Assembly: GCA_043738925.1 (NCBI GenBank)
Contig: JAYUFA010000285.1
Location: 1-35,015 of the forward strand
Direction: 5' to 3'
Length of the DNA stretch: 35,015 bases
DNA from: Actinomycetota bacterium
GTDB lineage: Bacteria; Actinomycetota; Acidimicrobiia; Acidimicrobiales; WLNW01
How positions within the stretch are numbered: position 1 is the stretch's first letter; each line of letters begins with the position of its first letter. A program made the position numbers and the translations under genes. This document shows positions 1-35,015 of the stretch, in pieces. The notes under the pieces were generated by a model. That model was not told the origin of the DNA. It saw nothing but the letters and a program-made list of their open reading frames with translations, and made no database searches.

Positions 1-21
1 ACACCATTCATGACGAGCATG

Positions 22-57
22 TGAACAACTCCCCACACCGTTCATCACCGGCGGTGA
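22..57. promoter_or_regulatory. Candidate operator region upstream of narK: TGAAC-N13-GTTCA (22-26/40-44) next to the perfect palindrome TCACCG-g-CGGTGA (45-57)
   Basis: Inverted repeats read directly from the sequence about 100 nt upstream of the narK ATG (157). A 1-nt centre rules out a hairpin, so a dimeric protein site is more likely. No regulator can be assigned. Confidence 0.3.
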
Positions 58-156
58 GCATCCTGTTGCGCGTTGGTCACTGACTCGAAATCATTCGCTG
101 ACTCCCGTTTCCTACCGTGCTTCTCGTCCCCCACATGACGAGGAGATCGATCGCCG

Positions 157-1572
157 ATGACCGGATCCGCCGCCACGCTCGAAGCGGGCAGCAACGTTGA
201 CCTGGCAACGCGCGTTGCCTCGGCGTCGCCAACCGCTGCGACCCGCTCGACTCGTTGGATCGATGACTGGCGTCCTGAAGATGCCACGTTCTGGGCCGAG
301 GGCGGCCAACGGATCGCCAGGCGGAACCTGATCTTCTCGATCCTGTCCGAACACATCGGCTTTTCCATCTGGAGCATGTGGTCGGTCATGGTGCTGTTTC
401 TCAACAAGCGCTACGGCTTCGACCCCGCACAGAAATTCCTGCTCACAACCATGCCCGTCGCAGTGGGCGCCGTGTTGCGCATTCCGTACACCTTCGCGGT
501 CGCGAAGTTCGGTGGACGCAACTGGACCATCTTCAGCACCGCAATCTTGCTCGTGCCGTGCGCGCTGACCGCGATGGTGCTCAAGCCTGGCGTGTCGTTC
601 ACCACGCTGCTGCTCGTCGGCGCCGTTGCCGGTGTGGGTGGCGGCAACTTCTCGTCGTCCATGTCGAACATCGACGCGTTCTACCCGCAACGCCTGAAGG
701 GTTGGGCGCTCGGCCTCAATGCAGGGGGCGGCAACATCGGCGTCGCCGCGGTGCAGCTCGTCGGTCTGGCGGTGCTCGCCGCTTTCGGTGTGGCGCACCC
801 ACGGGTCATCATCGCGATCTACGTTCCGCTCGTGGTGCTCGCCACGGTCGGGGCCGCGTTGTTCATGAACAACCTGAGTCACGTCACGAACGACAAAGGT
901 GCGATGCGCGACGTGCTGCGCGATCGTCACAGCTGGATCATCATGACGCTGTACGTCGGTACGTTCGGCACCTTCATCGGCTTTGGGTTCGCGTTCGGCC
1001 AGGTATTGCAGGTGCAGTTCGCATCTACGTTCAACACACCCGCCAAGGCCGCGAGCGTCACGTTCCTCGGCCCGCTGATCGGCTCGCTCATCCGCCCCGT
1101 CGGTGGCCGCCTCGCCGACAAGATCGCCGGCTCGTTCGTCACGTTCTGGAACTTCGTCGCGATGTCCATCGGTGCATCGGTCGTGCTTGTCGCTTCACAA
1201 ATGAAGTCGCTGCCCGTGTTCGTCATCGGCTTCATCGTGCTGTTCGTCCTCAGCGGTCTTGGGAACGGCTCGACCTACAAGATGATCCCCGCGGTGTTCA
1301 ACGCACGAGCCCAGCTGGCGATCGCTGCAGGTATCGATCCCGACGATGCAGCACGCCGGGCGAAGCGTCTCTCGCGGGCACTCATCGGCCTCGCGGGCGC
1401 CGTCGGGGCGTTCGGTGGTGTGCTGGTGAACCTCTCATTCCGCCAAGCGTTCCTGAGTTCGAAGTCGGGCGACGTTGCCTACGCCGCCTTCATCGTGCTC
1501 TACGTGGCGTGCGCCGCAATCACGTGGACCGCATATCGCCGCGACCGTGTCGGCCGTTTGGCCGGGGTCTGA
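157..1572 (+). CDS. narK: MFS nitrate/nitrite transporter (NarK/NasA family)
   Basis: 471-aa ORF with about 12 predicted TM helices. The N-terminus WRPEDATFWAEGGQRIARRNLIFSILSEHIGFSIW is typical of NarK-type porters. AGGAGA lies 10 nt upstream of the ATG, and nirBD follows directly. Confidence 0.9.
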   Translation: MTGSAATLEAGSNVDLATRVASASPTAATRSTRWIDDWRPEDATFWAEGGQRIARRNLIFSILSEHIGFSIWSMWSVMVLFLNKRYGFDPAQKFLLTTMPVAVGAVLRIPYTFAVAKFGGRNWTIFSTAILLVPCALTAMVLKPGVSFTTLLLVGAVAGVGGGNFSSSMSNIDAFYPQRLKGWALGLNAGGGNIGVAAVQLVGLAVLAAFGVAHPRVIIAIYVPLVVLATVGAALFMNNLSHVTNDKGAMRDVLRDRHSWIIMTLYVGTFGTFIGFGFAFGQVLQVQFASTFNTPAKAASVTFLGPLIGSLIRPVGGRLADKIAGSFVTFWNFVAMSIGASVVLVASQMKSLPVFVIGFIVLFVLSGLGNGSTYKMIPAVFNARAQLAIAAGIDPDDAARRAKRLSRALIGLAGAVGAFGGVLVNLSFRQAFLSSKSGDVAYAAFIVLYVACAAITWTAYRRDRVGRLAGV

Positions 1573-1583
1573 GGAGCAGCGCC

Positions 1584-4073
1584 ATGACAGCTGCACAGGA
1601 CGTTCGCCCCGTCGTGCTCGTCGTCGGCAATGGCATGGTCGGCCATCACTTCGTCGCAACTGCAATGGAACGCGGGATCACGAACACCCATCGCGTTGTT
1701 GTCGTCGGCGAGGAACGTCATCGGGCTTACGACCGAGTACATCTGTCGTCACTGTTCGACGGCGCGACGAATCGCGACCTCCAGCTCGGCGACGACGATT
1801 TGTATGCGGACGACGCTGTCGAACTGGTCGTCGGCGACGCCATCGTCGAGGTCGATGTCGACGCGCGAGTCGCGGTAACAACCTCGGGCCGCGCAATCGC
1901 GTTCGAGACCTGCGTGCTGGCAACAGGGTCGTCAGCGTTCGTGCCGCCGATTCCCGGCATCGACGCACAAGGCGTGTTCGTCTACCGCACGATCGACGAT
2001 GTCGATGCCATCCGGGCGCACGCCGCGTCGGTGCGACGTGGCGTCGTCGTCGGTGGCGGTCTCCTCGGCCTCGAGGCAGCGAACGCCCTGCGCCTGCTCG
2101 GTCTCGACGTCATCGTGGTCGAGTTCGCGCCTCGTCTGATGGCCGTGCAGCTTGACGAAGGCGGTGCGGCTTCGCTGCGATCACATGTCGAAGCGCTCGG
2201 CCTCGAGGTTCGCCTCGGCGCGGGCGCAACCGAAGTGCGTCACGTCGAAGGCGTGTGTGTCGGGCTCGCGTTTGGCGATGGCACGACGATCGATGCAGAC
2301 ATGGTCGTGTTCGCGGCCGGTATCCGGCCGCGAGACCAACTCGGTCGATCGGCAGGCCTCGTGATGGGCGAACGAGGCGGCATCGTCGTCGACAACACCT
2401 GCCGCACATCGCAGGAGCACGTATACGCGATCGGCGAAGTGGCGCTGCACGGTGGCCGGATCTACGGCCTGGTCGGCCCAGGCCAAACGATGGCCGAGGT
2501 CGCCGTCGATCACATTCTCGGCGGCACGACGCGTTTCGAAGGTGCAGATATGAGCACCAAGCTCAAGCTCCTCGGCGTGGATGTCGCGAGCGTCGGCAAC
2601 CCGCACGCCGCCGGCTGCGAGGTCGTACTCGCCGATCCGACGCGCGGTGTTTGGCAGAAGGTGATCCTCGACGACGAATCACGCGTTATCGGCGCCGTGC
2701 TGGTCGGCGACGTTGCGGCTTTTGGACCGCTTCTCCAACGTGCACGCAGCGGCGAGGCCGTCATCGACGCAATGGCCGTGCTGCGCCCAACTACGGCGAC
2801 ATCCGACGCCCCCCCGGCCGACGGTTCGCTCGTATGCTCGTGTCGCAATATCACCTACGGCACCGTTCGCGCGGCGGTCGCCGAGGGATTCGAAGACGTC
2901 GCCGGAATCAAATCGTGCACCAAAGCGGGCACTGGTTGCGGGTCGTGTGTTCCCGTACTTCTCGAAATCATCGATCGGGAATTGGTCAATGCCGGCCGCG
3001 CCGTGGTCAAGCACCTCTGCCCCCACTTCGCCATGACGCGGCCCGAGTTGTTCGAGCTGGTGCGAGCGGGAGGCATTCGCAGCTTCGCCACCTTGGTGAC
3101 AAGGCACGGCACAGGTGAGGGCTGCGAGGTATGCAAGCCGGCCGTCGCGTCGATGTTTGCATCGCTGTCCTTGGGCCACATCCTCGACGGCGAACAGGCA
3201 AGCCTTCAAGACACCAACGACCACTTCCTCGCGAATATGCAGCGAGACGGCACCTACTCGGTCGTGCCCCGCGTTCCCGGTGGCGAGATCACCCCGGCGC
3301 AGCTCATCGCCATCGGTGAGGTCGCACGCGACTTCGACCTGTACACGAAGATCACCGGTGGTCAACGCATCGACCTCTTCGGCGCCCGTGTCGAGGAGCT
3401 GCCGCTCATCTGGGCGCGCCTCGTCGCGGCGGGCATGGAATCCGGGCATGCGTACGGCAAGGCGTTGCGCACGGTGAAGTCGTGCGTTGGATCGGTGTGG
3501 TGTCGTTACGGCGTGCAGGACTCGGTGCAACTCGCGATCGATCTCGAACTTCGTTACCGCGGTTTGCGTTCGCCCCACAAGATCAAGATGGCCGTGTCGG
3601 GGTGCGCGCGCGAATGTGCCGAGGCGCAAGGCAAAGACGTCGGCGTGATCGCGACCGAACGCGGCTGGAACCTGTACGTCGGCGGCAACGGCGGCATGCG
3701 CCCTGCGCACGCCGAGCTACTCGCGGAGGATCTCGACCGAGACACGCTGATTCGCATGATCGACCGATACCTCATGTGGTATGTGCGCACTGCTGAGCGT
3801 CTCGAACGCACCGCCACGTGGCAGCGCAAGTTGCCAGGTGGCATCGACTTCGTACGCCGCGTCGTTCTCGACGACGAGCTCGGCCTCGGCGCCGAGTTCG
3901 AACGCGACATGGATCATCACGTCGAGCAGTACCGCTGTGAGTGGACCGAGACCCTTGAGGATCCCGAACGACTGTTGCGCTTTGTGTCGTTCGTCAACAC
4001 CGATCAACCCGACCCGAGCATCACCCACATACGTGTGCGCGGACAACGCATTCCCGTGGAGGCAACGTCATGA
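1584..4073 (+). CDS. nirB: NAD(P)H-dependent assimilatory nitrite reductase, large subunit
   Basis: Internal ATG at 1584 of the 378..4073 ORF, with GAGGAG 7 nt upstream. The sequence begins with the FAD/NAD Rossmann motif VVLVVGNGMVGHHF. It also has a BFD-like 2Fe-2S motif (CSCRNI...CGSCVP) and siroheme/4Fe-4S cysteines (SCVGSVWCRYG, SGCARECAEA). Confidence 0.95.
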   Translation: MTAAQDVRPVVLVVGNGMVGHHFVATAMERGITNTHRVVVVGEERHRAYDRVHLSSLFDGATNRDLQLGDDDLYADDAVELVVGDAIVEVDVDARVAVTTSGRAIAFETCVLATGSSAFVPPIPGIDAQGVFVYRTIDDVDAIRAHAASVRRGVVVGGGLLGLEAANALRLLGLDVIVVEFAPRLMAVQLDEGGAASLRSHVEALGLEVRLGAGATEVRHVEGVCVGLAFGDGTTIDADMVVFAAGIRPRDQLGRSAGLVMGERGGIVVDNTCRTSQEHVYAIGEVALHGGRIYGLVGPGQTMAEVAVDHILGGTTRFEGADMSTKLKLLGVDVASVGNPHAAGCEVVLADPTRGVWQKVILDDESRVIGAVLVGDVAAFGPLLQRARSGEAVIDAMAVLRPTTATSDAPPADGSLVCSCRNITYGTVRAAVAEGFEDVAGIKSCTKAGTGCGSCVPVLLEIIDRELVNAGRAVVKHLCPHFAMTRPELFELVRAGGIRSFATLVTRHGTGEGCEVCKPAVASMFASLSLGHILDGEQASLQDTNDHFLANMQRDGTYSVVPRVPGGEITPAQLIAIGEVARDFDLYTKITGGQRIDLFGARVEELPLIWARLVAAGMESGHAYGKALRTVKSCVGSVWCRYGVQDSVQLAIDLELRYRGLRSPHKIKMAVSGCARECAEAQGKDVGVIATERGWNLYVGGNGGMRPAHAELLAEDLDRDTLIRMIDRYLMWYVRTAERLERTATWQRKLPGGIDFVRRVVLDDELGLGAEFERDMDHHVEQYRCEWTETLEDPERLLRFVSFVNTDQPDPSITHIRVRGQRIPVEATS

Positions 4074-4420
4074 GCAACTCGATCCTCGTTGGGTTCGTGC
4101 CCGTGTGCGAACGCGCTCGACTTGTTGCCAACCGCGGAGTGGCCGCGCTTGTCGATGGTGTCGCGATCGCGGTGTTCGCAATGTCCGACGGCAGCATCCA
4201 CGCGATCGACAACGTCGATCCGATCTCGGGCGCAAGCGTGCTCAGCCGTGGGTTGACCGGCGACGTCAACGGTGAACTCGCCGTTGCGTCACCGATGTAC
4301 AAGCAGAGGTTCTCCCTGCTCACCGGCCGTTGTCTCGACGACCCGTCGGTGCGAGTCACCGTGCACGAGGCGCGCATCAACGACGACATCGTCGAAGTGA
4401 AAGTGATGCGATCACCGTGA
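4070..4420 (+). CDS. nirD: Nitrite reductase small subunit (Rieske-fold NirD)
   Basis: 116 aa. ATGA overlap with the nirB stop. NirD-like sequence (AIDNVDPISGASVLSRGLTGD...SPMYKQRFSLLTGRCLDD). Confidence 0.9.
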   Translation: MSNSILVGFVPVCERARLVANRGVAALVDGVAIAVFAMSDGSIHAIDNVDPISGASVLSRGLTGDVNGELAVASPMYKQRFSLLTGRCLDDPSVRVTVHEARINDDIVEVKVMRSP

Positions 4421-5817
4421 CCTTCGTCGAGATCACCGCCAAGCGGCCCGTGACGATCGCGCCGATCCATCATCCCGATCTGTTGGCACTCGATGCCGGC
4501 GAGCAGTATCGCTTCGGGTTCGACATGAACTCGTGCATCGGTTGTCACTCATGCGAAGTCGCGTGCGCCGAACAGAACGGCCTACCCGACGGCACCGTCT
4601 GGCGACGCGTTGGTGAGGTCGAGGGTGGCGATCACCCCACGACGCGACGGTTCCATCTGTCGATGTCGTGCAATCAATGCATCGAACCGGCGTGCCTCGA
4701 GGGCTGCCCGACGAACGCGTACGAGAAGCTCGCCAACGGCGTCGTGGCCCATCACGCCGATGACTGCATCGGATGTCAGTACTGCACCTGGAACTGTCCC
4801 TACTCGGTACCGGTCTTTCAACCCGATCGCCGCATTGTCACCAAGTGCGACATGTGCCAGCCGCGGCTCGAGGCAGGTCGCGCTCCGGCGTGCGTTGATG
4901 CGTGTCCGACGCGCGCGATCACCATCGAGAAGGTGAACGTCGCCGAATGGCGAGCCGACCATTCTGGCGCCGACGCACCAACCCTGCCGAGTGCCGAGTT
5001 CACGTTGTCGACCACACGCATCGAGCTCCCGCATGACGTTCCCATCGACGCGTACGCGGCGAGCGATTGGAACATCCGCCCCGAGCACCCGCATTGGTCG
5101 CTCGTGTGGCTGACATTGCTCAGCCAACTCGCCGTGGGCATGACCTTCGGAGCCACCACACTGGTCACGCGCGCGGCAAGTGCCGTGGTGGCCTCGATGG
5201 CATTACTCGGAGCGCTGTTCCACCTCGGTCGGCCCGCTGTTGCCTACAAGGCGTTCCGCAACCTGCGCCGATCGTGGCTCAGCCGCGAGGTCGCGCTGCT
5301 GTCGTTGTACGGCGCCCTCGCTCCGCTCACCGTGGTCGCACCGAGCCTGCGGCCGTTCGCTGCCGGCGCCGGCGCACTGGGCGTCTACGCCTCGGCGAGG
5401 CTGTACATGGTGCCCGGACGCCCTGCGTGGAACACGCCGCTGACCATCGTTCGCTTCGCCGCTACCACGATGGCACTTGGTGCCGCTGTCACCGGCCAGC
5501 GACGGTTCGTGGTCATCGGTCTCGGGTTAGCGTTGCTCGCGACCCTCGCCAACTGGGCGCGTCTCGCGCGCAATCCGAATCCAGCGCATCGCGGCGCGGT
5601 GCGATTGGAAACGCGTTGGTTCCGACGCTTCACGATTGCTCGCTTCGCGACCGCAGTCATCGCCGCAGCGATGGCCGCTGTCGGCCTCCCGCTCGTCATC
5701 GTGTTCGTGCTCGCCGGCACGAGTGAGCTGATCGGTCGTTGGCTCTTCTACGTGGCCGTCGTGCCGCTCAACATGCCCGGCGCATTCTGGCGGGGCGCCG
5801 CGGGGAGCCACCGATGA
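4417..5817 (+). CDS. Fusion protein: DmsB/NrfC-type four-cluster [4Fe-4S] ferredoxin domain plus a DmsC-like polytopic membrane anchor
   Basis: GTG at 4417 overlaps the nirD TGA (GTGA). Four Cys groups are present: CIGCHSCEVAC, CNQCIEPACLEGCP, CIGCQYCTWNCP and CDMC...CVDACP. About 8 hydrophobic helices follow, ending in ELIGRWLFY. There is no signal peptide. Confidence 0.8.
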   Translation: MTFVEITAKRPVTIAPIHHPDLLALDAGEQYRFGFDMNSCIGCHSCEVACAEQNGLPDGTVWRRVGEVEGGDHPTTRRFHLSMSCNQCIEPACLEGCPTNAYEKLANGVVAHHADDCIGCQYCTWNCPYSVPVFQPDRRIVTKCDMCQPRLEAGRAPACVDACPTRAITIEKVNVAEWRADHSGADAPTLPSAEFTLSTTRIELPHDVPIDAYAASDWNIRPEHPHWSLVWLTLLSQLAVGMTFGATTLVTRAASAVVASMALLGALFHLGRPAVAYKAFRNLRRSWLSREVALLSLYGALAPLTVVAPSLRPFAAGAGALGVYASARLYMVPGRPAWNTPLTIVRFAATTMALGAAVTGQRRFVVIGLGLALLATLANWARLARNPNPAHRGAVRLETRWFRRFTIARFATAVIAAAMAAVGLPLVIVFVLAGTSELIGRWLFYVAVVPLNMPGAFWRGAAGSHR

Positions 5818-7985
5818 AGGAGTTCATCAAACGGGTACTCGGCGTCGATCACGGCGGCGACCGCTACCGCTACGTCGACGATCCGCTGCGCGGGCCAGTG
5901 AGCGAGAGCCGCGCCGTCGACCGTTGGGTTCGCACCACGTGTGGCTATTGCTCGGTCGGCTGCGGCATGTTGCTCGGCGTTCGCAGCGGCAAGGCCGTGG
6001 CTGTTCAGGGCGATCCCGATCATCCGGTGAACCAAGGACGGCTCTGCCCGAAGGGCCTGAGCGAGCATCAGATGATCGGCGCGGAAGGTCGCCTCACGAT
6101 GCCGACCATCGGCGGGCAACCAGCCAGTTGGCACGATGCACTCGACCACATGGTGGATGGCTTTCGCCAACTGCTCGACACGCACGGACCGGAATCGGTT
6201 GCGATCTTGTCGACCGGTCAGCTCGTCACCGAAGAGTTCTACGCGCTCGGCAAACTCGCCCGTCTCGGCATGGGCCTTCGCAACTACGACGGCAACACGA
6301 CCCTCTGCATGGCCAGCGCTGCATCGGGCTACAAGCTGTCGTTCGGAACCGACGGTCCTCCTGGTTGTTACGAAGACTTCGAACTCGCCGACGTGGTCGT
6401 GTTGTGGGGCGCGAACATCGCCGACAACCATCCGGTGCTCGCGCCGCGGATCATGGGTGGCAATCAGACGATCATCGTGGTCGACCCTCGCGTCACCAAG
6501 ACCGCGATGTTGGCCGATCTGCATGTGCCGGTTCGCCCACGTGGTGACGTCGCACTGCTCAACGGCATCATGGCCACGCTGATCGCCGAGCAGATCGTCG
6601 ACGTCGAGGCCATACGCGACAAGGTCGACGGGCTCGACGAATTGTTGGCGCACCTCGCGACTTGGGACGCCGAGCGCGCCGCCGAGGAAAGTGGTCTTGA
6701 CGCCGACCTCGTGCGCGATCTCGCTCGCATCATTGGGCGTGCCGAGCGGTGCGTGCTCGCGTGGACCATGGGCGTAAACCATTCCGTGCAGGGCACCGAA
6801 ACCGTCACGCTGTTGAACAGCCTCGCGGTGCTGACCGGCAACATCGGGCGCCCTGGCGCGTCACCATTTTCGATCACCGGACAGTGCAACGCTATGGGCA
6901 CGCGCGAGGCGGGTTTCACCGCGTCGATGCCCGGCTACCGCAACTACGACGACCCGGCGGCGCGCGCAGAACTCGCCGCCCTCTGGGGCATCGACGAACA
7001 ACGGCTGCCTGCTGAGCGCGGGCGCGCGTACCCCGACATCATCAACGCCATCGTGTCGGGCCGCATCAAAGGCTTGTGGATCATCGCCACGAACCCTGTT
7101 GTGTCGTATCCGCACCGAGACATCCTCGAGACGGCCTTGAGATCACTCGATCTCCTCGTGGTGCAAGACGGATTCGAGACGCCCACGACGGCACTTGCCG
7201 ACGTCGTGCTACCCGCGGCGATCTGGGGCGAGAAAGAAGGCACGTTCACCAACAGCGAACGCCGCGTGTCGCGCGTGCGAGCCGCGGTCGAGCCCCCTGG
7301 CCGGGTGCGCACAGACTTCGACATCTTCCTCGACGTTGCTCGTCGGTGGGGCTGCGCCAACGAACTCTTCGCCGGATGGTCGAGCCCGGCCGACGCGTTT
7401 GAGGAATGGCGCCACGTTTCTGCCGGTCGCCCGTGCGACTACAGCGGCATCACCTGGGATCGCATCGACGCGGTGGGCGGCGTCCAATGGCCGTGTCCCC
7501 CGGGACCCGACACACCCCTCGCCGGCACGCCACGCCTCTACGCCGATAGCCACGTGAATCGCCCGGGGGGACGTACCGCGCTACGGGTCGTTGATCCGAA
7601 GCCCATACGGGACGCTCCCCGGCCCGAGTTCCCACTGCTGCTCAACACGGGCCGAACCGTGGAGCACTGGCACACACGTACGAAGACAGGTCGCATTGCC
7701 GTGCTCGAGGGCCTCGCGCCCGAGGCGTGGGTCGAGATGCATCCCGTCGATGCATCCGCGCTCCGTCTGCGATCGGGCGACTGGGCGCGCGTGAGTTCAC
7801 GGCGCGGTTGCATCGACCAGATACGCGTTCGGGTAACCACCATCGTGCGCCGCGGCGAGGTCTTCATCCCGTTCCATTGGGACGAGCGGTGCGCGAACCG
7901 CCTTACCGACGACGACTTCGATCCGATCAGCCGTGAGCCGAACTACAAGCAATGCGCAGTGCGCGTCGAGGTGGCGAGTCCGTAG
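5814..7985 (+). CDS. Molybdopterin (bis-MGD) nitrate reductase catalytic subunit, Nas/NarB/Nap-like, cytoplasmic
   Basis: ATG at 5814 overlaps the upstream TGA (ATGA). N-terminal 4Fe-4S motif TTCGYCSVGCG...LCPKG. TLCMASAASGYK is the Mo-ligand Cys motif of the Nas/Nap family. C-terminal FIPFHWDE...REPNYKQCAVRVE. No twin-arginine signal. Confidence 0.85.
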   Translation: MKEFIKRVLGVDHGGDRYRYVDDPLRGPVSESRAVDRWVRTTCGYCSVGCGMLLGVRSGKAVAVQGDPDHPVNQGRLCPKGLSEHQMIGAEGRLTMPTIGGQPASWHDALDHMVDGFRQLLDTHGPESVAILSTGQLVTEEFYALGKLARLGMGLRNYDGNTTLCMASAASGYKLSFGTDGPPGCYEDFELADVVVLWGANIADNHPVLAPRIMGGNQTIIVVDPRVTKTAMLADLHVPVRPRGDVALLNGIMATLIAEQIVDVEAIRDKVDGLDELLAHLATWDAERAAEESGLDADLVRDLARIIGRAERCVLAWTMGVNHSVQGTETVTLLNSLAVLTGNIGRPGASPFSITGQCNAMGTREAGFTASMPGYRNYDDPAARAELAALWGIDEQRLPAERGRAYPDIINAIVSGRIKGLWIIATNPVVSYPHRDILETALRSLDLLVVQDGFETPTTALADVVLPAAIWGEKEGTFTNSERRVSRVRAAVEPPGRVRTDFDIFLDVARRWGCANELFAGWSSPADAFEEWRHVSAGRPCDYSGITWDRIDAVGGVQWPCPPGPDTPLAGTPRLYADSHVNRPGGRTALRVVDPKPIRDAPRPEFPLLLNTGRTVEHWHTRTKTGRIAVLEGLAPEAWVEMHPVDASALRLRSGDWARVSSRRGCIDQIRVRVTTIVRRGEVFIPFHWDERCANRLTDDDFDPISREPNYKQCAVRVEVASP

Positions 7986-8035
7986 GTACGCGCCGGCTGT
8001 GCCGGATGACCACCGCTCCCGAGGACCGTTCCATT

Positions 8036-8060
8036 TCGATACGGATACGTTCCGTATCGA
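8036..8060. promoter_or_regulatory. Perfect inverted repeat TCGATACGGA-tacgt-TCCGTATCGA; candidate operator for the downstream TetR regulator
   Basis: 10-bp arms and a 5-nt spacer, read directly. The repeat ends 22 nt before the MFS ATG (8083), just upstream of the GGAGGG RBS. No U-tract follows, so it is a weak terminator candidate. Confidence 0.45.
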
Positions 8061-8082
8061 GACAACCCAGGGAGGGCCCCTC

Positions 8083-9729
8083 ATGAGCGGCCGACAAAGC
8101 GATCCGGAGCTTGCCTACCGCCGACGTTGGTACACGTTGTTGGTGTTGTGCCTGAGCTTGATGGTGATCGGGCTCGACAACACCATCCTCAACGTGGCGA
8201 TACCGACGCTGGCGAAACCGGCATCGGCGGGTGGTCTGGCCGCCGCCGGCAGCCAGCTGCAATGGATCGTCGATGCGTACACCATCGTGTTCGCCGGGCT
8301 CTTGTTGACGGCGGGCAGTCTCGGTGATCGGTTCGGGCGCTATCGCAGCCTCACCTTCGGGCTGATCGTATTCGGCATCGGCTCGGCCATATCGGCGGCA
8401 GCATCATCGGCTGACGTACTGATCGCCACCCGCGCGCTGATGGGCGCCGGGGCCGCATTCATCATGCCGTCGACACTGTCGATCCTGACCAACGTTTTTC
8501 AGGACAACAGTGAGCGGGCCAAGGCCATCGGTGTGTGGGCCGGCGTGAGCGCCATCGGCATCGGCATCGGGCCGCTCGCCGGCGGGTTCCTCCTGACGCA
8601 CTTTTGGTGGGGTTCCGTGTTCCTCGTCAACGTACCGATCGTGATCGGCGCGCTCGTGTTGGGATACCGGTTCATTCCCGAATCCAAGGACCCATCCGCA
8701 CCGAGGCTCGACCCGGCCGGCGCACTGCTGTCGATGGCAGGCCTCGGAGCCTTGCTGTGGGGCATCATCGAAGGCCCCGCCAAGGGCTGGACATCGGGCA
8801 CCGTGGTTGCAGGCTTCGGCACGGGCATCGTGGTGCTGGCCGCGTTCTTCATCTGGGAGCTGCGCTGCGCCGAGCCGATGCTCGACGTGCGCTACTTCCG
8901 CAACCGACGCTTCTCGGCCGCGAGCGGCGCAGTCACCATCACCTTCCTCACGCTGTTCGGCACCATCTTTCTGCTCACGCAGTATTTCCAAGCCGTGCTG
9001 GGTTACTCGACGATGAAGGCCGGCGCCATGCTGATCCCCCAAGCGCTGCTCATGATGATCTTTGCGCCGATGTCGACGCATTGGGTCCAACGCTTCGGCA
9101 CCAAACGCGTCGTGGTCTTCGGGATGGTCGTTGTCGTTGCGACGTTGCTCTCGATGACGACGTTCCAAACGAACAGCTCCACGCTGCACGTCATCTGCAT
9201 CACGGCGCTCCTCGGTCTCGGCGTCTCGCACGTCATGCCGGCATCCACCGAGTCGATCATGAGCTCGCTGCCACGCGAAAAGGCCGGGGTCGGATCTGCG
9301 ATGAACGACACCACTCGTCAGGTTGGCGGCGCGGTCGGTGTCGCGCTGCTCGGCTCGATCATGTCGTCGCGCTATGGCACGCACGTGGCCGCTCGGCTGG
9401 CCGGAATCGCCTCGCCGTCGACAATCGCCCGAGCAAAGGATTCCGTTGGCGGCGCGGTTGGCCTTGCGAAGAACGACGCTTCGGTCCAGCCGATACGCGA
9501 TCAAGTGTTGTCGGCCGCGCGTAGCGGCTTCGTCACCGGCATGCATACGTCGTTGTATGTCGCAGCGGCCATTGTCGTGGTCGGCGCGATCGGGGTGTAC
9601 CGGTTCTTGCCCGATCGAACAACCGGCGCTGACGCTGACGGGCGCGATAGCGAACTCGAAGGCGAAGGCGAAGGCGAAGGCGAAGGCGAAGGCGAAGGCG
9701 CGATGGTCGTTGCGGGTCATGGCGCCTGA
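8083..9729 (+). CDS. MFS drug/H+ antiporter, DHA2 (EmrB/QacA, 14-TMS) family
   Basis: ATG at 8083 with a GGAGGG RBS. Signature LDNTILNVAIPTL...QWIVDAYTIVFAGLLLTAGSLGDRFGR. About 14 TM helices. Acidic C-terminal tail containing (EG)7. Confidence 0.9.
   Translation: MSGRQSDPELAYRRRWYTLLVLCLSLMVIGLDNTILNVAIPTLAKPASAGGLAAAGSQLQWIVDAYTIVFAGLLLTAGSLGDRFGRYRSLTFGLIVFGIGSAISAAASSADVLIATRALMGAGAAFIMPSTLSILTNVFQDNSERAKAIGVWAGVSAIGIGIGPLAGGFLLTHFWWGSVFLVNVPIVIGALVLGYRFIPESKDPSAPRLDPAGALLSMAGLGALLWGIIEGPAKGWTSGTVVAGFGTGIVVLAAFFIWELRCAEPMLDVRYFRNRRFSAASGAVTITFLTLFGTIFLLTQYFQAVLGYSTMKAGAMLIPQALLMMIFAPMSTHWVQRFGTKRVVVFGMVVVVATLLSMTTFQTNSSTLHVICITALLGLGVSHVMPASTESIMSSLPREKAGVGSAMNDTTRQVGGAVGVALLGSIMSSRYGTHVAARLAGIASPSTIARAKDSVGGAVGLAKNDASVQPIRDQVLSAARSGFVTGMHTSLYVAAAIVVVGAIGVYRFLPDRTTGADADGRDSELEGEGEGEGEGEGEGAMVVAGHGA
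9658..9699 (+). repeat. Hexanucleotide microsatellite (GAAGGC)x7 encoding (EG)7 in the MFS C-terminal tail
   Basis: Seven perfect tandem copies counted in the sequence. Confidence 0.95.
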
Positions 9730-10408
9730 CGCTCGGGTCGATGTCGATGTCGACGTCGACCCCGATCCGCATGCCGTCGGCGACGACGGCCGCGCTCCGT
9801 GCGACAACGGCGCGGTGCGCGGCCGACCGCGGTCCAAAGAACGCGAACGCGAAATACTCGCCGCGGCAATCAACGTGCTCGTGACCGAGGGCTACGACGC
9901 GATGACCATCGAAGGGGTCGCCGCGGCAGCGGGAGCGGGTAAGGCCACCCTCTATCGCCGTTGGCGTTGCAAGGCGGATCTCGTCATCGACGCGATTCGC
10001 GCCCACGTCGGGCTACGCGCAGAAATCGTCGACACCGGCGACATCGGCGCGGACATGCGCTCGTTCCTCGAACAAATGCTTGCCGATCTCATCGGTCCCG
10101 ATGGCGCGCTGCTCGCGACGTTCATGGCCGAACGCCTCCGACATCCAGCGCTCGCCGAAGCATTCGAGGCGCAATACGTCTCACAAAAGCGTTCGCAACT
10201 GCGCGACCTCGTGCGCCGAGCAGTCGCCCGCGGCGATCTGTCCGCCGACACGGACATCGACCTGCTCGCCGACGTCGGACCTTCGCTCATGATCTACGAG
10301 TTCGTACAACGCCGCGGCCAACCACGCCCCGACCTTCCCGATCGCATCGTGCGCCAGTTCTTCAGCTCTTCACGTGGCTGCTCCACGAAGAGCACATCGG
10401 GCGCCTGA
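9719..10408 (+). CDS. TetR/AcrR family transcriptional regulator
   Basis: HTH region ILAAAINVLVTEGYDAMTIEGVAAAAGAGKATLYRRWRCKADLV. The ATG at 9719 overlaps the MFS stop by 11 nt. An alternative GTG start at 9815 would remove the low-complexity N-terminal extension. Confidence 0.85.
   Translation: MAPDARVDVDVDVDPDPHAVGDDGRAPCDNGAVRGRPRSKEREREILAAAINVLVTEGYDAMTIEGVAAAAGAGKATLYRRWRCKADLVIDAIRAHVGLRAEIVDTGDIGADMRSFLEQMLADLIGPDGALLATFMAERLRHPALAEAFEAQYVSQKRSQLRDLVRRAVARGDLSADTDIDLLADVGPSLMIYEFVQRRGQPRPDLPDRIVRQFFSSSRGCSTKSTSGA
9737..9760 (+). repeat. Hexanucleotide repeat (GTCGAY)x4 encoding (VD)4 in the N-terminal extension of the TetR ORF
   Basis: gtcgat gtcgat gtcgac gtcgac, read directly. 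Confidence 0.9.
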
Positions 10409-10571
10409 CCGCATCACCAACCTCGAAAACCTCGCCACACGCGACCGGCCGTGTTCTTAGAAGAGTTAGCCACCGCCCAGGTGCACCATCCTTCAAAGCT
10501 CACCAGAATCCGGCAACCGCACACCCGACACCCACCGACCAGCGCAGGACAAGAGCCTTTTCGGCATCCTG

Positions 10572-11651
10572 CTACGGGCGGGGCCGACGATGCTCCGTCC
10601 AGACGGCACCGTCCCACCACCGCTCGGCCGCAGGGTCGCCCGGGTCGACATACCACGCGGGTGGCGCAAGCGCCGCCGCCGTTGCATCGTCGTCTGTTGT
10701 CGCAGAGTGGGCTGATGTGGCAGAGAGGATTGACCGCGGCGTTCGCGGCAACGAGAGCACGTAAACCGCCGCCAACAGCGCGGCGCCGAACACCGCGATC
10801 ACCAACGCGTTCTTATAGACGTCGCCAGAATTGAGGAGCTGCGACGTGAGCGCGAGACACCCGACAACGACGCCGGCAGCGCCAAGCCACGTCGTCAATC
10901 GCCGTCCGCCGGCATCGCCCACGAACGAGAGCGCAAGACTCGCGCCGACAACGAGCAAGGGGCCGCCCGGGCCGTCGATGCGCGCAACCGTGCCGAGCAC
11001 ACCGGACACGAACGCAAGGTCACCTACGGCGATGAACGGGGTGGCGAAGCCGGACCAACCGCGTCGATCGAATACGAGACCGAGGACCAACATCGTCACG
11101 CCGATCACGAGCGAGAGCGACCATGCGGCGTGGTCCTGGAGGAACGGCGTCACGTCGCCGGTTCCGATCGACGCGTTCGCGGCCAGAGAGACTGCGGTGA
11201 GCCAACCTGCGGCCAACGCCAACCCGAGAAACAATGACCGGCGTGTCCTCGGCACGAGCCACACAACGACCCAGCCGACAGTCGCTACAAGCAGCGTCAA
11301 CGTCGGAGAGTCGGTATCGGAGCGAATGGTGACCGCACCGGCGAAGATCGCCGGGGCGGGCGCGATCATCGTGAGCGCGGCCGGCGCGAACATGGCAGGC
11401 GCACGGAGCAGGACCAAGTAGCCCGCCGCGGCGAGCAACAGCGCGACCAGCGCGGCCGCCACGCGCGGCGAGTCTTTCAACACGTTCCCCAGGACGCCAC
11501 TTGCTCCGATACCGACGAGGGCACCGCCGGCCGCCGCAACCGCGCCATGGAACGTCGGTCGTGGCCGATCAAACAGAGCGATGCCGTACGGCTCGAGGAA
11601 GGACGGAGCAACCGCGCGCGTCTGTTCCTGCCTGCTCCCTTCATCCCCCAT
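10572..11651 (-). CDS. Polytopic membrane protein with a C-terminal DUF2510-like motif
   Basis: C-terminal 359 aa of the 10572..12491 ORF. Multiple hydrophobic helices. The tail WYVDPGDPAAERWWDGAVWTEH matches the DUF2510 pattern. The start at 11651 is the first ATG not antisense to the cyclase gene and remains uncertain. Confidence 0.6.
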   Translation of the reverse strand: MGDEGSRQEQTRAVAPSFLEPYGIALFDRPRPTFHGAVAAAGGALVGIGASGVLGNVLKDSPRVAAALVALLLAAAGYLVLLRAPAMFAPAALTMIAPAPAIFAGAVTIRSDTDSPTLTLLVATVGWVVVWLVPRTRRSLFLGLALAAGWLTAVSLAANASIGTGDVTPFLQDHAAWSLSLVIGVTMLVLGLVFDRRGWSGFATPFIAVGDLAFVSGVLGTVARIDGPGGPLLVVGASLALSFVGDAGGRRLTTWLGAAGVVVGCLALTSQLLNSGDVYKNALVIAVFGAALLAAVYVLSLPRTPRSILSATSAHSATTDDDATAAALAPPAWYVDPGDPAAERWWDGAVWTEHRRPRP

Positions 11652-11684
11652 GCCGACGAGCCTAGACGGTGCAACGATGGCGGC

Positions 11685-12659
11685 ATGGCAACAAGCGAAC
11701 AGGCACCACCGACCACCGCGGACGTCCTCGAGTACTTCACCACGTTGTCGAATTGGGGACGCTGGGGCGAGGACGACACGCGAGGAACGTTGAACTACAT
11801 CACACCTAGCGTGACGTGCGCCGCGGCCGCGGAGATACGCGAGGGCGTCTCGGTCTCGTGCGCGTGGGATATCGATGGCACGCCGGATCTTCATGGGCCG
11901 TCGCAACGATTCATGATCAACATCGGTCAAGGCCTCGGCGACGAGAACCGCGTTCTGCCGAAGCACCGCCGCGCCACCGACCGCAGCGCTGGAGCTGCCG
12001 AATACGTGGGCTTCGCATTCCACGGAATGAACATGACCCACATCGACGCGCTCTCGCACATCTTCTGGGACAAACAGATGTTCAACGGCAAGCCAGCGGA
12101 GCACGTGACCGCACATGCGGGTGCCGTGAGCCTGGCAATCACCGATATCGCCGATGGCATCACGTCGCGCGGCGTCCTGCTCGATATCGCCGCCACGGAG
12201 GGCGTCGATTGGCTTGAGCCTGGGTTCGGCGTCACACCCGCGCATCTTGATGCCGCGGAGGAGCGCCAAGGCGTGCGGGTTCGTTCCGGTGACATCCTCT
12301 TCCTGCGGGTTGGCTATTCGCGGCGACGGCGAGCCGAGGGAATACGCCCGATGAACCTCGGACAAGCCGGTTTTCACGCGTCGGCGCTGCCGTGGTTGCA
12401 CGAGCGAGGCGTAGCGGCAATCGGCAACGACGGCGGCCAGGACGCCATGCCATCGGGCTATCACCGCGAGGGCCTCGCCATGCCGATCCACGCCATCGGC
12501 ATCACCGCGATGGGCTTATGGCTGGTGGACAACCTTGATCTCGAACCGCTCGCAGACGCGTGCGAGGCTCGCCGGCGCTGGACCTTCTTCGTCCACCTCG
12601 CGCCGCTCCGCCTGGCCGGCGCGACCGGATCGCCGCTCAACCCGATCGCCATCTTCTGA
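11685..12659 (+). CDS. Putative cyclase / arylformamidase (KynB-like, PF04199-type) metal-dependent hydrolase
   Basis: Internal ATG at 11685. FHGMNMTHIDALSH resembles the HxGTHxDxPxH metal motif of this family. It lies on the same strand as the NRPS gene, 254 nt upstream of it. Confidence 0.75.
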   Translation: MATSEQAPPTTADVLEYFTTLSNWGRWGEDDTRGTLNYITPSVTCAAAAEIREGVSVSCAWDIDGTPDLHGPSQRFMINIGQGLGDENRVLPKHRRATDRSAGAAEYVGFAFHGMNMTHIDALSHIFWDKQMFNGKPAEHVTAHAGAVSLAITDIADGITSRGVLLDIAATEGVDWLEPGFGVTPAHLDAAEERQGVRVRSGDILFLRVGYSRRRRAEGIRPMNLGQAGFHASALPWLHERGVAAIGNDGGQDAMPSGYHREGLAMPIHAIGITAMGLWLVDNLDLEPLADACEARRRWTFFVHLAPLRLAGATGSPLNPIAIF

Positions 12660-12912
12660 CGCGAGTCGGCGCACGACACGACGTCGGCCAAAATCCTCTT
12701 TGCCGGGCCGCAGTCGCTCAAGGACCCCTCGTGGCTGCCGATTCTGCGAGGAACCCTTCGCGTTCTAGCTGAGATGACATGACAGACACTCTTGCTTTCC
12801 CAAATCCTGACCAAACTCCGTTCACGCGGGGCGCCATATGCTCAAGAATTGAAGCACGACGTCCGTTCCCGGTCGTCACCTCGCCGAGCGGGTCAGCCGA
12901 ACTGAGGTCGCG

Positions 12913-15900
12913 TTGAACGACCACAACGAGTCTCACGACCACGCTGCGTGGCGCTGCGCGTTCATCGGCGACGAATCCCTCGCTGCGCAATGCAGCGAGA
13001 TCGCCCGCCAGCACGGCCTCGTCGTCGCGGTAATCGCTACGAACAACCCGCAGGTTCGTCGCTACGCCGAGGAGAACGACATCGCGTGCGTCGATTCCGC
13101 AGGCGATCTCGCGGCCACACTGGCGCAGCATGAGTTCGACGTGTTGCTGAGCGTCGCCAACCTGCGCGTCCTGTCCGACGCGGTGCTCTCGCTCGCGCCG
13201 GTGAACATCAACTTCCATGATGGACCGCTACCCGGCTACGGGGGTCTCAACGTAACGAGTTGGGCCATCCTCGGCGGCGAACGCCAGCACGCCATCACCT
13301 GGCACATCATGACGGCCGACGTCGACGGCGGCGAAGTCATCACGACCGAATTGATGCCGATCCTTGCCGATGACACCGCGTTCTCGCTGAACGCACGCTG
13401 CTACGAAGCTGGTGTCAGCAGCTTCGCCAGGGTCGCCGAGCAGCTCGCAGCGCGCACCCTGCGGACCACCGCGCAACCGGCAGGCGAGCGCCGCATGTTC
13501 GGCAAGTTTGCCCGACCCGCGACCTTGTTCGATCCTCAGGCACCTGCGGCCGACACCGATCGTTTGCTGCGCGCCATCTCGCTCGGGTCGCGTTATCGCA
13601 ACACATTGGGCTCGCTGCGCATCGTGCTCGACAACGCGGTGTACGTGCTCGAACGCACCCGCGTGCTCGACGCAACACCTGGCGTGCCGGCGGGTCACAT
13701 CGTCGCGATCGACGAGGACGGCGTACGCGTCGCGACCACCGAAGCGGACCTACTCCTCATCGAGGTGAGCACCGCATCAGGCTCGGTCGCATCCGTGCGC
13801 GAGATGGTCTCGGGCCGCGGTCTTGCCGCCGGTGACGCGTTTCCCACTCCCCCGTCCTTGCTGGTCGCCGCGTTGGCCGCTGCCGACAATCATCTCGCGC
13901 GCAACGAGACGTTCTGGTTGAACCGACTGGCCCGACTCGAACCCACCGATCCACCACGGGTCTCGTTGACCCCCCTCGACGAGACCTGGTCGTCGACCAA
14001 CATCACCCTGCCCGACAACACGTCGACAGATGACATCGTCGCCTCGGTGGTGCTTTGGTTAGCGCGCGTGAGCGGCACCGGCCGTGCCGCTATGAGTTAC
14101 GACGATGCCGACCTGCGTGCGTCGTGCACGAAGCTCGCACCGCTCGCGCACGGACCGGTCCTCGCGATCGACGTGCCCGATGGGCAAACCTTCGCCGAGT
14201 TGCGCTCGGCGATTGCCGCGGAGCGCGAGCAACTCGCCAAGCGAGGCCCGTTCCTACACGACGCAGTCGGTCGCGACCCGCGCACGCGCGGCAAAAGCAT
14301 TCACACCTCAACCGCGTTTTGTCTCGATACGTCCGAGCAAGCGAGCCGAGTAGGCACGCCCGATGCCACCACCCTGTTGCGCTTCGAGTACACGTCCGAT
14401 TCGCAGACCTTGACCCTGCATCATCGCAACGACGCGTTCGACGCAGCCCATGCGGCACGCGTCGGCGAACAGCTCACCACGTTGCTCGCTGCCACCAGGA
14501 CAACTGCCGAAGCGCGCGTCTACGAGTTGGCGCTGATCGGCCCCACCGAGCAGGCGCTGCTCGACGCGATGAATGCCACCGGCATCGGCTACGACATCAC
14601 CGCCACCGTCGACGAGCTCTTCCGTGCTCAAGCACGACATACGCCGGACGCGCCCGCACTCACTTTCGCGGCACGCACCCTCACCTACGCGCAGCTGCGC
14701 GACGCAACAAATCTGCTCGCCGCCAAGCTTCGCGCCGCAGGAGTTGGCCGCGGCGATCGGGTCGGCATCGCGCTGCCACGCAGCATCGACATGGTGGTCA
14801 GCGTGCTCGCCACACTCGAATGCGGCGCGGCGTACCTTCCGCTCGACCCGACCTATCCAGACGATCGCCTCGATTTCATGGTCGACGATGCGGGCATCAA
14901 AGCCCTTATCGCGCAGGGCGAGATCGCCGTGCGGCTCTCGCGGCCCGGTCTCGCACTCGTGCACCCCAACGACCCTGATGTGGCGGGCAACGAAGCGGCC
15001 CACGATCACGTCGCGAGCGACCTCGCCTACGTCATCTACACATCGGGCTCTACCGGCAAGCCCAAGGGCGTGATGCTCACGCATCGCAACGCCAACAATT
15101 TCTTTGTCGCGATGGACGCGAAGATCGACCCCGAGCATCCCGGCACGTGGCTGTCGGTCACCAGCCTGTCGTTCGACATTTCGGTGCTCGAGCTGCTGTG
15201 GACGCTCACGCGCGGCTATCACGTGGTCCTCAAGGCCGACCGTGGTATCCCCACGCACGCCACGAGCGGGGCTGTCACCGCCACGGTGCCACCCGTCAGC
15301 GCGCGACCGATGTCGCTCAGCCTCTTTTATTTCGCGGCCGGGGAATCGCAGGCCGCCGAGGGCTATCGACTACTCCTCGAAGGCGCGAAGTTCGCCGACA
15401 AGAACGGCTTCGAAGCGGTGTGGACACCCGAGCGACATTTCCATGCGTTCGGTGGCCACTATCCGAACCCATCCGTGGTGAGCGCCGCCGTTGCGGCGAT
15501 AACCGAGCACGTGCACATCCGCGCGGGCAGCGTCGTGCTGCCGCTGCATTCGCCCGTCCGCGTGGCCGAGGAATGGGCCATCGTCGACAATCTCTCGCGC
15601 GGCCGCGTCGGCATCTCCTTCGCCGCAGGTTGGCAACCGAACGACTTCGTGCTGAACCCATCGGTGTATGGCACGGCCAAGGATGCGCTGCCGTCGATGA
15701 TCGACACCGTCAAGCGGTTGTGGCGCGGCGAGACCGTTGACCTCCCCGGTCACGATGGAGTGCCGGTCCCCACGCGCACGTTGCCGCGGCCCGTGCAACC
15801 CGAGCTACCGGTGTGGCTCACGTCGGCGGGTTCTCCGTCGACTTTTGTGCAAGCCGGCACCCTCGGCACGAATCTGCTTACCCACTTGCTCGGCCAATCC

Positions 15901-17622
15901 ACCGAAGAACTCGGCGCGAACATTCGTCGCTATCGCGATGCGTGGACAGCTGCCGGTCACGATGGTCACGGCCGCATCACGCTGATGCTGCACACATTCC
16001 TCGACCGCGATGCGAACGTGGCCAAGGAATCGGCTCGACTGCCCCTGAAGGGGTATCTCGGCACTGCCGCCGGACTGCTGAAGAACATGGCGTCCGCGTT
16101 CCCCACCTTTGCTGGGTCAGGCAAGGATGCCGACGAGGCATTCAAGTCTCTCACCGAGGATGAACTCTCGCAGTTGCTCGACATGGCAGCCGATCGCTAC
16201 CTGCAAACCAGCGGGCTCTTCGGCACAGCGCACGACGCCGCTCACGTGATCGAGAAGGTGTCCGTGCTCGGGGTGGACGAGGTTGCGTGCCTGATCGACT
16301 TCGGGGTCGATACCGAGGCCGTGCTCAGCTCCTTCGAGCTGCTGCGCGAGACCAAAGACCTCATCGACGCGCATCGTGCCGCTGCCGCGAGCGCTCCATC
16401 GGCGCCAGTCGCCGAGGTGATCGACATGGCCGACGACACCGTGGCCGCGCTCAGCGCGCGCCACGGTGTCACCCACCTCCAATGCACGCCGTCACTGGCG
16501 GCCATGTTGGTGGCCGACCCCGCCGACCGGCAGGCGCTCACCACTATTCGCCACATGATGGTCGGCGGCGAAGCGTTGCCTGCGGCCCTCGCCGCCGAAC
16601 TGCGCGAGCTGTTGCCCGCGCGGTTCACCAACATGTACGGCCCGACCGAGACCACGATCTGGTCGTTGACCCACGAGATCGACCGCCCGCCCGAGGCCGC
16701 TGTACCCATCGGCCTTCCCATCGCGAACACCACGATCTTCGTGCTCGACGCGAACGGCCGGCCGTTGCCGATGGGCGTATACGGCGAGCTGCATATCGGC
16801 GGCGACGGCGTGGCCCACGGTTATCACAACCGCCCCGATCTCACCGCCGAGCGCTTCGTCGACCGGCCTGGCATGGGTCTCGTGTATGCCACGGGTGACG
16901 TCGCTCGCATCCATCCAAGCGGCACGGTCGAGTTCGCAGGCCGCGCCGACAATCAGGTCAAGATCCGCGGTCACCGCATCGAACTCGGCGAGATCGAGGC
17001 GGTGCTCGACACCCACCCCGATGTCGTGCAATCGGTGGTCGTCGCTCGCAGCGATAGCGGCACCCCGCAACTCGTCGCGTACGTGGTCACCCACGGCAAT
17101 CGCAAGGCCGACAGCGACATCCTGCGCAAGCACGTGGCCGAGGAGTTGCCCGAGATCATGGTGCCAGCCGCTGTCGTCACCTTGGCCGCCTTTCCGCTCA
17201 CCCCGAACGGCAAGGTCGATCGCAAGGCAATGCCCGCGCCGCCGACGGGCAGCGGCGTCACCTCGGCGAACAGTGTCCTGGTGCCGCCCACCGACGAACA
17301 CGAGGCCTTGGTCGCGCTGATCTGGACCGAGGAGCTCGGCCGACCCGTCAGCCGCGACGACAACTTCTTCGAGATCGGTGGTCACTCGTTGCTCGCCGTG
17401 AAGGTCTTCCGTCGCTTGAGCGAGGCCGCCGACGCACCGCTCGCGCTCACGGATATCTTTCGGTACCCGACCATTCGAACTTTTGCCGCGCACCTCGGCG
17501 CCGCGGTTGGAGGCGCCTCCGGCGGGTCAGTCGACCCGTCGTCCGCACCGACGGCCGCGCCGACCGGCACCGACCGTGGGGCGATGCGACGCCGCGCACT
17601 CAACCGCCGCGGCGGAGACTGA
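12913..17622 (+). CDS. Starter NRPS module: formyltransferase, C-domain remnant, A domain interrupted by a luciferase-like monooxygenase, and PCP
   Basis: 1569 aa. TTG start with GAGG 5 nt upstream. A-domain motifs A1-A10 are all present, an LLM domain sits between A4 and A5, and the PCP has the GGHSL motif. See the domain features below. Confidence 0.95.
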   Translation: MNDHNESHDHAAWRCAFIGDESLAAQCSEIARQHGLVVAVIATNNPQVRRYAEENDIACVDSAGDLAATLAQHEFDVLLSVANLRVLSDAVLSLAPVNINFHDGPLPGYGGLNVTSWAILGGERQHAITWHIMTADVDGGEVITTELMPILADDTAFSLNARCYEAGVSSFARVAEQLAARTLRTTAQPAGERRMFGKFARPATLFDPQAPAADTDRLLRAISLGSRYRNTLGSLRIVLDNAVYVLERTRVLDATPGVPAGHIVAIDEDGVRVATTEADLLLIEVSTASGSVASVREMVSGRGLAAGDAFPTPPSLLVAALAAADNHLARNETFWLNRLARLEPTDPPRVSLTPLDETWSSTNITLPDNTSTDDIVASVVLWLARVSGTGRAAMSYDDADLRASCTKLAPLAHGPVLAIDVPDGQTFAELRSAIAAEREQLAKRGPFLHDAVGRDPRTRGKSIHTSTAFCLDTSEQASRVGTPDATTLLRFEYTSDSQTLTLHHRNDAFDAAHAARVGEQLTTLLAATRTTAEARVYELALIGPTEQALLDAMNATGIGYDITATVDELFRAQARHTPDAPALTFAARTLTYAQLRDATNLLAAKLRAAGVGRGDRVGIALPRSIDMVVSVLATLECGAAYLPLDPTYPDDRLDFMVDDAGIKALIAQGEIAVRLSRPGLALVHPNDPDVAGNEAAHDHVASDLAYVIYTSGSTGKPKGVMLTHRNANNFFVAMDAKIDPEHPGTWLSVTSLSFDISVLELLWTLTRGYHVVLKADRGIPTHATSGAVTATVPPVSARPMSLSLFYFAAGESQAAEGYRLLLEGAKFADKNGFEAVWTPERHFHAFGGHYPNPSVVSAAVAAITEHVHIRAGSVVLPLHSPVRVAEEWAIVDNLSRGRVGISFAAGWQPNDFVLNPSVYGTAKDALPSMIDTVKRLWRGETVDLPGHDGVPVPTRTLPRPVQPELPVWLTSAGSPSTFVQAGTLGTNLLTHLLGQSTEELGANIRRYRDAWTAAGHDGHGRITLMLHTFLDRDANVAKESARLPLKGYLGTAAGLLKNMASAFPTFAGSGKDADEAFKSLTEDELSQLLDMAADRYLQTSGLFGTAHDAAHVIEKVSVLGVDEVACLIDFGVDTEAVLSSFELLRETKDLIDAHRAAAASAPSAPVAEVIDMADDTVAALSARHGVTHLQCTPSLAAMLVADPADRQALTTIRHMMVGGEALPAALAAELRELLPARFTNMYGPTETTIWSLTHEIDRPPEAAVPIGLPIANTTIFVLDANGRPLPMGVYGELHIGGDGVAHGYHNRPDLTAERFVDRPGMGLVYATGDVARIHPSGTVEFAGRADNQVKIRGHRIELGEIEAVLDTHPDVVQSVVVARSDSGTPQLVAYVVTHGNRKADSDILRKHVAEELPEIMVPAAVVTLAAFPLTPNGKVDRKAMPAPPTGSGVTSANSVLVPPTDEHEALVALIWTEELGRPVSRDDNFFEIGGHSLLAVKVFRRLSEAADAPLALTDIFRYPTIRTFAAHLGAAVGGASGGSVDPSSAPTAAPTGTDRGAMRRRALNRRGGD
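12949..13785 (+). other. Formyltransferase (F) domain: Fmt-like N-terminal catalytic part plus C-terminal OB-like part (approximate bounds)
   Basis: INFHDGPLPGYGG corresponds to the N-x-H-x-S-LLP-x-x-RG motif, with the His codon at 13216-13218. ADVDGGEVI corresponds to the catalytic Asp motif. The layout resembles the F domains of LgrA and OzmO. Confidence 0.8.
13906..14580 (+). other. Condensation-domain C-terminal half without the HHxxxDG catalytic motif (remnant or linker)
   Basis: ETFWLNRLARLEP...LPD...DIVASVVLWLARVSG resembles the post-C3 region of C domains. No HHxxxDG was found anywhere upstream of the A domain. Confidence 0.5.
14596..17235 (+). other. Adenylation domain, interrupted; hand-derived specificity code DILQMGMIWK (Gly-like)
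   Basis: A3 is LAYVIYTSGSTGKPKG and A4 is SFDISVLE (Asp codon 15175-15177), followed by the insertion. After it come A5 NMYGPTETT (16630), A6 GELHIGGDGVAHGY, A7 YATGD, A8 GRADNQVKIRGHRIELGEIE and A10 NGKVDRK. The code was obtained by manual alignment to GrsA-PheA positions 235-517. Confidence 0.85.
15310..16350 (+). other. Luciferase-like (FMN-dependent) monooxygenase domain inserted between A4 and A5 (MtaG/MelG MOx-type)
   Basis: MSLSLFYFAAG...YRLLLEGAKFADKNGFEAVWTPERHFHAFGGHYPNPSV...RAGSVVLPLHSPVRVAEEWAIVDNLSRGRVGISFAAGWQPNDF is the typical natural-product LLM-domain signature. Confidence 0.85.
17301..17495 (+). other. Peptidyl carrier protein (T) domain
   Basis: FFEIGGHSLLAVKV, with the phosphopantetheinyl Ser codon at 17386-17388. 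Confidence 0.9.
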
Positions 17623-17667
17623 GCTCACGATGCGTCGATCGACCGAAACCTTGAGGACACGCACCGC

Positions 17668-20600
17668 ATGAACGCCGACGAGCTGTCCGAATCCGACATC
17701 GCGATCGTTGGCATGTCGGGGCGCTTCCCCGGCGCGCCCGATGTCGATGCGTTGTGGACTCGGGTGCGCAACGGTGACGACTGCCTGGTCGACCTCGACC
17801 CCAACGATCTGATCGCCGCCGGTTTGCCGGCGTCACTCGTGCAGGCAACCGACTACGTCAAGCGTTCTGGCATTCTCGAAGGCGTCGACACCTTCGACGC
17901 CGGGTTCTTCGGAATCGGCGCACGCGACGCGTCGATCATGGACCCGCAACATCGACACTTCTACGAGATCGCATGGGAGACCATCGAGTCCGCCGGTTAC
18001 GTCCCCGAGCGATTCGACGGCGCAATCGGCGTGTTCGCCGGTTGCGGTATGAACACCTACCTCGTCAACAACCTGCTCACGAACCCCCAACTCGTCGATC
18101 AGGTGGGCTGGTTCCTCCTGCGCCACACCGCCAACGACAAAGACTTCCTGGCGACCGGCGTTTCCTACCGACTCGATTTGCGCGGCCCATCGATCAGCGT
18201 GCAGACCGCATGCTCCACATCGCTCGTCGCGATCCATCTCGCCGCACAGAGCCTGCTGTCGTTCGAGTGCGACATGGCCGTCGCCGGCGGCGTCACCATC
18301 GAAGTGCCCCACGCCCGCGGCTACCGCTACCACGAAGGCGAGATCCTCGCGCCCGACGGGATGTGCCGTGCGTTCGACGCCCGTTCCGGCGGCACGGTGC
18401 TTGCCAGCGGCGCCGGCGCCGTCGCGCTGCGACGCTTGACCGACGCCTACCGTGACGGTGATCCCATCCTCGCGGTCGTGAAGGGCAGCGCCGTCAACAA
18501 CGACGGCAGTCGCAAGGTGAGCTATCTCGCGCCGAGTGTCGACGGCCACGCCGACGTCGTCAAAGAAGCGCTCGCGGTTGCCGGGTTGTCGGCACGTGAC
18601 ATCACGCTGCTCGAGGCGCACGGCACCGGCACAGCCGTCGGCGATCCGATCGAGGTCGCGGCCCTTACCGAAGGGTTCCGCGCGTCGACGACCGACACCG
18701 GGTTCTGCCGCCTCGTGTCCACCAAGCCGAATATCGGTCACCTCGATACCGCGGCCGGTGTCGCCAGCATCATCAAGGTTGTTCAGGCGCTGCGTCACCA
18801 GACGCTGCCACCGATTGCCAACCACACCGCGCCGAGCCCGCTGCTCGACATCGAGCGCACGCCCTTCGTGCTGTCGGGCCATGCTTCGCCGTGGCCGACC
18901 ACCGGCACGGCCCCGCGTCGTGCGGGGGTCAGCTCGCTCGGCGTAGGCGGTACGAACGCTCACGTCATCGTCGAGGAGGCACCTGAGTACGCGCCCACAC
19001 CCGCGGCGGCGCCCGAGCAAGTACTCGCGTTGTCGGGTCGCTCGCCGAAAGCCGTCGACGATGCGGTAACCCGCCTCGCCGACTTCCTCGAAGCGCACCC
19101 CGACACGAACCTCGCCGACGTCGCGTTCACACTTGCCACCGGCCGACGCGCCATGACGCACCGCCGCGTACTCACGGTCACCGATACCACGAGCGCACCG
19201 ACGCAACTGCGAGAGGCCGACCGGCGCCGCAACCAGCAGGGTCAAACAGCCGACACGGCGCCCGGCGTCGCATTCTTGTTTCCCGGAGGCGGCGCGCAGT
19301 ACGTCGGCATGGGGGCCGGGCTCGACGAGCGCTTTGACGTTTACCACCAGGTGATGCGTGACGGCATCGCGCTCACCAGGCAACTGGCCAACGGTCTCGA
19401 CCTTGCGCCACTCCTTACGCCGGGCGGAGACGACGACGCGTTGCGTCAAGCCGACGCGTCGCTACCCGCGGTGTTTATCACCACGATCGCGCTCGCGAAG
19501 CAGTGGATGGCCTGGGGTGTCAGACCTCGTACGTTCGTCGGCCACAGCCTGGGCGAGTACGCAGCCGCACACCTCGCTGGTGTGCTCACGTTCAAGGATG
19601 CGCTCTCACTCGTGGTGGTGCGCGCACAGCTGATGGCGCGCGTCGGAGGCGCCGGTGCCGCGATGCTCGCCGTGCCATTGTCCTCGGAGCAGGTCCGAGC
19701 GATCCTGCCGGAGAGCATCTCGCTTGCCACCGTGAACGCTCACGACGAATGCGTCGTATCCGGTCACGCCGTCGACGTGTTCGCGTTCGACGAGCAACTT
19801 GCCGCCGACGGAATCACCTGTACACGCATCCCGCTCGCTGCCGCGGCGCACAGCTCCTTGCTCGATCCGGTACTCGCCGAGTTCCTCGAGGCTGTGCGGG
19901 GTGTCACGCTGTCGGCGCCCCAAATGCCCTACCTGTCAAACCTCACCGGCACGTGGATCACCACCGAGCAGGCCACAGATCCGCAGTACTGGGTCGACCA
20001 TCTGCGTAACACCGTGCGGTTCGCCGATTGTCTGGCCACCGCGCTCGCCGACGGCCCACTCGCGCTCGTCGAGATCGGGCCCGGGCAATCGCTGTCGTCG
20101 TACGCACGGCGCCAGGAGACCAACGCCCCCGTAATCGTGGTGGCCTCACTCCGTCACCCCAACGACAAGACCGACGACACGGTGCACTCGTTGCAGGCGG
20201 TCGCAAAGCTTTGGACCGTCGGCGTGCCCGTCGCGCTCGAGCAGTTCAGCGGTACTGGTCGACGACGCTTACGATTGCCGACCTACCCCTTTCAACGCGA
20301 ACGCCATTGGATCGAACCCGGCAATGGCTACAGCACCACCGAAGGTGCGTCGGTGGCCGCGACCCGGCCCGTGGGCATTGCACGGGGGCACGAGGCCAAG
20401 CCGAGCGGGCCGGCGCGTATCGACAACCTTGACGACTGGTTCTGGGAACCGTCGTGGGTCGAACGCGAGTTGCAGTCCACGCCGCGCGCCACCGTTGGTC
20501 CGTGGTTACTCGTCGGCGATGACGCCGATCCGCTCGTTGGCGCCATCTCGGTCGAACTGCGCCACCGCGGCGAGATCGTGCGCACCGCAAGCACCTTCGA

Positions 20601-23600
20601 TCCCGATCGCTTGGGCCCCAGCCGCGCCATTGCCGTCATCGGCGCCGCGGGCAATGACGCCACCGGCCTCGATCGTGCCGCAGCACGCTGGTTGGGCGAC
20701 ACCGTGTCAGCCGCACGAACGTTGGGCAACCACGCCGATGGTGTTGCCCGCCTCGCGGTGGTCACACGTGGCGCAACAGCGGCAGGCGGCATGGCCACAC
20801 GGCCCGTCGACGCGCTCGCGCTCGGCACGGTGCTCGTCGCACCAAAAGAGTATCCCGATCTCACCACCGTGCTCGTCGATCTCGACGCCGCCGCGGGTTC
20901 TGAAGGAGCGCGTGCCGCGGTCGACGAACTGCTCGCCGCCACCGACCGCGTCGTTGCCCGCCGCGGCAAAGCCCGCCTCGTGCCCGAACTCTCGCGACTC
21001 GCCCTGCCGGCCCCGCGCGCCGACACCGTCACCTTCCGCAAGGGTGGCATCTACGTCGTGACCGGCGCGCTCGGCGGTGTCGGTCACGTGCTGGCGAAAC
21101 ATCTCGCGACCGCGCACGACGCGTCGCTTGTCGTGGTGTCGTCGACCACGGTCCCTGAGGGCGACCAACGCGACCGCTGGCTGGCGCGTCACGGCCACGA
21201 CGACGCGACCTCACGTCGCATCCGACGACTCGTCGAGCTCGAAACGCTGGCCACCAAGGTCGTCACCGTCACCGCTGACCTCGCCGATCCTGTCGCTCTA
21301 CGCCACGCGCTTGACGAAGCCGAGCGCCGTATTGGTCGCATCGACGGCGCCGTGCACGCTGCCGGCCACCTGCAAGATCGACTCATCGAAATGGTCACCC
21401 CCGAGGACCACGAAGCCGTCATCGGTCCCAAGGCCCGCGCCGCGATTGTGTTGGCCGACGAGCTGGCGCGACGTGGCGCCGAGCTGCTCGTGCTGGTCAG
21501 CTCGACCAGCACGACGCTCGCTCCCGGCGGACAAACAAGCTATGTCGCGGCGAACGCCGTACTCGATGCTCTTGCAGGCACGCGTGGACGGCTGCGGGTC
21601 ACGACGATGGACTTCGGTGTGTGGGCCGGCACGGGCATGGCGGCCCAAGCTGCGCGCAAGCTCCGCCTTGGCATCGAGGATGGCACCCACATCATTCATC
21701 CGGTGTTGGCCGAGATGCAGGTCGGCCGCGACGGCACGCTTGCGTTCATCGGCCGCGTGGATGCCGCGCATGACTGGGTCGTCAACGAACATCGCACCGA
21801 GACTGGCGTCGCGGTGTTGCCGGGCACCGGCCACATTGAGCTGATGCTGGCTGCGCTGCACTATGGCAAGGTCGGCCGGGCCGGACTCCGCAACGTTGCT
21901 TTGCTCGAACCACTCATCGTGCCCGAGTCGAGCACGGTCACACTCAAGGTCACGGTCACGCCCGCAGATACCGCCGGCGTCCGGTTTGTGCGGATCGACA
22001 GCGACCGCGGCGGCGGCCGCGTCTGGCACACCCACAGCGAGGCGGAGGTCGTTGCCATCGATCCGTCGCTTGCGCTCGCACCACTCGATCTCGACGCGCT
22101 CGGCCGGGCATGCGGTCTCGACGGCATCGATGTGCTCGCCGGCCCTCGCCGCCACCTACGCCTCGGTCCTCGGTGGGACGCCGTGGTCGACGCGGCACTC
22201 GGTGACGGCGAGATCTTCGGCCGCCTCGCGCTCGCCGATGCATTCGACGACGACGCGCACGCCTGGACTGTACATCCCGCGTTGTTCGACGTGGCCACCG
22301 CCTTCGGTGTTCGCCTCGCCGCTTCCGACGATGAAGAGGCGCTGTACGTGCCTGTCGGATACGACAGCGTCACGTCGATCGCGCCGCTGCCGTCGCATGT
22401 GGTGGTGCACGCAACGCGACATCCCTCGACAACCGATCAGATACTTCGCGTCGATCTCACGTTGGCAGACATAGAGGGGAACGTCGCGCTCCGCGTCAGT
22501 GGTCTCAGCTTGCGCGCGATGCGTGACCCCGGCATGTTCGCGGCAGCGCCGGATGACGATGCTCCAGCCACGCCGCGGGCGATGGCGCCGCTGTTGGCGC
22601 TCGCCGAGGACCTCGGCATTCGTGAGGCCGAAGGCGCGTTGCTCGTCGAGCGCCTACTGGCCAGCGGTCGGCCCCGTCTGATCGCGTCAAGCGTCGATCT
22701 CGACTCGTTACGAGACGACGAAGACGCCGACAGCGCCGCGAGCAAACCGAGCGACCTCGCTGCGCCTGCCGGCAGCGTCGTCGACGCGCTCACGGTCATG
22801 TGGCGTGACCTGCTCGGCGTCGACAACGTCTCGCCCACCGACGATTTCTTCGATCTTGGCGGACATTCGCTCATCGCGATCCGCTTGATGGCACGCGTTC
22901 ACCGCGAGCTCGGCGTGCGCTTTCAGCTCGCGACACTGTTCGAAGCTCCCACCATCGACAAGCTTGCCGCACTCGTGCGGGTCGAGCGCCCGACCATCGA
23001 CGCCACGCTCGCCCAAGTCGCAGCCGACACGCCCACACCGGCCGAGGCCGCGTCAGCCGCGTCGAGCCGAGCCAGTTGTCTCGTGCCGATCCGTGCGGCC
23101 GGTCACAAAGAGCCGTTCTTCATCGTGCATGGCGCGGGCGGCAACGTGCTCTACCTGTGGAGCCTCGTGCGTGCTCTTCCCGAAGGCCGACCGGTATACG
23201 GGTTCCAGGCCCACGGCATCGATGGCATCGGACAACCTGACCAGACCATCGAAGCCATGGCCGCGCGCTACGTCGAGGCATTGGTTGCGTTCAAGCCCGG
23301 ACCGTATGTGCTCGGCGGCTACTCCGGCGGCGGCATTGTCGCGTTCGAGATGACGAAGCAGCTGCAGGCGCTGGGCCAACAGGTGCAATACCTGGTGCTC
23401 TTCGATTCCATCGGCTCCCAATACCTGGGCCCGCGGTTCGGGTCGCGCCTCAAGAACGTCACGCAGAACCTCGGACGCGAAGGCGTACGCGAGCTCTGGC
23501 CTTTCCTCGATGAGTTGGCACGCAAGCGCTATCGCCGCATCGTCCCGTCACCGGCAGCCAAACAAGCGGCCCGCGAGGTCCAGTCGCGCGAGATGGGCTA

Positions 23601-23880
23601 TTCCGACGTAACCGACTTCGGGATTGTCGATCTTGAGGATCACTTCGCCGAAGTCGTGCATCGCTACCGGCTTGGCAGCTACAACGTCGACTATGCGCTG
23701 CTGAAAGCCGACGAGGTGTGGCCGGTGTTCCCGAGGGACTACTACTGGTCGCGCTACGTGACCGGCTCCATCGACGTCGTGTCGGTGCCCGGCAATCACC
23801 ACACGATGTTCGCTCCCGAGAACGCACCGATCCTGGCGGCCAAGCTCACACGTCTCCTTGACGAGCACGACCCGACATGA
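17668..23880 (+). CDS. Type I polyketide synthase: KS-AT-KR-DH-carrier-TE
   Basis: 2070 aa. ATG at 17668 with GAGGA upstream, 45 nt after the NRPS stop. Domain motifs are listed in the features below. Confidence 0.95.
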   Translation: MNADELSESDIAIVGMSGRFPGAPDVDALWTRVRNGDDCLVDLDPNDLIAAGLPASLVQATDYVKRSGILEGVDTFDAGFFGIGARDASIMDPQHRHFYEIAWETIESAGYVPERFDGAIGVFAGCGMNTYLVNNLLTNPQLVDQVGWFLLRHTANDKDFLATGVSYRLDLRGPSISVQTACSTSLVAIHLAAQSLLSFECDMAVAGGVTIEVPHARGYRYHEGEILAPDGMCRAFDARSGGTVLASGAGAVALRRLTDAYRDGDPILAVVKGSAVNNDGSRKVSYLAPSVDGHADVVKEALAVAGLSARDITLLEAHGTGTAVGDPIEVAALTEGFRASTTDTGFCRLVSTKPNIGHLDTAAGVASIIKVVQALRHQTLPPIANHTAPSPLLDIERTPFVLSGHASPWPTTGTAPRRAGVSSLGVGGTNAHVIVEEAPEYAPTPAAAPEQVLALSGRSPKAVDDAVTRLADFLEAHPDTNLADVAFTLATGRRAMTHRRVLTVTDTTSAPTQLREADRRRNQQGQTADTAPGVAFLFPGGGAQYVGMGAGLDERFDVYHQVMRDGIALTRQLANGLDLAPLLTPGGDDDALRQADASLPAVFITTIALAKQWMAWGVRPRTFVGHSLGEYAAAHLAGVLTFKDALSLVVVRAQLMARVGGAGAAMLAVPLSSEQVRAILPESISLATVNAHDECVVSGHAVDVFAFDEQLAADGITCTRIPLAAAAHSSLLDPVLAEFLEAVRGVTLSAPQMPYLSNLTGTWITTEQATDPQYWVDHLRNTVRFADCLATALADGPLALVEIGPGQSLSSYARRQETNAPVIVVASLRHPNDKTDDTVHSLQAVAKLWTVGVPVALEQFSGTGRRRLRLPTYPFQRERHWIEPGNGYSTTEGASVAATRPVGIARGHEAKPSGPARIDNLDDWFWEPSWVERELQSTPRATVGPWLLVGDDADPLVGAISVELRHRGEIVRTASTFDPDRLGPSRAIAVIGAAGNDATGLDRAAARWLGDTVSAARTLGNHADGVARLAVVTRGATAAGGMATRPVDALALGTVLVAPKEYPDLTTVLVDLDAAAGSEGARAAVDELLAATDRVVARRGKARLVPELSRLALPAPRADTVTFRKGGIYVVTGALGGVGHVLAKHLATAHDASLVVVSSTTVPEGDQRDRWLARHGHDDATSRRIRRLVELETLATKVVTVTADLADPVALRHALDEAERRIGRIDGAVHAAGHLQDRLIEMVTPEDHEAVIGPKARAAIVLADELARRGAELLVLVSSTSTTLAPGGQTSYVAANAVLDALAGTRGRLRVTTMDFGVWAGTGMAAQAARKLRLGIEDGTHIIHPVLAEMQVGRDGTLAFIGRVDAAHDWVVNEHRTETGVAVLPGTGHIELMLAALHYGKVGRAGLRNVALLEPLIVPESSTVTLKVTVTPADTAGVRFVRIDSDRGGGRVWHTHSEAEVVAIDPSLALAPLDLDALGRACGLDGIDVLAGPRRHLRLGPRWDAVVDAALGDGEIFGRLALADAFDDDAHAWTVHPALFDVATAFGVRLAASDDEEALYVPVGYDSVTSIAPLPSHVVVHATRHPSTTDQILRVDLTLADIEGNVALRVSGLSLRAMRDPGMFAAAPDDDAPATPRAMAPLLALAEDLGIREAEGALLVERLLASGRPRLIASSVDLDSLRDDEDADSAASKPSDLAAPAGSVVDALTVMWRDLLGVDNVSPTDDFFDLGGHSLIAIRLMARVHRELGVRFQLATLFEAPTIDKLAALVRVERPTIDATLAQVAADTPTPAEAASAASSRASCLVPIRAAGHKEPFFIVHGAGGNVLYLWSLVRALPEGRPVYGFQAHGIDGIGQPDQTIEAMAARYVEALVAFKPGPYVLGGYSGGGIVAFEMTKQLQALGQQVQYLVLFDSIGSQYLGPRFGSRLKNVTQNLGREGVRELWPFLDELARKRYRRIVPSPAAKQAAREVQSREMGYSDVTDFGIVDLEDHFAEVVHRYRLGSYNVDYALLKADEVWPVFPRDYYWSRYVTGSIDVVSVPGNHHTMFAPENAPILAAKLTRLLDEHDPT
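17695..18980 (+). other. Ketosynthase domain
   Basis: DIAIVGMSGRFPG. Active-site TACSTSLVAIHLA with the Cys codon at 18211-18213. EAHGTGTAVGD, KPNIGHLDTAAG and GTNAHVIVEE are also present. Confidence 0.95.
19267..20170 (+). other. Acyltransferase domain with an atypical specificity motif
   Basis: FLFPGGGAQY. GHSLGEY with the Ser codon at 19546-19548. The specificity position reads AAAHS rather than HAFHS (malonyl) or YASHS (methylmalonyl). Confidence 0.9.
20500..21645 (+). other. Ketoreductase domain (structural plus catalytic subdomains), located before the DH
   Basis: Rossmann motif VVTGALGGVGHVLAKHL (21061-21084) and catalytic region SSTSTTLAPGGQTSYVAANAVLD. Confidence 0.85.
21697..22525 (+). 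other. PKS-type dehydratase (double hot-dog) domain, located after the KR
   Basis: HPVLAE. NEHRTETGVAVLPGTGHIE with the His codon at 21790-21792. LGPRW occupies the YGPxF position, and HPALFDVATAF corresponds to the D-xxx-Q/H motif. Confidence 0.8.
22777..22980 (+). other. Carrier domain with a PCP-type motif (GGHSL) rather than the ACP-type (GxDSL)
   Basis: DDFFDLGGHSLIAIRLMARV, with the Ser codon at 22867-22869. Confidence 0.85.
23080..23877 (+). other. Type I thioesterase domain
   Basis: FFIVHGAGGN. GGYSGGG with the Ser codon at 23323-23325. A distal His lies in PGNHHTMF. Confidence 0.85.
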
Positions 23881-24638
23881 CCGCTGCCGACCTCGATGGG
23901 CAGCTCGACGCGCCCGCCTTGGTTGCTGCGGCCCGACTCCTCGCCGAACGCACTGGCCTCACCATTGCGCTCGTACCGATCGCTGACGCTGGCCGAGCCG
24001 CAGACAGCGTTGGCGGCCAACACGCGGCCGGCAAGGCATTGGGTGCAAGCGGTTTCCCCTATGGCTTCGACGGCCGGCACCGCGACGATGGTCGGCCGAT
24101 TTGGCCGGCCGAGTACACGGGCTCGATCGCGCATGCGGGCGCGATCGCGGCAGCGGCGGTTCTGGCGTTACCTCGGCGCGCCGCCGTGAGGCAACCAGCG
24201 CGGGGCGTGGGTATCGACATCGAGATCGAATGCGCGCTGCCCGCGGCCGACGCTACGGCCGTGCTTGGACATGGAGAACGCGCGCTCGTCATCGGCGCTG
24301 ATCGGCCCGACGCGCTCGCGACCATGCTGTGGAGCGCGAAAGAGGCGGCATACAAGGCGTGGTGCGAAGCGCTTGACGGCCACATCGGCACCGTCGATCC
24401 GGTCGACATCCAAATCGAGATCGGCGCCCCGGTTGACGGTTTACAACCGATTCTGGCGCGACCGCGGGGCGCGCTGGCAACAACGCTGGCGGGCTTCGAC
24501 CCGGCGGTGGGATGGTGCGCCGCCGCCGACGGCTATGTGTTGGTGGCCGTGTCTGTCGGCGCAGCGCCCCGCCACGGCGACGACGGCATTGCCAGCGAAG
24601 CAATCACGAGCCCAAGCGCCGCGAACGCCACGACATAG
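23877..24638 (+). CDS. 4'-phosphopantetheinyl transferase (Sfp/EntD type)
   Basis: ATGA overlap with the PKS stop. Motifs PIWPAEYTGSIAHAG, GIDIE and WSAKEAAYKAW. Confidence 0.85.
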   Translation: MTAADLDGQLDAPALVAAARLLAERTGLTIALVPIADAGRAADSVGGQHAAGKALGASGFPYGFDGRHRDDGRPIWPAEYTGSIAHAGAIAAAAVLALPRRAAVRQPARGVGIDIEIECALPAADATAVLGHGERALVIGADRPDALATMLWSAKEAAYKAWCEALDGHIGTVDPVDIQIEIGAPVDGLQPILARPRGALATTLAGFDPAVGWCAAADGYVLVAVSVGAAPRHGDDGIASEAITSPSAANATT

Positions 24639-25051
24639 AGACCACCGCCGACGACAAGCGGCTCGCTGGTGAGCTGATCGTGGGCATGGGTGATGCTCCA
24701 TCGGTTGATCAGGTACAAGCCGAACACCACGAGACCGCACGCGGCAATCGCCAACCGCAGCGCGAGATGGCGCACGCCGACCGCGACCGCGCCGCCGAGG
24801 CCGGCGCCGACCGTGACCAGCCCGATGACGATCCACCCGTTGACGTGATCGACACCGCGACCCGACACACCGTCGGCGTAGTGCAGCCACGGCGCGAACG
24901 AGCCGAACACGCCGGCCATCACCGCGGCGGTCGCGAACGCGAGGGTCGCCCAGACGCGTTTGTCACGCGGCTGATGCCGCGGTGGCGAACCGATGGAGAC
25001 CCACCCATCGGGCGGCAACGCAGTGGCCGCGATCGGCGGCGCCAACGGCAT
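24533..25051 (-). CDS. Small hypothetical membrane protein (about 4 TM helices)
   Basis: Lower part of the 24533..25267 ORF; the upper part is occupied by the tRNA gene. Start candidates are the ATGs at 25051 and 25096. Its 3' end overlaps the PPTase 3' end convergently by 106 nt. Confidence 0.45.
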   Translation of the reverse strand: MPLAPPIAATALPPDGWVSIGSPPRHQPRDKRVWATLAFATAAVMAGVFGSFAPWLHYADGVSGRGVDHVNGWIVIGLVTVGAGLGGAVAVGVRHLALRLAIAACGLVVFGLYLINRWSITHAHDQLTSEPLVVGGGLYVVAFAALGLVIASLAMPSSPWRGAAPTDTATNT

Positions 25052-25123
25052 CACGAAACGGTCACGTCCCTGCTCAACCACTTGGTGTCCCTGCATGCGG
25101 TCGCGAGCGACCGATTGGCGGAG

Positions 25124-25204
25124 AGCGCCGGGTGGGATTTGAACCCACGAAGCTTTCGCAACGGCTTTGCAGGCCGCTCCCTTTGGCCACTCGGGCACCG
25201 ACGC
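25124..25204 (-). tRNA. tRNA with anticodon GCA (Cys codons) and discriminator U73, on a class II (long variable region) tRNA-Tyr-like body; CCA not encoded
   Basis: Hand-folded sequence: GCGTCGG-TG-CCCG-AGTGGCCAAA-GGGA-GCGGC-CTGCAAA-GCCGT-TGCGAAAGCTTC-GTGGG-TTCAAAT-CCCAC-CCGGCGC-T.
- The acceptor stem is 7 bp with one G-U pair.
- U8, A14, G18G19 and the T-loop TTCAAAT are canonical.
- The anticodon loop is C-U-GCA-A-A.
- The variable region is 12 nt. Confidence 0.8.
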
Positions 25205-25336
25205 ATAAAGGCCCATCCGCTGAGCCGTCATGAGGATAGCCCGACGTCGCCTGCATCCAGCACGCACCTGCGAGGGTCGTCGCTTCTCGACAACGTGCTC
25301 ACGGGTCGGTGCGGCTCGTATGCCAGAGTGGGCCCT

Positions 25337-26029
25337 ATGACCGACGGGGCCGTCCGCACGCCACTCGACCTGCTTGGGCGGATGTCAACCGACGAGCAGC
25401 AACTCGCACCGTCGTTGCGCCTCGTCGAGAGCTACACGATGCATGGCATGCTGAAGCTGTTGTGGCACGGCGACCCGGCGGCCGAAGAGGTCGTGCTGCT
25501 GTGTCCTGGTGGCATGGGCGGGTTCCTCGGCCCCGCGCACGGCTTGTACCTACACATCGGCCGTGAGCTCGCCCGCAGCGGCATGGGAGTCATCGGCGTC
25601 GACTATCGCCGACCCGACAAGCTCGACCTGTCGTTGCTCGATGTAGCCGCCACGGCTGATTGGGCGATGCGCCAAGGAGCGCGCCGCTTCGTCTGCGTGG
25701 GTCACTCGTTCGGCGGCGCCGTCGCGGTCCAAGCGGGTACCACGCTCCAAGGATTCTGCGCCGGCGTACTCACCCTTGCCACCCAAAGTGCCGGCTGCGA
25801 AATTGCCCAGCTCCTTGGCGAGGTACCGCTCCTGCTCGTACACGGCGACCGCGACGAGATCTTGTCACCGAACGACTCTGCGATGGTGCGATCGATTGCC
25901 GGACACGGCGAACTGCTCGTGTACCCCGGCGCCGGACACGCGCTCAACGAGGTGCACCTCGAATTGCGCAAGAAGGTCCTCGATTGGATTCCCGCGCAGT
26001 TCGCCACGATGCGCCACCGCGACGATTGA
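25337..26029 (+). CDS. Alpha/beta hydrolase (dienelactone hydrolase/BAAT-like)
   Basis: Internal ATG at 25337 of the 24512..26029 ORF; the upstream part crosses the tRNA gene. Nucleophile elbow GHSFGG, with a distal VHGDRDEI...GAGHAL. Confidence 0.7.
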   Translation: MTDGAVRTPLDLLGRMSTDEQQLAPSLRLVESYTMHGMLKLLWHGDPAAEEVVLLCPGGMGGFLGPAHGLYLHIGRELARSGMGVIGVDYRRPDKLDLSLLDVAATADWAMRQGARRFVCVGHSFGGAVAVQAGTTLQGFCAGVLTLATQSAGCEIAQLLGEVPLLLVHGDRDEILSPNDSAMVRSIAGHGELLVYPGAGHALNEVHLELRKKVLDWIPAQFATMRHRDD

Positions 26030-26042
26030 ATCTCGTCGCGAT

Positions 26043-26447
26043 CTAGGCACACAACCGGCGCGCGACCGCGCAGTCGTCGCGCATCTGCACGATGAGCGAG
26101 TCGACGTCATCAAAGCGAAGCTGGCCGCGAATCCAGTGGGTCAGCTCAACGACGACCTGTTCTCCGTAGAGATCACCAGAGAAATCGAGCAGGTGCGCCT
26201 CACACAGCTCGAAGCCGTCGGCGTAGAACGTCGGCCGGCGACCGAGCGACACTGCCGCCGGGTACCGCGCGCCGTCCGCCAAGGTGACGAGCCCCGCGTA
26301 GACGCCCTCGGGTGGGCACGCGTGGGTGCGCGCCACGGCAACGTTCGCGGTGGGCATGGCGAGCGTGCGGCCGCGCTGATCACCCTTTTCGACCACACCC
26401 TCGATCGCGAACGGCACGATGGCATGCGGCGCCGTCGGCGTACTCAC
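26043..26447 (-). CDS. Stand-alone riboflavin kinase domain protein (RibF C-terminal-domain-like)
   Basis: The GTG at 26447 forms a GTGA overlap with the upstream amidohydrolase stop. Motifs GDQRGRTLAMPTANV, GVYAG, GRRPTF and EAHLLDFSGDLYG. No FAD-synthetase (FMN adenylyltransferase) domain is present. Confidence 0.75.
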   Translation of the reverse strand: MSTPTAPHAIVPFAIEGVVEKGDQRGRTLAMPTANVAVARTHACPPEGVYAGLVTLADGARYPAAVSLGRRPTFYADGFELCEAHLLDFSGDLYGEQVVVELTHWIRGQLRFDDVDSLIVQMRDDCAVARRLCA

Positions 26448-27640
26448 CGCGGTAGGACGACCGCCGGCAACGGATGACGGAACAACTTCGCGGCGTTCTC
26501 GCTGCACATCATCCGCAACTCGCTCGTGGGGATGTGACCCCAGTACTTCTCGATGACGAGCTGGGTGTCGGGCCAGGTGCCGTCGCCGTGCGGATAGTCG
26601 CACTCGACCATGATGTTCTCGACGCCGATGCGATAGCGCGTATCGATCGTCGACGGATCGTCGATGGTGCAGAACCAGAAGTTCCGCTTGAGTACTTCAC
26701 TCGGGCGCAGCTCCCACCCGAGGCCGTAGCCCGAGCGATCGACGATGTTGTCGAGCCGGTCGAGGAGCATCGCTACCCAGCCGATGCCGCCCTCGCTCAT
26801 GGCGATCTTCAACGACGGACGATCCTTCGCGTAGCCGGACCACAACCATTCGGCACACGCGCTGAGGTTCAGCTGACCGAACAACGTTGCGCCGAGCTGC
26901 AGCGACGGTGCACCTGGCGGATAGGGACCGACGCCAGATGATCCGACGTGCAGACAGATCACCGTTTCGGTCTCATCGCACGCCTCGATGATCGGATCCC
27001 AATGAGCGCGATCGAAAATCGACGGAAGGCCGACCAGATGCGGCCGCTCGGGCAACGACACCGCGGTGAACCCACGAGCGGCGTTGCGGCGGATCTCGGC
27101 TGCCGCCTCGTGCGGATCAGCGAGGAACGCTATGCCGCAGGCGATGATGCGATCGGGATACGGCGTCTTCCACTCCTCGAAGATCCAATCGTTCCACCCG
27201 CGAATGCATGCCTTGCCCAGTTCGATATCGGAAGCGTTGTAGAAGAACCGACCGCTGAACCCCGAGATCTGCGACGGGAAGTTGAGCGACGCCCACATGC
27301 CGTTGATGTCCATGTCGCGGATACGGGCTTCGATGTCGTAACAACCGGGCCGCATCTGCTCGAAGCGGAAGGGCTCGAGCTTCACGGTCTCCTTGCGACG
27401 GCCCGCAACCGCGTTCATGCCGACCTGAGTGAACGTTTGGCCATCGAACGACCACACCTGATGACCCTCGGGTGTCTCGACGATGCGCGGCGCAACGTCG
27501 GCGTACTTGGCTGGGAGTCGGCCGTCGAAGGTGTGCGGCGGCTCGACCACGTGATCGTCGACCGAGATGACGGTGTACTTCACCTCGCGCGGCAATGGCT
27601 CGGGAAGGAACAGTTCCTGCGAATCGCTCGTCATGGTCAT
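26444..27640 (-). CDS. Amidohydrolase_2 (PF04909, ACMSD/decarboxylase-type) family metal-dependent hydrolase
   Basis: ATG at 27640 with GGAG 8 nt upstream. VISVDDHVVEPPH and the sequence as a whole are typical of actinobacterial amidohydrolase_2 proteins. Confidence 0.85.
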   Translation of the reverse strand: MTMTSDSQELFLPEPLPREVKYTVISVDDHVVEPPHTFDGRLPAKYADVAPRIVETPEGHQVWSFDGQTFTQVGMNAVAGRRKETVKLEPFRFEQMRPGCYDIEARIRDMDINGMWASLNFPSQISGFSGRFFYNASDIELGKACIRGWNDWIFEEWKTPYPDRIIACGIAFLADPHEAAAEIRRNAARGFTAVSLPERPHLVGLPSIFDRAHWDPIIEACDETETVICLHVGSSGVGPYPPGAPSLQLGATLFGQLNLSACAEWLWSGYAKDRPSLKIAMSEGGIGWVAMLLDRLDNIVDRSGYGLGWELRPSEVLKRNFWFCTIDDPSTIDTRYRIGVENIMVECDYPHGDGTWPDTQLVIEKYWGHIPTSELRMMCSENAAKLFRHPLPAVVLPR

Positions 27641-27798
27641 TGGACACTCCTTCGAACGCGCTCCGCCACCAGTATGGCGCAGGCAAGATCGCATCGTGAC
27701 GGAGCTCAAGCCGCCCTGCCTGGCGGTTGGACAACGGCGCGCCTAGCCTGGCTGGCGGTGCATCGCCGAGCAGCACCGTTTGCGGAGACCGCTGGCCC

Positions 27799-28995
27799 AT
27801 GTACAAGCGCACGTTCATGCGATGCGTCGGACTGCTTTTCGTGCTCGTCAGCCTTGTGTCCGTGCCCGGTGGGTCGGCCGATGCGGCCACCACGATCAAG
27901 AACCCTCGCGCAGAACAAGAACGGGTGCGCCGCGAGAAGGCGGCTGCGGCCGAACAGCTGAACACGCTGAAGGCGTCAGCCAAGGAGTTGCAGGACGCTC
28001 TTGCGGTGATCGACGAGAACCTTCGCCAGGAAGAAGCCGCGCTCGAAGCCGCCCAGAACATCGTCACCGCGGAGGAGAAGGCGGCCGAGGAACTTCGTCG
28101 CAAGCAGCAGGACGCCACCGACCAACTCGCGCAGCTTGACAAGATCCTCGTGAACGCAGCTGTGGATGCCTACATGGGCCAGCAGAGCGAAAGCGATTTG
28201 TTCTCGTTCTCCTCGAGCAACATCAACGAAGCCGTGCGCAAGCAGGCGTTGTTCGATCTCACCAGCACCAACAATCGCGATGCTGCCGATCGCGTGAAGG
28301 CGTTGCACGCCGACCTCGTGCGGCTCGAAGCCGAACGAAACGCCGCCATCACCAGCGCACAACAGGCCCGCGCCGATGTCGTCAATCGTGTCGGCGTGGT
28401 CGACGCGGCCCGCGCCGAGCAGCAACGCATCGTGGCCGCCGCCGACGCCCGTGTCGATCAGACCCTCAGTGATTTGAGCGCGCTCAGCTCGCTCGACAAA
28501 CAACTCTCGGCACAAATCGAAGCTGAAGCCCGAGCGCTCGCTGCGGTTGTCGAACGTGCACGACGCGCCGCTGCCACACCGACGAAGGCGTTCACGCCGC
28601 CGCCGAACAGCGACCTGGTCGACGTGAACGGCATCGTGGTGCACAAGTCCATCGCGAATGGACTGCGGGGCTTGCTGGGCGCGGCTGCATCGGCGGGCAT
28701 CGAGCTCGGCGGCAGCGGGTACCGCGACACCGCCAGCCAGATTCAACTTCGGCGCGAGCACTGCGGTACCACCGACTACGACATCTTCCAGAAGGACCCG
28801 TTCCAGTGTCGGCCGCCGACCGCGCGCCCGGGTTCGTCGAACCACGAGCTGGGCCTGGCCGTCGATTTCACGACCAACGGATTCGTGATTACCCGCGGTT
28901 CAGCTGCGTTCCAATGGCTGTCGGCCCATGCCGGGTCGTACGGATTTCACAATCTGCCATCCGAACCCTGGCACTGGTCGATCGACGGGAGATAA
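27799..28995 (+). CDS. Secreted M15B/VanY-like D-Ala-D-Ala carboxypeptidase with a long N-terminal coiled-coil
   Basis: Signal peptide MYKRTFMRCVGLLFVLVSLVSVPGGSADA. About 250 aa of heptad-like Ala/Glu/Gln-rich sequence follow. The C-terminal domain carries SGYRD, SSNHELGLAVDF and EPWHW (zinc ligands). Confidence 0.85.
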   Translation: MYKRTFMRCVGLLFVLVSLVSVPGGSADAATTIKNPRAEQERVRREKAAAAEQLNTLKASAKELQDALAVIDENLRQEEAALEAAQNIVTAEEKAAEELRRKQQDATDQLAQLDKILVNAAVDAYMGQQSESDLFSFSSSNINEAVRKQALFDLTSTNNRDAADRVKALHADLVRLEAERNAAITSAQQARADVVNRVGVVDAARAEQQRIVAAADARVDQTLSDLSALSSLDKQLSAQIEAEARALAAVVERARRAAATPTKAFTPPPNSDLVDVNGIVVHKSIANGLRGLLGAAASAGIELGGSGYRDTASQIQLRREHCGTTDYDIFQKDPFQCRPPTARPGSSNHELGLAVDFTTNGFVITRGSAAFQWLSAHAGSYGFHNLPSEPWHWSIDGR

Positions 28996-29035
28996 CGCCG
29001 CGTGAGCGCCGATGCACCGATCACGCTTCGCGTGC

Positions 29036-29617
29036 CTAGCCGGCGAACTTGGGCAACACGACAATCGGGTTCGCGGGCTGGCGGGTCTCGACCTCGCCGC
29101 CGACGATCACGGGCACCTCAGCGGCCGTGGTGGTGGTGACCGCGCCGCCGGTTGACGGGGTTGTGGTGACCGGCGCGACGGTGGTGGTCGCCGGCACGGT
29201 GGTGGCGGTGCTCGCACAATCAACCGGCAGCACCACTGTCGTCTCGCGGAACTCGCCTTCAGACCCGAACTCGCCTGAGGGACCGAACCCGGCGACCGCC
29301 GTGGCCCGTACGACGTGCGACGCGCCATCTGCCGGCGCGTTGTGCAGCACGGTGAACCCGAATGCCGTGGGGGCAAACGCTCCTGAGCCGACGACAGTGC
29401 CGTCGAAGCTCACCGACACGTTGCTGTTGTAACGATGGGCCTCGTTGTCGGTTATCCACGAAACGGCGGCGATGCGAACGACGGCCTGACCATCGGCGCA
29501 CGAAGCCGACGCCGAGACCTCGGGATGGTGGGCGTCAGCGCCGTTCATCAACAAGACGAGCGATGCCGCAGTTGCGAGACCACCAATTGCCGTGACACGA
29601 CCAGCTGTGAGCTTCAC
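29036..29617 (-). CDS. Hypothetical secreted protein with a Thr/Pro-rich linker
   Basis: GTG start. Signal peptide ending NGADA|HH. Two Cys residues and a TTVPATTTVAPVTTTPSTGGAVTTTTA linker. No recognisable family. Confidence 0.55.
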   Translation of the reverse strand: MKLTAGRVTAIGGLATAASLVLLMNGADAHHPEVSASASCADGQAVVRIAAVSWITDNEAHRYNSNVSVSFDGTVVGSGAFAPTAFGFTVLHNAPADGASHVVRATAVAGFGPSGEFGSEGEFRETTVVLPVDCASTATTVPATTTVAPVTTTPSTGGAVTTTTAAEVPVIVGGEVETRQPANPIVVLPKFAG

Positions 29618-29730
29618 GTTTCTCCCTCCGCAGACGAATACAACCGCCGCAGGTGACGATTCTTACCGAGTGCGCGCCGTTGCGCACGTCATTGCGCCAC
29701 GAGCGTGCGACGACACGTCGACGCGAGCTT

Positions 29731-32202
29731 CTATGAACTCCGGTCGAGGACTACCTTCGCCGCAACCAGTGCTTCGATCGACGCTTCGTCGTAGCCCAGT
29801 TCGCGCAGGATGGGGCCGGTGTGCTGGCCGGGCACGAACGGCGGGCCCCATATCTTGCCTGGCGTTTCGGACAGGTCGACGAGCAGTCCCATCACATCGA
29901 TACGCCCGACCTTCGGGTGGCGGTACGACGTCACCCACCCCTTGTCGATGAACTCCGGATCATCGAACAGCGACAGCACGAAGTCAGGTGACGAGACCTC
30001 ACACGGCACATCGGCCTCGTCGAGCACCGCGAACCAATGCGTCGCTTCGTGCGTAGCGAACACCGCACCAAGTTGATCTACAAGCCCGCGGTCGTGCTCA
30101 GAGCGCGCCCCGGCCGAGGCGAAGCGCTCGTCGCTTGCCAGATCATCGCGACCGATGGCATGCACGAGCCGGTCGTAGCCGCCCTGATCGAGCACCGCGA
30201 TGCAAAGCCACGTATCGGCGGCGCAGGGATAGACACGGTAGAGCGAACTCCAGCCCAGCTCGTCCTTGTCGAGGCTCGGCCGTCGACCGACCACAGACGC
30301 ATCCGGCGAAATCCACGCGCTCGACGCGTTCAACAGCTGCGCGTACACGATCGCCGTGTCAAGAAACTGGCCCTCACCCGTTCGGTCGCGATGGGCTAAC
30401 GCCTGCACCATGCCGATCGCCGACAGAAAGCCGTTGCCGGTGTCGCCGAGCGACGTGGTCGACCACACCGGATGGCCGCCGTCGTCGAGACCGCCGTCCA
30501 TCCACGTGGTTCCCGCGAGAGCAGCGCCGGTTTGGTCGTTGCCGGGCAACGTCGACCGGATGCCTTTTTCGAAGCCCCGCGTGTGGCAGTAGATCAGCGC
30601 AGGATTGATGGCTCGCAACGATTCGTAGTCGACACCGAGTCGAACCGCGGCCTCGTAACGCATGTTGTGCTGCACGATGTCAGCTTCGGCCACCAACCTG
30701 CGGAGCAATTCCATGCCCTCTGCGGTCTTCAGGTTCACCGCAATGCTGCGCTTGCCACGGTTGCAACACATCGCGATGTGGTTGCTCATCCAGTAGTCGT
30801 CGGTGAGCGTGTTCACCTTGATGACTTCGGCACCGAGATCGGCCAACAGCTGCGTACCGAACGGCCCAGCAACCGCGAGCCCCAGATCGAGTACGCGCAC
30901 ACCTTCGAGGGGCGAACTGAGTGTGTCGCGCGTTGGCGACAACGACTGCGTCGCACGCGACGGTTCGCCGTGCGCGCGGTCGCGTATCTCGGCGGTGTGC
31001 TCGCCAACGCGCGGTGCCGGCGCCGGCTGACGAAACGGTGCCGACGACAAGTTGAGCACCGCGCCCACCTGACGGATCGGTCCGACCTCGGGATCGTCGA
31101 CCACGCACACGCAACCGTCCTCAAGAAAGAGCGGGTCGAGCAGGGCCTCCTCCGGTGAGCGCACCACTTGCACCGGCACGCCCACCAGCGCAGCCACATC
31201 GAGCCATTCGCTCGCCGGGAATCGCTCGACACACTCCTGGATCAACGGGGTCATCTCGTGCAGCACGAGCATCTCGTCGGGGTGCATGCCGATACGCGTC
31301 GACGAACGCCGGGGCGACTCCCCTTCGGTCCATTCGAGCTTCTCGCCTTGCGACACGCCAAACACGAAGCCGGGCAGCGGCACCCAGTGGTGTGTCCAAA
31401 GATCATCGGACGTCTTGAAAAATCCACGGGGTGCGCGTGGGTCGGTGATCCAGGTCTGGAAGTGCTCCGCTTCGGGATGCTCGACCCGCTGCCACGCGCC
31501 GAGGGTGGAACAGATCGCGCCTTGCATCAGCGAGGTGTGCACATGCTGACCGCGACCGGTGAGACCACGTACCCGTAGCGCGGCATTGATGCCGAGCGTC
31601 GCGAGATACATGGCGGCCATGCTCGCCCACGGCACACCGGGCATGAGCGGCCCCGGCCGCTCGGCGCCCACCCAGCACCCTGGCGGAGCAACGACTCCGG
31701 GCAACATGCCCTCGACGCCGGCCAGCCGCGCGATGGTGCCACCAACGGTGCCCCGGCCTTCCCACATGTGCCCGGTACGGGCGGAAACCAGCGCGTCATA
31801 CGCCGGCCGATCGGCGTACTTGCCATCGACACCGTAGCCCGTGATTGTGCAGTGGATGAGACGTGGATTTCGGGCGCGCAGCGTTTCCCAATCGACGCCG
31901 AGCGCCGCGGCAACACCGGTGGCAAAGCTCTCGATCACGACATCGGCGCGGTCGACCAGCGCCAGAAAGGTCGCCCGGTCGAGCTCGTCGCGCAGGTCGA
32001 GCACCGCGCTTTTTTTGTTGCGCTGCCACACGCGATAGCCCGACAGCATCGAGCGGAACGGATCGCCGCCAGGCGGCTCGATCTTTATGACCTCGGCGCC
32101 GGCGTCACCGAGCATCATGGCCGCCGCAGGCCCACTGATCCCCCACGACAGATCGAGCACCATCACACCGTCGAGTACGCCAAGCGCGGCAGCTTGCGCC
32201 AT
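29731..32202 (-). CDS. Tandem-domain family III (CaiB/BaiF) CoA-transferase
   Basis: Two copies of the N-terminal signature: LDGVMVLDLSWGISGPAAAMMLGDAGAEVIKIEPPGGDP near 32170 and LEGVRVLDLGLAVAGPFGTQLLADLGAEVIKV near 30900. ATG at 32202 with a GAGGGA RBS; alternative ATG at 32223. Confidence 0.85.
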   Translation of the reverse strand: MAQAAALGVLDGVMVLDLSWGISGPAAAMMLGDAGAEVIKIEPPGGDPFRSMLSGYRVWQRNKKSAVLDLRDELDRATFLALVDRADVVIESFATGVAAALGVDWETLRARNPRLIHCTITGYGVDGKYADRPAYDALVSARTGHMWEGRGTVGGTIARLAGVEGMLPGVVAPPGCWVGAERPGPLMPGVPWASMAAMYLATLGINAALRVRGLTGRGQHVHTSLMQGAICSTLGAWQRVEHPEAEHFQTWITDPRAPRGFFKTSDDLWTHHWVPLPGFVFGVSQGEKLEWTEGESPRRSSTRIGMHPDEMLVLHEMTPLIQECVERFPASEWLDVAALVGVPVQVVRSPEEALLDPLFLEDGCVCVVDDPEVGPIRQVGAVLNLSSAPFRQPAPAPRVGEHTAEIRDRAHGEPSRATQSLSPTRDTLSSPLEGVRVLDLGLAVAGPFGTQLLADLGAEVIKVNTLTDDYWMSNHIAMCCNRGKRSIAVNLKTAEGMELLRRLVAEADIVQHNMRYEAAVRLGVDYESLRAINPALIYCHTRGFEKGIRSTLPGNDQTGAALAGTTWMDGGLDDGGHPVWSTTSLGDTGNGFLSAIGMVQALAHRDRTGEGQFLDTAIVYAQLLNASSAWISPDASVVGRRPSLDKDELGWSSLYRVYPCAADTWLCIAVLDQGGYDRLVHAIGRDDLASDERFASAGARSEHDRGLVDQLGAVFATHEATHWFAVLDEADVPCEVSSPDFVLSLFDDPEFIDKGWVTSYRHPKVGRIDVMGLLVDLSETPGKIWGPPFVPGQHTGPILRELGYDEASIEALVAAKVVLDRSS

Positions 32203-32256
32203 CGTCAATCCCTCGCCCCTCATCGAACGATCTGGTGCATGATGAACCAGACTCGT

Positions 32257-32266
32257 CGATGCATCG
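32257..32266. promoter_or_regulatory. Perfect 10-bp palindrome CGATGCATCG in the divergent intergenic region, next to CTGGT-N9-ACCAG (32232-32250)
   Basis: Read directly in the 98-nt gap between the divergently transcribed CoA-transferase and Mo-hydroxylase genes. Confidence 0.3.
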
Positions 32267-32300
32267 TACGTCGCGCACACGAGAGCCTTCGAGGGGAAAT

Positions 32301-34553
32301 GTGAAGCGGTTCGAGGGTCTGGTCGAAGGGTCGGCGCGATTCGCAGCCGATCTCGCCGTCGAAGGCGCCTTGCACCTCGTCTTCGTGCGATCTCCGCATG
32401 CACATGCGCGCATTTCGAACGTCGACACGACGAGCGCGCTCGCGATGGACGGGGTCGCCGCAGTGTTCACTGCGGGCGACCTCGCGATGATCCCCGTCTG
32501 GGAGATCCACATCATCCCCGAGACGCTCGGTCAACCACCGCTCGCGGTTGACACGGTGCGCTACGTCGGTGAGCGCGTCGTTGCTGTCGTGGCCGACACC
32601 CTCGCTCACGCTCTCGACGCCGCCGAACACGTCGTGATCGACTATGACCCGCTGCCAGCGGTGCTCGATCCGATGCTCGCACGACAGCCGACCGGCGCCT
32701 GGGTACTACCCGCGCTCGCATCAAACGTCGCACTGCATTGGTCGACCGAACCCGATCAGACGCGGCTACCCGATGACGCGCCGCTTCGTGTCACGGGCTC
32801 GATCCACATGCCACGCCTCGCGGTCGCGCCTCTCGAATGCCTGTCGATCGTCGTCGTGCCCGGGCCCGACGACACGCTGGTCGTGCATCCGGCAACCCAG
32901 AGCCCGCACGGCACGCGTGTTCAGCTGGCCCGCTCACTCGCGATGTCGTTCACCAACATCCGCGTTGTGGTCCCCTACGTCGGCGGCGGGTTCGGCGGCA
33001 AAGCAGTCGGAGGCATTGTCGACTATGTGGTGTGCGCCGCGGCGGCGCGGGCGTTGCAACGCCCCGTGCGCTACGTCGAGCAACGAGGCGACAACCTGAC
33101 GACGATGCACGGCCGCGGCATGCGGCTTCGTTACACCGTGGACGCGACGAGCGAAGGCATCGTTCGTCTGCTCGACGTGCACCAGCTCGCCGACTGCGGC
33201 GCATACCCCACGACCAACGCTGTAGAGCCGGGCAAGACACAGCTGATGTCATGTGGTCCGTATCGCATCGAGCACGTGCGCTTCGACGGATCAAGCGTGC
33301 TCACCAACCTCGCACCATCGGGTGCCTATCGAGGACCAGGTCGATCCGAGGCCGCTGCCGTACTCGAGGACGCGATGGACGCCGTTGCGCGCGCCTTGAA
33401 GATCGACCCCACCGAGGTGCGGCGGCGGAACCTGCTCCGACCCGAGGACGCACCACTCGTGTCGCCGACCGGCACCCGCTACGACGGCACCGACTTCGTC
33501 GCGATGCTCGACGCCGTGCTGATCAATGCGCACTACGACGACCTGCGCGTAGAACAGGAAGAGCGACGTTCACGCGAGGACCGCACACAGCTCGGCATCG
33601 GCGTATCGACCATCGTTGATTCGAGCGCGTGGTTCGCGCGCGACGAGTCCCTGAGCGTGTGGGTGACCGCGCAAGGCCGGGTGCAGGTGCGCGCGATCAG
33701 TGCGTCCGCCGGCCAGGACCACGGCACTGCATTCGCGGCGATCGTGTCGTCAGTGTTGCCAGTCGCCGCCGCCGACATCGACGTCATCGAGGGAGACACC
33801 GACGGCTTCGACCACGGCTTCGGTTCGTCGGGGTCGCGGACGATCCAACTTGCCGGAAGCGCAGTACACCAGGCATCGATGATCTTGCTCGATCGCCTGC
33901 GCACACTCGCAGCGCAGTACCTCGAAGCGGCGGTGGCCGACATCACGGTCAATGATCGTGTCTTCGCCGTTCGCGGTGTGCCCGCGCGCTCGGTCACTCT
34001 CGGCGCACTGGCGCGCTTCACACACGAACACCGCGACGAGTGGCCCGAAATCGAGACGAGCCTTGACGCGTCGTGCACGTTCGCGCAGGAACACGCCACG
34101 TATCCGTCGATGGCAGCGGTGGTCTGCGTTGAAGTCGACACCGAGACAGGCCAGGCGCGGATACGCAGCCACCACTCGGTAGCCGACTGCGGTCGTGTCA
34201 TCGACCCACCCAGCGCGCGCGGTCAGGTGATCGGCGCGAACGCGCAAGCGATCGGCCAGGTTCTGTTCGAGGCCATTGTCTATGACGAGGCCGGCAATCC
34301 GCGCAACGCGAGCCTTGCGGAATACCTCATGACCTCCGCGGCCGAACAACCAGCGACCCACGAAACCAGCTTCACCAACCTGCCGACGAGCATGAATCCG
34401 ATCGGCGCAAAGGGAGTCGGCGAACTCGGCATGGTTGGCACGCCGGCCGCGGTGCGGAGCGCGCTGATCGACGCGCTCGCGCCGTTCGGGGTGACCTCGC
34501 TGGACTTGCCGTGCACCCCCGAGCGGCTGTGGCGGGCCATCAACGACCGGTGA
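32301..34553 (+). CDS. Xanthine dehydrogenase/aldehyde oxidase family molybdopterin-binding large subunit (CoxL-like)
   Basis: GTG at 32301 with GAGGGG 5 nt upstream. Family-typical regions FAADLAVEGALHLVFVRSPHAHARI, GGGFGGK, AYRGPGR and GAKGVGELG. Confidence 0.85.
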   Translation: MKRFEGLVEGSARFAADLAVEGALHLVFVRSPHAHARISNVDTTSALAMDGVAAVFTAGDLAMIPVWEIHIIPETLGQPPLAVDTVRYVGERVVAVVADTLAHALDAAEHVVIDYDPLPAVLDPMLARQPTGAWVLPALASNVALHWSTEPDQTRLPDDAPLRVTGSIHMPRLAVAPLECLSIVVVPGPDDTLVVHPATQSPHGTRVQLARSLAMSFTNIRVVVPYVGGGFGGKAVGGIVDYVVCAAAARALQRPVRYVEQRGDNLTTMHGRGMRLRYTVDATSEGIVRLLDVHQLADCGAYPTTNAVEPGKTQLMSCGPYRIEHVRFDGSSVLTNLAPSGAYRGPGRSEAAAVLEDAMDAVARALKIDPTEVRRRNLLRPEDAPLVSPTGTRYDGTDFVAMLDAVLINAHYDDLRVEQEERRSREDRTQLGIGVSTIVDSSAWFARDESLSVWVTAQGRVQVRAISASAGQDHGTAFAAIVSSVLPVAAADIDVIEGDTDGFDHGFGSSGSRTIQLAGSAVHQASMILLDRLRTLAAQYLEAAVADITVNDRVFAVRGVPARSVTLGALARFTHEHRDEWPEIETSLDASCTFAQEHATYPSMAAVVCVEVDTETGQARIRSHHSVADCGRVIDPPSARGQVIGANAQAIGQVLFEAIVYDEAGNPRNASLAEYLMTSAAEQPATHETSFTNLPTSMNPIGAKGVGELGMVGTPAAVRSALIDALAPFGVTSLDLPCTPERLWRAINDR

Positions 34554-35015
34554 TCATGCCGCCGTCGACCGTGTACAACTGGCCGCTGATCCACGCTCCT
34601 TGATCGCTGCACAGAAACACAACCATGTTCGCGATGTCGTCGCCTGAACCGGCACGACCCAGCGGGATGCTCGAGGCAATCATCTGATCCCAACGCTCAC
34701 CGCGGCCGACATCGTCCATACGAAACGTGTCGATGATCCCGGGGCACACAGCGTTGACGCGCACCTGATGTGGGCCCATCTCGGACGCCATAGCGCACGT
34801 CAGCGCGTGGATGCCGGCTTTGGATGCGGCATACGCCGCAGTGCGTCCCGCCATCATTTTGCCGCCGATCGACGAGATGTTCACGATGCTGCCGCCCTGA
34901 CCCTGGTCGACGAGCACACGGCCGAACGCACGGCTCATCAGGAACGAGCCGTTCAAATTCGTCTCGATGACGTTGCGCCACACATCGATGTCGAGGTCGA
35001 TCACCGGCACCCGAT
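34540..35015 (-). CDS. Short-chain dehydrogenase/reductase (SDR), 5'-truncated by the window edge
   Basis: NISS...YAASKAG catalytic Ser and YxxxK motif, VNAVCPGIIDT, and C-terminal GQLYTVDGG. The reading frame is open to position 35015. It overlaps the 3' end of the Mo-subunit gene convergently by 14 nt. Confidence 0.85.
   Translation of the reverse strand, partial: RVPVIDLDIDVWRNVIETNLNGSFLMSRAFGRVLVDQGQGGSIVNISSIGGKMMAGRTAAYAASKAGIHALTCAMASEMGPHQVRVNAVCPGIIDTFRMDDVGRGERWDQMIASSIPLGRAGSGDDIANMVVFLCSDQGAWISGQLYTVDGGMITGR

What the first reader, a model, noticed from the sequence alone, without database searches (positions are those of the whole stretch)
12913..24638. Compact, self-sufficient three-gene NRPS-PKS locus with an unusual combination of domains
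The three genes are tightly linked. The NRPS and PKS are 45 nt apart, and the PKS and PPTase share an ATGA overlap.

Domain content:
- NRPS: F, C-remnant, A(LLM), T
- PKS: KS, AT, KR, DH, T, TE
- A dedicated Sfp/EntD-type PPTase

Each element is known on its own. F domains occur in LgrA and OzmO. A-embedded monooxygenases occur in MtaG and MelG. KR-before-DH order occurs in PUFA and enediyne synthases. I do not recognise this particular assembly from any characterised pathway.

The minimal predicted chemistry is an N-formyl-glycyl starter, possibly alpha-hydroxylated. It would be extended by one malonyl unit, or several if the PKS is iterative, with keto-reduction and dehydration, then released by the TE. 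No tailoring, cyclodehydratase or regulator genes lie inside the locus, so the product could be a small formamido-enoate or polyenoate.
Basis: partly seen in the sequence, partly recalled or inferred. Interest (0 to 1): 0.8.

Follow-up and report, generated by a model that had tools for sequence, protein, structure and literature searches.

The report
Conserved three-gene formyl-glycine NRPS-PKS cassette
The three genes are real, intact and form a compact enzyme assembly line that should build a small formylated, glycine-derived unsaturated acid; it is one copy of a large, uncharacterised gene-cassette family found in many bacterial phyla, where it often sits among genes for cell-surface sugar polymers.

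Summary
Genes at 12913-17622, 17668-23880 and 23877-24638 encode F-C'-A(LLM)-T, KS-AT-psiKR-KR-DH-T-TE and an Sfp-type PPTase. The 45-nt gap and the ATGA overlap are as stated.

The "C-remnant" is the C-terminal lobe of a condensation domain, shown by both profile and fold searches. The A domain carries a glycine code. Every catalytic motif I checked is present.

The locus is not unique. The NRPS-PKS pair recurs in Acidimicrobiia, Planctomycetota, Myxococcota, Burkholderiales, Sphingomonadales, Cellvibrionaceae and Acidobacteriota. All motifs are conserved in these copies.

About half of the related loci lie inside exopolysaccharide, glycosyltransferase or exosortase gene clusters, sometimes with 4-nt overlaps to glycosyltransferase genes. 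Some also carry methylmalonyl-CoA mutase or a flavin reductase. The window's own copy has none of these neighbours.

The DH is of the modular Cur type, not PUFA or enediyne type. The T-TE is NRPS-like. The AT motif ([AV]AAHS) is non-canonical, so the extender may not be malonyl.

I found no characterised member. The most likely chemistry is: N-formylglycyl starter, alpha-hydroxylation, one extension, reduction, dehydration, then TE release. The product is unknown. I rate this a new variant of a known kind, of moderate-to-good interest.

The parts
12913..17622 (+). NRPS gene, 1569 aa, with the build F-C'(half condensation domain)-A(LLM inserted)-T
   Evidence: ORF; Pfam and NCBIfam matches; identical protein P0001 called on ENA contig k141_4470654. 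The TTG start has GAGG 6 nt upstream.
12913..13857 (+). Formyltransferase (F) domain, residues ~1-315, with N-terminal and C-terminal (OB-like) subdomains
   Evidence: Formyl_trans_N E=3.9e-15. The best solved relatives are the ArnA formyltransferase (residues 71-315, E=3e-12), Fmt and GART; LgrA F does not match at E<0.01. The catalytic N and H (NFHDGPLP) and D (VDGG) are present and conserved in 113-114 of 114 homologues.
13870..14607 (+). C-terminal lobe of a condensation domain (residues ~320-565). The N-lobe and the HHxxxDG motif are absent.
   Evidence: Profile A1 against PDB sequences: Txo2 E=4e-23, Txo1 7e-21, EntF 9e-13. The AlphaFold2 model (pLDDT 89.1) matches only condensation domains in Foldseek.
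14620..15243 (+). Adenylation domain, N-terminal part (motifs A1-A4; residues 570-777)
   Evidence: AMP-binding profile positions 1-242. The FDISVL motif gives code positions 235, 236 and 239 = D, I, L.
15316..16350 (+). FMN-dependent luciferase-like monooxygenase (MOx), inserted in the A domain between A4 and A5 (residues 802-1146)
   Evidence: TIGR04020 MupA/Atu3671 family, 465 bits against a cutoff of 244. Bac_luciferase E=2e-41. The closest solved structure is PuwE, 6ket, E=1e-104.
16429..17232 (+). Adenylation domain, C-terminal part (motifs A5-A10; residues 1173-1440)
   Evidence: AMP-binding plus AMP-binding_C. The remaining code residues are Q, M, G, M, I, W, K, giving DILQMGMIWK, a glycine-type code.
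17314..17496 (+). Thiolation (PCP) domain; the phosphopantetheine-carrying Ser is residue 1492 (GGHS)
   Evidence: PP-binding E=8.5e-12. The Ser is conserved in 114 of 114 homologues.
17668..23880 (+). PKS gene, 2070 aa, with the build KS-AT-psiKR-KR-DH-T-TE
   Evidence: Orthologues share 36-59% identity over about 2000 aligned residues in 13 other loci.
17692..18972 (+). Ketosynthase (Cys183, His, His)
   Evidence: ketoacyl-synt and Ketoacyl-synt_C. The TACSTS, HGTGT and NIGH motifs are conserved in 14 of 14 orthologues.
19273..20196 (+). Acyltransferase (GHSLG, Ser627) with the non-canonical specificity motif AAAHS
   Evidence: Acyl_transf_1 E=9e-47. The motif is [AVI]AAHS in all 16 orthologues.
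20431..21627 (+). Ketoreductase: structural subdomain (from DDWFWEPSW, residue 922) plus catalytic subdomain (residues 1127-1320)
   Evidence: KR E=4.8e-35. The TGALGGVG, HAAGxLxD (B-type Asp) and S...Y..N motifs are conserved.
21697..22527 (+). Dehydratase, lying downstream of the KR
   Evidence: PKS_DH_N plus PS-DH. The best solved relatives are the CurK, CurH and CurF DHs. EH(x)4G(x)4P and HPALxD are conserved in 14 of 14 orthologues (x3 in two of them).
22786..22977 (+). Carrier domain with an NRPS-type GGHS motif (Ser1734)
   Evidence: PP-binding E=1e-16. The best solved relatives are the PCPs of PvdL, SrfA-C, TycC and LgrA. The motif is conserved.
23113..23847 (+). Type I thioesterase (GYSGG with Ser1886, Asp, His)
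   Evidence: Thioesterase E=5e-21. Closest to the TEs of AB3403, EntF and Pks13. The triad is conserved; the Novosphingobium orthologue has Cys in place of Ser.
23877..24638 (+). Sfp-type 4'-phosphopantetheinyl transferase, overlapping the PKS stop (ATGA)
   Evidence: 4PPT_N plus ACPS. Nearest families are Npt, PptT and EntD. The GIDIE and WSAKEAAYK motifs are present. A PPTase is adjacent to the pair in L005, L015, L082, L084 and L085.

Best explanation
This is a functional three-gene assembly line, one member of a widespread orphan cassette family. Each step below is marked as shown or inferred.

1. The Sfp-type PPTase primes the two carrier domains. This is inferred from family membership and motifs.
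2. The A domain loads glycine on T1. This is inferred from a canonical Gly code that is nearly invariant (DILQxGxxWK) across 114 homologues.
3. The N-terminal ArnA/Fmt-like formyltransferase N-formylates Gly-S-T1. In this protein it occupies the place of the donor (N-terminal) lobe of a former condensation domain. The acceptor lobe of that domain is retained, presumably as the platform against the A domain and the docking site for T1. The formylation step is inferred by analogy with the LgrA, OzmO and CongA F domains.
4. The FMN-dependent monooxygenase inserted between A4 and A5 hydroxylates the glycyl alpha-carbon of the N-acyl thioester. This is inferred by analogy with MtaG and MelG, and its timing is unknown.
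5. The KS takes this starter. The AT supplies one extender, either malonyl or an alpha-substituted unit such as methylmalonyl. The B-type KR and the downstream Cur-type DH then give an enoyl (or enamide) thioester on an NRPS-type carrier.
6. The NRPS-type TE releases the product.

The product should be a C4-C5 N-formyl-amino(hydroxy)-enoic acid, or something that follows from its hemiaminal: a 5-formamido- or 5-hydroxy-butenolide, or a 4-oxo-enoate after loss of formamide. In many relatives the cassette is wired into polysaccharide loci, so the acyl unit may end up on, or act with, a surface glycan. In this window it stands alone.
For: - Domain content and order are established.
- The Gly code, the F catalytic N/H/D and the T Ser are conserved in 113-114 of 114 homologues.
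- KS CHH, AT Ser, the KR NADPH and Tyr motifs, DH His and Asp, the carrier Ser and the TE triad are conserved in 14 orthologues that share only 36-59% identity, and in 2 more.
- The PPTase motifs are present.
- The LLM scores above the TIGR04020 cutoff.
- A flavin reductase lies immediately after the PKS in two Cellvibrionaceae loci, which fits a working FMNH2-dependent MOx.
- The genes are translationally coupled.
- The NRPS-PKS pair is syntenic in about 22 loci from at least 6 phyla.
- Polysaccharide context: GT2, GT4, WecG, Bac_transf, Wzy, flippase, Wzz or exosortase genes lie within 10 kb in about 12 of 22 loci. There are 4-nt overlaps PKS-GT2-PPTase in L085 and PKS-WecG in L089. One GT2 is 50-64% identical between the Novosphingobium and Planctomycetota loci.
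Against: - No product or enzyme activity is known for any member, so every chemical step is by analogy.
- The F domain has no detectable sequence similarity to the one biochemically proven F domain, that of LgrA.
- The role and timing of the MOx on a formyl-glycyl substrate are unprecedented. A Nannocystaceae member has lost the LLM yet keeps the PKS partner, so hydroxylation is not indispensable to the cassette.
- The AT specificity motif is non-canonical.
- Single-round versus iterative use of the PKS cannot be read from sequence.
- The window has no glycan genes in its 35 kb.
Confidence: 0.5

Rival explanations
1. The enzymes are the same, but the single PKS module works iteratively. It would make an N-formyl-amino polyenoate (a pigment-like or lipid-like chain) rather than a C4-C5 acid.
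For: There is one module plus a TE and no other PKS gene in any of about 22 loci. The KR-then-DH order is shared with iterative PUFA and enediyne synthases (the comparison is from general knowledge). The locations in polysaccharide and surface loci would also suit a lipid-like anchor.
Against: The DH is closest to modular Cur DHs, and the KR has the psiKR typical of modular KS-AT-KR modules. There is no ACP between AT and KR and no tandem ACPs. Nothing in the sequence indicates chain-length control.
Confidence: 0.15
2. Formylation plus alpha-hydroxylation is a traceless way to turn glycine into a glyoxylyl starter. The N-formyl hemiaminal would collapse, losing formamide as MtaG/MelG lose glyoxylate. 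The PKS would then make a 4-oxo-2-enoate or its cyclic 5-hydroxybutenolide, a reactive electrophile or signal.
For: The C'-A(MOx)-T part is 44-50% identical to C-A(MOx)-T modules of other NRPSs (loci L013-L025). The LLM is a full TIGR04020 member. F supplies the N-acyl group that the MtaG/MelG-type reaction needs (analogy, from general knowledge).
Against: N-acyl-alpha-hydroxyglycines are fairly stable without a lyase (general knowledge). The LLM-less member (L090) keeps the F domain and the PKS, which makes little sense if formyl were only a leaving-group handle. There is no direct evidence.
Confidence: 0.15
3. This is an OzmO/CongA-type formylglycine loading system that makes a 5-substituted oxazole acid.
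For: The logic is the same: F-A-T with glycine feeding a PKS. CongA is 1210 aa, which equals the size of F-C'-A-T without the LLM (PMC4504003).
Against: In oxazolomycin and conglobatin, oxazole formation is attributed to the adjacent OzmP or CongE (PMC4504003). No third gene is conserved next to the pair in about 22 loci. The window neighbours are a PF04199 cyclase-family hydrolase, DUF2510, an alpha/beta hydrolase and a flavokinase. The MOx and the KR-DH set are not part of that route.
Confidence: 0.05
4. The cluster is decaying or silent and has no product.
For: No regulator or transporter lies inside the three genes. The window copy has lost, or never had, the glycan context of its relatives.
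Against: Both giant ORFs are uninterrupted. All catalytic residues are present and conserved at 36-59% identity across phyla. Close relatives at 91%, 78% and 76% identity keep full length.
Confidence: 0.03

Closest known systems
OzmO (oxazolomycin), CongA (conglobatin) and RizA (rhizopodin): F-A-PCP formylglycine loading modules that feed a PKS
   Same: An N-terminal formyltransferase domain, a glycine-specific A domain and a PCP, handing over to a KS. CongA's F domain is only 23% identical to LgrA's (PMC4504003), in line with the lack of an LgrA F match here. CongA's 1210 aa equals the size of the F-C'-A-T build without the LLM.
   Different: Here an LLM monooxygenase is inserted in the A domain. 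No OzmP/CongE-type cyclodehydratase accompanies the pair. The PKS is a single KS-AT-KR-DH-T-TE protein rather than a long assembly line.
MtaG (myxothiazol) and MelG (melithiazol): C-A(MOx)-PCP-TE terminal modules
   Same: A glycine-specific A domain split between A4 and A5 by a TIGR04020-type luciferase-like monooxygenase. The Ramlibacter orthologue is even annotated 'MelG-like'. The C'-A(MOx)-T part is 44-50% identical to such modules in many genomes.
   Different: MtaG and MelG are terminal modules with a complete C domain. They use the hydroxylation to release a primary amide. Here the donor half of the C domain is replaced by a formyltransferase, and the module starts a polyketide rather than ending one.
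LgrA initiation module (linear gramicidin), F-A-PCP
   Same: It is the best overall solved relative of the NRPS through its A and PCP parts (657 bits). It is also the biochemical precedent for formylation of a carrier-bound aminoacyl group.
   Different: The F domain here does not match LgrA's F at E<0.01; it is closer to ArnA and Fmt and keeps the C-terminal subdomain. LgrA has no half-C domain between F and A and no MOx.
Modular cis-AT PKS modules (CurL KS-AT; CurK, CurH and CurF DHs; DEBS KS-AT-KR)
   Same: KS-AT is closest to 8xju/8xjy, CurL and DEBS. psiKR plus KR resemble KS-AT-KR modules. The DH is closest to the Cur DHs.
   Different: The DH lies after the KR instead of before it. The carrier has an NRPS-type GGHS motif and, with the TE, is closest to NRPS T-TE pairs. 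The AT has [AVI]AAHS rather than HAFH or YASH.
[quoted passage not shown]
   Same: Small-molecule or acyl-unit biosynthetic genes embedded in exopolysaccharide or exosortase loci.
   Different: The enzymes are entirely different (NRPS-PKS rather than N-acyl synthase). The link here is by gene neighbourhood only, and it is absent from the window itself.

Membership tests
NRPS formylation (F) initiation module, LgrA type | Formyl_trans_N fold with the catalytic Asn, His and Asp | tested here: met
   Pfam E=3.9e-15. N/H/D are present and conserved in 113-114 of 114 homologues.
NRPS formylation (F) initiation module, LgrA type | Sequence relatedness to the LgrA F domain, and F fused directly to A | tested here: not met
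   Residues 1-570 give no LgrA match at E<0.01; the best matches are ArnA, Fmt and GART. A 250-residue half-C domain lies between F and A.
NRPS formylation (F) initiation module, LgrA type | Formyl transfer from formyl-THF to the carrier-bound aminoacyl group | not testable with these tools
   This needs an enzyme assay.
OzmO/CongA-type formylglycine loading module | F-A-PCP protein with a glycine-specific A domain, upstream of a KS | tested here: met
   The KS gene starts 45 nt downstream.
OzmO/CongA-type formylglycine loading module | Adjacent OzmP/CongE-type cyclodehydratase gene | tested here: inconclusive
   No third gene is conserved across about 22 loci, and no ATP-dependent cyclodehydratase-like Pfam family appears among the neighbours. 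No OzmP or CongE sequence was available for a direct search.
OzmO/CongA-type formylglycine loading module | Sequence similarity to OzmO or CongA | not tested
   The sequences were not retrievable. The only evidence is the size match: CongA is 1210 aa, against about 1170-1210 aa for LLM-less relatives.
MtaG/MelG-type A domain with embedded monooxygenase | TIGR04020 (MupA/Atu3671) LLM scoring above the curated cutoff | tested here: met
   465.1 bits against a cutoff of 244.45.
MtaG/MelG-type A domain with embedded monooxygenase | Insertion between A4 and A5 of a Gly-specific A domain | tested here: met
   The AMP-binding profile breaks at position 242. Code positions 235-239 lie before the LLM and positions 278-331 after it. 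The code is DILQMGMIWK.
MtaG/MelG-type A domain with embedded monooxygenase | Complete upstream C domain and terminal position (PCP-TE) for amide release | tested here: not met
   Only the C-terminal lobe is present and there is no HHxxxDG. The T domain is followed by a PKS, not a TE.
Condensation domain | Both lobes, with the HHxxxDG active site | tested here: not met
   The profile and fold matches cover only about residues 190/250 to the end of C domains. The N-terminal 315 residues are a formyltransferase.
Canonical modular cis-AT type I PKS module | KS Cys-His-His, AT GHSxG, KR Tyr and NADPH motif | tested here: met
Canonical modular cis-AT type I PKS module | Domain order KS-AT-DH-KR-ACP, with an ACP of the GxDS type and an AT HAFH or YASH motif | tested here: not met
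   The order is KS-AT-psiKR-KR-DH-T. The carrier is GGHS and closest to PCPs. The AT motif is [AVI]AAHS.
PUFA- or enediyne-type iterative PKS | KR placed before DH | tested here: met
   KR is at residues 1127-1320 and DH at 1344-1620.
PUFA- or enediyne-type iterative PKS | ACP(s) between AT and KR; DH related to PUFA or PKSE dehydratases | tested here: not met
   There is no PP-binding domain between AT and KR. That stretch is a psiKR. The TIGR02813 PfaA match covers KS-AT only. The DH's best solved relatives are CurK, CurH, CurF and PksJ.
Sfp-type (group II) PPTase | 4PPT_N plus ACPS domains, with GxDxE and WxxKEAxxK motifs | tested here: met
   GIDIE and WSAKEAAYK are present. The nearest NCBIfam models are Npt, PptT and EntD, all below their cutoffs.

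The most novel reading that the evidence does not exclude
The F-C'-A(MOx)-T plus KS-AT-KR-DH-T-TE pair may be a cross-phylum, horizontally mobile 'glycan accessory' assembly line. On this reading it builds a formyl-(hydroxy)glycine-derived acyl unit that decorates, caps or primes an exopolysaccharide or an exosortase-associated surface structure. That would be a class of surface-polymer substituent made by NRPS-PKS chemistry and not described so far. The window's stand-alone copy would be a derived or relocated version of it.
Probability: 0.3. Interest if true: 0.75.

Novelty: new variant of a known kind. Interest (0 to 1): 0.58.

Why it matters
The cassette family is large. More than 230 clusters at 90% identity of about 1550-aa F-C'-A(LLM)-T proteins were listed in two searches. 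A further 1157 clusters at 50% identity match the F-C' head at E<=1e-30. The family spans at least six phyla, including abundant but poorly cultured marine and soil groups (Ilumatobacteraceae, Planctomycetota).

I found no product or function for any member. That makes it a compact, testable target of 11.7 kb and three genes, with culturable carriers such as Ramlibacter tataouinensis, Novosphingobium, Myxococcus/Pyxidicoccus and Agarilytica-like strains.

It could teach three things:
- How a formyltransferase can replace half of a condensation domain.
- What an A-embedded monooxygenase does to a starter unit.
- Whether assembly-line chemistry contributes to bacterial surface polysaccharides.

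If the product turns out to be an ordinary small acid, the finding remains a useful annotation of a common orphan gene pair.

Tried and rejected
- **Literature.** Nine full-text searches on combinations of domains, organisms and contexts found no description of this cassette. The one paper containing all of 'exosortase', 'polyketide synthase' and 'formyltransferase' (PMC8776678) describes a different PKS cluster with stand-alone enzymes.
- **Link to OzmO/CongA by sequence.** Neither cluster look-ups of the ~1200-aa relatives nor a database search with the LLM-less member P0199 returned named OzmO or CongA proteins. The P0199 search showed instead that P0199's nearest relatives all carry the LLM, so P0199 looks like a secondary loss.
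- **PDB entries 8xju and 8xjz** (best KS-AT match, and an NRPS chain). Chain 8xjz_C has neither the F nor the LLM region, so it is not the same system.
- **Genomic-island test.** A tRNA lies 485 nt downstream of the cassette, but no direct repeat of its 3' end exists between 9500 and 25400. GC content shows no step.
- **Promoter and terminator scan.** The counts were no higher than in shuffled sequence.
- **Rfam.** Only the tRNA was found.
- **All-ORF clustering of the loci** was swamped by spurious high-GC ORFs. I replaced it with gene calls from the source records and targeted tblastn.
- **Window neighbours as cassette members.** The PF04199 'cyclase', the DUF2510 protein and the alpha/beta hydrolase are syntenic only in the closest relatives (L001, L002), or not at all. 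I do not count them as part of the cassette.
- **L014 (Planctomycetota)** has the NRPS without an adjacent PKS, and its neighbours were uninformative.

Full report
**1. The observation**

The window (about 65% G+C) carries three co-directional ORFs:
- 12913-17622, 1569 aa.
- 17668-23880, 2070 aa.
- 23877-24638, 253 aa.

There are 45 nt between the NRPS stop (17620-17622) and the PKS ATG, with a GAGGA Shine-Dalgarno-like motif in between. The PKS and PPTase share an ATGA overlap. The NRPS TTG start has GAGG 6 nt upstream and follows a 253-nt intergenic gap. The same three genes are called on the source contig, ENA k141_4470654, 61.9 kb.

**2. Domain anatomy of the NRPS**

Pfam and NCBIfam give:
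- Formyl_trans_N at residues 61-173, plus a weak Formyl_trans_C match.
- AMP-binding at 570-777.
- A luciferase-like monooxygenase at 802-1146. It scores 465 bits against TIGR04020 (MupA/Atu3671 family), whose cutoff is 244.
- The rest of the A domain at 1173-1440.
- PP-binding at 1468-1528.

The N-terminal 315 residues align with the ArnA formyltransferase domain, including its C-terminal subdomain (E=3e-12), and with Fmt and GART. They do not align with the F domain of LgrA at E<0.01.

A single sequence barely touches the Pfam Condensation model (E=0.054). A 17-sequence profile (A1) matches the C-terminal lobes of condensation domains: Txo2 residues 254-477 at E=4e-23, Txo1 at 7e-21 and EntF at 9e-13. 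An AlphaFold2 model of the stretch (pLDDT 89) retrieves only condensation domains from the PDB, at probability 1.0 and TM about 0.6. There is no N-lobe and no HHxxxDG. The formyltransferase therefore sits where the donor half of a C domain used to be, and the acceptor half remains.

The ten specificity residues read DILQMGMIWK. Positions 235-239 lie before the monooxygenase and positions 278-331 after it. The insertion is therefore between motifs A4 and A5, the site known for MtaG and MelG (my knowledge of those proteins).

**3. Domain anatomy of the PKS**

The order is KS, AT, a KR structural subdomain starting at DDWFWEPSW (residue 922), catalytic KR, DH, carrier, TE. The KR-before-DH order is real.
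- The DH's closest solved relatives are the modular CurK, CurH and CurF dehydratases.
- The carrier has an NRPS-type GGHS motif.
- The carrier-TE pair is closest to the NRPS T-TE pairs of AB3403, PvdL, SrfA-C and EntF.
- KS-AT is closest to 8xju/8xjy, CurL and DEBS.
- The PfaA model matches KS-AT only.

The protein is thus a mosaic of modular-PKS and NRPS parts. It is not a PUFA- or enediyne-type synthase.

**4. Integrity**

Across 114 full-length NRPS homologues:
- The Gly code is DILQ[MLFA]G[MLV][IV]WK in all of them.
- The F-domain Asn, His and Asp are kept in 113-114.
- The T-domain Ser is kept in 114.

Across 14 PKS orthologues that share only 36-59% identity with the window protein, the following are all conserved, and also in two further loci:
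- KS Cys-His-His.
- AT GHSxG.
- The KR NADPH site, the B-type Asp and Ser...Tyr..Asn.
- The DH EH(x)3-4G(x)4P and HPALxD motifs.
- The carrier Ser.
- The TE Ser (Cys in one orthologue), Asp and His.

The PPTase has GIDIE and WSAKEAAYK. The cluster is not decaying. One feature departs from the textbook: the AT specificity motif is [AVI]AAHS in every orthologue, neither HAFH nor YASH.

**5. Distribution**

The window protein has a 100% match (its own contig) and relatives at 91%, 78%, 76% identity and below. The 120 best hits almost all have the same Pfam string and a length near 1550 aa. They are named from Ilumatobacteraceae, Acidimicrobiales, Planctomycetota, Myxococcus/Pyxidicoccus, Ramlibacter, Caenimonas and Novosphingobium.

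The GTDB scan places the closest genomes in Acidimicrobiales and Ilumatobacteraceae MAGs, so the window is from that lineage.

A search of 1.84 billion representatives with residues 1-575 gave 1157 clusters at E<=1e-30. Most of the best 150 align across both the F and the C' parts.

A second database search, seeded with an LLM-less relative, listed another ~115 distinct LLM-containing proteins of about 1550 aa. These come from Planctomycetota, Myxococcota, Longimicrobiales and Cellvibrionaceae. The LLM-less forms of about 1170-1210 aa therefore look like secondary losses, at least for P0199. That member still sits in front of an orthologous 2163-aa PKS.

**6. Gene neighbourhood**

The NRPS-PKS pair is adjacent in about 22 loci. 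The order varies: NRPS-PKS in most loci, and PKS-hydrolase-NRPS in Myxococcus. A PPTase is adjacent in L005, L015, L082, L084 and L085 and in the window.

No other gene is universally conserved. About 12 of the 22 loci, however, have polysaccharide genes within 10 kb:

| Locus | Organism | Neighbouring genes |
|---|---|---|
| L085 | Novosphingobium | WecG, Wzy, flippase, GT4 and two GT2 genes upstream; PKS-GT2-PPTase with 4-nt overlaps |
| L089 | Ilumatobacter | PKS-WecG with a 4-nt overlap, then two Bac_transf genes; FkbH plus ACP upstream |
| L088, L026 | Planctomycetota | GT1, GT2, GT4, Wzy, flippase |
| L087 | Caenimonas | Bac_transf |
| L006, L010, L011, L018, L039 | Other Ilumatobacteraceae | WecG, GT2, GT4, Bac_transf |
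| L091, L092 | Cellvibrionaceae | Wzz, exosortase EpsH/EpsI and a TPR protein upstream |

One GT2 is 50-64% identical between the Novosphingobium and Planctomycetota loci. The GTs resemble EPS-pathway families.

Other recurrent neighbours are:
- Methylmalonyl-CoA mutase, epimerase and MeaB in L088, L091 and L092.
- A flavin reductase directly after the PKS in L091 and L092.

The window itself has none of these neighbours. Its neighbours are nitrite/nitrate-reductase-like genes, an MFS transporter, TetR, DUF2510, a PF04199 hydrolase, an alpha/beta hydrolase, a flavokinase, an amidohydrolase and VanY.

**7. Most likely mechanism**

The steps, and which of them are shown or inferred, are set out under the best explanation. 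What the sequence shows:
- Domain identities and their order.
- A glycine-type code.
- Intact active sites.
- Strong purifying selection.
- Operon-like linkage.

What is inferred by analogy:
- Formylation of Gly-S-T (LgrA biochemistry; OzmO and CongA proposals, PMC4504003).
- Alpha-hydroxylation by the embedded LLM (MtaG and MelG).
- One round of extension, reduction and dehydration.
- TE release.

The retained C-lobe plausibly keeps the C:A platform and the acceptor-carrier docking site. This is inference only.

The extender unit is open. The small third residue of the xAAH motif and the mutase neighbours point to methylmalonyl or another alpha-substituted unit in at least some lineages. The product cannot be named. 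The candidates are 4-formamido-(4-hydroxy)-2-enoates or 3-enoates, a 5-substituted butenolide, or a 4-oxo-enoate after formamide loss.

**8. Comparison with known systems**

The NRPS combines two known ideas:
- The formylglycine loading module of OzmO, CongA and RizA.
- The MOx-interrupted glycine A domain of MtaG and MelG.

As far as I could find, this combination has not been described. It also shows that the F domain is grafted onto half a C domain. CongA's size of 1210 aa suggests that it shares the F-C'-A-T build, but I could not test this. The locus fails defining features of each family I considered, as listed in the membership table. It works like a hybrid of them rather than being a plain member of any.

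**9. Verdict**

This is a real, intact and compact NRPS-PKS-PPTase locus. Its claim of uniqueness is wrong, because the cassette is common across phyla. Its claim of novelty stands in the sense that the family is uncharacterised.

The recurring polysaccharide and exosortase context is the most interesting lead, although it does not apply to this window's copy. I rate the finding a new variant of a known kind, with interest of about 0.58.

Noticed in passing
window 25123-25204 (- strand): An 82-nt tRNA with anticodon GCA (ARAGORN calls it tRNA-Cys; Rfam scores it 54.6 bits). By eye it has discriminator U73 and a CUGCAAA anticodon loop, which are Cys identity elements. It also has a ~12-nt variable arm and a D-arm (CCCGAGUGGCCAAAGGGA) like bacterial class-II tRNA-Tyr, which is an unusual shape for a tRNA-Cys. 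It lies 485 nt downstream of the PPTase stop with its 3' end facing the cassette. No repeat of its 3' end was found at 9500-25400, so there is no att-site evidence for a genomic island.
   Followed up: partly
L085 21079-22071 (Novosphingobium); L089 19424-20452 (Ilumatobacter): Glycosyltransferase genes overlap the PKS stop codon by 4 nt. In L085 the next gene, the PPTase, overlaps the GT2 in the same way. The NRPS-PKS pair is therefore translationally coupled to glycan genes in two phyla.
   Followed up: partly
L091 8390-9798 and 21403-21894; L092 6221-9836 and 21512-22006; L088 21453-24313: Methylmalonyl-CoA mutase, MeaB and epimerase genes lie directly next to the pair in three loci. A flavin reductase gene lies directly after the PKS in two. 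These hint at a methylmalonyl extender and at FMNH2 supply for the embedded monooxygenase.
   Followed up: partly
L089 817-2723 (Ilumatobacter); L087 6850-9851 (Caenimonas): FkbH_N plus a small ACP (L089), and an acyl-CoA-dehydrogenase-like gene plus an ACP and a small ACPS-type PPTase (L087), lie upstream of the pair. These resemble parts of a glycerate-derived (hydroxy- or methoxymalonyl-ACP) extender pathway, or of exosortase-associated acyl-modification sets. Not examined further.
   Followed up: no
L085 PKS (Novosphingobium), TE nucleophile column of the alignment: The TE nucleophile motif reads GLCAG, with Cys in place of the Ser found in the other 13 orthologues.
   Followed up: no
window 26043-26447 (- strand): A stand-alone 134-aa flavokinase (riboflavin kinase, PF01687) gene lies 1.4 kb downstream of the PPTase, next to an Amidohydro_2 gene. 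It could be unrelated, or it could supply FMN for the embedded monooxygenase.
   Followed up: no
window 9644-9700: A short GCGAAG hexanucleotide tandem run lies near the 3' end of the MFS transporter gene (8083-9729).
   Followed up: no
window 378-9729: An assimilatory nitrite/nitrate-reduction-like block: NirB-type reductase, a Rieske NirD-like protein (4070-4420), a fused 4Fe-4S/DmsC-like protein, a molybdopterin oxidoreductase and an MFS transporter, followed by TetR. It is unrelated to the cassette and marks the left flank as primary metabolism.
   Followed up: no
window 11685-12659 (+); also L001 and L002: A PF04199 'putative cyclase' gene (the kynurenine-formamidase / isatin-hydrolase family) lies 253 nt upstream of the NRPS. 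It is syntenic in the two closest relatives only. A formamidase-type hydrolase beside a formylating NRPS is suggestive. Other loci have an amidase (L084, L015) or a polysaccharide deacetylase (L082) in that position, but no orthologue is shared across the family.
   Followed up: partly

What the first reader, a model, noticed from the sequence alone, without database searches (positions are those of the whole stretch)
12913..17622. Starter module joins a formyltransferase to a glycine-type A domain split by a luciferase-like monooxygenase
The A4 motif (FDIS, 15172) and the A5 motif (NMYGPTE, 16630) are about 1.45 kb apart. The insert is a full LLM domain (about 15310-16350).

Manual extraction of the Stachelhaus positions gives D-I-L-Q-M-G-M-I-W-K. 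Published Gly codes are DILQLGLIWK and DILQLGMIWK.

In MtaG and MelG, a Gly-specific A domain with an MOx insert at the same A4/A5 position hydroxylates the glycine alpha-carbon at the end of the chain, producing a terminal amide. Here the same device sits in an initiation module behind an F domain with an intact N/H/D catalytic set.

Alpha-hydroxylating an N-formyl-glycyl thioester would create a labile N-acyl hemiaminal. One speculative outcome is loss of formamide, leaving a glyoxylyl-S-PCP starter. Another is an alpha-hydroxy-formamido unit. The module also keeps only the C-terminal half of a C domain, with no HHxxxDG motif.
Basis: partly seen in the sequence, partly recalled or inferred. 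Interest (0 to 1): 0.75.

Follow-up and report, generated by a model that had tools for sequence, protein, structure and literature searches.

The report
Formyl-glycine starter module with built-in hydroxylase
The gene encodes the first enzyme of a small two-enzyme natural-product pathway: it loads glycine, very probably formylates its nitrogen and hydroxylates its alpha-carbon; this domain combination is uncharacterised, yet occurs in more than a thousand sequence clusters across many bacterial phyla.

Summary
ORF 12913-17622 (+, 1569 aa) reads: a complete Fmt/ArnA-type formyltransferase; the C-terminal lobe only of a condensation domain (no HHxxxDG); an adenylation domain with all ten core motifs and the glycine code DILQMGMIWK; a 345-aa MupA/Atu3671-family luciferase-like monooxygenase (LLM) inserted between A4 and A5; and a PCP.

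- The module is not a one-off. Its N-terminal 560 aa recruit 1156 50%-identity clusters at E<=1e-30. 59 of the 80 best species-level genome loci have the same architecture, spread over at least nine phyla.
- It has a fixed partner. This is a KS-AT-KR-DH-carrier-TE synthase (17668-23880) with every catalytic residue conserved, plus a PPTase (23877-24638). One GT2 glycosyltransferase family lies nearby in 32 of 65 loci, but not in this window.
- The LLM is 48% identical to the solved PuwE oxygenase domain (6KET), a proposed alpha-hydroxylase of carrier-bound thioesters.

Best reading: Gly-S-PCP is N-formylated, then alpha-hydroxylated, and handed to the PKS for extension, reduction and dehydration. 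The fate of the carbinolamide (kept, or collapsed to glyoxylyl plus formamide) cannot be settled in silico. Ten literature searches found no description. It is a new variant built from known parts.

The parts
12913..17622 (+). NRPS starter gene, 1569 aa: F - C-lobe relic - A(LLM) - PCP
   Evidence: ORF, translation, domains. The same gene model (1569 aa) is called on the source contig. The conserved sequence begins at about aa 13 (RCAFIGDESL).
12949..13827 (+). Formyltransferase (F) domain, aa ~13-305: Rossmann-type catalytic lobe with N100/H102/D138, plus an Fmt-type C-terminal lobe
   Evidence: Pfam Formyl_trans_N aa 61-173 and a weak Formyl_trans_C aa 239-302. Aligns to ArnA residues 72-309 at E 3.5e-12. 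The triad is conserved in 113, 114 and 113 of 114 relatives. AlphaFold model pLDDT 92; ArnA FT domain 2bln_A TMt 0.84 and Fmt 3tqq TMt 0.84.
13915..14592 (+). Relic C-terminal lobe of a condensation domain plus the C-A linker, aa ~335-560; the N-lobe and HHxxxDG are absent
   Evidence: Family profile A1 against PDB: Txo1 C residues 196-473 at E 3.7e-21, EntF 213-468 at E 6e-14. In the fold search all top 50 hits are C domains, TMq 0.51-0.69. It is the least conserved part of the protein, mean column conservation 0.35. No HHxxxDG-like motif.
14620..15267 (+). Adenylation domain, first part (motifs A1-A4), aa ~570-785
   Evidence: Pfam AMP-binding aa 570-777, profile positions 1-242. Motifs located at LTYAQL aa 590, LAYVIYTSGSTGKPKG aa 704 and FDIS aa 754.
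15316..16350 (+). Luciferase-like FMN monooxygenase (LLM/MOx) inserted between A4 and A5, aa 802-1146
   Evidence: TIGR04020 at 465 bits against a cut-off of 244, full model length. 48% identical over 343 aligned positions to the PuwE oxygenase domain, PDB 6KET, E 1.3e-104. 85 positions are at least 97% conserved in 114 relatives, including PERHFHxFGG.
16429..17232 (+). Adenylation domain, second part (A5-A10), aa ~1173-1440
   Evidence: NCBIfam TIGR01733 stretch aa 1173-1376 and Pfam AMP-binding_C aa 1360-1434. Motifs located at NMYGPTE aa 1240, GELHIGG aa 1291, YATGD aa 1325, GRADNQVKIRGHRIELGEIE aa 1343 and NGKVDR aa 1432.
17314..17496 (+). PCP, aa 1468-1528, with the phosphopantetheine serine in GGHSL (Ser1492, nt 17386)
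   Evidence: Pfam PP-binding; GGHSL at aa 1489.
17668..23880 (+). Partner type I PKS, 2070 aa: KS (aa 9-435), AT (536-843), KR (1127-1320), DH (1344-1620), carrier (1707-1770), TE (1816-2060)
   Evidence: Pfam domains. The catalytic residues C182, H318, H358, S627, H728, Y1292, N1296, H1375, D1541, S1734, S1886 and H2044 are conserved in 21 partner PKSs from several phyla. A PKS lies beside the NRPS in 44 of 59 F-type genome loci and in all 6 loci fetched through proteins.
23877..24638 (+). Sfp-type 4'-phosphopantetheinyl transferase; its start overlaps the PKS stop (ATGA)
   Evidence: Pfam 4PPT_N and ACPS. Related PPTases are found in at least 28 of 65 F-type loci.

Best explanation
This is the loading enzyme of a three-gene NRPS-PKS cassette (starter NRPS, one PKS, one PPTase). 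The steps below separate what is shown from what is inferred.

Shown at sequence level:
- The A domain activates glycine and loads it on Ser1492 of the PCP.
- A complete Fmt/ArnA-type F domain and an intact LLM are present.
- The PKS has intact KS, AT, KR, DH, carrier and TE domains.

Inferred:
- The F domain N-formylates Gly-S-PCP from N10-formyl-tetrahydrofolate.
- Formylation comes first, because it supplies the N-acyl group that the LLM normally sees in C-A(LLM)-PCP modules. The formyl donor replaces the missing upstream peptidyl donor. The leftover C-lobe is a scar of that ancestry and probably still serves as the platform for the A domain.
- The LLM, with reduced FMN and O2, then hydroxylates the glycine alpha-carbon. 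This gives N-formyl-alpha-hydroxyglycyl-S-PCP, a carbinolamide.
- I take that species to be handed to the KS.
- The PKS adds a malonyl-type unit, reduces the beta-keto group and dehydrates. The TE releases a small 4-carbon enoate: 4-formamido-4-hydroxybut-2-enoate or its lactone, 5-formamido-2(5H)-furanone. Alternatively, in the lineages where a GT2 is adjacent, the TE transfers it onto a glycoconjugate.

The final fate of the carbinolamide is not resolved.
For: Glycine specificity:
- The code is DILQMGMIWK. DILQ[MLFA]G[MLV][IV]WK is found in all 114 relatives and in all 88 genome-derived cassettes.

F domain:
- It is complete, with the ArnA-equivalent N/H/D triad conserved in 113, 114 and 113 of 114 relatives.

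LLM:
- It is full length and is, with the second half of the A domain, the most conserved part of the protein (0.71 mean conservation).
- It is 48% identical to the PuwE oxygenase domain (6KET). That domain is assigned the 2-hydroxylation of a carrier-bound acyl chain (PMC4219810).
- The same Gly-A(LLM) cassette occurs in a MtaG-like terminal module (L028).
- MtaG/MelG chemistry is alpha-hydroxylation of N-acyl-glycyl thioester. FMO domains in assembly lines hydroxylate alpha to the thioester, and alpha-hydroxyglycine is retained in solanimycin B.

Retention through hand-off is plausible:
- C-A(LLM)-PCP modules followed by a KS exist (L015, L072, L085, and L026 with FAAL-ACP-C-A(LLM)-PCP).

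PKS partner:
- It is fixed, and all its catalytic residues are conserved.

Operon structure:
- There is a 46-nt gap between NRPS and PKS, and the PKS and PPTase genes overlap.
Against: - No biochemical datum exists for any member of the family.
- The order of formylation and hydroxylation is inferred from chemical logic only.
- In the only genetically studied precedent with the same cassette (MtaG/MelG), the carbinolamide is cleaved, not kept.
- The AT motif is GHSLGE plus AAAHS rather than the classical HAFH, so malonyl specificity is only likely.
- A single-module PKS could act iteratively and give a longer chain.
- The frequent GT2/polysaccharide neighbourhood in relatives hints at a fate that this model does not explain.
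Confidence: 0.55

Rival explanations
1. Glyoxylyl starter. The steps are the same up to N-formyl-alpha-hydroxyglycyl-S-PCP. The carbinolamide then collapses on the PCP, as proposed for MtaG/MelG. Formamide is released and glyoxylyl-S-PCP remains, and this is what the KS extends. The product would be 4-oxobut-2-enoate or 5-hydroxy-2(5H)-furanone. The formyl group is a sacrificial N-acyl handle.
For: - The Gly-A(LLM) cassette is the same as in MtaG-type terminal modules.
- The published MtaG/MelG model leaves a two-carbon glyoxylyl unit on the carrier.
- The C-lobe relic suggests descent from a C-A(LLM)-PCP module.
- The two products differ only by formamide addition, so they may interconvert.
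Against: - It is a wasteful route to a C2 aldehyde.
- N-acyl carbinolamides are fairly stable at neutral pH, and animal peptide amidation needs a dedicated lyase (established knowledge).
- No lyase-like domain is present.
- Mid-chain C-A(LLM)-PCP modules followed by a KS argue that the cassette does not always cleave.
Confidence: 0.27
2. Iterative PKS, lipid-like product. The starter chemistry is as above, but the single KS-AT-KR-DH module runs several rounds. It makes a polyene or hydroxy acyl chain with a formamido head group. In many lineages this chain is glycosylated, or anchors or caps a surface polysaccharide.
For: - There is one PKS module with no ER domain, and KR precedes DH.
- One GT2 family is adjacent in 32 of 65 F-type loci, and any glyco-related seed (GT1, GT2, WecG, Bac_transf, Wzz) in 41 of 65.
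- Wzy, Wzz, Bac_transf and acyltransferase-3 genes lie in the same loci in L003, L005, L006 and L038.
Against: - No GT or polysaccharide gene is found in this 35-kb window.
- KR and DH look like ordinary modular types (PksJ, CurK).
- Nothing in the sequence distinguishes iterative from single use.
Confidence: 0.12
3. Hydroxamate or oxazole route. Either the LLM N-hydroxylates glycine and the F domain then makes an N-formyl-N-hydroxy (hadacidin-like) unit, or the formyl-glycine is cyclised to an oxazole as in oxazolomycin and conglobatin.
For: - F-A(Gly)-PCP starters feeding a KS make oxazoles in the conglobatin and oxazolomycin pathways.
- Formyltransferase plus hydroxylase pairs make hydroxamates in siderophores (established knowledge).
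Against: - The closest characterised LLM relatives all hydroxylate carbon next to a thioester.
- No OzmP/CongE-type cyclodehydratase is among the window's genes or in the loci inspected.
Confidence: 0.05

Closest known systems
MtaG / MelG (and CtaG) terminal modules of myxothiazol and melithiazol synthetases: C-A(MOx)-PCP-TE
   Same: - A glycine-specific A domain with a luciferase-like monooxygenase inserted between motifs A4 and A5.
- Proposed alpha-hydroxylation of N-acyl-glycyl-S-PCP.
- A MtaG-like module found here (L028, Cylindrospermum) has the identical nine-residue code DILQMGMIW, the same insertion point, and 51% identity over the cassette.
   Different: - The cassette here sits in a starter module.
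- The catalytic N-lobe of the C domain is gone and is replaced by a formyltransferase.
- The module has no TE. It hands its product to a KS.
- The acyl group on nitrogen would be formyl, not a peptide, so a 'terminal amide' product makes no sense here.
F-A-PCP initiation modules: LgrA (linear gramicidin), OzmO (oxazolomycin), CongA (conglobatin)
   Same: - An N-terminal formyltransferase domain that formylates the aminoacyl-S-PCP before chain extension.
- OzmO and CongA also load glycine and pass it to a PKS.
   Different: - Those modules have no monooxygenase insert and no C-lobe relic is described for them.
- The F domain here is far closer to ArnA/Fmt (E 3.5e-12) than to LgrA (E about 3e-3). 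It keeps the Fmt-type C-terminal lobe, which suggests an independent recruitment.
- No OzmP/CongE cyclodehydratase gene is present.
PuwE oxygenase domain of puwainaphycin synthetase (PDB 6KET)
   Same: It is the closest solved structure: 48% identity over 343 aligned positions, same TIGR04020-type LLM. It is assigned hydroxylation of the carbon next to the thioester of a carrier-bound chain.
   Different: PuwE's domain lies between an aminotransferase and an NRPS module, not inside an A domain. Its substrate is a beta-amino fatty acyl chain.
SolF of solanimycin synthetase
   Same: A Gly-activating module with a built-in flavin monooxygenase whose alpha-hydroxyglycine is retained in the product and extended further.
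   Different: The monooxygenase is inserted between A8 and A9, and it is an elongation module with a normal C domain.

Membership tests
MupA/Atu3671-family FMN-dependent luciferase-like monooxygenase (NCBIfam TIGR04020) | Full-length match to the family model above its curated cut-off | tested here: met
   465.1 bits against a cut-off of 244.45, model positions 1-339 of 341, aa 802-1146.
MupA/Atu3671-family FMN-dependent luciferase-like monooxygenase (NCBIfam TIGR04020) | FMN/O2-dependent hydroxylation of a carrier-bound thioester | not testable with these tools
   Only homology is available: 48% identity to the PuwE oxygenase domain (6KET), and the PERHFHxFGG motif is at least 97% conserved in 114 relatives.
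MOx-interrupted glycine A domain (MtaG/MelG type) | LLM inserted between A4 (FDxS) and A5 (NxYGPTE) | tested here: met
   A4 at aa 754, LLM at aa 802-1146, A5 at aa 1240. The junctions are the same as in the MtaG-like L028 module.
MOx-interrupted glycine A domain (MtaG/MelG type) | Glycine specificity code | tested here: met
   DILQMGMIWK. The published Gly codes DILQLGMIWK and DILQLGLIWK occur among family members. NRPSpredictor2 and SANDPUMA were not available.
MOx-interrupted glycine A domain (MtaG/MelG type) | Terminal elongation module: catalytic C domain upstream and TE downstream in the same protein, giving a terminal amide | tested here: not met
   No HHxxxDG-like motif and only the C-lobe of a C domain. 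The protein ends after the PCP, and the next gene starts with a KS.
F-domain initiation module (LgrA / OzmO / CongA type) | N-terminal formyltransferase domain with the Asn/His/Asp catalytic set | tested here: met
   N100/H102/D138 align with ArnA N102/H104/D140 and are conserved in 113, 114 and 113 of 114 relatives. The fold matches ArnA FT and Fmt.
F-domain initiation module (LgrA / OzmO / CongA type) | F domain joined directly to the A domain | tested here: not met
   About 230 aa of C-domain C-lobe lie between F and A.
F-domain initiation module (LgrA / OzmO / CongA type) | Formyl-tetrahydrofolate-dependent formylation of the aminoacyl-S-PCP | not testable with these tools
   This needs an in vitro assay.
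Formylglycine-derived oxazole pathways (oxazolomycin / conglobatin) | OzmP/CongE-type cyclodehydratase encoded next to the F-A-PCP gene | tested here: not met
   The neighbours are a cyclase (PF04199), PKS, PPTase, hydrolase and flavokinase. No such enzyme is in the window or in the related loci inspected.

The most novel reading that the evidence does not exclude
The formyltransferase works as a stand-in for an upstream peptidyl donor, so that a MtaG-type glycine hydroxylase can operate in a starter module. The resulting N-formyl carbinolamide is a masked glyoxylyl / N-acyliminium unit. This would be a previously unknown kind of PKS starter, made from glycine, formyl-folate and O2. It is extended to a reactive four-carbon butenolide or oxo-enoate. 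This two-enzyme pathway is an orphan metabolite family present in hundreds of species across at least nine phyla, and in many of them it is wired to a dedicated GT2 and to surface-polysaccharide genes.
Probability: 0.3. Interest if true: 0.7.

Novelty: new variant of a known kind. Interest (0 to 1): 0.55.

Why it matters
Each part is known on its own: F-domain starters, and Gly A domains split by a monooxygenase. The combination, with half a C domain left between them, is not described in any paper I could find.

It is not a curiosity of one metagenome. It is one of the more widespread small NRPS-PKS cassettes, found in Acidimicrobiia, cyanobacteria, Chloroflexota, Myxococcota, Planctomycetota, Acidobacteriota, Rhodothermales, Ignavibacteria and many Alpha-, Beta- and Gammaproteobacteria, including cultured Shimia, Leisingera, Sulfitobacter, Ramlibacter and Sphingobium.

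If the chemistry is as predicted, three things follow:
- It would define a new starter-unit logic, in which formylation enables alpha-hydroxylation of glycine.
- It would give a product to a very common orphan cluster, possibly a modifier of cell-surface glycans.
- It would give a clean example of how an elongation module is converted into a loading module by swapping the donor half of a C domain for a folate-dependent acyl donor.

The cassette is only three genes, so the prediction is directly testable by heterologous expression.

Tried and rejected
- Literature. Ten full-text searches found no paper on an F-A(MOx)-PCP module, on TIGR04020/Atu3671, or on this cassette. Look-ups of the Labby 2015 review, Martens 2007, Moran 2007 and Slightom & Buchan 2009 failed because they are not held. 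I recall from memory only that a conserved hybrid NRPS/PKS operon with a glycosyltransferase and a PPTase was noted in Roseobacter genomes (Martens et al. 2007). I could not verify this.
- Pfam on aa 300-583 alone gave only a faint Condensation hit (E 0.056). A family profile and a fold search were needed to show the C-lobe.
- A neighbour-joining tree of the A4-LLM-A5 cassette did not separate F-linked from C-linked cassettes. I draw no conclusion on which came first.
- Rfam found no riboswitch or other RNA upstream of the gene. Its only hit was a tRNA. The promoter scan of the 253-nt upstream gap found nothing.
- My first hydrolase seed was in the wrong frame (seen) and was redone. The alpha/beta hydrolase is shared only with a 71%-identical relative (L087), not across the family, so I do not count it as part of the cassette.
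- The PF04199 cyclase/formamidase-like gene just upstream was considered as a deformylase. It is absent from all 65 F-type loci, so it was rejected as a core part.
- GT2 and polysaccharide seeds were searched in the window and none was found.
- An inactive or relic module was rejected. All A-domain core motifs, the PCP serine, the F triad, the LLM and all PKS catalytic residues are intact and conserved.
Full report
**1. The observation**

ORF 12913-17622 (+) encodes 1569 aa. The same gene model is called on the source contig, an ENA metagenome assembly of 61,951 bp.

Domain hits:
- Pfam finds Formyl_trans_N, AMP-binding split in two, Bac_luciferase, AMP-binding_C and PP-binding.
- NCBIfam TIGR04020 (MupA/Atu3671-family LLM) covers aa 802-1146, i.e. 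nt 15316-16350. It scores 465 bits against a cut-off of 244, over the full model.
- Motifs A1, A3-A8 and A10 and the PCP GGHSL were located by exact search. A2 (LECGAAYLPLDP) and A9 (LPEIMVPA) are read from the translation.

The Stachelhaus positions, anchored on A4, A5, the TxLQCTPS stretch, the MMVGGEA stretch and A10, give DILQMGMIWK.

**2. The F domain**

It aligns with the ArnA formyltransferase domain over residues 72-309 (E 3.5e-12) and with Fmt (E 3.6e-9). The LgrA F domain matches only at E about 3e-3. In that alignment N100, H102 and D138 fall on ArnA N102, H104 and D140, the catalytic set by established knowledge of the ArnA/Fmt/GART family.

In 114 relatives of 40-100% identity, N100 is conserved in 113, H102 in all 114 and D138 in 113. 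The motif NFHDGPLPxY[AG]G is nearly fixed.

An AlphaFold model of aa 1-575 (pLDDT 92.4) places aa 1-305 on the whole two-lobe ArnA FT domain (2bln_A, TMt 0.84, rmsd 3.2 A) and on Fmt. The F domain is therefore complete, including the Fmt-type C-terminal lobe that Pfam saw only weakly.

**3. The 'half C domain'**

Pfam on this stretch alone gives only a faint hit to the last 55 positions of the Condensation model. Stronger tests confirm it:
- A profile built from 22 relatives (A1, aa 305-575) hits C domains in PDB from about residue 196 to the C-A linker: Txo1 E 3.7e-21, EntF 213-468 E 6e-14, plus PvdL, TomB and the LgrA C domain.
- An AlphaFold model of the stretch (pLDDT 89.8) finds only C domains among its 50 best PDB matches. 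TM-scores are 0.51-0.69 on the query length, but only 0.37-0.41 on stand-alone C domains of about 430-450 residues.
- No HHxxxDG-like motif exists in the protein.

So the N-lobe, with the catalytic histidines, is missing and the C-lobe is kept. It is the least conserved part of the protein (0.35 mean column conservation, against 0.71 for the LLM), as expected of a structural remnant.

**4. The monooxygenase insert**

The closest solved structure is the PuwE oxygenase domain (6KET): E 1.3e-104, and 48% identity over 343 aligned positions. In the puwainaphycin paper this domain, together with an aminotransferase, is assigned the conversion of the carrier-bound chain into a 3-amino-2-hydroxy acyl unit, which is hydroxylation next to the thioester (PMC4219810).

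Two further sources bear on this:
- The solanimycin paper states that such flavin monooxygenase domains hydroxylate alpha to the thioester. It places the insert of the myxothiazol and melithiazol synthetases between a4 and a5. It also notes that alpha-hydroxyglycine can be retained and extended (PMC10204066).
- The megapolipeptin paper restates the MtaG/MelG model, C-A-MOX-A-T-TE (PMC11411415).

Within the family, 85 LLM positions are at least 97% conserved, including PERHFHxFGG.

**5. It is a family, not a singular event**

The full protein finds more than 100 relatives of the same length and Pfam content. They come from Ilumatobacteraceae and other Acidimicrobiia (45-61% identity), Planctomycetes, Myxococcus/Pyxidicoccus, Ramlibacter, Caenimonas and Novosphingobium (about 42%).

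The N-terminal 560 aa (F plus C-lobe) were searched against 1.84 billion cluster representatives. They find 1156 clusters at E<=1e-30. Nearly all of the best 150 align from close to residue 10 of the query, most across both parts and the rest truncated or fragmentary. Most hits are about 1500-1600 aa proteins or fragments of them.

A scan of one genome per species with the A4-LLM-A5 cassette found at least 554 relatives. Among the best 80 loci:
- 59 are F - C-lobe - A(LLM) - PCP.
- Nine are cut by contig ends.
- The rest have other contexts. Those examined with Pfam are C-A(LLM)-PCP, FAAL-ACP-C-A(LLM)-PCP, and one C-A-PCP-C-A(LLM)-PCP-TE, which is the MtaG layout.

All 88 cassettes carry the glycine code and the same insertion junctions. 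The window's cassette is about as similar to the MtaG-like one (51%) as to F-type cassettes of other phyla (49-55%).

F-type loci come from Actinomycetota, Cyanobacteriota, Chloroflexota, Myxococcota, Planctomycetota, Acidobacteriota, Gemmatimonadota, Rhodothermales/Salinivenus, Ignavibacteria, and Alpha-, Beta- and Gammaproteobacteria.

By best hits, the window itself most likely belongs to an Acidimicrobiia (Ilumatobacteraceae-like) organism. This is an inference.

**6. The fixed partner**

In the window the NRPS is followed after 46 nt by a 2070-aa PKS (17668-23880). Its domains are KS, AT, KR, DH, carrier and TE, with KR before DH. The PKS stop overlaps the start of an Sfp-type PPTase (23877-24638).

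The same PKS lies next to the NRPS in all six loci fetched through proteins and in L087. It is also found in 44 of the 59 F-type genome loci: 16 downstream and 28 upstream. Most of the remaining loci are limited by contig ends.

In 21 partner PKSs all catalytic residues are conserved:
- KS: C182, H318, H358
- AT: S627, H728
- KR: Y1292, N1296
- DH: H1375, D1541
- Carrier: S1734
- TE: S1886 (Cys in three of the 21), H2044

KR and DH resemble ordinary modular domains (PksJ, CurK). The AT has GHSLGE and AAAHS. I read this as malonyl-type, without proof.

**7. Neighbourhood**

PPTases related to the window's are in at least 28 of 65 F-type loci. One GT2 family is in 32 of 65. Any glyco-related seed (GT2, GT1, WecG, Bac_transf, Wzz) is in 41 of 65, against 0-2 of the non-F loci for each seed.

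Examples:
- In Shimia marina the order is PKS - GT2 - NRPS - PPTase - Wzz ... Bac_transf ... acyltransferase-3.
- Novosphingobium-like, Ilumatobacter and Planctomycetia loci sit inside Wzy / GT / WecG clusters.
- A 75% relative has a GT2 and an ABC transporter divergently upstream.

The window has none of these. Its flanks are:
- nitrate/nitrite reductase genes, an MFS transporter, TetR and DUF2510;
- a PF04199 cyclase just upstream;
- after the PPTase, a tRNA-Cys on the other strand (25123-25204);
- an alpha/beta hydrolase (25337-26029) shared only with close relatives;
- a stand-alone flavokinase.

The core is therefore NRPS + PKS + PPTase.

**8. Mechanism**

Shown by sequence:
- a glycine-type A domain;
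- a complete formyltransferase;
- an intact thioester-alpha-hydroxylase-type LLM;
- a PCP;
- a KS-AT-KR-DH-carrier-TE partner.

Inferred:
- Formylation must precede hydroxylation. A free alpha-hydroxy-amine would lose ammonia at once. In every other context the cassette sees an N-acyl-glycyl thioester made by a C domain.
- Here the donor half of that C domain has been replaced by a folate-dependent acyl donor.
- The product on the PCP is N-formyl-alpha-hydroxyglycine, a carbinolamide.

I favour hand-off of this species to the KS for three reasons. C-A(LLM)-PCP modules followed by a KS exist. Solanimycin B keeps its alpha-hydroxyglycine. N-acyl carbinolamides are reasonably stable at neutral pH (established knowledge).

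The main rival is collapse to glyoxylyl-S-PCP plus formamide, as in the MtaG/MelG model. The two routes lead to products that differ only by formamide: 4-formamido-4-hydroxybut-2-enoate or 5-formamido-butenolide, against 4-oxobut-2-enoate or 5-hydroxybutenolide. Iterative use of the PKS, and transfer to a glycan, cannot be excluded.

**9. Comparison and novelty**

- The module works like a MtaG-type glycine hydroxylase, but it fails the membership test for that module type. It has no catalytic C domain and no TE, and it is a starter rather than a terminal module.
- It works like an LgrA/OzmO/CongA F-starter, but it differs in three ways: the LLM insert, the C-lobe between F and A, and an F domain that is ArnA/Fmt-like rather than LgrA-like.
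- It lacks the cyclodehydratase of the oxazole pathways.

Ten literature searches found no description of this architecture or its product.

I rate it a new variant of a known kind. It is of moderate to good interest because it is so widespread and so small that it can be tested directly. The interest is lowered because each part is known, and because the instance in this window is one of more than a thousand homologous clusters.

Noticed in passing
window 25123-25204 (-), inside listed ORF 24512-26029 (+): A tRNA-Cys (GCA) gene lies on the opposite strand between the PPTase and the alpha/beta hydrolase. The 505-aa ORF is therefore over-called. The real hydrolase gene is about 25337-26029 (230 aa, as called on the source contig). 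The tRNA probably marks the 3' edge of the cassette.
   Followed up: yes
window 26043-26603 (-): A stand-alone riboflavin kinase (Pfam Flavokinase, E 1e-36) lies 2.2 kb downstream of an FMN-dependent assembly line. A monofunctional flavokinase is unusual in bacteria and could supply FMN. It is not present at this position in the 71%-identical relative L087.
   Followed up: partly
window 11685-12659 (+): A PF04199 'cyclase' family gene (the family that includes kynurenine formamidase) lies 253 nt upstream of an N-formylating starter module. This suggests a possible deformylase, but no homologue is found in any of 65 related loci.
   Followed up: yes
related loci L003, L005, L006, L038, L040, L063 and 35 others: The NRPS-PKS pair is embedded in polysaccharide-type gene sets (GT2, GT1, WecG, Wzy, Wzz, Bac_transf, acyltransferase-3) in many lineages. 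One GT2 family is adjacent in 32 of 65 loci. In Rhodobacterales the order is PKS-GT2-NRPS-PPTase-Wzz.
   Followed up: partly
window 17668-23880 (+): In the partner PKS the KR precedes the DH, which is unusual for cis-AT modules. The carrier domain has the PCP-type GGHSL motif rather than an ACP-type motif. The AT has AAAHS in place of HAFH/YASH. All three features are conserved in 21 partners.
   Followed up: partly
L026 3636-10388 (Myxococcus sp. CA023); L052 3008-12245 (Ignavibacteria): There are other uses of the same Gly-A(LLM) cassette. One is FAAL-ACP-C-A(LLM)-PCP followed by a KS, a predicted lipo-alpha-hydroxyglycine. The other is a locus with an F-type module immediately followed by a second LLM-PCP ORF.
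   Followed up: no
window 378-9729 (+): A NirB-type nitrite reductase, a 4Fe-4S/DmsC-like protein, a molybdopterin oxidoreductase and an MFS transporter form an apparent nitrate/nitrite assimilation operon. It is unrelated to the cassette. The listed 1231-aa ORF 378-4073 is longer than the gene called on the source contig.
   Followed up: no
window 29731-32403 (-): An 890-aa ORF has two CoA-transferase family III stretches (Pfam E 1e-167), which looks like a tandem fusion. A xanthine dehydrogenase-type molybdopterin subunit is encoded divergently at 32235-34553.
   Followed up: no

What the first reader, a model, noticed from the sequence alone, without database searches (positions are those of the whole stretch)
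25124..25204. tRNA with Cys identity elements (GCA anticodon, U73) on a class II tRNA-Tyr-like scaffold
Folding the minus strand by hand gives a clean cloverleaf with two features of bacterial class II tRNAs. The D-arm has a 3-bp stem with G13/A22 unpaired and a 10-nt D-loop, and the variable region is 12 nt (U-GC-GAAA-GC-UUC).

From position 8 to 28 the sequence is UGCCCGAGUGGCCAAAGGGAGC. E. coli tRNA-Tyr reads UUCCCGAGCGGCCAAAGGGAGC over the same span, so the two are nearly identical. The variable region also ends in CUUC, as in tRNA-Tyr.

Two positions differ. The anticodon loop is CUGCAAA (GCA) instead of CUGUAAA (GUA), and the discriminator is U rather than A.

U73 and the GCA anticodon are the main CysRS identity determinants. 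A73, U35 and the long variable arm are TyrRS determinants. Both Tyr-specific positions have changed to the Cys state.

Three readings are possible:
- an identity-switched class II tRNA-Cys
- an ambiguous decoder that inserts Tyr at UGY codons
- a degenerating tRNA-Tyr paralogue

Canonical tRNA-Cys is class I, with a 4-5 nt variable loop.
Basis: partly seen in the sequence, partly recalled or inferred. Interest (0 to 1): 0.65.

Follow-up and report, generated by a model that had tools for sequence, protein, structure and literature searches.

The report
Cysteine tRNA with an extra arm
This is the only cysteine tRNA gene found in a genus of uncultured Acidimicrobiales bacteria: its body looks like a tyrosine tRNA, a trait shared with about a quarter of its order, and the genus has added a small extra hairpin, an unusual shape but almost certainly ordinary cysteine decoding.

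Summary
Window 25124-25204 (minus strand) is a clean 7/5 cloverleaf tRNA with anticodon GCA, discriminator U73, a tRNA-Tyr-type D-arm and a 12-nt variable region, U-GC-GAAA-GC-UUC.

It is not a recent Tyr-to-Cys switch, an ambiguous decoder or a decaying Tyr copy. It is the only tRNA-Cys candidate in all four genomes of its Acidimicrobiales genus. It lies at the same locus as the class I tRNA-Cys of sister lineages, and a full-length CysRS is present.

There are two layers:
- **Tyr-like body.** About 20 families of the order share it, with 5-6 nt variable loops. The rest of the order has a canonical tRNA-Cys.
- **12-nt arm.** It is a single gain in this genus lineage. On an RpoB tree the genus is nested among short-loop relatives.

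Lineage-specific models reproduce the predicted isotype conflict (Tyr model 83.5 bits, canonical-Cys model 45.5). The same conflict appears in relatives that lack the arm.

UGC encodes essential cysteines in this genome. Charging by CysRS through U73 and GCA is inferred, not tested.

Verdict: a new variant of a known kind, of moderate interest.

The parts
25124..25204 (-). tRNA-Cys(GCA) gene, 81 nt up to the discriminator. CCA is not encoded; the next bases are CUC.
   Evidence: ARAGORN; Rfam RF00005 at 54.6 bits; own model R1 at 96.1 bits.
25198..25204 (-). Acceptor stem 5' strand GCGUCGG. It pairs with 25125-25131 (CCGGCGC) and includes a U4-G69 wobble that the lineage's tRNA-Tyr also has.
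   Evidence: All 7 acceptor pairs are 100% paired in 30 variants, and 6 of them show changes on both sides.
25179..25195 (-). D-arm CCC-GAGUGGCCAAA-GGG: a 3-bp stem with C10:G25, and G13/A22 unpaired. It is identical to the D-arm of the genome's tRNA-Tyr.
25161..25177 (-). Anticodon stem-loop GCGGC-CUGCAAA-GCCGU. The anticodon GCA is at 25168-25170.
25149..25160 (-). 12-nt variable region UGCGAAAGCUUC: a mini-hairpin of GC/GC closed by a GAAA tetraloop. This is the part specific to the genus.
   Evidence: Fold. Lineage variants read [U/A]GCG[A/C]AAGCUUC. Relatives have 5-6 nt here.
25132..25148 (-). T-arm GUGGG-UUCAAAU-CCCAC. The U50-A64 pair is a compensated change from the C-G pair of relatives and of the more divergent long-arm members.
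25124..25124 (-). Discriminator U73.
25331..26029 (+). Divergently oriented alpha/beta-hydrolase gene. It serves as the synteny anchor showing that this locus is orthologous to the class I tRNA-Cys locus of relatives. It is not functionally linked to the tRNA.
   Evidence: Pfam Abhydrolase_1 and Hydrolase_4. Next to tRNA-Cys in the genus at 78-88% aa identity, in the sister genus at 56-58%, and in G009 at 48%.

Best explanation
This is the working, and apparently only, cysteine tRNA of a genus-level lineage of uncultured Acidimicrobiales (Actinomycetota).

**How it works.** It decodes UGU and UGC as cysteine. CysRS charges it through the two dominant cysteine determinants, the GCA anticodon and U73, both of which are present.

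**History, in two steps.**
1. In an ancestor of about 20 families of the order, the canonical tRNA-Cys was replaced at the same Gly-Cys-Val locus. The canonical form has a GGCGGCG acceptor stem, G10:C25 and a 4-nt variable loop. The replacement has the acceptor stem and D-arm of the lineage's tRNA-Tyr but a short, 5-6 nt variable loop. It most likely arose from a tRNA-Tyr copy, or by gene conversion from one, with U35C and A73U.
2. In the ancestor of this genus, about 6 nt were inserted into that loop. This created a mini-arm of 2-3 bp capped by a GNRA tetraloop, close in size to a bacterial tRNA-Tyr arm.

**Why the arm is tolerated.** The class II-type core (3-bp D-stem, G13/A22, long D-loop) was already there. 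CysRS is also thought to approach tRNA from the side away from the variable region.

**Shown:** the gene, its fold, orthology, sole-copy status, distribution, single gain, presence of CysRS, and UGC at essential cysteines.

**Inferred:** charging by CysRS, no charging by TyrRS, the Tyr origin of the body, and whether the arm is neutral or useful.
For: **The gene and its uniqueness**
- Gene and fold.
- It is the only tRNA-Cys ARAGORN finds in the 3.86-Mb assembly.
- It is the only candidate matching a generic tRNA-Cys pattern in all four genus genomes, including one that is 96% complete.
- The identical or near-identical 82-nt gene is in all 4 genus genomes, in 3 GTDB species records and in 7 metagenome contigs.
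- All of these share the neighbouring hydrolase gene at 78-88% aa identity. The sister genus, at 56-58%, and G009, at 48%, have a class I tRNA-Cys at that same position.

**Distribution in the order**
- Survey with model R1: about 49 of 201 genomes have this tRNA-Cys type at 74-75 nt. Only this genus has 81 nt.
- The 15 other genomes of the order that I read have the canonical tRNA-Cys.
- Among 192 sampled Actinomycetota outside the order, none has the variant D-arm with GCA.

**Single gain of the arm**
- RpoB tree: the genus is monophyletic (100/100). Its sister is G033 (97/93), whose loop is ACAGUC.
- That loop is identical in eight sampled genomes from at least seven families.
- The long arm needs one change on the tree.

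**Selection on the fold**
- The four helices are 100% paired in 30 distinct sequences, with 10 pairs changed on both sides. No shuffle in 500 reaches this.
- The tetraloop is GAAA or GCAA, both GNRA. GCAA occurs on two T-stem backgrounds.

**Enzyme and codon use**
- CysRS scores 451.6 bits on TIGR00435 and aligns end to end with E. coli CysRS (1LI5, 1U0B) at 372 bits.
- UGC encodes the two CysRS zinc-ligand cysteines located by motif and the ketosynthase catalytic Cys.

**Transcription**
- Contigs from four RNA-seq or metatranscriptome runs contain the tRNA with its arm at 0 mismatches.

**Tyr-like body**
- Segment table.
- Same-genome Cys-Tyr identity outside the variable region is 78-84%, against 58-69% for canonical Cys.
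- Model scores.
Against: - There is no biochemical evidence for which amino acid is attached.
- Mature tRNA is not shown. The RNA-run contigs run on into flanking sequence unlike the window's, so they come from relatives. They could be precursor transcripts or carried-over DNA.
- The assembly is 87% complete, so a second tRNA-Cys cannot be strictly excluded in this genome. None is seen in the 96%-complete genus member either.
- The two G-C pairs of the arm never vary, so the arm's stem has no covariation support.
- The RpoB tree rests on one 681-aa marker, and its backbone is poorly resolved.
- The Tyr origin of the body is inferred from similarity. The anticodon arm and T-arm are as close to some canonical tRNA-Cys genes as to tRNA-Tyr. 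The variant also sits at the ancestral Cys locus, which a simple story of a duplicated Tyr gene does not explain.
- TyrRS was not found in three of the four genus assemblies. This is most likely an assembly gap, but that is unproven.
Confidence: 0.85

Rival explanations
1. Retained arm. The tRNA is a remoulded tRNA-Tyr that never lost its variable arm, and the short loops of all relatives are independent deletions.
For: - The body is Tyr-like.
- The arm is about the size of the lineage's Tyr arm (12 against 12-14 nt) and ends in UUC, as many of those arms do.
- Short loops come in two lengths and several sequences.
Against: - On the RpoB tree the genus is nested, and its sister G033 has a short loop (97/93).
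- The identical 6-nt loop ACAGUC recurs in eight sampled genomes from at least seven families. That is hard to obtain by independent deletions.
- The arm sequence matches none of the 21 Tyr arms read.
Confidence: 0.08
2. Ambiguous or dual-identity decoder. With a Tyr body and an arm again present, TyrRS charges a fraction of the tRNA, so some UGY codons are read as Tyr.
For: - The acceptor stem, D-arm and an arm of Tyr-like size are all present.
- Bacterial TyrRS contacts the variable arm of tRNA-Tyr in PDB 1H3E, as summarised in PMC5766645.
Against: - A73 and U35, the major determinants for bacterial TyrRS, are both changed. U73 and GCA are the major CysRS determinants (PMC9976931).
- It is the sole tRNA-Cys detected and has been fixed through species-level divergence.
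- UGC sits at catalytic and zinc-binding cysteines.
- True 'Tyr body with GCA and A73' tRNAs exist elsewhere and look different. They also coexist with a normal tRNA-Cys.
Confidence: 0.04
3. The arm is a selected module rather than tolerated baggage. It could stabilise a class II-type core that lacks its arm, block a tRNA-Cys-directed nuclease or toxin, or serve as a handle for a modification enzyme.
For: - The arm is conserved across lineage members whose neighbouring protein has diverged by up to 22%.
- The loop stays GNRA in two independent A/C changes.
- Similar compact arms on tRNA-Cys recur in unrelated contigs and in phage-like tRNA arrays.
- Earlier unverified notes of this scan report the same in Phycisphaerae and in phages.
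Against: - There is no covariation in the stem.
- The whole tRNA is highly conserved, so conservation of the arm is not special.
- A44-to-U44 weakens the stem in the G000 group.
- No candidate partner or nuclease was identified.
Confidence: 0.2
4. Pseudogene: a degenerating tRNA-Tyr paralogue.
For: CCA is not encoded, and no sigma-70-type promoter or intrinsic terminator was found by consensus scan.
Against: - The cloverleaf is perfect, with compensated substitutions.
- It is the sole tRNA-Cys detected in 4 genomes.
- A separate intact tRNA-Tyr is present.
- Many other tRNAs of this genome also lack an encoded CCA.
- It is present in RNA-run contigs.
Confidence: 0.01

Closest known systems
Canonical bacterial tRNA-Cys (for example E. 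coli cysT, or the GGCGGCG-type tRNA-Cys of other Acidimicrobiales)
   Same: - GCA anticodon, U73 and a 7/5 cloverleaf.
- A 3-bp D-stem with an unpaired 13/22 pair.
- The only tRNA-Cys gene detected in the genome.
- In short-loop members of the variant clade, the same Gly-Cys-Val locus as canonical tRNA-Cys.
- A standard full-length CysRS is present.
   Different: - The variable region is 12 nt with a hairpin, not 4 nt.
- C10:G25 replaces G10:C25.
- C2:G71 and G3:C70 replace G2:C71 and C3:G70.
- The D-loop is of the Tyr type.
- It scores 45.5 bits on the lineage's canonical-Cys model, against 87-90 bits for two canonical tRNA-Cys genes that were not used to build the model.
Bacterial class II tRNA-Tyr
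   Same: - The D-arm is identical to the lineage's tRNA-Tyr.
- The acceptor stem differs by one base pair and shares the U4-G69 wobble.
- The arm is of similar size (12 against 12-14 nt).
- It scores 83.5 bits on the Tyr model.
   Different: - U73 replaces A73, and C35 replaces U35.
- The arm sequence is unrelated to the Tyr arms, and the T-stem differs.
- Relatives with the same body have no arm.
- A separate genuine tRNA-Tyr exists in the genome.
selC* tRNA-Cys (Mukai et al. 2017, PMC5389517; reviewed in PMC7609411)
   Same: It is a tRNA with Cys identity marks (GCA or UCA, and U73) and a long variable arm.
   Different: - selC* tRNAs are Sec-like, with an 8/4 structure, a longer anticodon stem and an A51a bulge.
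- They occur in anaerobic Firmicutes, Thermodesulfobacteria, Nitrospirae and Proteobacteria.
- They are often linked to selB* and cysS*, and they coexist with a normal tRNA-Cys.
- This gene is 7/5, has a Tyr-like body, and is the sole tRNA-Cys detected.
Non-canonical V-arm-containing tRNAs of eukaryotes (nev-tRNAs; PMC3333845, PMC4300185)
   Same: A class II shape is combined with an anticodon of a class I amino acid.
   Different: - nev-tRNAs keep Leu identity and are mischarged, so they break the code.
- They are extra genes.
- Here the identity elements agree with the anticodon, and the gene is the essential sole copy.
tRNA remoulding or gene recruitment (alloacceptor shifts, best known in mitochondria and shown experimentally in E. 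coli)
   Same: One isoacceptor family appears to have been replaced by a derivative of another, through anticodon and discriminator changes.
   Different: - This would be a chromosomal, clade-wide replacement in free-living bacteria that crosses the class II / class I boundary.
- The origin is inferred from similarity only.

Membership tests
Bacterial tRNA-Cys (functional identity) | Anticodon GCA | tested here: met
   ARAGORN and the sequence itself.
Bacterial tRNA-Cys (functional identity) | Discriminator U73 | tested here: met
   Rfam alignment and ARAGORN fold. U73 and GCA are the major determinants according to PMC9976931.
Bacterial tRNA-Cys (functional identity) | Class I shape with a variable loop of 4-5 nt | tested here: not met
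   The variable region is 12 nt with a predicted hairpin. Canonical relatives have 4 nt and variant relatives 5-6 nt.
Bacterial tRNA-Cys (functional identity) | Serves as the genome's tRNA-Cys, with a cognate CysRS present | tested here: met
   It is the only tRNA-Cys candidate in 4 genus genomes. CysRS scores 451.6 bits and is full length.
Bacterial tRNA-Cys (functional identity) | Aminoacylated with cysteine by CysRS | not testable with these tools
   This needs an aminoacylation assay or charged-tRNA sequencing.
Bacterial tRNA-Cys (functional identity) | E. coli-type core determinants (G15:G48 Levitt pair, A13:A22) | tested here: not met
   Here the pairs are G15 with C48, and G13 with A22. 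PMC9976931 states that the G15:G48 feature is conserved in only a few bacterial species, so it does not define the family as a whole.
Bacterial class II tRNA-Tyr | Anticodon GUA (U35) and discriminator A73 | tested here: not met
   The gene has GCA and U73.
Bacterial class II tRNA-Tyr | Tyr-type D-arm (C10:G25, G13/A22, D-loop AGYGGCCAA) and a long variable arm | tested here: met
   The D-arm is identical to the lineage's tRNA-Tyr. The arm is 12 nt against 12-14 nt. The Tyr model gives 83.5 bits, against 105.6-111.3 for genuine tRNA-Tyr.
selC* tRNA-Cys | 8-bp acceptor stem with a 4-bp T-stem (Sec-like 8/4 fold) | tested here: not met
   The fold is 7/5 by ARAGORN, Rfam and ViennaRNA.
selC* tRNA-Cys | Linked selB* or cysS* genes, and coexistence with a canonical tRNA-Cys | tested here: not met
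   The immediate neighbours on either side are a hydrolase and a PPTase, with a riboflavin kinase beyond the hydrolase. There is no second tRNA-Cys. The second cysS-like ORF (415 aa, matching model positions 1-320) looks MshC-like and lies on another contig (MshC structures also match the CysRS query).
Mistranslating class II tRNAs (nev-tRNA / allo-tRNA style) | Identity elements of one amino acid combined with the anticodon of another | tested here: not met
   The discriminator and the anticodon both specify Cys. Contrast cases with GCA plus A73 exist elsewhere (L036, L089).

The most novel reading that the evidence does not exclude
The body is a remoulded tRNA-Tyr that displaced the canonical tRNA-Cys in a large part of the Acidimicrobiales and lost its arm in the process. 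The arm regained in this genus is then not neutral. It would be a selected module on a class II-type core, for example one that shields the cell's only tRNA-Cys from a tRNA-Cys-directed toxin or nuclease, or one that gives a partner protein a handle. The same solution would have been reached independently on tRNA-Cys in other bacteria and in phage tRNA arrays.
Probability: 0.12. Interest if true: 0.7.

Novelty: new variant of a known kind. Interest (0 to 1): 0.45.

Why it matters
Textbook bacterial class II tRNAs are Leu, Ser and Tyr (and Sec); tRNA-Cys is class I. Here an essential, single-copy tRNA-Cys of free-living bacteria has a class II-type core, and in one genus a class II-like arm, while keeping Cys identity marks.

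It shows three things:
- The class I / class II boundary can be crossed in both directions within one order.
- Body-based isotype models will flag a whole clade's normal tRNA-Cys as 'Tyr-like'. That is a practical annotation trap for tRNAscan-SE isotype checks in Acidimicrobiales MAGs.
- A cellular tRNA family may have been replaced by a derivative of another family. If confirmed, that would be a natural chromosomal example of alloacceptor remoulding.

It also offers a simple natural series for testing how far CysRS ignores the variable region and how TyrRS is kept off a Tyr-like body. The series runs from the canonical form, to the Tyr-like body with a short loop, to the Tyr-like body with an arm.

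Tried and rejected
- **E. coli comparison.** The query is too short for a 28-Gb database, so the result is uninformative.
- **Transcription signals.** The consensus scan of 24600-25500 found no promoter or terminator. This is uninformative for a 65% GC actinobacterium.
- **Integration site.** A search for a repeat of the tRNA 3' end in the window, as an att-like sign that the downstream NRPS-PKS cassette is an inserted island, found only the tRNA itself.
- **First RpoB tree.** It had six rows on a branch about 10 units long because the longest ORF was the wrong frame in high-GC DNA. It was discarded and rebuilt with frames chosen by RpoB motifs.
- **Missing TyrRS.** TyrRS is absent from G000, G001 and G002. 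I considered this as a possible hint of altered Tyr or Cys decoding and rejected it. G003 of the same genus has it, G000's assembly breaks into 3-5 kb contigs and ends about 4.7 kb short of that locus, and tRNA-Tyr(GUA) and TAY codons are present.
- **Arm copied from tRNA-Tyr.** None of the 21 Tyr arms read resembles UGCGAAAGCUUC beyond a generic GC stem.
- **Arm as a partial tandem copy.** The anticodon-loop segment UGCAAAGCCGU is followed by UGCGAAAGCUUC. I noted the resemblance by eye but did not test it, and I give it no weight.
- **Earlier notes of this scan.** A look-up by sequence found nothing for this lineage.
Full report
**1. The observation**

ARAGORN finds exactly one tRNA in the window, tRNA-Cys(GCA) at 25123-25204 on the minus strand. 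Rfam's general tRNA model matches 25124-25204 end to end at 54.6 bits, against a gathering score of 29.

The sequence is GCGUCGG UG CCC GAGUGGCCAAA GGG A GCGGC CUGCAAA GCCGU UGCGAAAGCUUC GUGGG UUCAAAU CCCAC CCGGCGC U.

- It is a standard 7/5 cloverleaf.
- The D-stem is 3 bp, with G13 and A22 unpaired.
- The variable region is 12 nt. ViennaRNA folds it as GC-GAAA-GC.
- The discriminator is U.
- CCA is not encoded, as is true of many other tRNAs of this genome.

**2. Genome context**

The window is contig C285 of a 570-contig, 3.86-Mb, 65% GC assembly that is 87% complete. Records carrying the same gene are titled as Acidimicrobiales / Actinomycetota MAGs.

- ARAGORN finds one tRNA-Cys (this one), one class II tRNA-Tyr(GUA) on C482 and a tRNA-Sec.
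- The genome's tRNA-Tyr and this tRNA-Cys match at 29 of the first 31 bases; positions 2 and 31 differ, and both are compensated.
- A full-length CysRS is present, at 451.6 bits on TIGR00435. It aligns end to end with E. coli CysRS 1LI5/1U0B.
- A second, shorter cysS-like ORF (415 aa, matching model positions 1-320) looks like MshC.
- UGC encodes the two zinc-ligand cysteines located by motif in that CysRS and the catalytic cysteine (TACST) of the polyketide ketosynthase in the window. The genome therefore relies on UGY meaning cysteine.

**3. Is it typical of the lineage?**

All four genomes of the genus carry the 82-nt gene at 99-100% identity. A generic tRNA-Cys pattern finds no other candidate in any of them, including one that is 96% complete.

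The sister genus and many other families of the order have a tRNA-Cys with the same acceptor stem (identical or differing by up to two base pairs), D-arm, anticodon arm and U73, but only 74-75 nt up to the discriminator, with a 5-6 nt variable loop.

The alpha/beta-hydrolase gene beside the tRNA (window 25331-26029) fixes the orthology:
- It lies beside the long-arm gene at 78-88% aa identity in every member of the genus lineage, including seven metagenome contigs.
- It lies beside the class I gene in the sister genus (56-58%) and in G009 (48%).

The long-arm gene is therefore the positional orthologue of an ordinary-length tRNA-Cys.

**4. Two layers**

A covariance model of this tRNA-Cys type (R1) was run on 201 genomes of the order.

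- About 49 genomes in about 20 families have it, at over 86 bits and 74-75 nt.
- Only this genus has 81 nt.
- The tRNA-Tyr genes form a second tier at roughly 71-79 bits among the listed matches.

The 15 other genomes of the order that I read have a canonical bacterial tRNA-Cys: GGCGGCG acceptor stem, G10:C25 and a 4-nt loop, usually GUAC. Where neighbouring tRNAs were seen, it lies beside tRNA-Val and/or tRNA-Gly. The variant type lies in the same kind of cluster (L008: Gly-Cys-Val).

Among 192 sampled Actinomycetota outside the order, none has the variant D-arm with a GCA anticodon.

tRNA-Tyr is almost invariant across the order. Outside the variable region the variant tRNA-Cys differs from it only by three compensated base-pair changes (2:71, 31:39, and 50:64 with 51:63), U35C and A73U.

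| Comparison, variable region excluded | Identity |
|---|---|
| Variant Cys vs Tyr, all pairs | 78% |
| Variant Cys vs Tyr, same genome | 78-84% |
| Variant Cys vs canonical Cys | 73% |
| Canonical Cys vs Tyr | 66% |

**5. The 'isotype conflict' test**

tRNAscan-SE was not available. I built covariance models from the order's own tRNA-Tyr genes (R2) and canonical tRNA-Cys genes (R3) and scored representative genes.

| tRNA | Tyr model R2 (bits) | Canonical-Cys model R3 (bits) |
|---|---|---|
| Window tRNA (L003) | 83.5 | 45.5 |
| Genuine tRNA-Tyr (L098, L101) | 105.6-111.3 | 43.9-46.5 |
| Canonical tRNA-Cys (L057, L058) | 48.7-51.1 | 87.1-89.8 |
| Short-loop variant tRNA-Cys (L006, L008, L009) | 72.1-73.8 | 54.9-59.0 |

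It is a property of the whole variant clade, with or without the arm.

**6. Gain or retention of the arm**

If the body descends from a tRNA-Tyr, the arm could be a relic. To test this I built an RpoB tree (681 aa, 38 genomes).

- The genus is monophyletic (100/100).
- Its sister is G033 (97/93), which has a short loop, and it is nested among short-loop lineages.
- The long arm needs one change on the tree.
- The 6-nt loop ACAGUC is identical in eight sampled genomes from at least seven families, including the sister lineage. That argues for a short ancestral loop rather than repeated deletions.
- The arm matches none of the 21 Tyr arms read.
- More divergent members of the lineage (L074, L076, L080, L088, L096) keep the ancestral GCGGG T-stem, so the insertion came before the C50-G64 to U50-A64 change.

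I conclude that the arm was gained once in this genus lineage. A single origin of the Tyr-like body is compatible with the tree (AU p = 0.147) but is not demonstrated, because the backbone is poorly resolved.

**7. Is it functional?**

Across 30 distinct variant sequences, the four standard helices are 100% paired and 10 pairs show changes on both sides. No shuffle in 500 reaches this, and slid controls collapse.

Variation within the genus lineage:
- The arm reads [U/A]GCG[A/C]AAGCUUC.
- The loop is GAAA or GCAA, both GNRA. GCAA appears on two different T-stem backgrounds.
- Forms with A44 extend the stem to 3 bp (AGC/GCU).
- The two G-C pairs never vary, so the stem has no covariation support.

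Contigs from four RNA-seq or metatranscriptome runs (sediment, rhizosphere, freshwater, soil) contain the tRNA with the arm at 0 mismatches. One also shows the U44A variant. These contigs continue into flanks unlike the window's, so they come from relatives and may be precursors or DNA carry-over. This supports transcription without deciding it.

**8. Mechanism**

*Shown:* a single tRNA-Cys gene with GCA and U73, a standard CysRS, and UGC at essential cysteines.

*From established knowledge:*
- U73 and the GCA anticodon are the major CysRS determinants, and U73 alone confers Cys identity on minihelices (PMC9976931).
- A73 and U35 are the major determinants for bacterial TyrRS (my own knowledge, not checked in a paper here). 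TyrRS also contacts the Tyr arm (PDB 1H3E, summarised in PMC5766645).

*Inferred:*
- CysRS charges this tRNA, and TyrRS does not.
- The arm is tolerated because the class II-type core was already present.
- The arm is also tolerated because CysRS, a class I enzyme, is thought to bind the face away from the variable region. This rests on my recollection of the 1U0B complex and was not checked here.

Whether the arm is neutral or useful remains open.

**9. Comparison with known kinds and other instances**

The only described tRNA-Cys with a long arm, among the papers I searched and read, is selC* tRNA-Cys. It is Sec-like with an 8/4 fold, is linked to selB*/cysS*, and is an extra gene (PMC5389517, PMC7609411). 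This gene is 7/5, has a Tyr-like body, and is the sole copy. I found no paper describing a canonical-fold bacterial tRNA-Cys with a long arm.

A pattern scan of 185,579 species genomes for this D-arm plus GCA plus a variable region of at least 9 nt found six stretches:
- Three are species of this genus.
- One is a Saprospiraceae MAG, whose long-arm tRNA-Cys coexists with a canonical one.
- One is a contig binned as 'Pacearchaeota', where it sits in a 13-tRNA array.
- One is a Trichlorobacter MAG, whose tRNA has GCA but A73 and CCA in the tyrU position.

A metagenome scan added phage-like tRNA arrays and other single genes.

Earlier notes of this scan report long-arm tRNA-Cys in phages and in Phycisphaerae. 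These are unverified leads, though they fit what I saw in the arrays.

What is distinctive here is the combination: a chromosomal, sole, genus-wide tRNA-Cys, a Tyr-like body shared by a quarter of an order, and a secondary gain of the arm.

**10. Caveats**

- TyrRS was not detected in three of the four genus MAGs. G003 has it, and G000's assembly breaks up and ends about 4.7 kb short of the syntenic position. I read this as an assembly gap, but it is more misses than the completeness figures predict.
- The route by which a Tyr-like sequence came to occupy the ancestral Cys locus is unresolved. It could be a remoulded copy or gene conversion.
- No charging data exist.

**Verdict**

This is the lineage's normal tRNA-Cys: a new structural variant of a known kind, of moderate interest mainly for tRNA evolution and for annotation.

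Noticed in passing
L017/L036 1468-1552 (Trichlorobacter MAG NZ_JAOTRZ010000064) and L089 539-624 (metagenome contig): These tRNAs sit in the classical Thr-Tyr-Gly-Thr (tyrU) position. They have a full Tyr body, A73 and an encoded CCA, but the anticodon is GCA. L036 scores 90.6 bits on the Tyr model and 42.1 on the canonical-Cys model. The Trichlorobacter genome also has a canonical tRNA-Cys (L045). These are true 'Tyr body with Cys anticodon' cases. They could be mistranslators, or single-base assembly or population variants.
   Followed up: partly
L019/L035 1468-1554 (Saprospiraceae MAG JADKAE010000002); near-identical copies in L093 and L097: A second, 87-nt tRNA-Cys has U73, the same Tyr-type D-arm and GUGGG T-stem, and a 4-5 bp arm (UGCGGUAUUAUCGCUUC). 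It sits alongside a canonical 72-nt tRNA-Cys in the same genome (L030).
   Followed up: partly
L075, L077, L078, L082, L083, L085, L086, L087, L091, L095; L032 ('Pacearchaeota' MAG contig); L092: Dense tRNA arrays of 6-23 tRNAs within a few kb, most of them low in GC (32-52%), look phage-like. They carry long-variable-region tRNA(GCA) genes, some with U73 and some with A73 (L075, L078, L091). A 70% GC array of 21 tRNAs (L092) has a tRNA-Cys whose arm is UGCGCAAGCGCCUC.
   Followed up: no
Order-wide: for example L008 (Gly-Cys-Val with the variant Cys) against L057 (Val-Cys-Gly with the canonical Cys): About a quarter of sampled Acidimicrobiales genomes (about 20 GTDB families) have a tRNA-Cys whose acceptor stem and D-arm are those of tRNA-Tyr. 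It sits at the locus where the rest of the order has a canonical tRNA-Cys. This may be a clade-wide alloacceptor replacement.
   Followed up: partly
G000, G001 and G002 genome-wide; G003 C520:529-1791: tyrS is not detected in three of the four MAGs of the genus, although tRNA-Tyr genes are present in those examined (G000, G001, G003). G000's assembly fragments and ends about 4.7 kb before the syntenic position. An assembly or binning gap is probable but unproven.
   Followed up: partly
G000 C93:13521-13615 and C172:1350-2312: The genome has a tRNA-Sec(UCA) gene. It also has a second cysS-like ORF of 415 aa that matches only the first 320 positions of the CysRS model, as an MshC-type ligase would.
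   Followed up: no
G000 C98:7674-7753, C152:570-652, C158:5775-5865 and C531:8697-8779: ARAGORN calls here (80-91 nt 'tRNA-Gly', 'tRNA-Thr' and 'tRNA-Leu' with poor sequence features) look like false positives in high-GC coding DNA. tRNA counts for this MAG should be read with care.
   Followed up: no
window 12913-24638 against 25123: The NRPS-PKS-PPTase cassette described in earlier notes ends about 480 nt from the 3' end of the tRNA-Cys gene and converges on it. No repeat of the tRNA 3' end was found in the window. The cassette end is also next to the tRNA in G001 and G003.
   Followed up: partly
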